Positions 1 through 64,000 of a stretch of DNA of 64,000 nucleotides are shown here, one piece after another (within the stretch, counting starts at the first letter, position 1; each line of letters opens with the position of its first letter). Both the position numbers and the translations under genes were made by a program. The notes beneath the pieces were generated by a model. It saw nothing but the letters and a program-made list of their open reading frames with translations, did not search any database and was not told the DNA's origin. The stretch is from Phyllobates terribilis (taxonomy: Eukaryota), in the NCBI RefSeq assembly GCF_046119375.1, contig NW_027362764.1, positions 520,118,001-520,182,000 on the forward strand, given 5' to 3'.

Positions 1-1163
1 GTAAAGTAAAGAGTTAAATAAACACACAGAGTAAAACACATTATTTGAAATACAACAGATGCATTCTTTAATCATTTAAATTAACCAATATACTCATCCC
101 TGGTCTGAAAGTAATCCAAGGGTTAAATCGATGTCCCATGTTTCTTTTTCTAAATATCTTTATTTAGCTCCAAAAACCATTCATTGATCTACAAAAATGC
201 ATCAAAAATGCATCAAAATCGCAGCAAAACGCGCTTTTTTTCTGCAGCGTTTTTCCTGCCTAGAGATTCAGAAACCTTAAGGAATTTTCTGCTATGCTTT
301 AGGTAACTGATTATGTCTTTGTCCCAGCCTATCTGGTTCTGACCCAGCTTGTTGACACCTCTTCCCTCAACTTGCTCTATAGGCCAGCAGCTACTCCACA
401 AGTACAGCACATAGGTCTCTGCAGTGAAGGCCATATCACTGTACGATGATGAGAGGGTGAATACCAGGGTGCCTCTGGGTCTTGTTGAGCAGAGTGGCTC
501 TCATCAAGTCTACACATGGTATCCTATTTAAGTTGACGTATTCATAACAAGTACTAACCATGGACATTTGAAATGTGTTAAACTTACTAGCCTAGTTAAT
601 TATAATTATTCAAATCTTGTATTTAAATGCTTTTAGATGTTAGTTAAATGTAATGTTGATTATAATAATGCAATATTATTATTGAGATAAATTGTAAGAA
701 CTAGAACGTTGAGTTATTGTTAAATGTGTTGTATTATTGTATCAGCTACTAAGAGTAAGCATAGAGACATCTTTTCAATTGAGTTCATAACTGTTCATAG
801 GAAACTTGGTGTCTAAATGTTATACTTCTTTATTGAATTAAACTGTAGCAATAAAGCTGATTGATCATTGCTATTCATTAAATTAGAAGTATCGCTTTTA
901 CAGGCCAGGGGTATAGCTTGTAGTATTAGATACATTTTGTGAATAATTATTTGCTGTACAAATATTGTCAATGCAACAAACTCTTTACATTTGTTTTACT
1001 AAAGAAATATCCCTTTCAATTGCTTTCCTTTTGGCTGCAATTATTGTGTAGTATTCAGGTGTAGCAGAGGTGAGTGCATAGTATAGGAATAGCAGAGCAG
1101 ATATACAGTAGGGTTTTGTTAAAAGACATGAGTCCAGAGGTACATGATACTGGATATGAGGTA

Positions 1164-2239
1164 TGTAACGGGTGTGGGAGGCGGAACCTCTGAGCAACTT
1201 ATACAAGGGGGCAGTCCTTGTAAGGAAGTGGGTGGCGACCAGGGAAGACAGGCAGGCGGTCACAGCAGGTGACCGGGACAGTCTCTGGGCAAACGGGCAG
1301 GAGGTCACGGCAAGTGACCGGGACAGTCTCTGGGTAAACGGGCAGGAGGTCCCAGCAAGTGACCGGGACAGTCTCTGGGTAAACAGGCAGGAGGTCACAG
1401 CAAGTGACCGGGACAGTCTCTGGGTAAACGGGCAGGAGGTCACGGCAAGTGACCGGGGCAGTCTCTGGGTAAACGGGCAGGAGGTCACGGCAAGTGACCG
1501 GGGCAGTCTCTGGGTAAATGGACAGGTACGACCTGTGACGGCTGAGCCTCCAGGTAGGCTAACAGGCAGGTAGCAGATGAGCGCTCCCAGGTGAGCGGGC
1601 AAGAGTCTCTGGACTGGCAGGTGGTCACAGCACGTGACGGCGGAGCCTCTAGGTAGACTAACAGGCAGGTAGCAGATGAGCGCTCCCAGGTGAGCGGGCA
1701 AGAGTCTCTGGACTGGCAGGTGGTCACAGCACGTGACGGCGGAGCCTCCAGGTAGGCTATCAGGCAGGTAGCAGGTGAGCGCTCCCAGGTGAGCGGGCAA
1801 GCTGGTCCATAGACAGACTGACAGGTGTCGGAAGGCAGACCGTCGGACCTCAGGCTAGCAAGCAGGAAAGCGGATGACAGGCAGGAATCAGGCAGCAAAC
1901 TGGCAGGAGACTGGCAGGTAACTGGCAGGTAACTGGCAACGGGACCTGAGGGCTGAAGCAGAGTAGTGAACAGTGCAACAACATTGCTCGGGCACCTCCA
2001 TTTTGGAGGAGGTGCCTTATATATGGAGGGATCCTCCGGCCATTGGCCGGGGACTCCTTAGGGCGACGCGCGTGGCCCCTTTAAGAGAGGGGGAGCGCGC
2101 GCGCGCGCGCGCCCTAAGCACAGTGACCGGGGGAGAGCGGGCGCTGCAGGCAGAGCGGGAGGAAGCCGCCGGGCACGGAGCAGAGAGGTGAGGGGAACAG
2201 CATCCCTGCCTAGCAGGAGGCAGGGACGCCGACGCTACA
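1164..2239 (-). repeat. 3' LTR of element 1164-7486
   Basis: TGTAACG...GCTACA termini. About 18 substitutions plus a (GC)n indel versus the other LTR. Contains ~6 copies of a 45-bp repeat and ~2.5 copies of a ~99-bp repeat. Confidence 0.95.
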
Positions 2240-5200
2240 GTACCCCCCCTTTAGGCCCCCCCTTTTTTAGGCCAGACAGAAATTTAGCAAGGATGAGAGA
2301 GGCATGGATGTTCTCCCGGGGCTCCCATGTTCTCTCCTCAGGACCAAACCCCTTCCAATCCACTAGAAAAAAGGTCTTTCCTCTTACCCTTTTGGTGGCC
2401 AGAATGTTCTCTACCTCAAACTCGTCTTCAGCAGAAACCGGAGCAGGAGGCGTACCTGTAGACTTGGAAAAGGAGTTAAGTACCACGGGTTTGAGAAGAG
2501 ATACATGGAAGGAGTTAGGGATCCGTAAGTTGGCCGATAGTTTCAATTTATAGGCCACCGGGTTGATCTGTTTGATAACCTCCAGTGGGCCGATGAACCG
2601 AGGCCCTAACTTATAGGAAGGAATCTTGAGCCGGACATATTTGGATGAGAGCCAGACTTTATCTCCGGGACGAAATTGTGGGGAATCCAGGCGTTTTTTG
2701 TCGGCGTGTCTCTTCATCCGCTCGGATGACTGAAGGAGTGCGGATCGGGTGCTCTCCCAAATGGAGGAAAATTTGCTAACGAGAGATTCCGCGGCCGGGT
2801 TGTCCACAGAGGTGGAGACAGGAAAAGGGATCCGAGGATGCTGACCGAAGACTACAAAAAACGGGGATTTAGAAGAAGATTCGCTCTCGTGATTGTTGTA
2901 AGAGAACTCGGCCCATGGTAGGAGATCCACCCAGTCTGAATGGTGGGCATTAACGAAGTGCCGGAGGTAACTGGTCAAATTCTGATTGATCCGCTCCACT
3001 TGACCATTGGACTGTGGGTGGTAAGCGGAGGAGAAGTCCAGGGTGATGTTGAGCAGTTTACATGTGGCTCTCCAGAAGCGTGAGGTGAACTGAACCCCAC
3101 GATCCGACACGATGTGGAGAGGCAGACCATGGAGACGGAAGATGTGGCGGATAAAGTCCTTAGCTAGCTCGGGAGCAGACGGGAGGCCTGGCAGGGGAAT
3201 AAAATGAGCCATTTTGGAAAAGCGGTCAGCGACCACCCAAATGACCGTACAACCGGCAGAGACGGGGAGATCTGTTATGAAGTCCATAGCTATATGTTGC
3301 CATGGGGCAGCAGGCACAGGCAGAGGAAGAAGGCGGCCGGCAGGCAGGTGTCTCGGAACTTTGTTGCGGGCGCAGGACACACAGGCAGAAACAAAGTCAA
3401 TTACATCCTTGTGCAGGGTAGGCCACCAGTAGTGCCGGGTAATAAGCTGGAGGGTCTTTTTCTGACCGGCGTGCCCAGCTAGCTTAGACGAGTGACCCCA
3501 GTGTAGAATCTGCTCCCGATCGGACTCCGTTACGAACGTCTTACCGGGAGGGAGACGATTTAGGCCCACGGGGGCTACCTGCATTACTCTGGCGGGATCG
3601 ATGATGTGTTTAGGCTCCTCCTCAAGATCAGACACCAGAAAGGATCGGGACAGGGCGTCAGCTTTGATGTTTTTGTCAGCCGGACGAAAATGAAGAATGA
3701 AATCAAAGCGGGCAAAAAACAAAGACCACCGGAGATATGCCAAGTTCTTGTGGTCAGTGTAAATTATTACCGGGTGGAGAGCCCCCTCGAGCAGGTAACG
3801 CCACTCCTCCAGTGCCATCTTAATGGCCAACAATTCTCGGTCTCCTATAGAATAATTGCGCTCAGAAGAGGAGAAAAGTTTGGAGAAAAAGCCGCAGGTT
3901 ACCTTTCTTCCGGAAGAAGATTTTTGGGTAAGTACCGCCCCAGCTCCGGAGGAGGATGCGTCAACTTCTAGGAAGAATTGTTTGTTGCCGTCCGGACGAT
4001 GCAGCACTGAGGCAGAGAGGAAGGCCTGTTTTAAGGAAAGAAATGCCTCCTCTGCTTTGGGCGGCCATTCTCTGGGGTTCGTACCTTTACGGGTGAGAGC
4101 AGAGATAGGGGCGGTCCGGGAAGAGAAGTGCGGTATGAACAGGCGGTAATAGTTGGCGAAGCCCAGGAACCGAATAGCCTTCAACCCCTCTGGTCGGGGC
4201 CACTTCTGGATGGCAGACAGTTTCTCAGGATCCATTTGTAGACCAGTCTGAGAGATTATGTAGCCCAGAAATGGAAGAGAGGTCTGTTCAAAGATGCACT
4301 TCTCATATTTAGCGTAGAGGTGGTTCTGCCTGAGCCTGAGCAGGACCTGAGGAACGTCCCTCCGGTGAGTAGGAAGATCCGGAGAGAAGACCAAGATATC
4401 GTCCAGGTACACCACCACGCAGGAGTAGAGAAGATCACGGAAGATGTCATTGACCAACTCTTGAAAGACGGCAGGAGCGTTACAGAGAACGAAGGGCATC
4501 ACAAGGTACTCATAGTGGCCGTCCCGGGTATTGAATGCCGTCTTCCACTCATCCCCCTGACGGATACGGACCAGGTTATATGCCCCACGGAGATCCAGTT
4601 TGGTGAAGATTCTAGCCCCCCTCAGACGGTCAAATAATTCAGGAATAAGCGGAAGGGGGTATTTATTCTTCACAGTAATCTGGTTTAGGCCTCTATAGTC
4701 TATACATGGACGGAGTGAGCCGTCCTTCTTTTTGACAAAGAAGAAGCCTGCTCCCGCCGGGGAGGTAGATTTCCGGGTAGATCCCCGGGCCAGGTTCTCC
4801 TCAATATATTCAGACATGGACCGGGTTTCAGCAGCGGACAAAGGGTAGATTCGCCCACGGGGAGGAGTAGAGCCGGGCATCAGGTCGATTGGGCAGTCGT
4901 ATGGTCTATGAGGAGGTAAAGTCTCTGCCTCTCTTTTATCGAAGACATCCGCATAAGACCAATAGGGAACCGGAAGACCGGGCAGATTGGCTGGGGTAGG
5001 AGAAGGACGGGCAGGATGAACGGGAACTAGACAAGTCTTATGGCAGTCCTGTCCCCAGCGAAGGACCTCTCCGGTCTGCCAGTCAAGCACGGGTGCATGT
5101 CTCTGGAGCCAAGGCAGGCCAAGCAATAGTGCGTGAGAGAGTCCAGGCAGAACATGAAAGGAGATGCTTTCGGAATGCAGCATTCCCACCTGTAGAGTCA

Positions 5201-5471
5201 GAGATTCGGTGATGAGTTGGATGGGATGTGGTAAGAGGCCCTCATCCACGGCGGCGACAGATATAGGTACGGCCAGAGGTTTGGTGGGAATGTGGTATTT
5301 TTCTACCAGGGATTGAGAGATGAGATTTCCAGCAGCTCCAGAGTCAAGTTGAGCCAGTTCAAAATAGCAGTTCTCTCCGCAGAGGATAGAAACAGACAGC
5401 ATCAGGGATGGAGAGGGTTTACTTTTGTCTAGGGCGACCTCTCTGAGCGATCCTAGACACAGGCGTTTCCC
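2235..5471 (-). CDS. pol: Pol polyprotein (protease, RT, RNase H, integrase, chromodomain), entered by -1 frameshift from gag
   Basis: Motifs LDSGA, YLDD, RNase H (DAS...E...TDH), integrase HHCC and D,D35E, C-terminal chromodomain FEVENIL...LVDWKGF...TWEP. The frame is open upstream from Met 5402 to the GGGAAAC site at 5471. Small in-frame deletions are present. Confidence 0.93.
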   Translation of the reverse strand, partial: GKRLCLGSLREVALDKSKPSPSLMLSVSILCGENCYFELAQLDSGAAGNLISQSLVEKYHIPTKPLAVPISVAAVDEGLLPHPIQLITESLTLQVGMLHSESISFHVLPGLSHALLLGLPWLQRHAPVLDWQTGEVLRWGQDCHKTCLVPVHPARPSPTPANLPGLPVPYWSYADVFDKREAETLPPHRPYDCPIDLMPGSTPPRGRIYPLSAAETRSMSEYIEENLARGSTRKSTSPAGAGFFFVKKKDGSLRPCIDYRGLNQITVKNKYPLPLIPELFDRLRGARIFTKLDLRGAYNLVRIRQGDEWKTAFNTRDGHYEYLVMPFVLCNAPAVFQELVNDIFRDLLYSCVVVYLDDILVFSPDLPTHRRDVPQVLLRLRQNHLYAKYEKCIFEQTSLPFLGYIISQTGLQMDPEKLSAIQKWPRPEGLKAIRFLGFANYYRLFIPHFSSRTAPISALTRKGTNPREWPPKAEEAFLSLKQAFLSASVLHRPDGNKQFFLEVDASSSGAGAVLTQKSSSGRKVTCGFFSKLFSSSERNYSIGDRELLAIKMALEEWRYLLEGALHPVIIYTDHKNLAYLRWSLFFARFDFILHFRPADKNIKADALSRSFLVSDLEEEPKHIIDPARVMQVAPVGLNRLPPGKTFVTESDREQILHWGHSSKLAGHAGQKKTLQLITRHYWWPTLHKDVIDFVSACVSCARNKVPRHLPAGRLLPLPVPAAPWQHIAMDFITDLPVSAGCTVIWVVADRFSKMAHFIPLPGLPSAPELAKDFIRHIFRLHGLPLHIVSDRGVQFTSRFWRATCKLLNITLDFSSAYHPQSNGQVERINQNLTSYLRHFVNAHHSDWVDLLPWAEFSYNNHESESSSKSPFFVVFGQHPRIPFPVSTSVDNPAAESLVSKFSSIWESTRSALLQSSERMKRHADKKRLDSPQFRPGDKVWLSSKYVRLKIPSYKLGPRFIGPLEVIKQINPVAYKLKLSANLRIPNSFHVSLLKPVVLNSFSKSTGTPPAPVSAEDEFEVENILATKRVRGKTFFLVDWKGFGPEERTWEPRENIHASLILAKFLSGLKKGGPKGGVL
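2240..2270 (-). other. Polypurine tract (PPT)
   Basis: Minus strand reads AAAAAAAGGGGGGGCCTAAAGGGGGGGTAC immediately before the 3' LTR TG. Confidence 0.85.
5421..5471 (-). promoter_or_regulatory. -1 ribosomal frameshift signal (GGGAAAC slippery site plus downstream stem-loop)
   Basis: Plus-strand GTTTCCC at 5465-5471. After a 5-nt spacer, an 8-bp stem TGTCTAGG/CCTAGACA follows. The -1 frame joins pol without a stop. Confidence 0.8.
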
Positions 5472-6403
5472 GACCTCTCAGGGCAGGAACGGATCCGGTG
5501 CTCCTTACTGCCACAGTAGAAACAGCTCCCCTCGGCACGACGTAAGTCTTGACGGGTCTTGACCATCTTGGTCTGGTCGACCTGCATAGGCTCAGGTGAG
5601 TGTGCCTGGGGAGTAACAGGGGGAGTGACGGGTCTCTGGAAGGTAGGGACTAGACGTGGAATCCTCCTCTCACGGGTGACCTCCCTAGCGCGCTCCTGGA
5701 ACCGGATGTCAATCCGGGTGGCAAGTGTAATCAAATCGTCGAGAGTGGTAGGAATGTCCCGATCGGCGAGTTCATCTTTAATACGGCCGGACAGACCCTC
5801 CCAGAAGACGGACACCAGGGCGTCGCTATCCCAGGCCAGCTCCGAAGCTAGGGTACGGAACCGTATGGCATATTGGCCCACGGTGAGACTCCCTTGACGG
5901 AGGCGTAGCAGAGATGAGGCGGATGAGGTCTTCCGTCCGGGTTCGTCGAAGACCTTCCGGAAAGCCGTGAGAAAGGCTGGCAGGTCGGACACCAAAGGGT
6001 CTCCTCTCTCCCATAGAGGATTTAGCCAAGCCAGTGCCTCTCCCGTGAGATGGGACATGATGAAAGCTACTTTGGCCCGGTCGGAATTAAACTGGTGGGA
6101 CTGGTGTTCAAAGTGCAGGGTGCACTGGTTAATGAAGCCCCGAGCTTGAGCGGAGTCGCCTCCGAAGCGAGGAGGTGCAGAAAGCCGGATTCCAGAGCAG
6201 GATACTATGGTATTGGTGGGCAGCGGAGCAGCCGGGCTGCGAGTCATGACACTAGCGGTGGTTGCTGGTGGGGCAGTCAAAGTGTCCAGGCGAGTATTGA
6301 CATTCCGCAGGTGACCCAGGATGGACTCCTGTTGGGATCTCTGTCGGGACAGTTCATGACAAAGGTCCGAGAGCGAGGGAGCTTGGGTGCCACCGGGTTC
6401 CAT
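5453..6403 (-). CDS. gag: Gag (sushi/PEG10-like capsid with CCHC zinc knuckle)
   Basis: 316-aa ORF with PPRFGGD...GFINQC...KVAFIMSHLTGEALAW and CFYCGSKEHRIRSC. Confidence 0.95.
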   Translation of the reverse strand: MEPGGTQAPSLSDLCHELSRQRSQQESILGHLRNVNTRLDTLTAPPATTASVMTRSPAAPLPTNTIVSCSGIRLSAPPRFGGDSAQARGFINQCTLHFEHQSHQFNSDRAKVAFIMSHLTGEALAWLNPLWERGDPLVSDLPAFLTAFRKVFDEPGRKTSSASSLLRLRQGSLTVGQYAIRFRTLASELAWDSDALVSVFWEGLSGRIKDELADRDIPTTLDDLITLATRIDIRFQERAREVTRERRIPRLVPTFQRPVTPPVTPQAHSPEPMQVDQTKMVKTRQDLRRAEGSCFYCGSKEHRIRSCPERSGNACV

Positions 6404-6404
6404 G

Positions 6405-6414
6405 GCCCGAGCAA
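6405..6414 (-). promoter_or_regulatory. Self-priming type primer binding site (not tRNA-complementary)
   Basis: TTGCTCGGGC starts 2 nt after the 5' LTR and is exactly complementary to GCCCGAGCAA inside the LTR (7237-7246), about 25 nt downstream of a TATA-like box. Confidence 0.8.
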
Positions 6415-6416
6415 AC

Positions 6417-7486
6417 TGTAACGGGTCTGGGAGGCGGAACCTCTGAGCAACTTATACAAGGGGGCAGTCCTTGTAAGGAAGCGGGTGGTGACCAGGGAAG
6501 ACAGGCAGGCGGTCACAGTAGGTGACCGGGACAGTCTCTGGGCAAACGGGCAGGAGGTCACGGCAAGTGACCGGGACAGTCTCTGGGTAAACGGGCAGGA
6601 GGTCCCAGCAAGTGACCGGGACAGTCTCTGGGTAAACGGGCAGGAGGTCACAGCAAGTGACCGGGACAGTCTCTGGGTAAACAGGCAGGAGGTCACGGCA
6701 AGTGACCGGGGCAGTCTCTGGGTAAACGGGCAGGAGGTCATGGCAAGTGACCGGGGCAGTCTCTGGGTAAACGGGCAGGTACGACCTGTGACAGCTGAGC
6801 CTCCAGGTAGGCTAACAGGCAGGTAGCAGATGAGCGCTCCCAGGTGAGCGGGCAAGAGTCTCTGGACTGGCAGGTGGTCACAGCACGTGATGGCGGAGCC
6901 TCTAGGTAGGCTAACAGGCAGGTAGCAGATGAGCGCTCCCAGGTGAGCGGGCAAGAGTCTCTGGACTGGCAGGTGGTCACAGCACGTGATGGCGGAGCCT
7001 CTAGGTAGGCTATCAGGCAGGTAGCAGGTGAGCGCTCCCAGGTGAGCGGGCAAGCTGGTCCATAGACAGACTGACAGGTGTCGGAAGGCAGACCGTCGGA
7101 CCTCAGGCTAGCAAGCAGGAAAGCTGATGACAGGCAGGAATCAGGCAGCAAACTGGCAGGAGACTGGCAGGTAACTGGCAGGTAACTGGCAACGGGACCT
7201 GAGGGCTGAAGCAGAGTAGTGAACAGTGCAACAACATTGCTCGGGCACCTCCATTTTGGAGGAGGTGCCTTATACATGGAGGGATCCTCCGGCCATTGGC
7301 CGGGGACTCCTTAGGGCGACGCGCGCGGCCCCTTTAAGAGAGGGGGAGCGCGCGCGCGCCCTAAGCACAGTGACCGGGGGAGAGCGGGCGCTGCAGGCAG
7401 AGCGGGAGGAAGCCGCCGGGCACGGAGCAGAGAGGTGAGGGGAACAGCGTCCCTGCCTAGCAGGAGGCAGGGACGCCGACGCTACA
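6417..7486 (-). repeat. 5' LTR of element 1164-7486
   Basis: Direct repeat of 1164-2239. TATA-like box around 7270-7277 on the minus strand. Confidence 0.95.
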
Positions 7487-7859
7487 AGGTAGACAACAGA
7501 GCTGAGTATGCAGAAAGTAACCTGGTCATAGCAGGTTCATTGACAGGATATATGGAAACAAGCACATTTCTAGGGGATCCAGATTAGGTAAAGGGCGCAG
7601 GCGCAAAGTTCAGAGGCCTCTTTATACTCCAAGAGCCCTCTCCGTACTATAAAGAAGCCCAAGTGATTTTAGGGTATATGCAAAGAGTTTACATCAGGTT
7701 AATGTATCAAGGGTCCCTATTATTCCATCATCGGCAGGCCCACCTCCCACACGGGCCCGGACATGGTCGCACCCTCTGCAATCATTACACCCCTTGCAGT
7801 ATGCTTGTAAAAGCATACCTGCATGCTATATGTGTAAAAGTGTGCCTGCATCTGTAGAC

Positions 7860-8420
7860 GTACATGTGTTAAAGTGAGTCTGCCTGTGTATAATTACGTG
7901 TGTAAATGTGCATCTGCATGTGTAGAAGTATTTGTGCAAAAGTATACCTGTGTGTTTTCAAGTGTGTGAGTAAAGTACTCCTGCATGTGCAGAGGTATAT
8001 GTGTAAAAGTGAGCTTATATGTGTAGAACTATGTGTCTAAAAGTGTGTCGGCATGTATTGAACTGTGTGTAAAATTGTGCTTTTGTGAGTAGAAGTAGAT
8101 GTGTAAAAATGTGCCTCCATTTGTAGAAGTATATGTGCAAAACTGAGTCAATGGGTGTCTAAGCAAGTACTTGTGTAAAAGTAATCCTGTGTGTAGACAT
8201 ATATGTTCATAAGTATATTAACGTGTGCCTACATGGGTAGAAGTCCTTGTGTGAAAGTGTGCCTTTGCCTGCAAGTGTGGAAGTATATACTATATGTAAA
8301 AGTATACCTGTGTGTGTAAAAGTACATATGTAATAGTGTGCCTGTTTCTGAAGAATTCCGTGTGCAAAAGTGTGCCTGTGTGTGTAGAAATACAGTATGT
8401 GTGTAAAAGTGTCTTCATGA
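7860..8420. repeat. Degenerate ~30-bp TGTGTAAAAG-type tandem repeat
   Basis: Recurring gtgtgtaaaagtgtgcctgcatgtgtag-like units. Similar units resume at ~11120-11210. Confidence 0.6.
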
Positions 8421-8814
8421 TTAGCAACATTTGGAAGGCCTTTTTTTCTTAAGTATTTCATGAATTTCATGAAATAATTAAAAAAAAAATACGTGGGGCT
8501 TCGCCCTATTTTTGTGTCCAGCCAGGTACAACTAGGCAGCTGGGGGCTGGAATCTGCAGTGCAGGGAGGCCCAAGCTTTCTGGGCTTCCCCCCTGCTGCA
8601 AATTGCAGTCCGCAGCCACCCCGGAAAATGGCGCGTTCATAGAAGCGCCATCTTCTGGCGCTGTACCCAACTCATCCAGGGCCCCGGTGCGGTGGCTCAC
8701 TGGGTAATAAAGGGGTTAGGGCCAGGTTGGTATTATCAGCTGGCCCTAAGCCCGAAATTCATGGGGTCACGCCAATATTAGACATGACCGCCATGAATTT
8801 CTAGTAAAGTATTT

Positions 8815-9718
8815 AAAAAAACACAACACCCAGAATAAAGTCCTTTAATTGAAATAAACACACAATTCTTTATTGTTCTAAATTAAACCATACTTACCAT
8901 CACGCCCATTCCAGCTGAAGCCAACGATCTCCTGCAATAAAAGTAAAATAATGAAGCAACATCATCCTTACCTTTCCATGGTTCCCACGACAGCTTCAGC
9001 TCTGCTACATCGAGATGACAGGCTGGACCGCAGCAGAAAGCTGCCATCCAGCCTGTCATCCCGCAGACACTGAGAAGCGCAGGCATGCTTGCGCTCCTCA
9101 GTGTCTCGCTGTGACGGCATCCAGATGAGCCGAGTTCATGTCCAATGAACTCGGCTCACCTCATGCACGTCACTGACAGCGTGGGAAAATTCTCCTGCAC
9201 TCAGCGCTTCAGCGTGAGAATTCTCCCACGCTGTCAGTGACGTGCATGAGGTGAGCTGAGTTCATTGGACATGAGCTCACCTCATGCATGTCACTGACAG
9301 CGTGCGAAAATTCTCACGCTGAAGCGCTGAGTGCAGGAGAATTTTCCCACGCTGTCAGTGACGTGCATGAGGTGAGCTGAGTTCATTGGACATGACCTCG
9401 GCTCATCTGGATGCCGTCACAGCCTGACACTGAGGAGCGCAAGCATGCCTGCGCTTCTCAGTGTCTGCGGGATGACAGGCTGGATGGCAGCTTTCTGCTG
9501 CTGTCCAGCCTGTCATCTTGATGTAGCAGAGCTGGAGCTGTCCTGGGAACCATCGAAAGGTAAGGATGATGTTGCTTTATTATTTTTCTTTTATTGCAGG
9601 AGATCGTTGGCTTCAGCTGGAATGGGCGTGATGGTAAGTATGGTTTAATTTAGAACAATAAAGAATTGTGTGTTTATTTCAATTAAAGGACTTTATTCTG
9701 GGTGTTTGTGTTTTTTTT
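8815..9718. repeat. ~900-bp near-perfect inverted repeat with two central hairpins
   Basis: The arms are reverse complements (mirror ORFs 8883-9086 and 9445-9648). Diverged inverted homology continues out to ~8480 and ~10050. Confidence 0.92.
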
Positions 9719-10254
9719 AACTTTCACTATGGGGTTAGTAATGGGGGGGTCTTATAGACGCCTCTCCATTACTAACCTGGGCTTGATGTCAGCTGGCATT
9801 ATAAGCTGACATCAACCCCAGCCCTATTACCCCACTGCCACCGCTACAGGGCAGTGGGAAGAGCGAGGCTAAGGGCCAGAATTGGCGCATCCTATGGATG
9901 CGCCATTTCTGGGGCGGCTGACGGCTGGTGTTTCTAGCCTGGGAGGGGGCCAATATTCATGGCACCCTTCCTGGGCTATTAATATCTGCCCCCAGCTGTC
10001 TGCCTAGCCTTTGCTAGCTATTAAAATAGGGGGGACCCCACGTAATTTTTTTGGGGGGGTCCCCCATTTTAATAGCTAGTAAAGGCTAGGTATTCAGCTG
10101 GGGGCTGATATTAGTTGCCTGGGAAGCTCCATGGGTATTACCCCCTTCCCAGGCTTCAAACATCTGCCCCAGCCGTCTGCTTAACCTCCGCTAGAGACTA
10201 AAATTACGGGGAACCCCAGGCCAATTTTTTTTTTTTATTAAATCCTTTATTTTA

Positions 10255-10805
10255 ACACTAAATCAACACTGTCACTGTACTTCTTATATATGTGACTGAC
10301 ATGTTTCTATCTATCTAATCTATGTGTGATGCTCTATCTTTCTGTTCTAAATTGTCAGGTACCGCTGCTGAATTGCTGGCCGGCTTCTTTAAAGAGACGG
10401 TGCATGAAAACACTATTATTTTTTTAAATAAATCTTTTACACTAAATGACAAGTACAGTAAGCAACACTGTCACTGTACTTATTATATATGTGACTGACA
10501 TGTTTCTATCTATCTAATCTATGTGTGAAGCTCTATTCTTTCTGTTCTAAATTGTCGGGTACCGCTGCTGAATTGCCGGCCGGCTTTTTTAAAGAGATGG
10601 TGCATGAAAACACTAATATTTTTTTTAGTAAATCCTTTACACTAAATGACAAGTACAGTAACCAACACTGTCACTGTACTTCTTATATATGTGACTGACA
10701 TGTTTCTATCTATCTAATCTATGTGTGATGCTCAATTCCTTCTTGTCTAAATTGTCGGGTACCGGTGTATGCCGCTGCTGAATTGCCGGCCGGCTTTTTT
10801 AAAGA
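10255..10805. repeat. ~200-bp tandem repeat, about 2.7 copies
   Basis: aacactgtcactgtactt...tgtttctatctatctaatctatgtgtga recurs at ~10265, ~10464 and ~10664. Confidence 0.85.
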
Positions 10806-13084
10806 GAGCGTCTTCTGAACAGTTTGTCAGCTTTTGGACACCTTTGAAGGTGTTTTCTATGTGTTTCTATGTGTTTTTGTTTGCCGGCCATTGGTTTTAA
10901 CGGTGTTCGACGGTGTTCTAAGGTGTTCGGCGAACAGTTCGACGAACAGTTCCTCGAACATCCCGGTGTTCGACGAACCAAACCGAACCCGAACACTATG
11001 GGGGTGGCTCAACACTAATCAAGGTATAATTTTATTCAGCTTTCTATGACCTACATGCCCATATTGACAGAGTAGGAGGGTTGATCCTAGTGCCAGATTT
11101 TATTTAACCTGAAGAGGAATCAGTATGTGTAAGATTGTGCCTGCATGTATAGAAATATGCATAAAACATGCTTGCTTGTGTAAAACTATGTCCTTGTGTA
11201 AAACTGCATATGAAATGGCAGAAACTGAGGTCCAACATAGCCTTCATAACATAGCTTGGCTCTGTTAGTGCATCTCAGTACTGAGTTTAGTTCTTCATGT
11301 ATCTTAGTTCTGAACTTTGTTCTGTTAGTGCATCTTAGTTCTGAGCTTTGTTGTGTTAGTGCATCTTAGTTCTGTTTGCATATTTTTGTGTGAAGCTTTA
11401 TTTTTATGTACACAGCTTAGTTTTTTTTACTGTCTTTAAGCCTTTTTTAGTTGCTGCTGAGGTTCTATTAATGTATCTATGTACTAGTACTAGGCACAGT
11501 GCATGGCATAACATTTTCTTGTCTCCCCCAAAAATATAACTAAAAACCAATAAATAAATTACATATACAGTGGGCAAAATAAGTATTTGATACACTGCTG
11601 ATTTTGCAAGTTTTCCCACCTACAAAGAATGAAGAGGTGTGTAATTTTTATCGTAGGTACACTTCAACTCTGGGAGTCAAAATCTAAAATAAAAGCCAGA
11701 AAGTCACATTGTATGGTTTTTAAATAATTCAATTGCATTTTATTGCATGAAATAAGTATTTGATCACCTACCAACTAGCAAGAATTCTGGCTCTTGCAGA
11801 CCTGTTAGTTTTTCTTTAAGAAGCCCTCCTACTCTGCACTCATTACCTGTATTAATTGCATCGGTCTGAACTTGTTACCTTTATAAAAGACACCTGTCCA
11901 CACAATCAATCACACTCCAACCTCTCTACCATGGCCTTGGCCAAGACCTTAATGACCAGTGTAAAGTGCCTTGATGACCTTAAGTCATCAATATTTACTC
12001 ATTGAGGCGTGGAGGAGTTTGACCTTGGGAATCCCACTGTCAGCAGAGTAAAGAGGGTTGATCACTAAATCCTAGTGGTCCCTTCCCTGATTATCCATGA
12101 ACAGTGGGTCATCTCTACATATTTTGCAGCTTGGCCCAATGTACATGAATTTATTTTGTTCTGCTGAAGACAAGGGGCACGTAGTGTGAAACCCCCAGCA
12201 ATTAAACATTAGCAGCTTATTCTACAGATATACTATTAGTGTTTTATTCATGGAAAATCTTTTAAAGTTATAGGGCCCAATTCATGAAGGTATTTTTTTC
12301 CTGTATTTTTTCCAAAGAGCTGTCTAAGGACACCAGGGACAAAATTGTAGACCTGCTGGCTGGGATGGGCTACAGGACAATAGGACAATAATCTTCCTCG
12401 GTCTGGGGCTCCATGCAAAATCTCGCCTCGTGGGGTAAGGATGATTCTGAGAAAGGTCAGGAATCAGCTCAGAACTACATGGGAGGACCTGGTCAATGAC
12501 CTGAAGAGATCTGGGACCACAGTCTCAAACATTATCGTTAGTAACACACTACGCCGTCATGGATTAAAATCCTGCTGGGCACGCAAGGTCCCCCTGCTCA
12601 TGCCAGCACATTCCCAAGCCCGTTTGAAGTTCGCCAATGACCATCTAGATGATCCAGAGGCGGCATGGGAGAAGGTCATGTGATCAGATGAGACCAAAAT
12701 AGTACCTTTTGATATCAACTACACTCACCGTTTTTGGAGGAAGAAGAAGGATGAGTACAAACCCAAGAACACCGCCCCAACCATGAGGCATGGGGGGGGG
12801 GAACATCATACTTTGGAGGTTCTTTTCTGCAAAGGGGACAGGATGACTGCACCGTATTGAAGGGAGGATGGATGGGTTCATGGATCGCAAGATTTTGGAC
12901 AACAACCTCCTTCCCTCAGTAAGAGCATTGAAGATGGGTTGTGGCTGGGTCTTCCAGCATGACAATGACCCGAAGCACACAGCCAGGGCAACTAAGAAGT
13001 TGCTCCGTCATAAGCATTTCAAAGTCCTGGAGTGGCCTAGCCAGTCTCCAGACCTTAAGCCAATAGAAAATCTTTGCAGGGAGC

Positions 13085-14637
13085 TTTTATGCACACGCCC
13101 GGACTGACTGGCGTGTGCGTGATTAGTGATCCCACTGTACCATGAACCGAGGAGTGCCTGGAGGGGCGTAACTAAGTATCAACCCAATCCGACCAAGGTC
13201 GCACGGCAGCTCAGTCGACCCCGGACACGGCTGTTGACCCACACCGTGGAATGCAGGAACAGGCAGGTTAGGATGGCATACAGGCAGGTGGGTATTGGCA
13301 GGCATGGCTGGTATGCAGACAGGTGGGTACTGGTAAGCACGGCTGGTATGCAGACAGGTGGGTACTGGCAAGCACGGCTGGTATGCAGACAGGTGGGTAA
13401 GAGCAAGCACGGCTGGCATGCAGACAGGTGGGTACTGGCAAGCACGGCTGGCATGCAGACAGGTGGGTACTGGCAAGCACGGCTGGCATGCAGACAGGTG
13501 GGTACTGGCAAGCACGGCTGGCATGCAGACAGGTGGGTACTGGCAAGTATGGCTGGTGTGCAGACAGGGAGGTACTAGCAGGTTGGAGCGCAGGCTGGAT
13601 AGGGTCCAGTACAGACTGGGACAGGAACAGAGCCGCAGATGCGGTAGACAAGCAGAGTAAAGCGAAACCGCTGCAGCGGTGGACAAAGCAGAGCAGAGCG
13701 AAACCGCTGGAGCGGTGGACAAGGCAGAGCAGAGAGGAACCGCCGGAGCGGTGGACAAGGCAGAGCAGAGAGGAACCGCCGGAGCGGTGGTCAAGGCAGA
13801 GCAGAGCGAAACCGCTGGTGCGGTGAGCAAGCAGAGCAGAACAGGGCTGAAGGTGCAGGCAGAGAGGCCAGGGCTCTGTTCACATGGAACAGACTGGAAA
13901 ATACAGGAAGATGGTTAGAACACAGGAGGTAGAAACGGAGGAAGGGAAAAGGGACAAGCAGAAACAGATACACACAAGGTACTTACAATGAAGTAGCAAG
14001 TGGACTCTAAACTCACAAACAGAAGTACAGAGACAACGAGTTGGAGTTAGGTGCAGGTTCAGACACTGCAGGAAAAGGGAAGGTATGGACATAGAGACAA
14101 ACAGGTAACAGGCTAAGAGACAGTTCAGACAGGAACTGACACTGCAACGAGATACAGGAACGAGCCTGGGTATACAGCCCCCAGGATGGCAGAAACAGAC
14201 TAGAAGTCACAGGTAACAGGCCTGGGTATACAGCCCTCATGATGGCAGAAACAGACTAGAAGTCACAGATACAGGTAACAGGCCTGGGTATGCGGCCCCC
14301 AGGGTGGCAGACAGACTAGAGTCAGGACAGGGCCTGGCAACTAACAGTTGCACAGAACACAGACTGTAAGAAAGTGTTGCTCAGGCACCGCCCCCTGGGT
14401 GGAGGGGGTTTAAGTATCCAGTGACTCACAGCAATAGGCTGGGGACACATTAGGAGTGAGCCCACTGCAGCTATAAGAATCAGGAAGTAACCGGGCCGCC
14501 GCCCTAAGAAATCAGACAAGAGACATGCACACAGCATGAACTGGAGCAAGGTTTGCAGGCTGGACTGATGGGTAAGATTGCGGTCTTGCATGGTGGGAGG
14601 TGGTGCACTATGCAAGCACGCCACCAAGGATGTTACA
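13085..14637 (-). mobile_element. Solo LTR (chromovirus family shared with 51322-52875)
   Basis: 5-bp TSD GGAGC (13080-13084, 14638-14642). Homologous in reverse to 51322-52875. Internal 35-bp and 36-bp tandem arrays. Confidence 0.92.
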
Positions 14638-14961
14638 GGAGCTGAAACTCAATGTTGCCAAGCCCCAATACCTGAAAGATCTGGAGAAGATCTGTATGGA
14701 GGAGTGGGCCAAAATCCCTGCTGTGCAAACTTGGTCAAGAACTGCTGAAAACGTCTGACCTCTGTAATTGCAAACAAAGGTTTCTATACCAAATATTAAG
14801 TTCTGTTTTTCTATTGTATCAAATACTTATTTCATGCAATAAAATGCAAATTAATTATGTAAAAATCATACAACATGATTTTCTAGTTTTTATTTTTACA
14901 TTTTGTCTCTCACAATTGAAGTGTACCTACAATAAAAATTACAGACCTGTCCATTCAAATA

Positions 14962-16121
14962 CTGTATATACTCGAGTATAAGCCGACCCGAGTATAAGCT
15001 GCAGTACCTAATTTTACCACAAAAAACTGGGAAAATTTATTGACTCAAGTATAAGCCTAGGGTGGGAAATGCAGCAGCAACTGGTACATTTCCCCATTCT
15101 GGTAAGTATTGCCCCTTCATCCCCAATCCTGGTATGCATGGCCCCTTCATCCCCAATCCTGGTATGCATTGCTCCCTCATCTCCAATCCTGGTATGCATG
15201 GCCCCCTCATCCCTAATCCTAGTATGCATGGTCCCCTCATCCCCAGTCCTGGTATGCATGGTCCCCTTATCCCCAATCCTGGTATGCATATCCCCCAATC
15301 CTGGTATGCATGGTTCCCTCATCCCCAATCCTGGTATGTATAGGACCCCTCATCCCCAATCCTGGTATGCATATCCCCCAATCCTGGTATTTATGGCCTC
15401 CTCATCCCCCAATCCTGGTATTTATGGCCTCCTCATCCCTCAATCCTGGTATGTATAGGACCCCTCATCCCCCAATCCTGGTATGCATGGCACCCCCTCA
15501 TCCCCCAATCCTGGAATGTATAGGACCCCTCATCCCCCAATCCTGGTATGTATGGCCTCCTCATCCCCCAATCCTGGTATGCATGGCCTCCTCATCCCCC
15601 AATCCCAGTACGTGTGGCCTCCTCACCCCCAATCCTAGTATGTATGGCCCCATCACCACACACATGAAAAATTAAACACTTATACTCACCTTCCTTCTTC
15701 ACCTCTGCTCCAGCGCTGCATCCTGTTCTCCTGCTGCAACTCATGTCAGCATCTGAGCAGCGCATGGCGTCACAGCCATGCACTCTCAGACACTGATGTG
15801 AGCTGCTGCCGGCATATTCACTCCTCTCCACGCCGGGACTATGTGCGTGGAGAGGAGCGAATATGCATTCTCTTTAATAGCGGGCACTGTCAGTAGGAGC
15901 CGCAGCTCAGCGCTCCTCAATGCCCGCTACTAAAGAGAATGAATATTCAGAGAGGGAATATTCATTACCCTTTAGCAGGGGGCACACGTGGTAGCTGCAG
16001 CTGCGGCTACTGCCTGTGCCGCGCTCCTCCGCCACCGCAACCCGCTCCTCCACCGCCACTGCAACACCCCCCTCCCACTATCCACCAACGGAATCTCTAT
16101 ATGCTCGGGTATATACCACGG
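14962..16121. mobile_element. Tc2/Tigger-like MITE (Tc1/mariner superfamily)
   Basis: TIR C(C/T)GTATATACTCGAGTATAAGC, TA TSD at 14960-61 and 16122-23. Inserted inside the Tc1 right TIR. Confidence 0.8.
15105..15650. repeat. ~30-bp minisatellite inside the MITE
   Basis: ccccaatcctggtatgcatggccccctcat units, roughly 18 copies. Confidence 0.9.
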
Positions 16122-17214
16122 TACTTATTTTCCACATTGTATGCTAAAATGCCTCTAATAAAACTGCAAACACTTTTATAACTATGTCAGTGGGAAAAGC
16201 TATGGTATTGGGAATCCCATGCCCTGAAGGCCAGAGTTAAACTGGCGGTATTTGCGCATAGCGATAACATAGAGCAATTCATGCTGCAGGGCCCTAGACA
16301 CCTCAGTGCGACACTGCCCAAATGTAAAGTCTATATTTGCTTAGGCAGCAGTATTATTCCTTTAGTTTACACAATATACTGAATTAACCTTTTTAGTATT
16401 CTTTTTATTCTTAGATTTATTGCTACCTTTTCATCAGATATTATTTCAGAAGCTGAAAATCAGCAAATTATCCAGTTTATCATTTTTGACAAAACAGAAC
16501 TCACATGAGTTCCCAAGATTTATTAGCTACTCTCCAAAAACAATTGTGTGCCTCCAGTGATCATGATCGCAATGTATTAACATTATCTTTCCATATACAC
16601 AGTTTTATCACATTCTTTATTGTTCCAATCTTAGTGAGATTGTGACAAGGAAAATTATACATATTTGGTATTAAAACACTTGACTAAAAGCAAAGCCCTC
16701 AATCTTCAGCTTCATGGTGCTAAAATGGTGTGTTTTCCTACTTTTCACAAAATGTCATCTTTAACTTTGACAATGATATCTTACCAAGTGATTTTGAGTT
16801 CAAACCTAAATCTTAATGAATGCACTATATTCTGCCTGTGAATGAGAATAGACATTTCAGTGCCCATAGCAAACCTCAGAATGACTTATAGTCATATTTC
16901 CTTTACTAATTCATCAGTGTTGTTTTATAGATAAACTTTGCAATAAAAGTATGAAGATACAAAAGTACAGTATGTGTAATATAAGATGAAGGCATAAATC
17001 GCTGACTTATACTCACAGAAGACAGTAGAGACCTTTCAGTTGATTTCCGTTTTCAGAAAAGATTATAATTGCTGCAGTTGGTGACAAAGATATTCAAACA
17101 TATTCAGAGATAAAGCATGGGGTAGTGTAAAATTATCCATTAGTCAATGAAACAATGGAATACTTATACTATGGGAAGTAAAATTACATTAGTTAAATAG
17201 TAACTGTCTTTTAA

Positions 17215-18005
17215 CCCCTTCCTGACGCGGCCAATTTCATCAATACAATCTCGGCGATACTAAACATATTCAGTTTTTTTTTTTGCGATTTTAACTGTGA
17301 GAAAAAAAATCAGAAGTTTTAAAAAAATGTTTTTGGGTTGTACCACCATTTTCCAAGACCTGTAACATTTTTACTTTTGGGTCGTTGAAGCCGTGTGAAG
17401 GTTTATTTTTGTAAGGCAGGATAACGTTAATATCATGTTGGGATAGATATGACATTTTGATCGCTTGTTACAGCATTTTATGTGATATTACAGTGACCAA
17501 AAAAACTTTTTTTCTGTTTACGGTGTCTACAAATTGTGATATTTATTCTTATATTTTTATAGATTGGGCTTTTTTGAATGTGGCGATACCACATACGAAT
17601 GTGTATGTGTATTTTTTATATTATTTTTATTTTTGATGGGGGAAAAAGAAGGGCGATTTGAATTTTTATGCTTTTTTTTCACTTTGTTTTACTTTTCACT
17701 GTATTTATTATTATGAACCTGCGATTGTCTAATTGATTGTGCTATATATGCTGCATATAGCACAAGCAGAGTTTCAAGGGAACTCTGTAATGACAAGCAC
17801 TGAGGTCTTCAACAGACCCCCGGTTGTCCTAGCAACGTACCAGCGCCTTGCGATCACGTCATGAGTGCGGCGATGGACTCACAGAATGACGTGCCACCAT
17901 GCTGTAGCGTTGTTAACGCCACTGTCAGAGTTTGACAGCGCCGATCAACAGGCATAGTGCCACCCGCGGTTGTTAGAGGCAGGTCCTGGCTGTAACACAC
18001 AGTCA
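17215..18005. mobile_element. Truncated piggyBac-like non-autonomous element
   Basis: TTAA|CCCCTT start at 17211-17220. Internal similarity to the 41700-42900 part of the larger element. Right end missing. Confidence 0.6.
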
Positions 18006-18010
18006 TGCCT

Positions 18011-18053
18011 GGACCTGTAGAAGCGTGATAGACACGCGAAACGGCCGTCGTCC
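18011..18053 (+). ncRNA. Minimal type-I hammerhead ribozyme motif, degenerate (A6U)
   Basis: Stem I GGAC/GTCC, core CTGTAGA+A, stem II GCGTG/CACGC, GAAA, palindromic helix III CGGCCG, GTC cleavage triplet. AATAAA about 35 nt downstream. Confidence 0.75.
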
Positions 18054-19574
18054 GCAAAAGGCGCCGCTTCCCTGCATTTTTAATGGAAATGGAATAAAAG
18101 AAGATTTTATTACATCGGTGTGCCATCTCGCTTTCTTCATGTATGAATTGTGACTACATCAGTAATAATTAATTGGGGTGTATGGTATATATTCATATTT
18201 ACATCCCATTATATTACAACCACAATTTTGAATTGTATAATGTTTAACATATATTCCACTATATGTAACTTTAAATCCTAGTTACTTTAATTGTTGCTAT
18301 ATATCCTTCATATCCCAGTATATTTTGTCATTCCCTTAAATCGTGTCTGGCACCTTTTTAAGCTGATCCGTGTTTTTTATGTGGTTTTAACTTCATCTTG
18401 TTCTATCTAGTCCTCACCTGTTGTTCTGGTCGGTTTCCTTGTGTTTCGTGGTGGAGTTCTCTGTGTTGGTCGTTGTTTGGCTGTATCCTTGGGGTGATCT
18501 CGGCAGACCTTTGTAAAAAAGGAAAAGAAAAATATAAGAAGAAAAGACTGGAGCCTTTACTTGAAATTGGATCAACAAACAGCATAAATTCAAACTGTGG
18601 ACTTTCCAAAAAAAAGAAAAAATATGTATGTGTGTAGTAATGATATAACCAGTTGTATTTGGAGTAACTATATGTGTCTTATTACATTATTATTATGTAC
18701 TACACCAACTATTTATATTTTGTATCACTTTTACATGTCACTGTAAAACATAGTATGTATATGAATTTAATTATTTTTATTACTTTCGCAACATTATTTT
18801 ACACATGTCACTTGATACACGTTTCAGCATATTATTATATCATATATATAAATTTTTTTTTTTTTTTCCATGTATATCACACACCATTTTTATTTTTTCA
18901 CACTTATGTTTTACATGTCACCATATAGCTCATCATTTACATAGTTTTAATTATCCCTTCCACTACCTTATTATACACATTTTACACTATTTATACATGT
19001 TATTATTTTGCACTTCACTTATAATGTTTTTTTATTACTATGACTCCTATAGCACTATCTGCACATGTCACTGTATCTTTACTTCATTATATTATATTCT
19101 GTTTTTTCATCATTCACATTACAAAATTACATTCAATAATTTTTAATCACCTTTATATTTCATACTTTACACAATAATGGACATTAATTTGTTTATATCA
19201 CTTTATAATTCATATAGAGTATTTTACATTTATATTATATATGTGTCATAAATGGCATCTGTTGCAATTAATTCATTTATATATTTATATTGTATAATTG
19301 ATGTCATTTAATATGCAGCGCACTTTTTACATAAGTGCACTTTTATATAGTGCACTTTTGCTACTTTGATATTTTCACTGTTATTTAATATATTCATATC
19401 ATTACTCTATAGCTATCATGATCACATTGTCACATTTGGATTTAATCACTGGTAAAGCTGTTATCGCACCATGTTTGATGGGGTTCAAATCATACACGAT
19501 GGGAAATGCAACGTTTATCCACTCACAGGCGCAATCCAAGCTTCGCTACTCCTATATGGGGAATTCATCACGGA

Positions 19575-19775
19575 GAGTGCGCATGAGCATGAGCGGACCC
19601 GTGGGACTTCCGGTCTTGCGCACCATACACAGCGTGCGTTCCACCGCATGCGTGTCAGGCGCCATATTCCGGAAGTCCTGTTACATACACGGGATTCCCA
19701 GTAATGCGGTCATGCGCCAAAATCACTCCGACATTGATGATTATTGAAATTAGCTGGTGGGGGACTTATAAAAAC
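19575..19775 (+). promoter_or_regulatory. Putative PLE promoter (CpG-rich, TATA)
   Basis: GC-rich island with GCGCATG, CCGGAAGT/ACTTCCGG and GCCAT motifs, and TATAAAA at 19767-19773 about 25 nt before the ribozyme. Repeated at ~24720-24920. Confidence 0.6.
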
Positions 19776-19798
19776 GGAAGGCTGCGCACATAGTACAC

Positions 19799-19842
19799 GC
19801 CCCTATTGAAGAAGCACATTAGCGAAACGGCGTCGTCGGGGC
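19799..19842 (+). ncRNA. Minimal type-I hammerhead ribozyme, variant core
   Basis: GCCCC-TA-TTGAAGA-AGC-acatta-GC-GAAA-CGGCGTC-GTC-GGGGC. Helix III is self-complementary. Confidence 0.8.
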
Positions 19843-19893
19843 AGGCTCTTCTAAGGAGACCTCCAGATACACAGTGCTATCAATAATCCCTTT

Positions 19894-20439
19894 GTAAGTA
19901 TAATGGCCGGCTCAATTTGGATACTACTATAGGCATCTAATACTTAGGTCCCAATTACACTATATTTACTTGAACTACTTTGGCACTTTATAATATGAAT
20001 ATATTCTCTAATTATTTTGGTACTTGATATTTATCTATGATACTTGGCTTTGTATTCTATATACTGTGCACAATAGTAATTAAGAGCATTTTTGTGGGAA
20101 TAGTGCAATTTATTCTGATGTCCTAGTTTATATGGGCCTGGAGTCATATCAAAATTCTTGCAGGTATATTAATTAGGGATAATATTATATGTGACTGAAT
20201 TGATTTGGAGGGGTCTCCTTTAATGTTTTTAGTTTTCTGCTTTTACTTATCTTTTATTGTATTTTCATGAATTATATTCTTAAATTGCTGAAATAAAAGA
20301 ATGATTTTATTAGATTTTGTTGTATATCTTCCTTAAACCAGGTTTATAACTGTGGTTTGTGTGTGTAAAGATTCTATGGCGGAGGAATATTTATTGACCT
20401 TTTTTGATATAAACTAATTGTGTACTGTTTTTTGAACAG
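19894..20439 (+). other. Spliceosomal intron in the PLE 5' leader
   Basis: GTAAGT donor, ACTAAT branch point (20413-20418), T-tract and ACAG acceptor 18 nt before the ATG at 20458. Confidence 0.7.
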
Positions 20440-20457
20440 ATGGTCTAACAATTTAAA

Positions 20458-23400
20458 ATGGATTTCAAAGCCAGGGAGACAGCCTGGAGATCCAAAGCTT
20501 CCGATATGTTTAAGCAGGGCCTTTCAGGTGCTGTACAGGATCCTATAAAGGAAAACAGGGATTTAATGATGCAATACAAAATTGAAGTTCAGAAGAAATT
20601 AAGGGTATGGTGGAATAAGACAACATCAGAAAATTATTGTGAACAGAAAATCATCCCTAGGGGATTGCGAGTTCAGGTCTATCCATCCTTTGATCTGGAG
20701 GACATAGATCTTATTAATAGGTGGAAAAATGCCGCTAGTACTTGCTCATTGGAGTTTCTAAAAATAATTATTGAGAAAAATACTATTTCTCTCAATAAAA
20801 TTGATAAAAAAATCGAAGATTTACATAACGATTTGAGAAAGGAGCTCCATTCTGATAGACTTGATAGTTATCTCAAAATTGTGGAAAATGACATTGACAA
20901 GTGGGAAAATGAGATCAGTAAGATCAAGCAAAAGAAATATATACGGGATTTGCATGACTATGAGAATAATAAAATCTTTAAGTGGCAACTACCTAAACGT
21001 AAGATTCAGAATCAATTGAATACCACAAAGCCCTCAGTTGCTGAACCATCTGGTTCAGAAACCAGTACCTCATGTAGTGAGACTGAAGAAATTGCCGAGC
21101 AGATGAGACCTAACACAAGATTACAACAAAGAAAATACCCCTGAGATATTCTCGAAAGGTCTGGCAGGAAACAGGATGATAGATTGAAGGTAATAAACTT
21201 ATCAAACGTGACACTAACAACAACACAGATAAGAGTCTTGGAAAATGGTCTAACATTTTCTCCATCCTCATATTTAGATCAATTCACGGTGGTGAAAGAT
21301 CTCCACCTTTTTGCTAGGAAATTGGTCTTACAAAAGCTTCATTTTAAGTCAGATTTGGATTTACTTTTTCCTACCGAACTGGAAAAGAGGGCCCTTAAAG
21401 ATCTTGAAGATCTAGAGAAAGAAAGTGTACAGAGTACCAGAGGTAGGTTTCCTATGCATCTGGTCCAAAAATCAAAAATCTTTCCCCCACTCTCGACATG
21501 TTTGGCGGTAGATGTCTTTACTAAAATGGTGACTACCGAGATTGAATCACTTCCACGTGCCTCTAGGAGTAGATTTAATCTAAGTCCCGAAGAAAAATTG
21601 GCCCTTGAGGATCTGAAAAAATTACCAAATGTGATCATAAAACCAGCCGATAAAGGTGGGAATTTGGTAATTTGGCCACAAAACCTCTATGAGAAACAAG
21701 CCAATAAAATTCTGGACTTTCCAGGTTGTTACCAAAGACTTACGTACAATCCATTGACCCAATTTCAGTCTCAATTAGTTGCAATCCTTGAAAAAGCATT
21801 TGATGCAGATTTAATTCCCAAGAAATTGGTCGACTTGATTAAAAAATTACGACCAAGATTGTCTACCTTCTATTTACTACCAAAGTTGCATAAGGATCAG
21901 ATGGACCCCCCCGGGAGGCCCATTATCTCTGGTAATGGTAGTCTCTGTGAGAATATTTGTGTCATTATTGATTTTTTTCTACAGCCCTTGGTCCATACTT
22001 TACCATCATATATTAAAGACTCTACTGAAGCCTTGAAAAGAATGGACTCAGTACATTTAGAGACAGGATCTATGATGGTAACTGTTGATGTTGAGGCACT
22101 TTATTCATCAATTAGATATCAAGACGGATTGAAGGCAGTGTCTTTGTTCTTATATGAGAGTAATATTGAGCAATCTATGTCGACATTAATTGTGACTTTA
22201 CTTGAATTTGTTCTAGAACACAATGCCTTTATTTTCAACAAGAAAATGTATTTGCAGAAACAAGGCACCGCAATGGGGGCTTCTTGTGCCCCCTCATATG
22301 CAAATTTATTTTTGGGGGCGTGGGAGAGGTATCTTTTTCAGGGCGATGTCATCGATGACATCCACCTCGTACAGGGGTGGATGAGATTCATCGATGACAT
22401 CTGGTTCATCTGGGAAGGTACTGATGTGCAATTGAAGAGATTTATGGAGCAATTGAGTAACAACGCCTTGAATATTAAATTGACATTTCAATATGGGCGA
22501 GAAGTTAATTTTTTGGACTTACATATCTGGACCACTGATAGTGGATATATCATGACGGATATATATAGAAAGAACACCGCCACTAATACTATACTCCATA
22601 ATACTTCCTCCCATCCACCATCCACCATTAGGGGCATTCCTGTTGGCCAATTTTTGAAGCTAAGACGGATCTGTACAAACAATGAATCTTTTCAATGTCA
22701 ATCACGGGACCTTGTAAGGCGCTTTCAGGACCGTGGATATAGTAAAAGGAATATAATGGCTGGCTTTAAGAGAGCAGTGAACACTGATCGGCAACAACTA
22801 TTATATGGCAATAAGAATATCAGGGAAGATAAATCAGGAATTGTCAGATTTATATCAGACTATAACGTGCAGTGGCCGGAGCTTGGGACGATACTGAGGA
22901 AACATTGGGGAGTCTTGTTAACTGACCCCATATTACAGAAAATTTTACCGCCAAAACCAGTCATGGTTGCAAGACGTTCGAGGAATCTGAAAGATTCCTT
23001 GGTACACAGCCATTATGAAAAAGATTCATTTGTGCGAAAGGTGGATGGCAACAAGATTGGCTTTTTTGTATGTGGAAAATGCAAAGCATGTAAAAATATG
23101 ACCAACAGTAAGGAATTCAGGAATCACGATAATAGTCGAACATATGAGATCAGAAAGTCCTTATCATGTAGTTCAAAGGGTGTTATTTATTATGCGGAAT
23201 GTCCGTGTAAGAAAATATATATTGGGCTTACAACACGAGAATTAAGGATAAGGACTAGGGAGCATATTCTAGATATAGAGAAATCAATGTCCATGGAGGA
23301 AATAACTGGATTGAGAACTCTCCCTAGACATTTCAAGCTCCATGATAACAGTGACCCTAGAGGCCTTACAATAAAAAGCATTGACCAGATTGATATGGGG

Positions 23401-23520
23401 ATTAGAGGCGGTGATCTGAGCCAAGCTCTAGCGAGACTGGAGAGTAAATGGATATTCAGACTGGGCACTATATCCCCTCAAGGCCTGAATGAACAATTCG
23501 GCTTCGCTGCCTTTTTGTGA
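20458..23520 (+). pseudogene. PLE polyprotein (N-terminal domain, RT, Zn-finger, GIY-YIG endonuclease) interrupted by one in-frame TGA at 21142-21144
   Basis: The two track ORFs are in the same frame, 39 nt apart. Motifs IPRGLR...W...CS, KPADKG, PGRPIIS, GTAMG, FIDD, CGKCKAC, VIYYAECPCKKIYIGLT. Confidence 0.9.
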
Positions 23521-25561
23521 CTACATCAGTAATAATTAATTGGGGTGTATGGTATATATTCATATTTACATCCCATTATATTACAACCACAATTTTGAAT
23601 TGTATAATGTTTAACATATATTCCACTATATGTAACTTTAAATCCCAGTTACTTTAATTGTTGCTATATATCCTTCATATTCTAGTATATTTTGTCATTC
23701 CCTTAAATCGTGTCTGGCACCTTTTTAAGCTGATCCGTGTTTTTTATGTGGTTTTAACTTCATCTTGTTCTATCTAGTCCTCACCTGTTGTTCTGGTCGG
23801 TTTCCTTGTGTTTCGTGGTGGAGTTCTCTGTGTTGGTCGTTGTTTGGCTGTATCCTTGGGGTGATCTCGGCAGACCTTTGTAAAAAAGGAAAAGAAAAAT
23901 ATAAGAAGAAAAGACTGGAGCCTTTACTTGAAATTGGATCAACAAACAGCATAAATTCAAACTGTGGACTTTCCAAAAAAAAGAAAAAATATGTATGTGT
24001 GTAGTAATGATATAACCAGTTGTATTTGGAGTAACTATATGTGTCTTATTACATTATTATTATGTACTACACCAACTATTTATATTTTGTATCACTTTTA
24101 CATGTCACTGTAAAACATAGTATGTATATGAATTTAATTATTTTTATTACTTTCGCAACATTATTTTACACATGTCACTTGATACACGTTTCAGCATATT
24201 ATTATATCATATATATAAATTTTTTACTTCATTATATTATATTCTGTTTTTTCATCATTCACATTACAAAATTACATTCAATAATTTTTAATCACCTTTA
24301 TATTTCATACTTTACACAATAATGGATATTAATTTGTTTATATCACTTTATAATTCATATAGAGTATTTTACATTTATATTATATATGTGTCATAAATGG
24401 CATCTGTTGCAATTAATTCATTTATATATTTATATTGTATAATTGATGTCATTTAATATGCAGCGCACTTTTTACATAAGTGCACTTTTATATAGTGCAC
24501 TTTTGCTACTTTGATATTTTCACTGTTATTTAATATATTCATATCATTACTCTATAGCTATCATGATCACATTGTCACATTTGGATTTAATCACTGGTAA
24601 AGCTGTCATCGCACCATGTTTGATGGGGTTCAAATCATACACGATGGGAAATGCAACGTTTATGCACTCACAGGCGCAATCCAAGCTTCGCTACTCCTAT
24701 ATGGGGAATTCATCACGGAGAGTGCGCATGAGCACGAGCGGACCTGTGGGACTTCCGGTCTTGCGCACTATACACAGCGTGCGTTCCACCGCATGCGTGT
24801 CAGGCGCCATATTCCGGAAGTCCTGTTACATACACGGGATTCCCAGTAATGCGGTCATGCGCCAAAATCACTCCGACATTGATGATTATTGAAATTAGCT
24901 GGTGGGGGACTTATAAAAACGGAAGGCTGCGCACATAGTACACGCCCCTATTGAAGAAGCACATTAGCGAAACGGCGTCGTCGGGGCAGGCTCTTCTAAG
25001 GAGACCTCCAGATACACAGTGCTATCAATAATCCCTTTGTAAGTATAATGGCCGGCTCAATTTGGATACTACTATAGGCATCTAATACTTAGGTCCCAAT
25101 TACACTATATTTACTTGAACTACTTTGGCACTTTATAATATGAATATATTCTCTAATTATTTTGGTACTTGATATTTATCTATGATGCTTGACTTTGTAT
25201 TCTATATACTGTGCACAATATTAATTAAGAGCATTTTTTGTGGGAATAGTGCAATTTGTTCTGATGTCCTAGTTTATATGGGCCTGGAGTCATATCAAAA
25301 TTCTTGCAGGTATATTAATTAGGGATAATATTATATGTGACTGAATTGATTTGGAGGGGTCTCCTTTAATGTTTTTAGGTTTCTGCTTTTACTTATCTTT
25401 TATTGTATTTTAATGAATTATATTCTTAAATTGGTGAAATAAAAGAATGATTTTATTAGATTTTGTTGTATATCTTCCTTAAACCAGGTTTATAACTGTG
25501 GTTTGTGTGTGTAAAGATTCTATGGCGGAGGAATATTTATTGACCTTTTTTGATATAAACT
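23515..25561 (+). repeat. Downstream pseudo-LTR of the PLE
   Basis: Direct repeat of 18148-20416. Begins within the ORF stop region and ends at the intron branch point. Confidence 0.93.
24944..24987 (+). ncRNA. Second copy of the variant hammerhead ribozyme
   Basis: Identical to 19799-19842. Confidence 0.8.
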
Positions 25562-26698
25562 ATGTATGAATTGTGACTTACTTTGTTTCTGGAGGGAGTT
25601 GCACCCGATGGTAAGATTCATTGCTCCAGCTGATGAGGTCGAGCTTCTGGAGTCTCTGCAAAAGGACTGAGTCGCTGCAGTGCTAGTTGCCTGTGCATTT
25701 GAATTTAAACTTTGTATAAATCAACAGTTCAATCAATATTATGCACTTTGTATGATATCCTATCAAAAGAAATATGTTTTTTTCTGCACTTATAAACCAT
25801 TTTCCTGCCCCTGCAGCCCAAACTCATCATTCACTCTAAAAAAAAATCCAGCTCACTGAGGAGTCAGATTACAGCTGGCAATTCAAGTCTATAAACAGGG
25901 AGATGAAGGGGCAGAAAGGTAGATTGACAAATCCTTTTGCTGCTTTATAGAAAGTGTTTTAACTCATCCCAGTGCAAATACACTGCTCAGTACTGCTGTA
26001 TAAGTTTAACATGCTAGTGATGCTTCAGCTGGGTTACATAGAAACTATGTAACAGGAATCTCATAAGTATCTGTGTCCTGTGTATGGTAGACATCATAGC
26101 ACCTAGACACCGCCAACCAGCTCAACTGATGTATGGTAGACATACATGGTAGACATCACAGCACCAAGCCACCGCCAACTAGCTTAGAGACAACTGATTA
26201 TTGGAGATAGGACCTGCATTGGGTTAAAATTGGTGAGAATTGCAGGATAGTAATGGTGTTATTTTTCATGTAAATATAAAACAGCTTATTCTGAAAAAAC
26301 ACCTGTAATGACAGGTACACTGGAAGTAAAATTAGGATTTAACATAAAATGTAATGATATTTATCAAATAAATAAAATGTTTGTTTTTCAATGCCATAAT
26401 ATGATAGACACTTGCATTCTAACAGTCACAGACAATTTTGTTCAGCATAATTGACTTTCAGATTTAAAAAATTGCCTGTAAGTCAATAATGTGCTAGTGC
26501 ACATGAGCAATTCACAGCATGTGAATGAGAGACTGCCAGATAAGCGCATATAGCTGCACATGGATGTTGTCCACATTTTGCGCACATGACTGGCCCAATG
26601 TTTGACACAAAGCATTTTTTACACACATTTTTTCCAATGCATTTTTACGTGAGCAGAACAAAAACTCTGCGTCTGTACGACTCTATAGTTAAATATAA

Positions 26699-26940
26699 GG
26701 GCTTATTCACAAGTCAGTATTTGGTCTTAGAGCTCATTCACAGATCAGTAGTTTTGATCAGTATTTCATCAGTATTTGTATGCCAAACCCAGGAATGTCT
26801 TCAAAACACAGAACAGGTATCAATGTTTCAATTCAGTGAAAAACTATAATTGAAATATTGACACCTGTTCTTTGTTTTGGAGACCCTCCTGGTTTTGACA
26901 TCTAAATACTGATCAAAAATACTGACATATGAATAAAGTC
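26699..26940. mobile_element. Short T2/Kolobok-like MITE
   Basis: Imperfect TIRs GGGCTTATTCAC...TGAATAAAGTC with degraded TTAA flanks and internal cagtattt/aaatactg inverted repeats. Confidence 0.5.
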
Positions 26941-27073
26941 TAAGACAAAATAATCAAACAGTATCCGAAGCTCTTGGAGGTTTTTCCCACTTACCACTAA
27001 TGTTTTACTCTTTCAAGGTGATCAATCCCACTGAAATGAAACTGATTAGAGCAAGTTATAGTGCAATTATTAA

Positions 27074-27949
27074 CCCCTTTACCCCAGACGGTGGTTTGCA
27101 TGTTAATGACCAGGCCAATTTTTACAATTCTGACCACTGTCACTTTATGAGGTAATAACTCTGGAACACTTCAACGGATCCCCCTGATTCTGAGAATGCT
27201 TTTTCGTGACATATTGAACTTCATGATAGTGGTAAAATTTCTTCAATATGACTTGCGTTTATCTGTGAAAAAATCTGAAATTTGGTGAAAATTTTGCAAT
27301 TTTCAAACTTTGAATTTTCATGTCCTTAAATCAGAGTCATTTGATTTTTTGAATGTAAAATATGCTTGGATAATTAGCAGACGCCATGTTGCATTTGGAG
27401 AGCTACCGATGTGCCTAAACAGTGGAAACCTCCCACAAGTGACACTATTTTGAAAACTAGACCCCTCAGGGAACTTATCTAGATGTGTGATGACCACCTT
27501 GAACCCCCAGGTGCTTCACAGAAGTTTATAACATTGAGCCGTAAAAATAAAATTTTCACATTTTTCCCACAAAAATGTTTTTCAGCCCCCAATTTTGCAT
27601 TTTTATAAGGGTAACAGGAGAAATTGCACCATGACAACCACCGGGATCCCGCACAGACAGCGCGGAATGCTGGAGAGGAGGTAAGTATCGGCGCTTACCT
27701 CCCCTTGCCACCGGAATGCTGCAATCGACTTTGATCGCATGATTTTGGGGGTTAATGTGCCGGGAGCGGTGCGGGACTGCTCCTGGCACATAGTACAGGT
27801 TGTCAGCTGTGACAATCAGCAGACACCCGGCGACAATCGCCCCCCACAGCTTGGGTGCGGGCGCGATCACATTCTGCGTAATAGTACGTCCCTGGCCCAA
27901 TAGGCCCAGGGCACAAGGACGTACTATTACCACAAATGTCAGAAAGGGG
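27074..27949. mobile_element. piggyBac-like non-autonomous element
   Basis: TTAA|CCCCTTT...AAAGGGG|TTAA (TSD 27070-73, 27950-53). No ORF. Confidence 0.85.
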
Positions 27950-28837
27950 TTAAATATGTCCATGTGTAAAATGTGTCGATGAGAAATAATGTGCATTTTT
28001 TTTCTACCCTTTTCTCACTTGGTCATACTGAACACAAACCGTGCCTTCCTGTATTGTGTTTAGAAACAGTGCAGAAGAAAGTGTGTTCTTTAAGGCAGGT
28101 GAAATATATGGGAGTTCATTAGCAAATAAATATTTATTTTTAGTTTGGGCCAGAGGAGAGCAACGGGTTTTTCTTTTTTCAGTCAGTCAGAGATGTAGTT
28201 GTTGGTTGTAACGTTGAAGTATGAGCAGGAGGGATAACTCATAGGAGTGGAAAAGTTCAGGGCCAGTGGGCTGAAGGTCGACAGTGATCTAGCAAGAGGC
28301 AGAGAAAGAGAGAAGTAGCACTATGGAAAAAGAAGCGGTAAACTGCATGGAAACTTCCCTAAATGTCCGGGGCCTATGACCCGGAGAAGGCGTGGAGGCC
28401 TTACTCACTTACTCTCTCACAAAAAGGGGAAACAGACGGGGACATCCCTATAGTAAACAGAACCAGGTTCTGGAAAGCTGAGGTACCGGGTGGATCATAC
28501 CTGGAGAACAAAGGGTTAGGAGTGAAAGGGGTATTGAAGAAGGCTGAAACTCTCTGTGGAATCCCAATGTGCTGTAACTGAGACCAAAACTGAACTGAAC
28601 GTTTTAAGTAAAGTTGAACTGTTAAATAAGGAACAAGAGACCATGCTTGATTGTTTGCCTGCAGCTGAGGTCAGAGTCCCGGAGCAGATAGGATCCTCAA
28701 CAGAAAATGTAAGTGTAATCTACTACACACAGCCCACAAGAAGAACAGGACTTTATTTTTTATTTATGGGGAGCCAGGATGTGGGAGAAGAACAGCAACC
28801 CCTCGCCATGACTACCACCCTGTGCCCCTCACAAAAT

Positions 28838-28855
28838 TGGCGTAGTCGGCAGGAT
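28838..28855 (+). promoter_or_regulatory. Primer binding site complementary to tRNA-Ser 3' end
   Basis: TGGCGTAGTCGGCAGGAT(TC) is the reverse complement of the vertebrate tRNA-Ser 3' end (GA)ATCCTGCCGACTACGCCA. It lies 4 nt after the LTR CA. Confidence 0.88.
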
Positions 28856-31074
28856 TCAGAGTCCTTGCACAGAGAGCATGGAGGAACCCCTGAAACAGTT
28901 AAGATGGCAGCTGTTAGAAGTCCCAAAATAGCGGCCTTTGAAAATTCTAAAATGGTGGATGATGGCGTAGAGGCTTGTGGTAGCTCTGCCCATCATGGGA
29001 GTTGTAGCAGCAAAATGGTGCTGAAATCTGTATGAATTGGGCAGAAGACCACCCATCATGAGTGGTGCCCGCCCATGGGGGGGCGCAACGAAAGAAAAAG
29101 AAACCCCACCGATTGCTGCAAGTCAATGAAAAACGGGAGGGACTCCCAAGAAATGGGCAGGTGAGACGGAAGAATACCCACCCCAGAAGAGTACGCTTAA
29201 AGCAGAGTGGGCTGGCGCCATTGCTCGTGAGAATAATAGAGAAGGAGCAGCAAGTCATGGAGCGGTCCGAAGTGACTAGAGAGATAAAGAGATAACGGCC
29301 ACAGTATAAAACATGGTGGCCAGACATGAAGGGTATGCCCTGTAATGCCCCAGTTGTGTTTGTTGCACTAAGAAAATGAAGCCAGGGAATGTTCTGCATC
29401 CCTGAGGGCAGGAGCCCTCTAGAAAAGACCACAGGCATCCGGAACTGGCCAGCATGGCCACAGTTAAAGAAAAAAAAAGTTTGTTTTTTTGTGGTTTTCC
29501 CCATTCAAGTTATTTTGCTTTTGTTGCACTTTCCCCTGCTGGATTATGGGACTTAAACTCCTAAAGGTTTAATCACCCCTTATGCAACAGAAATGAACTG
29601 TGTGTGTAGCTGCTCTCAGGACTATGCCCTTTCTTTCCTTGAACTGCCTTTACTCTTACCTTGGACACTCCCTACAGGAGCTGATGAGCAGCACACTTGC
29701 TTTAAAGGGGCCGTAGTGTACAAAAAGGAGGGAGGGGGAAAACTAGCCAGATGACCCAGCCAGGTCATTGAGATCCAAAAACTTTGGACACTGTGTCAGG
29801 GTCCCCGGAGCAATGGGACTGGGGTAAGTCGGACCTGTGTTTAAAAAGAAACTTGGACACTTAGTGTTGGGTCCCCGGAGCAGTGGGACCAGGGTAAGGT
29901 GGACCCATGTGAAAAATGGATGATCCAGTGTGCGTGCCAGGTTAAAGAAGAGAAGGACTGTGCCCATGGATGATTGGGTGACTGTTACTTGTTTGGGCCA
30001 AAGGGCTGGTTTAATAAAGAGCTTGAACTTTGTTGTTCCAGGGTCCCAACCGAGTGGGATCGTGACTAGTCCTGACCAGGAGCAGGGTCAGTGATGGTCG
30101 ACAAGAAGAAAAGGGACACTTGTTTACTAAGAAAGAAAATGTTTTAAATGTGGTGTTATACTTATGTGAATGTTTTGGCACTGTTATGGTCGGGGTCGAC
30201 CATATTTTAGGAGGGAGGTATGTAAGAGTGTGCCAGGGGCTGTTATATGCCTCTCCCTCTTTAAACAGTGTTTGTACTAAAATGTAATGTATTGTGATCA
30301 ATGTATAATGTTATTCATGTATAGTGTATTGGGAAGGAATAGGATAGTTAGTGATAGATAGGAACATTAGGGCAGATAGCCAGTGGTGGGCCTATTAGTG
30401 TAAAAGATATAAAGCATAGCATAGGACTTAGGGATTAAGTTAGAAAGGAGGAAGATTTAGTTGGGGGCACCTTAGATATAGAAGGTTTAGGGACTGCAGT
30501 AGGATAGTAATGGGGAAGTTTTGCCCACCTACCGAAGAATAGTTGTTGATTGGTCGAGTCAAAAGGTGGAGGAGTTTGGGCCAGAGAAGAGCAACGTTTT
30601 TTTCTTTTTCCAGTCAGTCAGTCAGAGATGTAGTTGTTGGTTGTAACGTTAAAGTATGAGCAGGAGGGATAACTGATAGGAGTGGAAAAGTTCAGGGCCA
30701 GTGGGCTGAAGGTCGAAAATGGTATAGCAAGAGGCAGAGAAAGAGAGAAGCAGCACTAAGGAAAAAGAAGCGGTAAACTGCAAGGAAACTTCCCTAAACG
30801 TCCAGGGCCTATGGCCCGGAGAAGGCGTGGAGGCCTTACTCACTTCCCAAGAAGGGGACAGGGATGGGGATGTCCCTATAGGAAGCAGAACCGGATTCTA
30901 CAAAGCTGCAGTACTGGGTGGATCATACCTGGGGAACAAAGAGTTAGGAGTGAAAGGGGTATTGAAGAAGGCTGAAACTGTGTCTGTGGAACCTCAATGT
31001 GCTGTAACTGAGGCCAAAACTGAACTGAATGTTTTAAGTAAAGTTGAACTGTTAAATAAGGAACAAGAGACCAT

Positions 31075-31861
31075 TGTCACTGCAGGAATAGTGCTGTTGC
31101 TTCAAAAGCAACCAGCAACTATTAGAAGTAACACAAGCACAGGAGACAGGAAGTGTTGTGCTCCAGAAGCATCCAGCAACTAGAGGGATTAACACAGTCA
31201 CAGGAGACAGGGAGTGTTTAGCAGAGCCCCAGTGGGATTCTGGGGATGTTGTTTACTGTCTGGCTTGGACCGAAGAGAAAGGTGGTGTGTGATGTGTATC
31301 TCTCAGAAGGCAAGGGAACAGAATTCCGTCAGGAGGGAAGCTAAACACAGGTCAGATAGACTCCCTGAGCTAACAGTGTGGAGTATTATCGGGCAGAAAG
31401 ATAAGGACTGGAAGGAATCATGTCATAGGGATCATCTCCCTCATCCAATCCTCCCCCCTTCATCTCCATGCAGGATAAAGAATGCTGTTTACTATTGAGT
31501 CATTGTGAAGGAAAAGCCTGTGGTTGTGTATACATGGAAGTGTGCTGCTAAGAGATCTAATCTGTGCTGAGTTATGCTACTGAACAGACTGACGTTACTG
31601 TGGGTGCTTTAATAGACTGTACTATAATGAAGAGTGTTGCTGTAATATCCCTGAATCGCACTGGCCGTTCTTCATATTAAATTCCACTGTTTAACTGTTG
31701 AAAAAGACTCTTGTCAGATGTGTCTGGTCAGCAATTAAAACCATCATGTGCCTGAGAGAAGCTGCAGCCTATGGTCGCCCTGAGTAATGGTTCCCCCAGG
31801 ATTCCAACGAATTCATGAAACTTGTCTCGCCCTATCTGAACTTAGCGGCGTGCGTTTAACA
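31075..31861. mobile_element. Solo LTR nested in the 3' LTR
   Basis: TGTCAC...TTAACA, 4-bp TSD CCAT (31071-74, 31862-65). Absent from the paralogous LTR at ~28640. Confidence 0.9.
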
Positions 31862-32074
31862 CCATGCTTGATTGTTTGCCTGCAGCTGAGGTCGGAGTCC
31901 AGGAGTAGATGGGATCCTCAACAGAAAATGTAAATGTTATATACTACACACAGCCCATACGAAGAACAGGAATTTATTTTTTATTTGTGGGTAGCCAGAG
32001 CATGGGAGAAGAGCAGCAACCCCTCTCCATGAGTACCACCCTGCGCCCCTCACATGTGCACATTTCTGCGACTT

Positions 32075-32340
32075 GTATATGTACAAGATTGCATGTGTAT
32101 ACGTGACTGCATTTGCGTATGTGCGTGACTGCATGTGAGCATGTGTTTGACTACATGTGCATGACCGTGTGTGTGCATACCTGCTGGTGTCTGACTATGT
32201 GACTGCGTGTGTGTGCACAAGACTGCGTGTGTGCGTGACTGCATGCTTGACTGCATGTATGTACAAGAGCGTGTATGTGTGACTGCATGCGTGACTGTGT
32301 GTGTATGCATGACTGCATGTGTGTGACTGCATATGTGTTT
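32075..32340. repeat. Degenerate TG/TGAC/TGCA simple repeat
   Basis: Low-complexity gtgactgcatgtgt units. Confidence 0.8.
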
Positions 32341-33459
32341 ATGTTAAACTAGAAGAGCCAGGAGTTAACTGGTATATAAGAGCATTTTTATTTTATTCAT
32401 AAGATACACATATAGATACAGTACAAAGGCAGAAATCCGTAAAAGAAAACAATAGTAAACAGTGAATGCAGCCGAACCCACTACCCTGAAAAACAGATCC
32501 CCCAGATTGTTCTATTGCAAAAAAGTACAGTGCAGGTAGATATCACAGTGGTGAGGCATGATCAAATTATATTCAAATATCACAGGACAGTGCCAAGGTA
32601 AATAATGTAATCATTAGACCTTACCAATAGAGATGGGGATGTGAGAGCCAAGGGGAGGATGGCTGGAAACAGTGTGTGTATGTGCGTCAGTGAGTGGGTG
32701 TGTGTCTACATCTGCGTGTGGACCAGTTTACAAAAAAAAGATGTACATCCGAGGATTATCAATGACTACCTAACAAATTTATCCACTAAAAAATGTATTC
32801 AATTTAGAAAAAAAAAAAAAACAGCTATGCGGGGGCTCATACTGTTTCTAGGAAGCTAAGTGGGGGCTCATACTGTATCTAGGAGGCTATGTGGGGGCTC
32901 ATACTGTATCTAGGGAGCCATGTGCAGGCTCATACTGTATATAGGAGGCAATACGGGGGCTCATACTGTATCTAGGGAGTTATGTGCGGGCTCATACTGT
33001 ATAAAGGAGGCTATATGGGGGCTCAAACTGTGTCTAGGGAGCCACGTGCAGGTTCATACTGTATATAGGAGGCAATATGGGGCTCATACTGTATCTAGGG
33101 AGCTTTGTGTTCTCATAGTATATATTGAAGGCTATATAGAGGCTCATACTGTGTCTAGGGAGCCACATGCAGGCTCATACTGTATATAGGCTATATGGGG
33201 GCTCATACTGTATCTGGGAACTATGTGTGGGCTCATACTGTATATAGGAGGTTATATGGGGGCTCATACTGTGTCTAGGGAGCCACTTGCAGGCTCATAC
33301 TGTATATAGGAGGCTTTATGGGGGCTCATACTGTATATAGGAGGCTATATGGGGGCTCATATTGTATATAGGAGGCTATGTGTGGGCTCATAGTATATAT
33401 AGGAGGCTATATAGGGGCTCATACTGTATCTAGTAAGCCACATACAGGCTCATACTGTA

Positions 33460-34578
33460 CAAGTTTACATACCCCGGCAGAATTTTTCCTTTCTTGGCCT
33501 TGTTTCAGAGAATATGAATGATAACAAAAAAACTTTTTCTCCACTCATGGTTATTGGTTGGGTGAAGACATTTATTGTCAAACTACTGTGTTTTCTCTTT
33601 TTAAATCTTAATGACAACCAAAAACATCCTAATGACCCTGATCAAAATTCACATACCCTGGTGATTTTGGCCTGATAACATGCACAAAATTTGACACAAA
33701 TGGGTTTGAATGGCTACTAAAGGTAACATCCTCACCTGTGACCTGTTTGCTTGTAATCAGTGTGTGTGCATAAAAGCTGAGTGAGTTTCTGGGATCCAGA
33801 CAGACTCTTGCATCTCTCTGGAACTTTTTGGCCACAACCATAAACGTTACATTTGGAGAGAGGTCAACAAGGCCTATAATGAAAGGAACACCATTCCTAC
33901 AGTAAAGCACGGAGGTGGATCACTGATGTTTTGGGATGTGTGAACTACAAAGGCACAGGAAACTTGGTAAAAGTTGAAGGAAAGATGAATGCAGCAAATA
34001 CTGGAGGCAAATTTGCACTCATCGGCCCGGAAGCTGTGCATGGGACGTAATTGGACATTCCAACATGACAACGATCCAAAACACAAGGCCAAGTCGACCT
34101 GTAGTTGGCTACAGCAGAACAAAGTGAAGGTTCTGGAGTGGCCATCTCAGTCTCCTGACCTCAATATCATTGAGCCGCTCTGGGGAGCTCTCAAGTGCGC
34201 AGTTCATGCTAGACAGCCCAGGAATTTACGGGAACTGGAGGCTTTTTGCCAAGAAGAATGGGCAGCTTTACCATCTGAGAAACTAAAGAACCTCATCTAT
34301 AACTACCACAAAAGACTTCAAGCTGTCATTGATGTTAGAGGGGGGCAATACACGGTATTAAGGACTGGGGTATGTGAACTTTTGATGAGGGTCATTTGGA
34401 TGTTTTTGGTTGTCATAAGATTTGAAAAGAGAAAACACAGTAGTTTAGTAATAAATGTCTTCACCCAACCAATAACCATGAGTGGAGAAAAAGTTTTTTT
34501 GTTATCAAACATATTCTCTGAAACAAGGCCAGAAAGGAAAAAGTCAGCCGAGATATGTAAACGTTTGAGCACATACTG
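33460..34578 (+). mobile_element. Internally deleted Tc1-like element (DD34E remnant)
   Basis: ~200-bp TIRs with AAGTTTACATAC, TA flanks. Only the C-terminal half of the transposase remains (QHDNDPKH...[12 protein letters not shown]). Confidence 0.88.
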
Positions 34579-35017
34579 TATTTCGGGGCTATGTGTGGGC
34601 TCATACTGTATATGGGCAGCTATGTGTGGGTTCATACTCTATATAGGAGGCTATGTGGAGGCTCATACTGTATATAAGCAGTTATATGCGGGCTCATACT
34701 GTATATAGGAGGCTATGTAGGGACTCATACTGTATCTAGGCAGCTATGTGTGGGTTCATACTGTATATAGGAGGCTATGTGGAGGCTCATACTGTATATA
34801 GGCAGTTATGTGTGGGCTCATACTGTTTATAGGAGGCTATGTGGGGGCTCATACTGAATATAGGCAGTTATGTGTGGGCTCATACTGTATATAGGAGGCT
34901 ATATGGGGGCTCATACTTTATATAAAAGACTATATGGTGGCTCATACTGTATTTACGGAGCCATGTGCAGGCTCATACTGTATCTAGTAGGCTATATGGG
35001 GGCTCATACTGTATATA

Positions 35018-36644
35018 CAGTACAGACCAAAAGTTTGGACACACCTTCTCATTTAAAGATTTTTCTGTATTTTCATGACTATGAAAATTGTACATTCACA
35101 CTGAAGGCATCAAAACTATGAATTAACGCATGTGGAATTATATACTTAACAAAAAAGTGTGAAACAACTGAAAATATGTCTTATATTCTAGGTTCTTCAA
35201 AGTAGCCACCTTTTGCTTTGATGACTGCTTTGCACACTCTTGGCATTCTCTTGATGAGCTTCAAGAGGTAGTCACCAGAAATGGTTTTCACTTCACAGGT
35301 GTGCCCTGTCAGGTTTAATAAGTGGGATTTCTTGCCTTACAAATGGGATTGGGACCATCAGTTGTGTTGTGCAGAAGTCTGGTGGATACACAGCTGATAG
35401 TCCTACAGAATAGACTGTTAGCTGCTTTTTTCTTGCCATAATACAAATTCTAAGTAAAGAAAAATGAGTGGCCATCATTACTTTAAGAAATGAAGGTCAG
35501 TCAGTGCGAAAAATTGGGAAAACATTGAAAGTGTCCCCAAGTGCAGTTGCAAAAACCATCAAACGCTGCAAAGAAACTGGCTCACATGAGGACCGCCCCA
35601 GGAAAGGAAGACCAAGAGTCACCTCTGCTTCTGAGGATAAGTTTATCCAAGTCAACAGCCTCAGAAATCGCAGGTTAACAGCAGCTCAGATTAGAGACCA
35701 GGTCAATGCCACACAGAGTTCTAGCAGCAGACACATTTCTTCAACAACTGTTAAGAGGAGACTTTGTGCAGCAGGCCTTCATGGTAAAATAGCTGCTAGG
35801 AAACCACTGCTAAGGACAGGCAATAAGCAGAAGAGACTTGTTTGGGCTATAGAACACAAGGAATGGACATTAGACCAGTGGAAATCTGTGCTTTGGTCTG
35901 ATGAGTCCAAATTTGAGATCTTTGGTTCCAACCACCGTGTCTTTATGCGACGCAGAAAAGGTGAACGGATGGACTCTACATGCCTGGTTCCCACTGTGAA
36001 GCATGGAGGAGGAGGTGTGATGGTGTGAGGGTGCTTTGCTGGTGACACTGTTGGGGATTTATTCAAAATTGAAAGCATACTGAACCAGCATGGCTACCAC
36101 AGCGTCTTGCAGCAGCATGCTATTCCATCCGGTTTGCGTTTAGTTGAACCATCATTTATTTTTCAACAGGACAATGACCCCAAACACACCTCCAGGCTGT
36201 GTAAGGGCTATTTAACCAAGGAGGGGAGTGATGAGGTGTTACGCTAGATGACCTGGCCTCCACAGTCACCAGACCTGAACCCAATCCAGATGGTTTGGGG
36301 TGAGCTGGACCGCAGAGTGAAGGCAAAAGGGCCAACAAGTGCTAAGCATCTCTGGGAACTCCTTCAAGATTGTTGGAAGACCATTTCCGTTGATTACCTC
36401 TTGAAGCTCATCGAGAGAATGCCAAGAGTGTGCAAAGCAGTCAAAGCAAAAGGTGGCTACTTTGAAGAACCTAGAATATAAGACATATTTTCAGTTGTTT
36501 CACACTTTTTTGTTAAGTATATAATTCCACATGTGTTAATTCATAGTTTTGATGCCTTCAGTGTGAATGTACAATTTTCATAGTCATGAAAATACAGAAA
36601 AATCTTTAAATGAGAAGGTGTGTCCAAACTTTTGGTCTGTACTG
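35018..36644 (+). mobile_element. Full-length Tc1-like element, DD38E (Intruder-type) spacing, inactivated
   Basis: TA-flanked CAGTACAGACCAAAAGTTTGGACAC TIRs of ~200 bp. Transposase has stops at ~36026 and ~36245. 38 residues lie between the second D and the catalytic E position, which is Q here. Confidence 0.9.
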
Positions 36645-36737
36645 TAGGTATCTGTGTGTGGGCTCATACTGTATATAGGAGGCTATGTGGGGGCTCATAC
36701 TGTATATAGGAAGCCATATGTGGGCTCACACTATATA

Positions 36738-38373
<1,636 letters not shown>

Positions 38374-39289
38374 TATATAGGGGGCTATGTGGGGGCTCAT
38401 ACTGTATGTAGGGGCTATGTGGGGGCTCATACTGTATATAGGCAGCTATATGCAGACTCATACTGTATATAGGAGGCTATATGTGGGCTCAAACTTTATA
38501 TTGGAGGCTATATGGGGATAATACTGTATATAGGAGGCTATATATATGGGGCTCATATGGTATATAGGAGGCCATGTTGGGGCTCATACTGTATCTAGGG
38601 AGCCATGTGCAGGCTCATACTGTTTCTAGGATGCTATATGGGGGCTCATACTGTATATAGGCAGCTATGTGCAGGTTGATACTGTATATAGGAGGCTATG
38701 TGGAGGCTGATACTATATATAGACAGTTATATGCGGGCTCATACTGTATATAGGCAGCTATGTGTGGGTTCATACTGTATATAGGAGGCTATATGGGGGC
38801 TCATACTTTATATAAAAGGCTATATGATTGCTCATATTGTACCTAGGGAGCCATGTGCAGGCTCATACTGTATCTAGAAGGCTATATGGGGGCTCATACT
38901 GTATATAGGGAGCTATGTGCGGGCTCATACTGTATATAGGAGGCTATGTGGGTGTTCATACTGTGTATAGGCAGCTATGTGTGGGCTCCTTCTGTATATA
39001 GGAGGCTACGTGGGGGCTCATACTGTATATAGGGAGCCATATGCGGGCTTACACTGTATATAGGGAGCTATGTGGGGGCTCATACTGTATGTAGGGGCTA
39101 GGTGTGGGCTCATACTGCACATAGGAGGATGTCAGGACACTTAATTGTAATCATCAACATTAACAGAAATAAACACTTGAAATAGAACACTCTGTAATGA
39201 CTCTATATAATATGAGTTTCACTTTTTGTATTGAAGAACTGAAATAAATTAACTTTTTGATGATATTCTAATTTAGTGAGAAGCACTTG

Positions 39290-42200
39290 AATGTCACACA
39301 GAATAGTTACTAAATAACATCCCCACATGTCTACTTTACATCAGCACAATTTTTTAAGCAACATATTTTTTGTTAGGAAGTTAAAAGGGTTAAAATTGAC
39401 CAGCAATTTCTCAATTATCCAACAAAATGTATAAAACAATTTTTTTAGGGACCACATCACATTTAAAGTGACTTTGAAGGGCCTATATGACAGAAAATAC
39501 CCAAAAGTGACACCATTCTGAAAATTGCACCCCTCAAGGTGCTCAAAACCAGATTCAAGAGGTTTATTAACCCTTCAGGTGCTTCACAGGAATTTTTGGA
39601 ATGTGGAAGAAAAAAATGAACATTTAACTTTTTTTTTAGACTCAATTTTTTTATTTTTGCAAAGAAACCAGGAAAAAATGGACCCCAAAATTTGTTGTGA
39701 AATTTTTCCTGAGCATGCCTATATCCCATATGTTGGGGAAAACCACTATTTGGGCATACATCAGGGCTTAGAAGGGAAGGAGCACCATTTGACTTTTTGA
39801 ATGCAAAATTTGCTAGAATAATTAGCGTACGCCATGTTGCGTGTGGAAACTCCCCACAAATGATACCATTTTGGAAACTAGTCCCCTCAGGGAACTTATC
39901 TAGATGTTTGGTGAGCACCTTGAATCCCCAGGTGCTTCACAGAAGTTTATAACGTAGATTTGTAAAAATAAAAAAATCACATTTTTCCTACAAAAATATT
40001 CTTTTAGCACCAACTTTTTTATTTTCACAAGGGTAACATTAGAAAATGGAACCCAACATTTGTTGTGCAATTTCTCCTGAGTATGTGAGTACCCCATATG
40101 TGGGAGTAAGTGTCCCTGTTTTGGAAACTAGACCCCTTGGGGAATTTATCTAGATGTGTGGTGAGCAATAAAGAACCCATAGATGCTTCACAAAATTTTA
40201 CAACGTTGATCTGCGAAAATGAAAAAAATTTTTTTTTACCACAAAAGTGTTGTTCTAGCCCCTAATTTTTTAATTTTCACAACGTTAGAAGGAGAAAATA
40301 GACCCACAACTTTGTTGTACAATTTCTCCTGAATACGCTGATGCCCGATATGTGGTCGAAAACTACTTTTGAGCCACAGGGGAAAGTTCAGAAGGGAAGG
40401 AGCGCCATATTGAAGGTCATATTTTGCCGTACTGGTTTGATGGTGCCATGTCACACTGGCAGAGCCCCTGAGGTGCCAGAACAGCAGAACCCCGGTACAG
40501 GACCCCATTTTACAAGCTACACCTCTCAATTAATTCATCTAGGCGTGCAGTGAGCATGTTGATACCACATGTGACTTACAGAGTTTCATGCCATTGGGCC
40601 GTGAAGAAAGAATAATTCAATTTTTACCACCAAAGCTTTGTTTTAGCCCCAGATTTTACATTTTCACACTGAGAAATAGGTAAAAATGGCACAGTACTGC
40701 TTAGACACACGGCGAGAATTGGGAGGGACGGAGCGCTATTTGCCTCCTGGAACGCATATTTTTCGAAAATACTTTGCGGACTCCATATACAGAGCCCTAG
40801 GTTCTATAAGAACAGAATCCCTCCTCAAGTGACCCCATTTTGGAAATTATACCTCTTTAGGAATTTATTTACAAATGTGGTGAGGATTTTAACTATTTTT
40901 CCAGAAACAAGCAGCAGAGGATGTTGTAATCTGCCGTTGTACTAACCAGTACATTGTAGAGACCAGTACATTGTAGTGACCAGAACGTTGTGGTGACCAG
41001 TACATTGTGCCCAGCTCATGCTTCTGGAGACATGCACCCGGAAATAAGGAGGGTTCTCGTCGCTACAGAAATGCCAAACATGTGGACGCTAACTGTGGTT
41101 TAGGCACACTGTGGGACTCAGAAGGGAGGTGGACATTTGGATTTGGGGGCACAGAATTTGCTGAATTTCTTTTGGGGGGCAAGGGCCATTTAGCTTTTCC
41201 AGAGCCTTTGTGCTACCAGTAACATGGAGCCCCCTATATTTCCGTTAACAAATGATGGACCTGAGTGGGGACTTGCTTTTTTTTGTGGATTGAGTCAAAG
41301 CTTTTATTGTGATCCAAAATGTTATGTAAAATGTTCCCATTTATCGTGTGCTCTTTGTTGAGCACTGATATTGGAGTTTCCATTTAAATCTCCGAGTGAC
41401 GTAATTCAGATGAAACCCACGAGGGATCCATTCACTATAATGGGGCAGCAGAGTTATTCCGGACTCAGCCTGGCCTCTGTTCAGCGTTGTCCTTTTTTTC
41501 AGAGGTGCACAAAACTGTGGCCAACGGCACTTTTATGCATACCTAAAAAGACGGACACCGCTGGATCACAGGGCAGACGGCGTCCACAGTGCCGCCATCT
41601 GCCTCATTATAGGGAATCTTCCACTGGGGGTTCCTTCTGAATCATGTATTTCAGAGATTTACATGGAAATCCTGGTGTAAGCGCTCAGTGTAGAGCGCAG
41701 GATAAATGTTATCCGAACCTTCCTGCAATCTTTAGGAGGCAGAATTTTACGCCTTTTCTTGTGTGGTATAAGTGATTAGATGACTTTATTCTTTGGGTCG
41801 GTGCGATTACAGCGATACCAGATTTATATTGGGTTTTTATGTTTGGCAGCTGTCACACACTTAAAAGACGCTTTTTTTTCAAAAACTAGTGTTTACATCA
41901 CCATATTTTGAGAGCTATAATTTTTCCATATTTCAGCAGACAGAGTCATGTGAGTGCTTGTTTTTTGTTGGATGAGTTGACATTTTTATTGGTACCATTT
42001 TCGGGCGTATAACATTGATCGCTTTCTATTCCAATTTTTGGGAGGCTGAATAAACAAAAACCAACAATTTAGGAATTGCTTTTTTTTTTTTATGCTGTCC
42101 CACATATGGTAAAATTGATAAGGATGCTTTATTCTTTGGGTCAGTACAATTACAGCAATACCACATTTATATAGTTTTTTTATGTTTTGCCGCTTTTACA

Positions 42201-43052
42201 TAATAAAAACTATTTTGTAGAAAAAATAATTATTTTTGCATCACTTTATTCTGAAAGCTATAACTTTTTTATTTTTCCACTGACAGAGCTGTATGGTGGC
42301 TTGTTTTTTGCGGGACAAGATGATGTCTTCAGTGATACCATTTTTATTTACATTCATCTTTTTGATCGCGTTTCATTCCACTTTTTGTTCAGCGGTATGA
42401 TGATAAAGCATAGTTTTCTGCCTCTTTTTTTTTTTTTTACGATGTTCACTAAAGCAGTTAACTAGTGGGACAGTTTTATAGGTCAGGTCGTTCTGGACGC
42501 GGCGATACCAAATATGTGTACTTTTATTGTTATGGTTACAATATTTTCTTTAAATTATTTTGTGATTTTTTGAAAGATGTTTTTAAAACTGTTTTTCACT
42601 TTTTTACTTTGTCCCACTATTCTTTCTACAGTCTGATTGCAGTTATAAGGTATAGCAATGCAGGATCCCTGCTATACCTTATAACCTGTCAGTGCCACTG
42701 ATACTAATTAGTTAGATCATGCACTGCACATGATCTAACAACCTTGCTAGTGACTGGTGACCCGTATGTCATCATGATGACATCAGGTCACCATGGCAAA
42801 GATCGGGAACCCGCAATGACGTTGCAGGGTTTCCGATCCAAGAGCAGGCTTTTGTCCCTCTGCCTGCCCTCTAAATGTTGCGATCGCAGCGATCACAGCA
42901 TTTAATGGGTTAAAGTGCCAGGAATGGTGCAGGAATCAGCTGACACCCAGCGGCGATTGCGCACATGCAAAATCGCCTAGATGTATCCATATGACCAGGG
43001 TCGATAAGTACCGGCTACGTGGACATATGGATACGTCTAAGGTCAGAAGGGG
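39290..43052. mobile_element. Large piggyBac-like non-autonomous element (left end missing)
   Basis: Ends AGAAGGGG|TCAA, with the 3' part homologous to 27790-27949. Internal repeated modules (ttttggaaactag-ccc...ttatctagatg). Confidence 0.6.
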
Positions 43053-44129
43053 TCAATATGTTAATATTAATATTCAGCAGAATTAATTTCATCCTATTGG
43101 TTTGGTCTCCACAACAGTCATGGTCTCTCATGGGCCCCCTTGGGAAAACTAATCTCCCACCACTGCTCTATTATGTATAAAGAATCTTATGCATAGTGCT
43201 GTACATAAGGGTAAAATTTGCGCGTTGCTATCTCTGTCTTTTTCCATCTCTAGATGTGCACCAGAGCACCTGTGTGTTACTTACATGACCTATCACAGGA
43301 TTTATCAAAGGGGATCATGTGACATGTCACGTGATACATTGGGTACACGGGGGGACCCTCATCTTCTAAATTACCTGGGCCCTGGCTGCTCTTAATCCAC
43401 CTCCATATCATTACAGTCTCTAGGAATTGAAGTTCTTCTATCCCCTCAAGGTCAGGAAGTGACAGAGGAACTGTATATAGAGTTTTATCTGTGTACCATC
43501 CCACCATAACTAGGTGTTTAAAAGTACAAGAGAACTATCCTAAATTTACATCTGATTACCCTAAGCAATTAAGCAAAGCCAACAAATGAGCTGCATAACA
43601 AGAATTGTCTGCTTGTATCTGTCAACGTTAATCCTAACAAGTGTACATAGTAACATAAAATGCAATAAAAAAGGTAATAAATTCTGGTATAGTTATGCCA
43701 CAATTTGGCAGCATGTGCCATAATTTAATTAGCATCTCCCCCAACTGCTTTATGTTTTTTTTCATGTAAACTAGAGATAGACGTAAATAAAAAAGGCTAA
43801 ACAGCTAATTCACGGAGAATAATTACATGCTATTTTCAGTCTATTACTTCTTATTACATTGTATTAAGTAAGGTACTGTAAATTCAGGTGAGACCACTGA
43901 GGAGCCTTTTATCAGTTAATAACACCTTCCAGCTATTTGATGTAACTATATCTCCTGATGTGATGTTAGGTACATCACAGGGATTTCTCATGCAAAGGAG
44001 TTGTAGCCATTCCATCCATAGAAGGATCCGAATGTAATATATAGCTGTGCTTCTGCTGCGTGTTGTGGGATTCCAAGTGTGTGATTGAGCCTATCTCAGC
44101 ACTTTAAGCCCTCAGATACCCCTGTCAAC

Positions 44130-44648
44130 ATTATCACTGGGTTGCGCATAAGTACTTCATTATGTTGCACACCATGGACAAAGGAACATCAAGATCTCTG
44201 GGAATGGACTTGATATTGTTCAACAGTTTTGGTTCTCAAGTCCCCAGACAGGTGTCTTCTCCTCTTTCTGTTCTCCATGCTTAGTGTGGCACACACAGGC
44301 ACACAATGCAAAAATTGAGTCAACTTCTCTCCTTTTTATCTGGTTTCAGATGTGAGTTTCATATTGCCACATATTACTTGCCACAGGAGAGTTTGAACAT
44401 GCTTCACATGCTTGAAACAAAGTTATTTAACCACATTTTTGGAAAGGTGACAACAATTTTGTCCTGCCCATTTTTGGTCTTTTGTGTGAAATTATGTCCA
44501 ATTTGCCTTTTTTTCTCAGGTTTTTTTGTGTTGCTCCAATACACACAAAGGAAATAAACGTGTATAACAAAACGTGTAATTGCAATAATTTTCTGGGAGA
44601 AATACTTCAAAACAATTTCAAGGGTAGCAACACTTTCAGTCATGACTG
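44130..44648 (-). mobile_element. Tc1 5' fragment
   Basis: TIR ending ...CATGACTG|TA and a decayed transposase N-terminus resembling 37860-38040. Confidence 0.65.
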
Positions 44649-44897
44649 TATTTTAGTCTATTAGACCCCGCTGGAGTAGGGATCTAATAGAAAACCTATC
44701 AGTCAAACACGGATAGCCTGGATCACGACTACGCTACAGTATGGCTAATAACTTCAATTGCAAATGTATTGTTTTTTGCTTATGCCTTACAAAGTAATAA
44801 AAAGTGATCAAAAGCTTGTATATACTCAAGAATCGTAGCAGTAAGACCTACAACTAGTCCTGCAAAAGAAAGAAGTTATTGGTATCAGAACATGGCG

Positions 44898-45397
44898 GCA
44901 AAAAGGCAAAGGTACTCACCAGCCAAGGTATCAAGAAAAATGCACACCAGGACGCAGCTGGCCCCCTTTTGTAAGAAGGAGGTAACACAGGTGCAGAATG
45001 CTGATGAACAATCACTCTCATCCGCTCTCACTGGAGGAGCGACTGCCTAGCACTAAAACTGCACACAGATGAAACTTACAATAGGGTGCAATTCACACAC
45101 TCGCGGCACCGTGCCTAGTCAGCATCCTATTACATGCCCCTCCTATTCGATTAGGCGGGATGCCCGGCACCCTATCCGTGCATCACAGAGGTGCAGAGCT
45201 CCCCATTCACAAGGTCACCATTAATAAGCCTGGCTGCTCCCTGGCAGATAAAAAAGTGAAAAAATATCATATGAGGTATTAGTTAATATTTGGCCAAAAT
45301 ATACCTGTGTTACCTCCTTCTTACAAAAGGGGGCCGGCTGCGTCCTGGTGTGCATTTTTCTTGATACCTTGGCTGGTGAGTACCATTGCCTTTTTGC
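44898..45397. repeat. 95-bp inverted repeat around a 310-bp spacer
   Basis: Arms 44898-44992 and 45303-45397 differ at 2 positions. Confidence 0.88.
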
Positions 45398-46298
45398 TGT
45401 TTTCTAATTTGACTTTGGATTTTTTTTTTAAAAATTAGTTTATTGTTCTGGCTATGCTGTTTGTTATTAGAACATGGCGACGAAAAAATAGATTTTTATT
45501 AAAAAGTAATTTCTTTTTTTGCAAAAGTGGCAAAACATGAAAAAAGCTGTGTAGATTTTGTATTGTCACAATCATATCAACCCCCATAATGAAGATAACA
45601 TGTCAATTATCCTGAAAGATGAGCGGTGTTTAAAAAAAAAAAAGTTTGGAATTGTACATTTTTGTTCATTTTGCCCCTTAAAGATTGTAATTATAAGTGA
45701 TCAAAAACTTGTACAGTATGTACCACACCACACCACCATCTAGGCAATCATGCTGGGTGCATTTTTTGGACAGCTGATTGCAGCACTCTGTAAGGGGTGT
45801 TCTTTTGTGGCCCCTTATTTTCTTTTCCTGTCGAAACCTGTACAAGTGAGAGGGGAAACGCGTCAGGAGATTGATGAGTATACCTATTAATTATTACATG
45901 TAAAACTGACATTTTTGATATACATGTTAATATATACCACTGGGTGGAAGACTATATGACCATTTTAGTTTATATATATATAATAATGTCCACCTATTGA
46001 TTCGTTGTGGCATGTATCTGATGCAATTTTTTTTCAAATTTAGGACTGATTTAGGGATTACCAAGGTCAGTCGACATTGAATGGGGGCACCATTGTCGCA
46101 TTATCTTTAGCTTACCAACCCTTGTGGTCAGACAGGTGACTGAAATAGGTCATATTAGAGTCTAGTGGTATTTTCCTGACTAATTTTTCCTTTTATATCA
46201 TCTATTCCATTGGCCTATTTTATTAGGTCCTTTTTCATGCATATCTAATAAATTTTGTTCTTAGGAGGTTTTTTGACAGTAAGACATTTTTCAATATA

Positions 46299-47931
46299 CT
46301 CTGGGCATGAAAAGTATTCAGACCCCTTTAAATTTTTCACTATTTGTTTCATTGCAGCCATTTGGTAAATTCTAAAAAGTTCATTTTTTTTCTCATTAAA
46401 GTACACTCGGCACCCCATCTTGACTGAAAAAAAACAGAAATGTAGAAATTTTTGCAAATTTATTAAAAAAGAAAAACTGAAATATCACATGGTCATAAGT
46501 ATTCAGACCCTTTGCTCAGTATTGAGTAGAGGCACCCTTTTCAGCTAGTGCAGCCATGAGTCTTCTTGCTAATGATGCAACAAGTTTTTCACACCTGGAT
46601 TTGGGGATCCTCTGCCATACTTCCTTGCAGATCGTCTGCAGTTGCGTCAGGTTGGATGGTGAACGTTGGTGGATAGTCATTTTCAGGTCTCTCCAGAGAT
46701 GCTCAATTGGGTTTAGGTCAGGGCTCTGGCTGGGCCAGTCAAGAATGGTCACAAAGTTGTTCTGAAGCCACTCCTTTGTTATTTTAGCTGTGTGCTTAGG
46801 GTCATTGTCTTGTTGGAAGGTGAACCTTCGACCAAGTCTGAGGTTCAGAGCACTCTGGAAGAGGTTTTCATCCAGGATAGCTCTGTACTTGGCCGCATTC
46901 ATGTTTCCTTCAATTGCAACCAGTCGTCCTGTCCCTGCAGCTGAAAAACGCCCCCATAGTATGATGCTGCCACCACCATGTTTCACTGTTGGGATTGTAT
47001 TAGGCAGGTGATGAGCAGTGCCTAGTTTTCACACATACCGCTTAGAATTATCCCCAAAAAGTTCTATCTTCGTCTCATCAGACCAGAGAATCTTATTTCT
47101 CATAGTCTGGGAGTCCTTCATGTGTTTTTGAGCAAACTCTATGCAGGCTTTCATATGTCTTGTACTGAGGAGAGGCTTCCATCGGGCCACTCTGCCATAA
47201 AGGCCCAACTGGTAGAGGTCTGCAGTAATAGTTGACTTTGTGGAACTTTCTCCCATCTCCCTACTGCATCTCTGGAGCTTAGCCACAGTGATCTTGGGGT
47301 TCTTCTTTACTTCTCTCACCAAGGCTCTTCTCCCACGATTGCTCAGTTTGGCTGGACGGCCAGGTCTAGGAAGACTTCTGGTGGTCCCAAACTTCTTCCA
47401 TTTAAGGATTATGGAGGCCACTGTGCTCTTAAGAACCTTGAGTACTGCAGAAATTCTTTTGTAACCTTGGCCAGATCTGTGCCTTGCCATAATTCTGTCT
47501 CTGAGCTCCTTGGGCAGTTCCTTTGAGCTCATGATTCTCATTTGGTCTGACATGCACTGTGAGCTGTGAGGTCTTATATAGACAAGTGTGTGTCTTTCCA
47601 AATCAAGTCCTATCAGTTTAATTAAACACAGCTGGACTCCAATGAAGGAGTAGAACCATCTCAAGGAGGATAACAAGGAAACGGACAGCATGTGACTTAA
47701 ACATGAATGTCTGAGCAAAGGGTCTGAATACTTATGACTATGTGATATTTCAGTTTTTCTTTTTTAATAAATTTGCAAACATTTCTACATTTCAGTTTTT
47801 TTTTCAGTCAAGATGGGGTGCAGAGTGTACTTGAATGAGAAAAAAATGAACTTTTTTGAATTTACCAAGTGGCTACAATGAAACAAAGAGTGAAAAATTT
47901 AAAGGGGTCTGAATACTTTCCGTACCCACTG
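46299..47931 (-). mobile_element. Full-length Tc1-like DD34E element, frameshifted transposase
   Basis: TA-flanked ~200-bp TIRs (AAAGTATTCAGACCC direct repeats). Transposase in two frames (47029-47541, 46516-47011) with a break near 47020. Confidence 0.93.
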
Positions 47932-50900
47932 TAGATACTTCATTAATCAATGATTACAATGAAGTCTACCACAAAATAGTACCAACGAAAACTATAGCTT
48001 ATTACGCACAAAATTAACGCTCACAAAACTACATTCCATTGATGGAAAATTTTAAAATTCATGGCACTCAAAATAGGATAGCAAAAAAAAATAATTTGGT
48101 TTTCAAAGAGTCTGTTCAAAAAATACAATCATACAACTAAATATATTTGGAATCGCCTTAATCGTGCTAACCCAAAGAATAAAGTTAACACTTTTTTTTG
48201 CACAGTATGACGAATAGTGTAACCCCCCCCCCAAAAAAAAAGTGCTATATTGTTTATCTTCCTCTCCATAAAGAGCTAATGAAAGTTTGTTAAAAAGTTT
48301 TATGCACCCCAAAATAATGGCACTAACATATACAACTCAATCCGACAAAACAAGTCCTCATATGCCTATATCCAGTTATGGCTCCTCGAACGCGACAATA
48401 AAAAAGTGAAAACAAATATACGATACTAAAGGTACAGTACAAAGCATTATGGAGAAATGTAAAGCATCTCAGGGACACGGTGCTCAAATGTTATCCTTTC
48501 AAACTGGAAGCATGTCAAGAGTTGGACCCCACTCTTTACCCATGAACAAGCAATAATGGAATAACCCACTCTTTACCCATGAACAAGCAATAATGGAATA
48601 ATCCATTCTTTACACATAAACAAGCAATGAAACTGTGAAATTTGTCCTTTAATTCAAACATCCTAAAAAAGCTTATAGTATGTGAAGCATCTGATTTTCA
48701 AGAGAATTTGTCACTTTTAGGTTATTTTACTTACATAGTAGTTTACTATTCAAGTTCACCTTTTCTTTTAATAGGATCTACAGTGGTATTCTTGAAAACA
48801 TTATTCTGAATACAGTAACACGGAGCAGGCTTTGCAGAAACGAAAATTATCTTTTTTCACAGCTTCCCCTTTCATACACCCTCAGGCAGAACAGTGAAGA
48901 AAAAAGAGAAAATGAAAATGTTTAATAAAAAAAAGAGGGGCGGTCAGCCAGTTCTTTTGTATGGGGAAAGACTTTAATTTATTCTTAAATCAAATGATTT
49001 ATTCTTGGTATTTTGAATGCTGTAATAAATCTCAAAAACAAGTCTTTCAACGTCCTAACGACAAATAGAAAAAGTGATCTATATAAAAAAAATACTGTGG
49101 ATAAGACGTATTCTGTTGAAGAGTGCACCTGAGTGATGTCCTATTTTTTTCTATGATTCCTTAATGTAAGTTGACCTTCAGGTAGCAAAAGTAAAAACAT
49201 TACAAGGATAAAAAAGGTGTAAAATGGTTTTCTACGATTGGTGACACTGGGGTGATTTTTGTGTGATCACCTTTCAGTCCGACGACTGCCCAGTGTTTAA
49301 GTAGTGATTTAATCACTTTTCATTTAATACACTGGATAATTTATTTGCCTATAGTGTTTTTATGCTCTAGTAGTTGAACTAGGAGTGATTAAAGTGTGTG
49401 AGAGAAGGGTAACTTACTATTGATGAGCTGTCCGAATAGGATTCTTCATTCCATCCAGATCCTGCAACCATAGCAGTTTTATTGATTTTCTACTAATATT
49501 TTACACCTTACAGCATATTTCCTTACTACTGTGTATATAAAGCTATTATTCAACTAGTAAGCTATTAAAAAGGCTGTGGGTTATTTCTTAAGTATTCCAC
49601 CCCTATACTGATGCCCTCCTTTCGAATTAAAAGGTCCACTCTGTATTTGACAACAATGAGTCAGATTTACGAATACTGGCTAATATTTAAATATCATAAA
49701 CCTATATGATACAGTCAGTAAATGTGCTAAATAAAAAAAAGGCCATCATTTGCCTTTTTTAAGTCCCTTTCCTTTTTGTCTTGTGGTATTGGTTGACGTT
49801 TTTTGAGCCAAATTCATGAATTTGGTACAGAACTAAAAATTGACTTTTTTCCTGTCTTGAATTGGTTTTGTGACTTTTGGCACCAAAAGTAGCAAAAAAT
49901 TGCACCAAGGTTTGGCGTACTCAAAAATACCTAAATGGGGGACGGGAGTGAAATTGGGTCAAATTTCGTGATTTTTTAAAAAGTCGAAGTGTAGTAGCAC
50001 AGATACATGCTATTTCATACAGGATCAAATAATCTCTCAGGGTATATATTCTCAACAGCATGGAAACATACCTTAAAACATAACTTTTAATAATGCTAAT
50101 AAAATAAGGATTGACCCAGGCAATGTAAAAACCTTAGCACTGACCCATGTTACAAAGCCTGTATATGGCGCATTAATATTGATCACGTATCGACCAATGG
50201 CAATTGAGTATAGGAAAGTGCTAAAGAAAGGAAAAAGTGTTGATCTCACCCATTTGGATCCGTAATGGTATTGGATTCCACGGGCAATGTTCACTTATCA
50301 CATCTGTCTGCCCTGTCATGCCCCATGTAAATGCTCCCGCCCTAACAAGGGCAGTAACCAAGTATGGCTCACTTCTTGTTTACCCCAGAAAAGATGCCTC
50401 CTTTTTAAAAACTTACAATTGATGAAAACAACTGGAATTGTTAAACTCTACCCACAAATCTGAAAACAAAACCCCAAAGGAACACATAGTAAAATGCTCC
50501 AAAAAAGACCCAAATGGAATAATGAATTGGGTGCAAACGAAAAAAAAAAAAGAACAAAACTAGTCAAAAACAGGCGTAAAAGGCAATAATGAATAGGAGC
50601 CAATGTTTGGTAGACTTTAGTGTTTTGGCATCTGAAAAGTTGTTTACTTTTTTTGTATCACCTTTTGGTTGGTGTACTTTAGACCACAATTTTCTGCTTA
50701 AAAATCTGTGAACAGCAGTAATACATTTGGAGCATTCTATTGCTTTACAAAATCACGTGCATTTTTGAGACACTTCTAAAAGGTACCGACAGCAAAAAAA
50801 TTTGGTAAGTCTTAATAGGTTTTTAAAAATTGATCCTTCCCCCCGCAAATTTTGGCACAATGCTGCGACTCTGGTTAATGTGCCCAACCGAGAATAGCTT

Positions 50901-51321
50901 TTTTCACATGCCACCATGACTCCTGCTACCTATGTTTGAAAAATTCTTACTTGCATAATTTGAGATGAAAAACGATTTGGCAACCAATAACCTGGGTCCA
51001 TCCCAAACAGTGTAGCAGACGCCTGTCATAAATATCAATCTTTAATTACAATGGTAGTGGAATGTTCATGCTCAATGAATTTGTATTATGTAGTAAAATT
51101 ATGCAATAATGCCCTGTTTGAAGCTTAGCAAGCCTTAATTGGTGGTGGTGGTGGTGGTGGGGAAGTAAAACCAGCATGACTGCTCTTTATTATAAATTAA
51201 TTTGGTATTTTATTAAATTAAAAATACTGCTGAACATCCAGACCTTAAAATAAACAAAGTTACAAGTAATTTTTATCATGTAATTGGCAATGTAAGTCCA
51301 ATGACAAGATGATATGGAATG

Positions 51322-52875
51322 TGTAACATCCCTGGCGGCGTGCTTGCATGGTGCACCACCTCCCACCATGCAAGACCGCAATCTTACCTGTCAGTTCATG
51401 CTGCACTCTTTGTTTCAGTACCTGCTGTGTCCATGTCTCTTGTCTGACTGCTTAGGGCGTCGGCGCGGCTTTCTGCTTGTTTCTTATAGCTACTGTGTGC
51501 ACAGTCCTAATGCGTCCCCAGCCTATTGCTGTGAGTCACTGGATACTTAAACCCCCTCCACCCAGTAGGAGGTGCCTGCGCAACACTTTCCATCTGTTTG
51601 TTCCTTGCAACTTAGTCGCCAGGTCCTGTCCTGTATCTAGTCTGTTTCTGCCACCCTGGGGGCTGTATACCCAGGTCTGTTACCTGTACCTGTGACTTTA
51701 GTCAGTTTCCGCCACCCTGGGGGCTGAGTTCCCAGGCTCGTTCCTGCATCTTGTTCCTGGTTCAGATCCTGTCTGAACAGTGTCCTAGTCTGTTACCTGT
51801 TTGTCTCTATGTCTGGATCTTTCCCTTTTCTTGCAGTATCTGAACCTGCACCTAACTCCAACTCGTTGTCTCTGTACTTCTGTTTGTGAGTTTTGTGTCC
51901 ACTCGTTACTTCATTGCAAGTACTTTGTGTGTATCTGGTTCTGCTCATTCTGTTTCCCTGCCTCTGTATCTAACTCCTGTGTTCCAGCTATCTTCTTGTG
52001 TTCTCCAGTCTGTTCCATGTGAACAGAGCCCTGTCCTGTCTACCGCATCTGCGGGTTTTGCTTTGCTCTGCTTGCTCACCGCACCTGCAGTTTTGCTCTG
52101 CTTTGCTTGTTCACCGCATCTGCGGGTTTTGCTCTGCTTTGCTTGTCTACCGCATCTGTGGGTTTTGCTCTGCTTTGCTTGTTCACCGCATCTGCGGGTT
52201 TTGCTCTGCTTTGCTTGTTCACCGCATCTGCGGTTTTGCTCTGCTTTGCTTGTTCACCGCATCTGCGGGTTTTGCTCTGCTTTGCTTGTTCACCGCATCT
52301 GCGGTTTTGCTCTGCTTTGCTTGTTCACCGCATCTGCGGGTTTTGCTCTGCTTTGCTTGTTCACCGCATCTGCGGTTTTGCTCCGCTCTGCTTGTCTACC
52401 GCACCTGCGGCTCCGTTCCTGTATCCCAGTCTGTACTGGTCCCTATCCTGCCTGCGTTTCTACCTGCCAGTACCCGCCTCTCTGTATGTCAGCCGTGCCT
52501 GCCTGTGCCCACCTGGCTGCATGCCAGCCATGCCTGCCAATGCCCACCTGTCTGCATATCAGCTGTGCCTGTCAATATCCACCTGTCTGCATACCAGCCG
52601 TGTTTGCCAGTACCCACCTGTCTACATGCCAGTCTAACCAGCCTGTTCCTGCATTCCCCGGTGTGGGTCAACAGCTGTGACCGGGGTCTGACCTGGAGTA
52701 GCACCTGGTCCCTCTGCTCGGTTCCTCCCTGGTTCATGGAGTCGACTGAGCCGCCGTGCGACCTTGGTTGGATCGGGATGATACTTAGTTACGCCCCTCC
52801 AGGCACTCCTCGGTTCATGGTACAGTGGGATCACTAATCACGCTCACGCCAGTCAGTCTGGGTGCCAGCGTAACA
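51322..52875 (+). repeat. 5' LTR of a decayed chromovirus (same family as solo LTR 13085-14637)
   Basis: TGTAAC...GTAACA, followed by GTTTGCTCAGGCC and a gag ATG at 52889. Confidence 0.9.
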
Positions 52876-52888
52876 GTTTGCTCAGGCC

Positions 52889-53310
52889 ATGGTTACCATT
52901 GAGCCCCACGGCCCTTCGCTCTCAGAGACATTTGAATCCTTGTCTGGCGAATACGTGCACCATGAAAAAAAAAATTCTCAAGCTGTGGCCCAGGCGATTT
53001 ATGCACCAGCCCAAATGGATCTATCAGCACTCGTTCCTGCAGATCCACCACGGTACTATGGGGATCCAAAATGAAGCCGTGCATTTGTGGAGCAATGCGT
53101 GCTGCATTTCAAATTCTATGCTCACTATTTTCATACCGATCTGGTTAAAGTAGCATTCATGATGTCCTACCTAGTGGGTGATGCCTTGAAATGGATCACC
53201 CCCCTATGGGAAGCATGGGATCCTATCGTCTCTGACCTGCAGGCCTTCCTGGTGGCCTTTCTAATGGTCTTCGATGACCCTAATCCTGAGGCTTCTGCTA
53301 AAGCTTCCCT
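52889..53310 (+). pseudogene. gag: Decayed sushi-type gag fragment
   Basis: DPPRYYGDPK*SRAFVEQCVLHF...KVAFMMSYLVGDALKW...FLMVFDDP, with a stop codon. Confidence 0.85.
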
Positions 53311-53741
53311 TCCCAGTATCCTGGAGCAGCCCCGATGGGTAATGTGTGTAGGTAGCCTACCAGTTCCCCAGCCTGAAGAGACTGCTGCCCACACAGAATC
53401 CACACAGGATGACTGTTAGAACCCTCCTGTTAGTTTTTTCTATCTTGTGTTTTGCGGTCACGTGACCATCTGCCTATATATTCCAGCTCCGCCCTTCTGG
53501 CTTTGCTGGACTTCAGTGTTGTTTGGCTGTTTTGCTAGCCTGGTGCTTCTGTGCCTATCTCTGTCAGTTTGCTTGGTCCTCTGGGACCTCTAGTACTTTT
53601 TGTCAGTTTGTCTTTTGTGTTCTACAACAATTTCTGTTTAGGAGGTGTCTCAATTTTGTCCCAGTCCTTAGTTCTTTTAGGGACCCCTCCCTTAAATCTA
53701 TAGGTCTTCGTTCAGACTAGCTGAGGACGAAGGCGGGTCTG

Positions 53742-56700
53742 TGTTATGATCTGCTACAGAGACTAAGGAAAGACAGGAGATCTGTCCCTACAATAGAACT
53801 AAACTAGATCCCTACGATGTAACGGGGAACCTGATCCTGCGATCAGACCCGCTAAAGTCCTCGGCTAGTCTGTACGAAGACCTATAGATGTGAGGGAGGA
53901 ATCCCTACAAGAACTAGGGACTGGGAAAAGTTGGACACCTCCTAGCAGAAATCGTAGCAGTCAAAGACAAACACACAACAAAAAGTAAAGAGGTCAGAAG
54001 ACCTAGCAAAACTAACAGAGAACGGCAACAGAGCACCAAGCTAGCTCAACAGTAGTAAATACAAATGAAGTCCAGCAATGCCAGGAGGGCGGAGCCGGAT
54101 TAAATAGGCAAAACTGGTCATGTGACCAGCAAACTAAAAAAAACCTAACACGAGAGTTGTAACAGTACCCCCTCTTCTAAGAGGATCCTCCGGATCCCCT
54201 AGGCCCAGGCTTACCAGGAAACCTCCTGTGAAATGCTCGGACAAGTCTGGAAGCAGAAACATCATCCGCCCTCACCCATGAGTTATCCTCAGGTCCGAAA
54301 CCCTTCCAAGCGACGAGATACTGCAAACTCCCTCTATACCGTCTAGAATTTAGGATGCGGGAAATTTCATGAAACACCGGATTAATCCTCCAGGACGTAG
54401 GAACCTCCAGCCTAACAGCAGATTGGTTAACTATCTGAAGCACCTTAAAGGGCCCTACGAACTTGGGACCCAATTTTTTAGAAGGAATCCTCAATCGCAG
54501 ATTCTTAGAGGACAACCAAACCATGTCACCAACAGCAAACAAAACTTCTTGCCGTTTCCTATCAAAGTACCTCTTAGATTTTTTGTTAGCCTCCTGAAGA
54601 TTACCACGCACATCCGTCCAATCTCTCTCCAAATCACCGGAAAAACTCTCCTCCTCAGGCACAGCCGAAACCAATTTGGAGAATGACCCAAAAGACGGAT
54701 GTCTCCCAGAACAACAAAAAAAAGGCGAACACCCAGCAGAAGAGGATGTATGGTTGTTAAGAGCAAATTCAGCAAGTGGCAGAAACTCAGACCACCCCTC
54801 TTGATTGTCTGCCACAAAACAACGCAAGAACTGCTCAACATCCTGGTTCTTCCTTTCTGTCTGGCCATTAGACTCAGGATGATATCCGGATGAAAACGAC
54901 AAATGGACTCCCAACCTGTCACAAAAGGCACGCCAAAAACGAGCCACGAACTGAGGTCCCCTATCAGAAACAATGTCAGTAGGAACACCATGTAGTCTGA
55001 CAATCTCCTTGACAAAGGCCTTAGCGAGTGTCTTAGCGCAAGGCAGTTTGATAAAGGGAACCAAGTGACACATCTTGCTAAAACGGTCCACGACCACCCA
55101 GATGACCGTGAAACCTTCAGAGGGAGGAAGGTCAGTAATAAAGTCCATAGTCAGATGTGTCCAAGGTGCACTAGGAACCTCCAGAGGGCAAAGCAACCCC
55201 GCAGCAGGAGCATGCGAAGACTTGGATCTAGCACACACAGTACATTGGCGCACCCACTTAATGACTTCCTTCTGCCATCCAGGCCACCAAAAACTGCGAC
55301 CCACAAGTCTCTTGGTCTCAGAAATTCCTGGATGACCTGCCAACCGAGACTCATGACACTCAACAAACAAATCTCTCCTAAAGGTCCTAGGCACAAACAA
55401 CCTCCCATGGGGAGTGTTAGATGGGGCATTCTCCTGTGCTTTAAGAATCTCATCCTCCAAAACGGAGTCCAAAGCAGCAATCACAACACCTTCTTGTAAA
55501 ATGGTCTCCTCTTCCTCCTCAACACCGACCATGCGAGAAAAGCTGCGAGACAAAGCATCCGCTTTAACATTCTTGGTACCCGGGATGTAAGTAAAATTAA
55601 ACCGCGAGAAAAAAAGTGCCCACCTAGCCTGACAGGCATTCAAGCGCTTGGCAGCATCAAGATAGATCAGATTTTTATGATCAGTGAAAACCTGAATGGG
55701 AAAATCAGCACCTTCCAAGAGGTGACGCCAGTGTTCAAATGCGAGTTTAATCGCCAGCAATTCCCGATTACCAATATCGTAATTAAGTTCAGTCTCGGAA
55801 AATTTTTTTGAAAAAAAGGCACAGGGATGTACTCCATCCTTGTTTTCCTGAGACAACACCGCACCAACCCCCACCGAAGAAGCATCAACCTCAACCAAAA
55901 ACGGCTTAGTCACATCAGGCTGCATAAGGATGGGAACAGAGGTGAACCTCTCCTTTAAAAACACAAAAGCTTCAATGGCCTCAGAAGTCCACTGAACCGC
56001 ATTAGCACCTTTCCTGGTGAGATCGGTCAGCGGTTTGACAATAATAGAAATTTTTTTTATGAATTTTCTGTAATAATTGGCGAAACCCAAAAACCTCTGT
56101 ATCGATTTCAAACCAATAGGCCTAGGCCATTCCTGTACAGCCTGAACCTTCACCGGGTCCATCTCAAAACCTTCACTGGAGATAATGTAGCCCAAAAAAC
56201 TAATTCTCTGTACAGCGAACTCACATTTCTCCAGCTTAGCAAAAAGCGAATTGTCCATTAATAACTGTAATACCTCATGAACGCTCCGCCAATGAGACTC
56301 CAGATCAGGCGAATAAATCAAAATGTCATCCAAATACACAACCACATTTTTGCCGATTAAAGGTCTAAGGATATCATTAATAAGATTCTGAAAAAATGCT
56401 GGAGCATTGGTGAGACCAAAAGGCATAACCAGATTCTCAAAATGACCCACAGGAGTGTTAAAAGCAGTCTTCCATTCATCACCCTCCTTTATGCGCAACA
56501 ACTTGTATGCCCCCCGGAGATCAATTTTAGAGAACCACTTGGCCCCCACTAACTGGTTAAATAAATCAGGAATCAATGGCAGTGGGTAAGGATTGCGTAC
56601 AGTAATTTTATTAATCTCACGAAAGTCCAGACAAGGACGTAAACCGCCATCTTTTTTTTTTACAAAAAAAAATCCAACAGCCACAGGAGACTTGGAAGGC

Positions 56701-58644
56701 CTAATGTGACCAGCGGCCAAGCTTGTCTGTATGTATTCCTCTAAAGCCTTTCTCTCAGGAATAGTAAGATTAAATAAACGACTCTTAGGAAGAGTCGCTT
56801 CAGGGACAAATACAATGGTACAATCATAGTCTCTATGGGGAGGCAAAACCCGCGACTCCTCCTCAGAAAAAACTCTCCAAAAATCCTGAATAGGTACAGG
56901 CAATTCCCCTCTATCCACAGCAGCAATGCGCCCGTTACAACACTTGTCATAACACTTAGGGCTCCAGGACTTAATTTCATTGGTAGACCAATCCAGTACA
57001 GGATTGTGCAATTTTAACCAGGGTAACCCCAATATTACTGGAGAAGGCAAATTATCCAATACCACCAAATCCAAATTCTCTTGATGAATACCATTAATAG
57101 TGAGGGGAAATTCACAGACCTTGTGAGTAACACTCTTCAAGGGAGAGCCATCGACAGAAACCACAGCAATAGGGGATGACAAAGTTTTAGGTTCTAATCT
57201 AAGTTTTTCCAAGAATCCCCCATCAATCACATTCAGAGTAGATCCACAATCCACAAATACCCGAAATTCAATTAATTCATCCTGAGCAGCAGTAGTGGCA
57301 GATAGGAATACTCCCTTAGAATTTAAACAGGCAATACGGGCATGACTGACCATTTTTTTTTCTTTCTTCATACGAAGCACACAGCTCTTAATCAAATGAC
57401 CAGAATTTCCGCAATAGAAACACAAGCCTTCAGAAAGTCGGCGGTCTTTTTCCTGAGAGCGGGGTGTCATCGCCCCTATTTCCATCGGCTCACCATTGTC
57501 AGCACTGAACCTCTCAGGACTCGAAGCTGACATAGCAGAGGATTTGCTCTCATTAACCCTTGCACGCAGTCTCCTGTCCACCCGTATAGCTAATTGCATT
57601 GCCTCCTGCAAGTTTCCAGGTGTGGGATAAGCAATCAGTAAATCCTTAACCCTTTCACCTAGCCCTGCAAGAAACAAGCTTTTCAAAGCTGAATCGTTCC
57701 ACCCCACCTGGGCAGACCACCGACGGAAGTGAGAACAATATTTTTCCACATTACCTGATCCCTGCCTCAAACGTCTTAATTCAAACTCAGCAGATGAGAC
57801 ACGATCAGGATCATCGTATAATAAACCCAAAGCAGAAAAAAAACTATCCACTGATCTAAAGCACGGATCACTAGGTTGGAGAGAGAAGGCCCATCCCTGA
57901 GGATCTTTGCGCAAAAGTGACATTATGAACCGTATGCGCTGTGATTCATCACCAGAGGATCCGGGTCTCAAACGAAAATATAATAGACAAGCATTTTTAA
58001 AAGAAAAAAAATCTTGTTGTTCGCCAAAAAATAGATCAGGCAGACGTACCTTTGGTTCCACAAAATGCGCTCCAGAACAGCTACTCACGTGTTGTTGGAG
58101 CTTGGCCACCTCCAGAGAGAGTCCCTGCAAGCGTTGAGCCAAATCTTGCACCGAGACCATGATGGAAAACTGGAGGTCTTTCCTTAGAGAAATTTTTTTT
58201 TTTTTATATGGCTGGACTTACTGTTATGATCTGCTACAGAGACTAAGGAAAGACAGGAGATCTGTCCCTACAATAGAACTAAACTAGATCCCTACGATGT
58301 AACGGGGAACCTGATCCTGAGATCAGACCCGCTAAAGTCCTCGGCTAGTCTGTACGAAGACCTATAGATGTGAGGGAGGAATCCCTACAAGAACTAGGGA
58401 CTGGGAAAAGTTGGACACCTCCTAGCAGAAATCGTAGCAGTCAAAGACAAACACACAACAAAAAGTAAAGAGGTCAGAAGACCTAGCAAAACTAACAGAG
58501 AACGGCAACATAGCACCAAGCTAGCTCAACAGTAGTAAATACAAATGAAGTCCAGCAATGCCAGGAGGGCGGAGCCGGATTAAATAGGCAAAACTGGTCA
58601 TGTGACCAGCAAACTAAAAAAAAACTAACAGGAGAGTTGTAACA
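53742..58644 (-). mobile_element. Young Ty3/gypsy chromovirus with single gag-pol ORF
   Basis: 423-bp LTRs (53742-54164, 58222-58644) with 4 differences seen, TSD GTCTG (53737-41, 58645-49), PPT next to the 3' LTR. Confidence 0.97.
54177..58160 (-). CDS. Gag-Pol polyprotein, 1327 aa (gag, CCHC, protease, RT, RNase H, integrase, chromodomain)
   Basis: CFYCGNSGHLIKSC, VDCGS, YLDD, integrase HHCC and D,D35E, chromodomain LQYLVAWKGFGPEDNSW. Confidence 0.93.
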   Translation of the reverse strand: MVSVQDLAQRLQGLSLEVAKLQQHVSSCSGAHFVEPKVRLPDLFFGEQQDFFSFKNACLLYFRLRPGSSGDESQRIRFIMSLLRKDPQGWAFSLQPSDPCFRSVDSFFSALGLLYDDPDRVSSAEFELRRLRQGSGNVEKYCSHFRRWSAQVGWNDSALKSLFLAGLGERVKDLLIAYPTPGNLQEAMQLAIRVDRRLRARVNESKSSAMSASSPERFSADNGEPMEIGAMTPRSQEKDRRLSEGLCFYCGNSGHLIKSCVLRMKKEKKMVSHARIACLNSKGVFLSATTAAQDELIEFRVFVDCGSTLNVIDGGFLEKLRLEPKTLSSPIAVVSVDGSPLKSVTHKVCEFPLTINGIHQENLDLVVLDNLPSPVILGLPWLKLHNPVLDWSTNEIKSWSPKCYDKCCNGRIAAVDRGELPVPIQDFWRVFSEEESRVLPPHRDYDCTIVFVPEATLPKSRLFNLTIPERKALEEYIQTSLAAGHIRPSKSPVAVGFFFVKKKDGGLRPCLDFREINKITVRNPYPLPLIPDLFNQLVGAKWFSKIDLRGAYKLLRIKEGDEWKTAFNTPVGHFENLVMPFGLTNAPAFFQNLINDILRPLIGKNVVVYLDDILIYSPDLESHWRSVHEVLQLLMDNSLFAKLEKCEFAVQRISFLGYIISSEGFEMDPVKVQAVQEWPRPIGLKSIQRFLGFANYYRKFIKKISIIVKPLTDLTRKGANAVQWTSEAIEAFVFLKERFTSVPILMQPDVTKPFLVEVDASSVGVGAVLSQENKDGVHPCAFFSKKFSETELNYDIGNRELLAIKLAFEHWRHLLEGADFPIQVFTDHKNLIYLDAAKRLNACQARWALFFSRFNFTYIPGTKNVKADALSRSFSRMVGVEEEEETILQEGVVIAALDSVLEDEILKAQENAPSNTPHGRLFVPRTFRRDLFVECHESRLAGHPGISETKRLVGRSFWWPGWQKEVIKWVRQCTVCARSKSSHAPAAGLLCPLEVPSAPWTHLTMDFITDLPPSEGFTVIWVVVDRFSKMCHLVPFIKLPCAKTLAKAFVKEIVRLHGVPTDIVSDRGPQFVARFWRAFCDRLGVHLSFSSGYHPESNGQTERKNQDVEQFLRCFVADNQEGWSEFLPLAEFALNNHTSSSAGCSPFFCCSGRHPSFGSFSKLVSAVPEEESFSGDLERDWTDVRGNLQEANKKSKRYFDRKRQEVLFAVGDMVWLSSKNLRLRIPSKKLGPKFVGPFKVLQIVNQSAVRLEVPTSWRINPVFHEISRILNSRRYRGSLQYLVAWKGFGPEDNSWVRADDVSASRLVRAFHRRFPGKPGPRGSGGSS

Positions 58645-59985
58645 GTCTGTTCACTAGGAACAGGCAGCCCGCTACATCGTAAGGATTCAGCTTAGTCTTA
58701 CTGTAGGGACAGCTTTCCCCTATCTTTCCTTAGTTCTTGTTGCAGATCATAACAGTAAGTCCAGCCCAAAAAACTTAAAGGAAAGAAATTCGGGGATCAG
58801 TATGGTTTCCGTCCAGGATTTGGCTCAACGCCTGCAGGGATTGTCTCTGAAGGTGGCCGAGCTTCAGCAACACGTGAGTAGCTGTCCTGGAGCGCATTTT
58901 GTCGAACCGAAGGTAGGACTGCCTGATGTTTTTTATGGTAAACAGCAAGAATTTTTTTTCCTTTAAAAATGCTTGTTTGTTATTTTTTCGTTTGAGACCA
59001 AGATCCTCTGGGAATGAATCACAGCGCATTGGTTTAATTATGTCACTTTTGCGCAAAGAACCACAGGGTTAGGCTTTTTCTCTCCAGCCTAATGATCCGT
59101 GTTTAAGCTCTGTGGAAGAATTTTTTTCTGCTATGGGGCTATTATATGACGATCCTGATCGAATCTCATCTGCTGAATCAGAACTTAGACGTTTGAATCA
59201 GGGGTCAGATGATGTTGAAAATTATTGCACACACTTCAGGAGATGGGCCTCAGAAGTTAAATGGAATGATTCTGCGCTGAAATGTTTATTTCTTGCTGGT
59301 CTGAGTGAAAGGGTTAAGGATTTGCTAATTGCATTCCCTGCACCTGAGACTCTGCAGGAAGCTATGCAGTTAGCTGTTCGTGTGGACAGGAGACTGAGGT
59401 CCAGGGTTAATGATGTAAAAACTCCTGTAACTTCAGGTCCTAGTTCCCAGAAATTCTGCTCTGACAGCGGAGAACCAATGGAGGTGGGGGAAATGTCACT
59501 CCGCTCTCAGGAAAGAGACCGGAGATTCGCCGAGGGTTTATGACTTTATTGTGGTAAAGCTGATCATTTGATTAAGTATTGTGAGCTTCGTTTAAGTAAA
59601 GAAAAAAAAAAGGTCAGTTACACCCGTATAGCTTGTTTACGCTCTGCAGGAGTATTTCTTTCTGGGAGTACTACTCTGCAGGGAGATTTGATTGAATTTC
59701 AGGTATTTGTGGATTGTGGTTCAACACTTAATGTGATTGATAAAGGGTTTTTTGGAAAACCTTAAATTGAAATCCAAACCTTTGTCATCACTTATTTCTG
59801 TGGTTGCAATTGATAACACTCCTTTGAAATGTATTACTCACAAGACTGCTGCATTTTCCCTCACTATCAATGGAGTTCACCAAGAAATTTTGGACTTGGT
59901 TGTTTTGGATAATTTGCTCTCTCTAGTTGTTCTAGGATTGCCTTGGTTAAAACTGCACAATCCTTTATTGGACTGGTCTACTAAT

Positions 59986-60300
59986 TAGTGTTGAGCCACC
60001 CCCGTAGTGTTCGAGTTCGGTTCGGTTCGTCGAACACCCGTGTGTTCGCCGAACTGTTCGTCGAACTGTTCGTCGAACAACGTCGAACACCGATAAAACC
60101 AATGGCAGGCAAACAAAAACACATAGAAACACATAGAAAACACCTTCAAAGGTGTCCAAAAGCTGACAAACTGCTCAGAAGACACAACTAACACATGGAA
60201 AAGTGACAAGTACATATAGTCATGCGAAAAGAAAAGAGGTGGAGGAGTAAAAGGAGGGGGAGACACAGATATAGGCATGTCATGCCCTTCTAAAATCCAA
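59986..60300. mobile_element. Terminal fragment of a hAT-like element
   Basis: TAGTGTTGAGCCACCCCC start. The first ~200 bp is homologous to 10808-11017 reversed. Truncates the older gypsy protease region. Confidence 0.65.
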
Positions 60301-60489
60301 AAAGTGAGAAGCCGACACGTTCAGTCCGCTCCTGCCCGTGCCACCTCCGTGTCGCCGGGTTTGTGCCAGAGCCACGGTGAACCCTGACGGCCAGCCCCCC
60401 TCTCCCAATACTGGTGCCTGTCCGCTGGTGGGTCGAGCGAGCCCCCCTGTGGTGGAGGCAGCTCTAAGCTTTTTAATTTAAATTGTCTC

Positions 60490-60763
60490 TCTAATTTGAA
60501 TGAATACACTTTAAATCCATTTACAAGGATCTATTGGAGGGCAAGTCTCATGCCAGCAGCCGCGTAATTCCAGCTCCAGTAGCGTCCACTAAAGCTGCTG
60601 CAGTTAAAAAGCTTTTATAAGGATCGAGCTCGGCTGTCCACCGCAAGGCATCCTACTGCCAGTCCCAGCCCCTATGCCTTGGGGTGCCTCCTGATGCTCT
60701 TCACTGAGTATCCCGTGGTCCCGAAGCATTTCCTTTGAAAAAATTAAGTGTCCAAACTACAGG
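60490..60763 (+). pseudogene. Degenerate 18S rRNA fragment
   Basis: TTGGAGGGCAAGTCT..TGCCAGCAGCCGCG.TAATTCCAGCTCCA..AGCG..GCAGTTAAAAAGC and CCCGAAGC.TTT.CTTTGAAAAAATTA, with many substitutions and indels. Confidence 0.9.
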
Positions 60764-60859
60764 TGGTGTAGCTTGCTTAATAGCCGGGATAATCCGCTGA
60801 CTAGCAGACACTGCTACTAGGCACAAAGTATTTCCTGGGCTAGATGCAGTTAAAAATTT

Positions 60860-62690
60860 GTAATTAGATACTCTCGTTGGATGCTGAGAAAGCATTCCAT
60901 AGAGTCTCCTGGCACGCCATATATGATTCTCTTAAAAAGCTTGGGGTAGGGGTCTAGGGGACCCTTTTATAGCCAAAATCACGGCCCTGTATCACAATAC
61001 GTCACCTAGGCTGAAGATAAATGGAACTGTAGCACCCTGAGGGCTCGGTTGCTACAGAGGTATTGCACCTCACCCAGAGGTGCGATATCTCACTCTCAGG
61101 TAAGGATGGAGTGTGGATCAGGACCCGACACCTGCATGCATTACACCACATTGCCGTGGGGCAGGGCGACCAATATGCCTCTGAGATGGGCACGACAGTC
61201 CCTGTCTCTGGCTGGAATGGGGGGAGGGAACACTGAGGAAGGGGAACCCTGTAGTGCAGGAGCAGGGAGGAAGCAGTTCCTGGGTGCATTGAGAAGGGAG
61301 TATAAAAGGTGGGCACCATCTTAGTTCAGTGCAGAGAAGTCTGAGCAGAAGTGGCAGGGAGCAGGGGCTCTGCATGAGCTCTGCTCCGGAGGCGGGCCAA
61401 GTAACAGAGGCCCAGGCCTGGAAGAGGGAGAAGGAAGGAAGAGGAGCGGAGAAGGCTCCAGGAACGAGGAACGAAGGGATCCCAGGGGTGCGGACGGGCG
61501 AGTCGCCACCGCACGCCCGAATCCACCTGCGTGGAGGGGTCAGGCCAAAGGGGGAGACCGGTCCCCGAAACTAGTGGAGGCAGGAAACGACCCTCAGCTA
61601 GAAACCGGAGGCTGTGACATTTTATGTGGCGCAGCCCCTCGCTACACCCGCTAGGAAGGCACCACATAGGGTCAGGGAAACTGGCACCAAGTTTACCAAG
61701 AGGAGGCCCGAGGCAGCCGGACCGAAGGGTTGGTAAGAAAGGCCAGACAAAGGACACACAAAGGGGGTCCTGTGAAGCGCTCCAAAGTTATCTGGGAGTT
61801 GTCTGAGCCCCTCACCTGGTGAGCACAGTACGACGTGGGCAGCCGTTACCTGCAGACGTGGTCTGGATAATAAGAACTGTGAGTAAAGGCCCTGGACTGC
61901 ATCACTGACTCAGTGTCGTTACTGCTGCTGCCCTGCACCATCACCCCCATCCTCCGCATACACTGCCCTGAGGCTATACTCCTCCCGTGGGGAGTTATTC
62001 TATGCTCTGCTGCACCCACAACACCAGCCTCAGCGGTCTGCCCTGCAGCGGCGGTTCACTCTGACCGCAATCCACGGGTGGCGTAGTCGGACATTTAAAC
62101 ATCAAAACCACATAAATAGTTCCGCCACTGGTTTGACCACCCTGAGCCACGGAACCGGGTCGCCGCCACGAAGACTACAACCACCAGCATCCACCAAAAA
62201 GGGTCCGGCTCCGGGTGTCCCAAGGCCCAGGGGGTGCATCAGAACATTTTCATCACCTTTCACAATCGCCAATGGGACAAGGCAGGGATGTCCTCTGTCC
62301 CCTCTCTTATACATCCTAGTGACGGAGCACCTGCTCTAATCAATTCGCCATAACCCCAATATTAGGTGGATTGAGGTGGGAGGCACCGAGTACAAGTGCT
62401 CTCTATTTGCTGATGATGTCCTAGTATATATCACTCAATCACATATATCCATCCATGCTGTTATGGCTGAAATAGATCACTTTGTTACATGGTCAAATTT
62501 TAAAATCAATGCAGCGAAGTCTGAGGCCCTCGATGTCTCCCTCCCCAAATCCATATAGGATTCCATCCAGTCCAACTTTCCCTTTGCCTGGCCCTCACAG
62601 GGTATCAAATACTTAGGAATTCCTATTCATAGAGACCTCTCCCATCTATGTTATCTTAATTTTGGGCCCTTTATTGAACAACTCCATACA
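60860..62690 (+). mobile_element. Decayed L1-clade LINE RT fragment, split by a solo LTR
   Basis: LSLDAEKAFHRVSW (~60870-60915), NGTRQGCPLSPLL, LFADDVLVY, KINAAKSE, IKYLGI, with stop codons. Confidence 0.88.
61028..62241 (+). mobile_element. Solo LTR (1214 bp)
   Basis: TGTAGCACCC...GGGTGCATCA inverted ends, 4-bp TSD GAAC (61024-27, 62242-45), internal TATAAAA near 61300. Confidence 0.88.
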
Positions 62691-62763
62691 GACCACGGTT
62701 GGCAAGTTAGAACTGTAAGATTCACTATGTGAACCAATGGTGTTTTGTGGAAAAGCACATGTA

Positions 62764-64000
62764 CACTGTGTTCCAAATTATTATGCAAAAAGTGTTATGG
62801 AGTGATAAGGGAAGAATTTGTTTGTTTGTGAGTTAAACTCATTGATGGTGATGTGTGTCAGGGCTCTTTATATCACTGTAAGCAATTGCAGACACCTGTG
62901 CTAATTAGTTTGGCAGGTGTGTCCAATGAAAGGCAAGACTACTTAAGAAGGCTGTCTCACATTATTAAGCAGCCTACATTTTCTGCCAAAATGGGAAAGA
63001 AAAAGGATGTGTCGGCTGCTGAGAAGCAACAAATTGTGGAGTGTTTAGGTCAAGGCATGACTACAATCAACATTGTGCGATGATCAGGATGAAGTGTCTT
63101 GGCAATCAAGAAGTATGTAGCTGATTCACAGTACACACGTGTGCGTGATTGATAAGGGCAAATTGAGGACTCTTTCCTACAGGCAATTACGTCAGGTTAA
63201 AAGAGCAGCGGCAAAAAAGCCTTGTCATAGCAGCAGACAAGTTTTTGAAGCTGCTGGTGCCTCCAACGTCCCCCGAACAACAAGATGCAGGGTCCTTCAG
63301 AGGTTTGCAGCTGTGCATACGCCATCCTGTCGACCTCCTCTATCCACTTCACACAAGCAGAAATGGCTCCAGTGGGCCAAACATTACATGAAGACTGATT
63401 TCAAAACTGTTTTGTTCACGGATGAGTGCCGTGCAGTGCTCGATGGTCCAGATGGATGGAGTGGAGGATGGCTGGTTGATGGACACCCCACGCAAACACG
63501 GCTACAGCGCCAACAAGGAGGAGGTGGAGTAATGTTTTGGGCTGGAATCATGGGGAGAGAGATTGTCGGCCCCTTTAGGATCCCTGAAGGCGCTAAAGAT
63601 GAACTCCATAATGTATGTGGATTTTCTCAAACAGCACTTCCTGCCATGGTTCAAGAAGAAGAACCGTGTATTTCACAGCAAGATCATTTTTTTGCATGAT
63701 AATGCACCATCTCATGCTGCACATAAAACATCTGCATCTCTGGCTGATATGGGCATAAAAGGGGACAAACTTATGGTGTGACGCCCATGCTCCCCTGACC
63801 TCTACCCCATTCAGAACCTCTGGAGCATCATCAAAAGGAGTGTCTATGATGGCGGGAGGCAGTTCACATCTAAGCAACAGCTCTGGGAGGGTATTCTGTC
63901 CTCATGCAAAACAATTGAAGCAGAAACCATCCAAAACCTGACAAATTCAATGGACGAGAGAGTTCAGAAGCTCCTTTCGAACAAGGGGTCCTATGTGAAA
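62764..64000 (+). mobile_element. DD37E (TRT-type) Tc1-like element, inactivated, runs off the window
   Basis: TA|CACTGTGTTCCAAATTATTATGC start, ATG at 62991, FTDECRAVLDGPDGW motif. 37 residues lie between the second D and the E position (Q here). Frameshifts and stops. Confidence 0.88.

Follow-up and report, generated by a model that had tools for sequence, protein, structure and literature searches.

A Penelope-like element in the window

The window, the whole stretch of 64,000 nucleotides analyzed here, carries at 18148–25561 an EN+ Penelope-like element (PLE) arranged as two pseudo-LTRs (pLTRs) flanking an ORF. Sequence comparison delimits the upstream pLTR (18148–20415) and the downstream pLTR (23515–25561), both on the plus strand; the latter is without an equivalent of 18856–19077, and in pairwise comparison the two differ at 16 aligned positions plus one 222-nt deletion. 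The insertion is bounded by a 17-nt target-site duplication (18139–18155 on the left and 25562–25578 on the right, plus strand) and is likely recent, since the empty site is present in X2, one of three sequence runs (X1–X3) used in this study. Its target (17960–18140) is another abundant repeat with its own hammerhead-like motif (~18015–18065). Elsewhere in the window, two Gypsy-type LTR elements and several Tc1-type transposons, labeled by reading translations and repeats, lie at 985–7310, 53742–58521, 33484–38380 and 46294–47936, some of them inside a 31-nt minisatellite.

The plus-strand ORF (20458–23520) encodes a reverse transcriptase (RT) and a GIY-YIG-type endonuclease (EN), and its best protein matches come from frogs. 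The Pfam RVT_1 profile matches at E=6.5e-5, weaker than the curated cut-off, and the endonuclease was read off the translation as GVIY..YIG with two Cys in between; PF01541 is carried by some homologs, with no Pfam GIY-YIG match in the window's own copy. The Pfam search also returned no match for the N-terminal part of the ORF or for two stop-free pLTR frames. An in-frame TGA (21142–21144) is specific to this copy, lies amid small indels and is absent from two of the three other copies examined; relatives with an open 1020-aa ORF exist. Selenocysteine insertion or read-through at this TGA was rejected because other copies have small indels there. The CGKCKAC linker in the translation agrees with the CX2-5CxxC pattern between RT and EN that defines Neptune in the accessible part of the bioRxiv text, where Nematis also has this linker and Neptune is not monophyletic. 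By this Cys-rich linker, the element would be of Neptune type.

A predicted sense-strand 5'-UTR intron (19894–20439, plus strand, GTAAGT … CAG) contains both fixed right insertion ends of the family: among 30 promoter loci, 26 end on the sense 3' side at 20366–20373 or 20409–20426, and the remaining four continue into the ORF. Upstream of this intron, at 19806–19845 on the plus strand, is a minimal motif that we take to be hammerhead-like from its core boxes. These boxes are kept across copies; Rfam gives no match to the motif, with five chance matches only in the scan, and the monomer fold is not diagnostic. The accessible descriptions of EN+ Neptune-type PLEs share with this element the partial tandem pLTR–ORF–pLTR layout, an RT with a C-terminal GIY-YIG-type domain, the Cys-rich linker, a hammerhead-like motif, a 5'-UTR intron, two fixed ends ~45 nt apart and head-to-head arms (bioRxiv 2021.04.23.441226, PMC4209133, PMC11167929, PMC3846280). 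The introns described in these sources are on the sense strand, whereas the element in the window adds an antisense exon.

Anatomy of the antisense exon

The exon lies on the minus strand of the upstream pLTR (18508–18418) and is 91 nt long, with 5% T and 77% A+C. It is preceded by an acceptor region (18545–18509) comprising a branch-point-like YTNAY, a pyrimidine tract and an AG at 18510–18509, and is followed by a donor, CAG/GTGAGG (exon/intron; 18417–18412), hereafter donor 2. A second copy occupies 23785–23875 of the downstream pLTR, also on the minus strand. Upstream in the antisense direction, a candidate exon 1 (19568–19521, minus strand) begins with an ATG at 19568, followed by 14 codons and a GTGAGT donor at 19526–19521 (donor 1), which is weak at 6.2 bits. 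Rechecked on the sequence, all coordinates of the initial annotation agree, including those of the tract, AG, exon and CAG/GTGAGG; its description of a GC-balanced exon in AT-rich surroundings likewise holds (~51% GC versus 20–30% GC), and its spliced frame of 44 codons and 47-aa read-through peptide are both present. It had omitted a further in-frame ATG upstream, at 19649. The in-frame join that it described is there but carries no weight, as the exon is stop-free in all three frames, and the same signals recur in the downstream pLTR but are not independent, the two pLTRs being nearly identical.

When splice sites on both strands of the window were scored with untrained matrices, the exon and its downstream copy were the top two acceptor–donor pairs with a spacing of 60–160 nt, at 22.7 bits, a score reached by 0 of 100 dinucleotide shuffles. 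As judged from the sequence, the 91-nt minus-strand exon appears to be real. The next strong minus-strand acceptor beyond it is at 17294.

Conservation and origin of the antisense exon

Close searches recovered three subfamilies at about 96–100, 78 and 70% identity. In these, the sequence of donor 2 is GTGAGG or GTAAGG, variation in the branch-like pentamer is limited to its free position, and the acceptor is shifted by 2 nt, with the CAG lying 2 nt further upstream in subfamily B and most copies of subfamily C. We then surveyed 44 3' regions, made up of 40 varied regions out of 150 endonuclease matches and four close-subfamily rows. A strong antisense donor is found, mostly at a distance of 160–310 nt past the stop codon; a pyrimidine tract with its AG precedes this donor by 84–131 nt, and the homologous exons thus delimited (84–131 nt) are A/C-rich and T-poor. 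An antisense exon was recovered at p≤0.02 against 100 shuffles in 32 of the 44 regions and in 12 of 15 clusters formed at 70% identity. In L018, counted among the 32, the proper donor is mutated and the test is passed by way of a different, weak donor; among the three failing clusters, one has a weak CAG/GTACT donor.

The columns of donor 2 were compared in 21 representatives, hand-picked as one per cluster with a recognizable homologous donor and thus overstating conservation relative to the 44-row survey: A at −2 (21/21), G at −1 (20/21), a purine at +3 (21/21), A at +4 (20/21) and G at +5 (20/21). With C or A at −3 and a variable +6, these yield the clade consensus MAG/GTRAG, a pattern of variation like that of a 5' splice site. 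Antisense-strand U1 sites show a weak excess (60 observed versus 47 expected). Poly(A)-like hexamers lie 12–30 nt past donor 2 in many families, so the antisense RNA may often terminate just past this donor. A TTAAAAYCA motif is conserved at 18375–18400 of the window (minus strand) and in L142–L181, often with AATAAA or ATTAAA 12–30 nt past donor 2; this pattern suggests a composite internal/terminal exon.

In a quick tree of 22 rows, which covers families of this genome only, the exon-bearing families form one clade (SH-aLRT 100%) with 73–91% protein identity to the window copy. Among more distant families (42–58% protein identity), the exon test was passed by two of 47 rows, three of the 50 loci having been set aside because the match stopped short of the C-terminus. 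Confined mostly to one clade and kept there despite flanking divergence, the antisense exon had a single origin and was retained while its flanks diverged.

A sense-strand acceptor overlapping donor 2

Donor 2 overlaps a sense acceptor-like signal (18380–18410, plus strand) that the initial annotation does not mention, consisting of TTTTAAY, a U-rich tract and YNYAG, with its AG (18409–18410) seven bases from the donor. In the 21 hand-picked representatives, the AG is in place in 19, pyrimidines occupy −3 and −5 in all 21, −4 is free, and the TTTTAAY box lies upstream. Of 13 distant rows, 12 have a similar acceptor, preceded in some of them by a donor at a distance of 60–70 nt (a count made without a shuffle control); within the exon-bearing clade, we found no conserved nearby sense donor for it. 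The sense acceptor appears to be older than the antisense exon, and the antisense donor may have evolved on top of it. Because it is both older and about as well conserved, part of the constraint at the site is not antisense. In L209, L211, L213, L218 and L228, a 3'-UTR sense acceptor lies just past the stop codon and is kept down to ~46% protein identity; in L211, L213, L218 and L228, a candidate mini-intron of 62–73 nt ends at it, with no matching donor in the exon-bearing clade.

Junction evidence from a sister family

In L202, a single unit from a sister family with 73% protein identity, contigs in X1 and X2 run from 3467 back to 3360 (contig depth, 7.15 in X1 and 18.1 in X2); X1–X3 are unstranded contigs from one study whose RNA label is guessed, and the letters between the two sides of the junction are not known. 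These ends are exactly the acceptor and donor of the 108-nt exon predicted beforehand for L202, and the X1 junction contig measures 138 nt, i.e., 108 + 30, which is what a closed loop of 108 nt would give. Intron sequence flanks the exon on both sides in each of the 26 genomic matches to the L202 family, and the exon–exon junction occurs in none of them. A GT..AG joint inside the L202 ORF, found in X1 and X3, suggests that the runs are RNA. Both splice ends of the sister family's exon are probably used in RNA. For the window's own family, no splice joint was found in the three contig sets over 17800–23514, where cover is very thin, and no joint between exon 1 and exon 2 appeared in the contigs on the window family, with the same very thin cover, or in those on L202.

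Two further features of the L202 contigs were recorded. A related transcript in X1–X3 skips 327 and 609 nt of the ORF on the sense strand (L202:1061–1389 and L202:1500–2110); both skips are multiples of three, the 609-nt one with GT..AG borders in X1 and X3, and the transcript possibly represents an exonized or domesticated copy. In addition, L202:4516–5051 is matched by one contig, at depth 65–100 in X1 and X2, in which the repeat starts just past the hammerhead-like motif and has foreign flanks; it is a short insertion within well-covered sequence.

A probable bidirectional promoter as the likely source

A CpG-rich promoter core with a sense TATA (19767) occupies 19530–19800 (CpG observed/expected, 1.14 versus 0.44). 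It contains motifs that we take to be two of ETS/GABP type (19606, 19669), NRF1-like (19579, 19711), YY1-like (19661) and ZNF143-like (19695). This set of motifs is enriched in vertebrate bidirectional promoters, as reported in the accessible text of PMC3082894. The idea that the promoter is bidirectional, put forward in the initial annotation, is thus supported by motif content, and transcription of the antisense exon likely starts from this pLTR promoter, which belongs to the element itself. In L172 and L174, a conserved block that closely follows the promoter core in the antisense direction is tandemly duplicated, in units of ~65 and 94 nt.

Splicing partner and alternative explanations

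Across 15 ORFs, antisense acceptors number 208 versus 198 from synonymous shuffles, i.e., without excess. Given this and the tandem arrangement of units, the natural partner of the antisense donor is the next copy of the same exon. The initial annotation had suggested that the downstream copy could make RNA antisense to the RT-EN ORF; as a mature product this is probably not the case, for the ORF lacks an acceptor excess and the joint seen in RNA connects the exon to the same exon. A third antisense exon in the anti-ORF at 23436 (6/15 versus 0.6) was considered and not accepted, as several families have lost the site, which coincides with conserved residues, L-E-S-K/R-W, of the protein.

The reading that we favor by a modest degree is that a clade-conserved antisense exon splices to its tandem copy or circularizes, and that the anti-ORF stretch is discarded, limiting double-stranded RNA. 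Under this reading, the bidirectional pLTR promoter would produce a non-coding antisense RNA, and the donor of the exon would join the corresponding exon in the tandem unit immediately upstream, or the exon would back-splice into a small circle. In the window, the donor at 23785 would join the acceptor at 18508, skipping ~5.3 kb including the whole anti-ORF, so that RNA complementary to the RT-endonuclease gene would likely be discarded as an intron. Loss of this 3–5 kb anti-ORF stretch would presumably serve to limit how much double-stranded RNA forms with the message and template of the element itself. A back-spliced circle and a tandem exon joint fit the L202 contig equally well. We infer the antisense start site, exon 1, the linear or circular form of the product, and its purpose. 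A more far-reaching formulation, which we advance tentatively, is that a dedicated exon yields a circular or concatemeric RNA of ~100-nt units, that the same dozen bases act as a splice site on both strands, and that unspliced sense RNA is copied with priming inside the intron. The last point follows if spliced introns are present on both strands and kept in every copy examined, in which case unspliced sense RNA must be copied.

The same anatomy and junction would be expected if a stable, TART-like non-coding RNA paired with the 3' UTR, fed small-RNA silencing and thereby restrained the element, an explanation that we consider unlikely. In the accessible text of PMC1636488, the antisense RNAs of TART undergo splicing, do not code for protein and are suggested to act as inhibitors, and in L202 the ORF has a lower summed contig depth than the 3' UTR and promoter, a measure that cannot rank expression. 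Most of the complementary sequence would, however, be spliced out, and selection for self-silencing would be harder to explain in a dispersed selfish element than in telomeric ones.

There is also a small chance that the antisense promoter serves for reading in: in head-to-head insertions, the inverted arm's promoter would read inward, and donor 2 would splice to a sense acceptor (the 18411 or 20440 equivalent), giving a full-length template or mRNA. Head-to-head pairs are frequent, the sense acceptor is conserved in the exon-bearing clade with no conserved donor nearby, and PLEs would have to regenerate the sequence upstream of the sense start. Yet the contigs on the window family or on L202 contain no opposite-strand joint at these sites, and among window-family and sister-family matches none has an inverted exon fused at the acceptor.

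Equally improbable, in our estimate, is that selection acts on sense signals (the older acceptor, GU-rich and A-rich tracts, or a U1-like mask) and that antisense splicing is incidental. The overlap of the older acceptor with donor 2 would fit this, as would sister families that have only a weak G/GTA at the place of donor 2, but a sense acceptor leaves unconstrained both the ten bases of MAG/GTRAG and the pyrimidine tract with its AG 84–131 nt away. The variant in which a U1 mimic masks the element's own sense donor was rejected, as only 0–2 of the three exon-side positions match in 16/16 testable rows.

Coding potential

The initial annotation interpreted the locus as an ORF0-like unit in which exons 1 and 2 encode a basic peptide that the phase-1 donor fuses to host exons. 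We regard this as very improbable. The frame is open in the window copy, and of 24 representatives, 17 have no stop in the phase-1 frame, where base shuffles predict 8.7; the other two frames are nevertheless also above expectation (12/24 and 14/24), and this scarcity of stops in all three frames, greatest in phase 1, does not appear to be a coding signal. Of 36 close alignments, 13 have the ATG, and in the wider set it is found in 17 of 37 rows, with an offset that varies between 4 and 8; exon lengths fall into all three classes modulo 3, with indels of 1, 2 and 8 nt that break the frame, and substitution rates are flat across codon positions (0.147, 0.172 and 0.173). Aligning family copies, a check proposed in the initial annotation, therefore gives a divided outcome: the splice signals of exon 2 beat shuffles, but neither the start codon nor the frame is conserved and there is no codon bias. 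Donor 1 is at the window position in 4 of 37 rows, all of the A/B lineage, and elsewhere the site is a GGGCGTG box. The antisense exon is very likely non-coding. Its export into flanking DNA by the upstream copy is possible; no outward joint to host exons was seen in the contigs compared with the window family, where cover is thin, or with L202.

Relation to known systems

No antisense exon in a PLE was described in the literature searched, a scope that excluded most subscription papers and all supplements, and the earlier statement that PLEs have no known equivalent of L1 ORF0 agrees with that search. The Terminon study reportedly includes antisense ORFs. The word antisense does not occur in PMC2377424 (by term search) or in the accessible parts of PMC4209133 and two bioRxiv texts. 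Primate L1 ORF0 resembles the present case in its antisense transcription from the promoter region and in donors able to splice outward, but ORF0 is protein-coding, whereas the PLE exon is without a conserved ATG or frame and lies in the 3'-UTR part of the pseudo-LTR (PMC10760644, accessible text).

By analogy, the closest precedent appears to be the spliced non-coding antisense RNA of TART and HeT-A. The accessible texts describe spliced antisense transcripts of these Drosophila telomeric elements (PMC1636488, PMC5537684), which arise from the terminal repeats of tandem retrotransposons, are non-coding, do not serve as the transposition template, and have introns that keep their spacing within divergent non-coding sequence. 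In the PLE clade, too, antisense splice sites are kept across divergent subfamilies. In contrast to the PLE, TART and HeT-A are non-LTR telomeric elements of an unrelated class, and the PLE has a single internal exon, joined to itself or to a tandem copy, that overlaps a sense acceptor.

Implications for PLE copying and intron retention

It is puzzling that PLEs retain introns despite being copied through RNA. According to one published proposal, an antisense template hides these introns: the accessible text of PMC3846280 hypothesizes that the pLTR promoter is bidirectional and that the template is antisense, leaving direct demonstration to future work. Among 15, 27 and 26 matches, of which the best candidates were scored, we found no intron-less (processed) copy, and for an anole PLE, in vitro copying of a sense RNA template starts at internal sites (PMC11167929, accessible text). 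Together with the fixed insertion ends inside the sense intron, these observations make it likely that the antisense RNA is not the copying template. With introns on both strands and none lost from genomic copies, the antisense-template account of Penelope intron retention is weakened; if the antisense splice sites are functional and the intron is present in every genomic copy, that idea cannot explain the exon-bearing clade. Within the literature searched, the junction described here is the first junction-level hint, with exact sites, of antisense transcription from a PLE pseudo-LTR, and a strong, ready-made exon would come with every copy that inserts into a host intron in antisense orientation.
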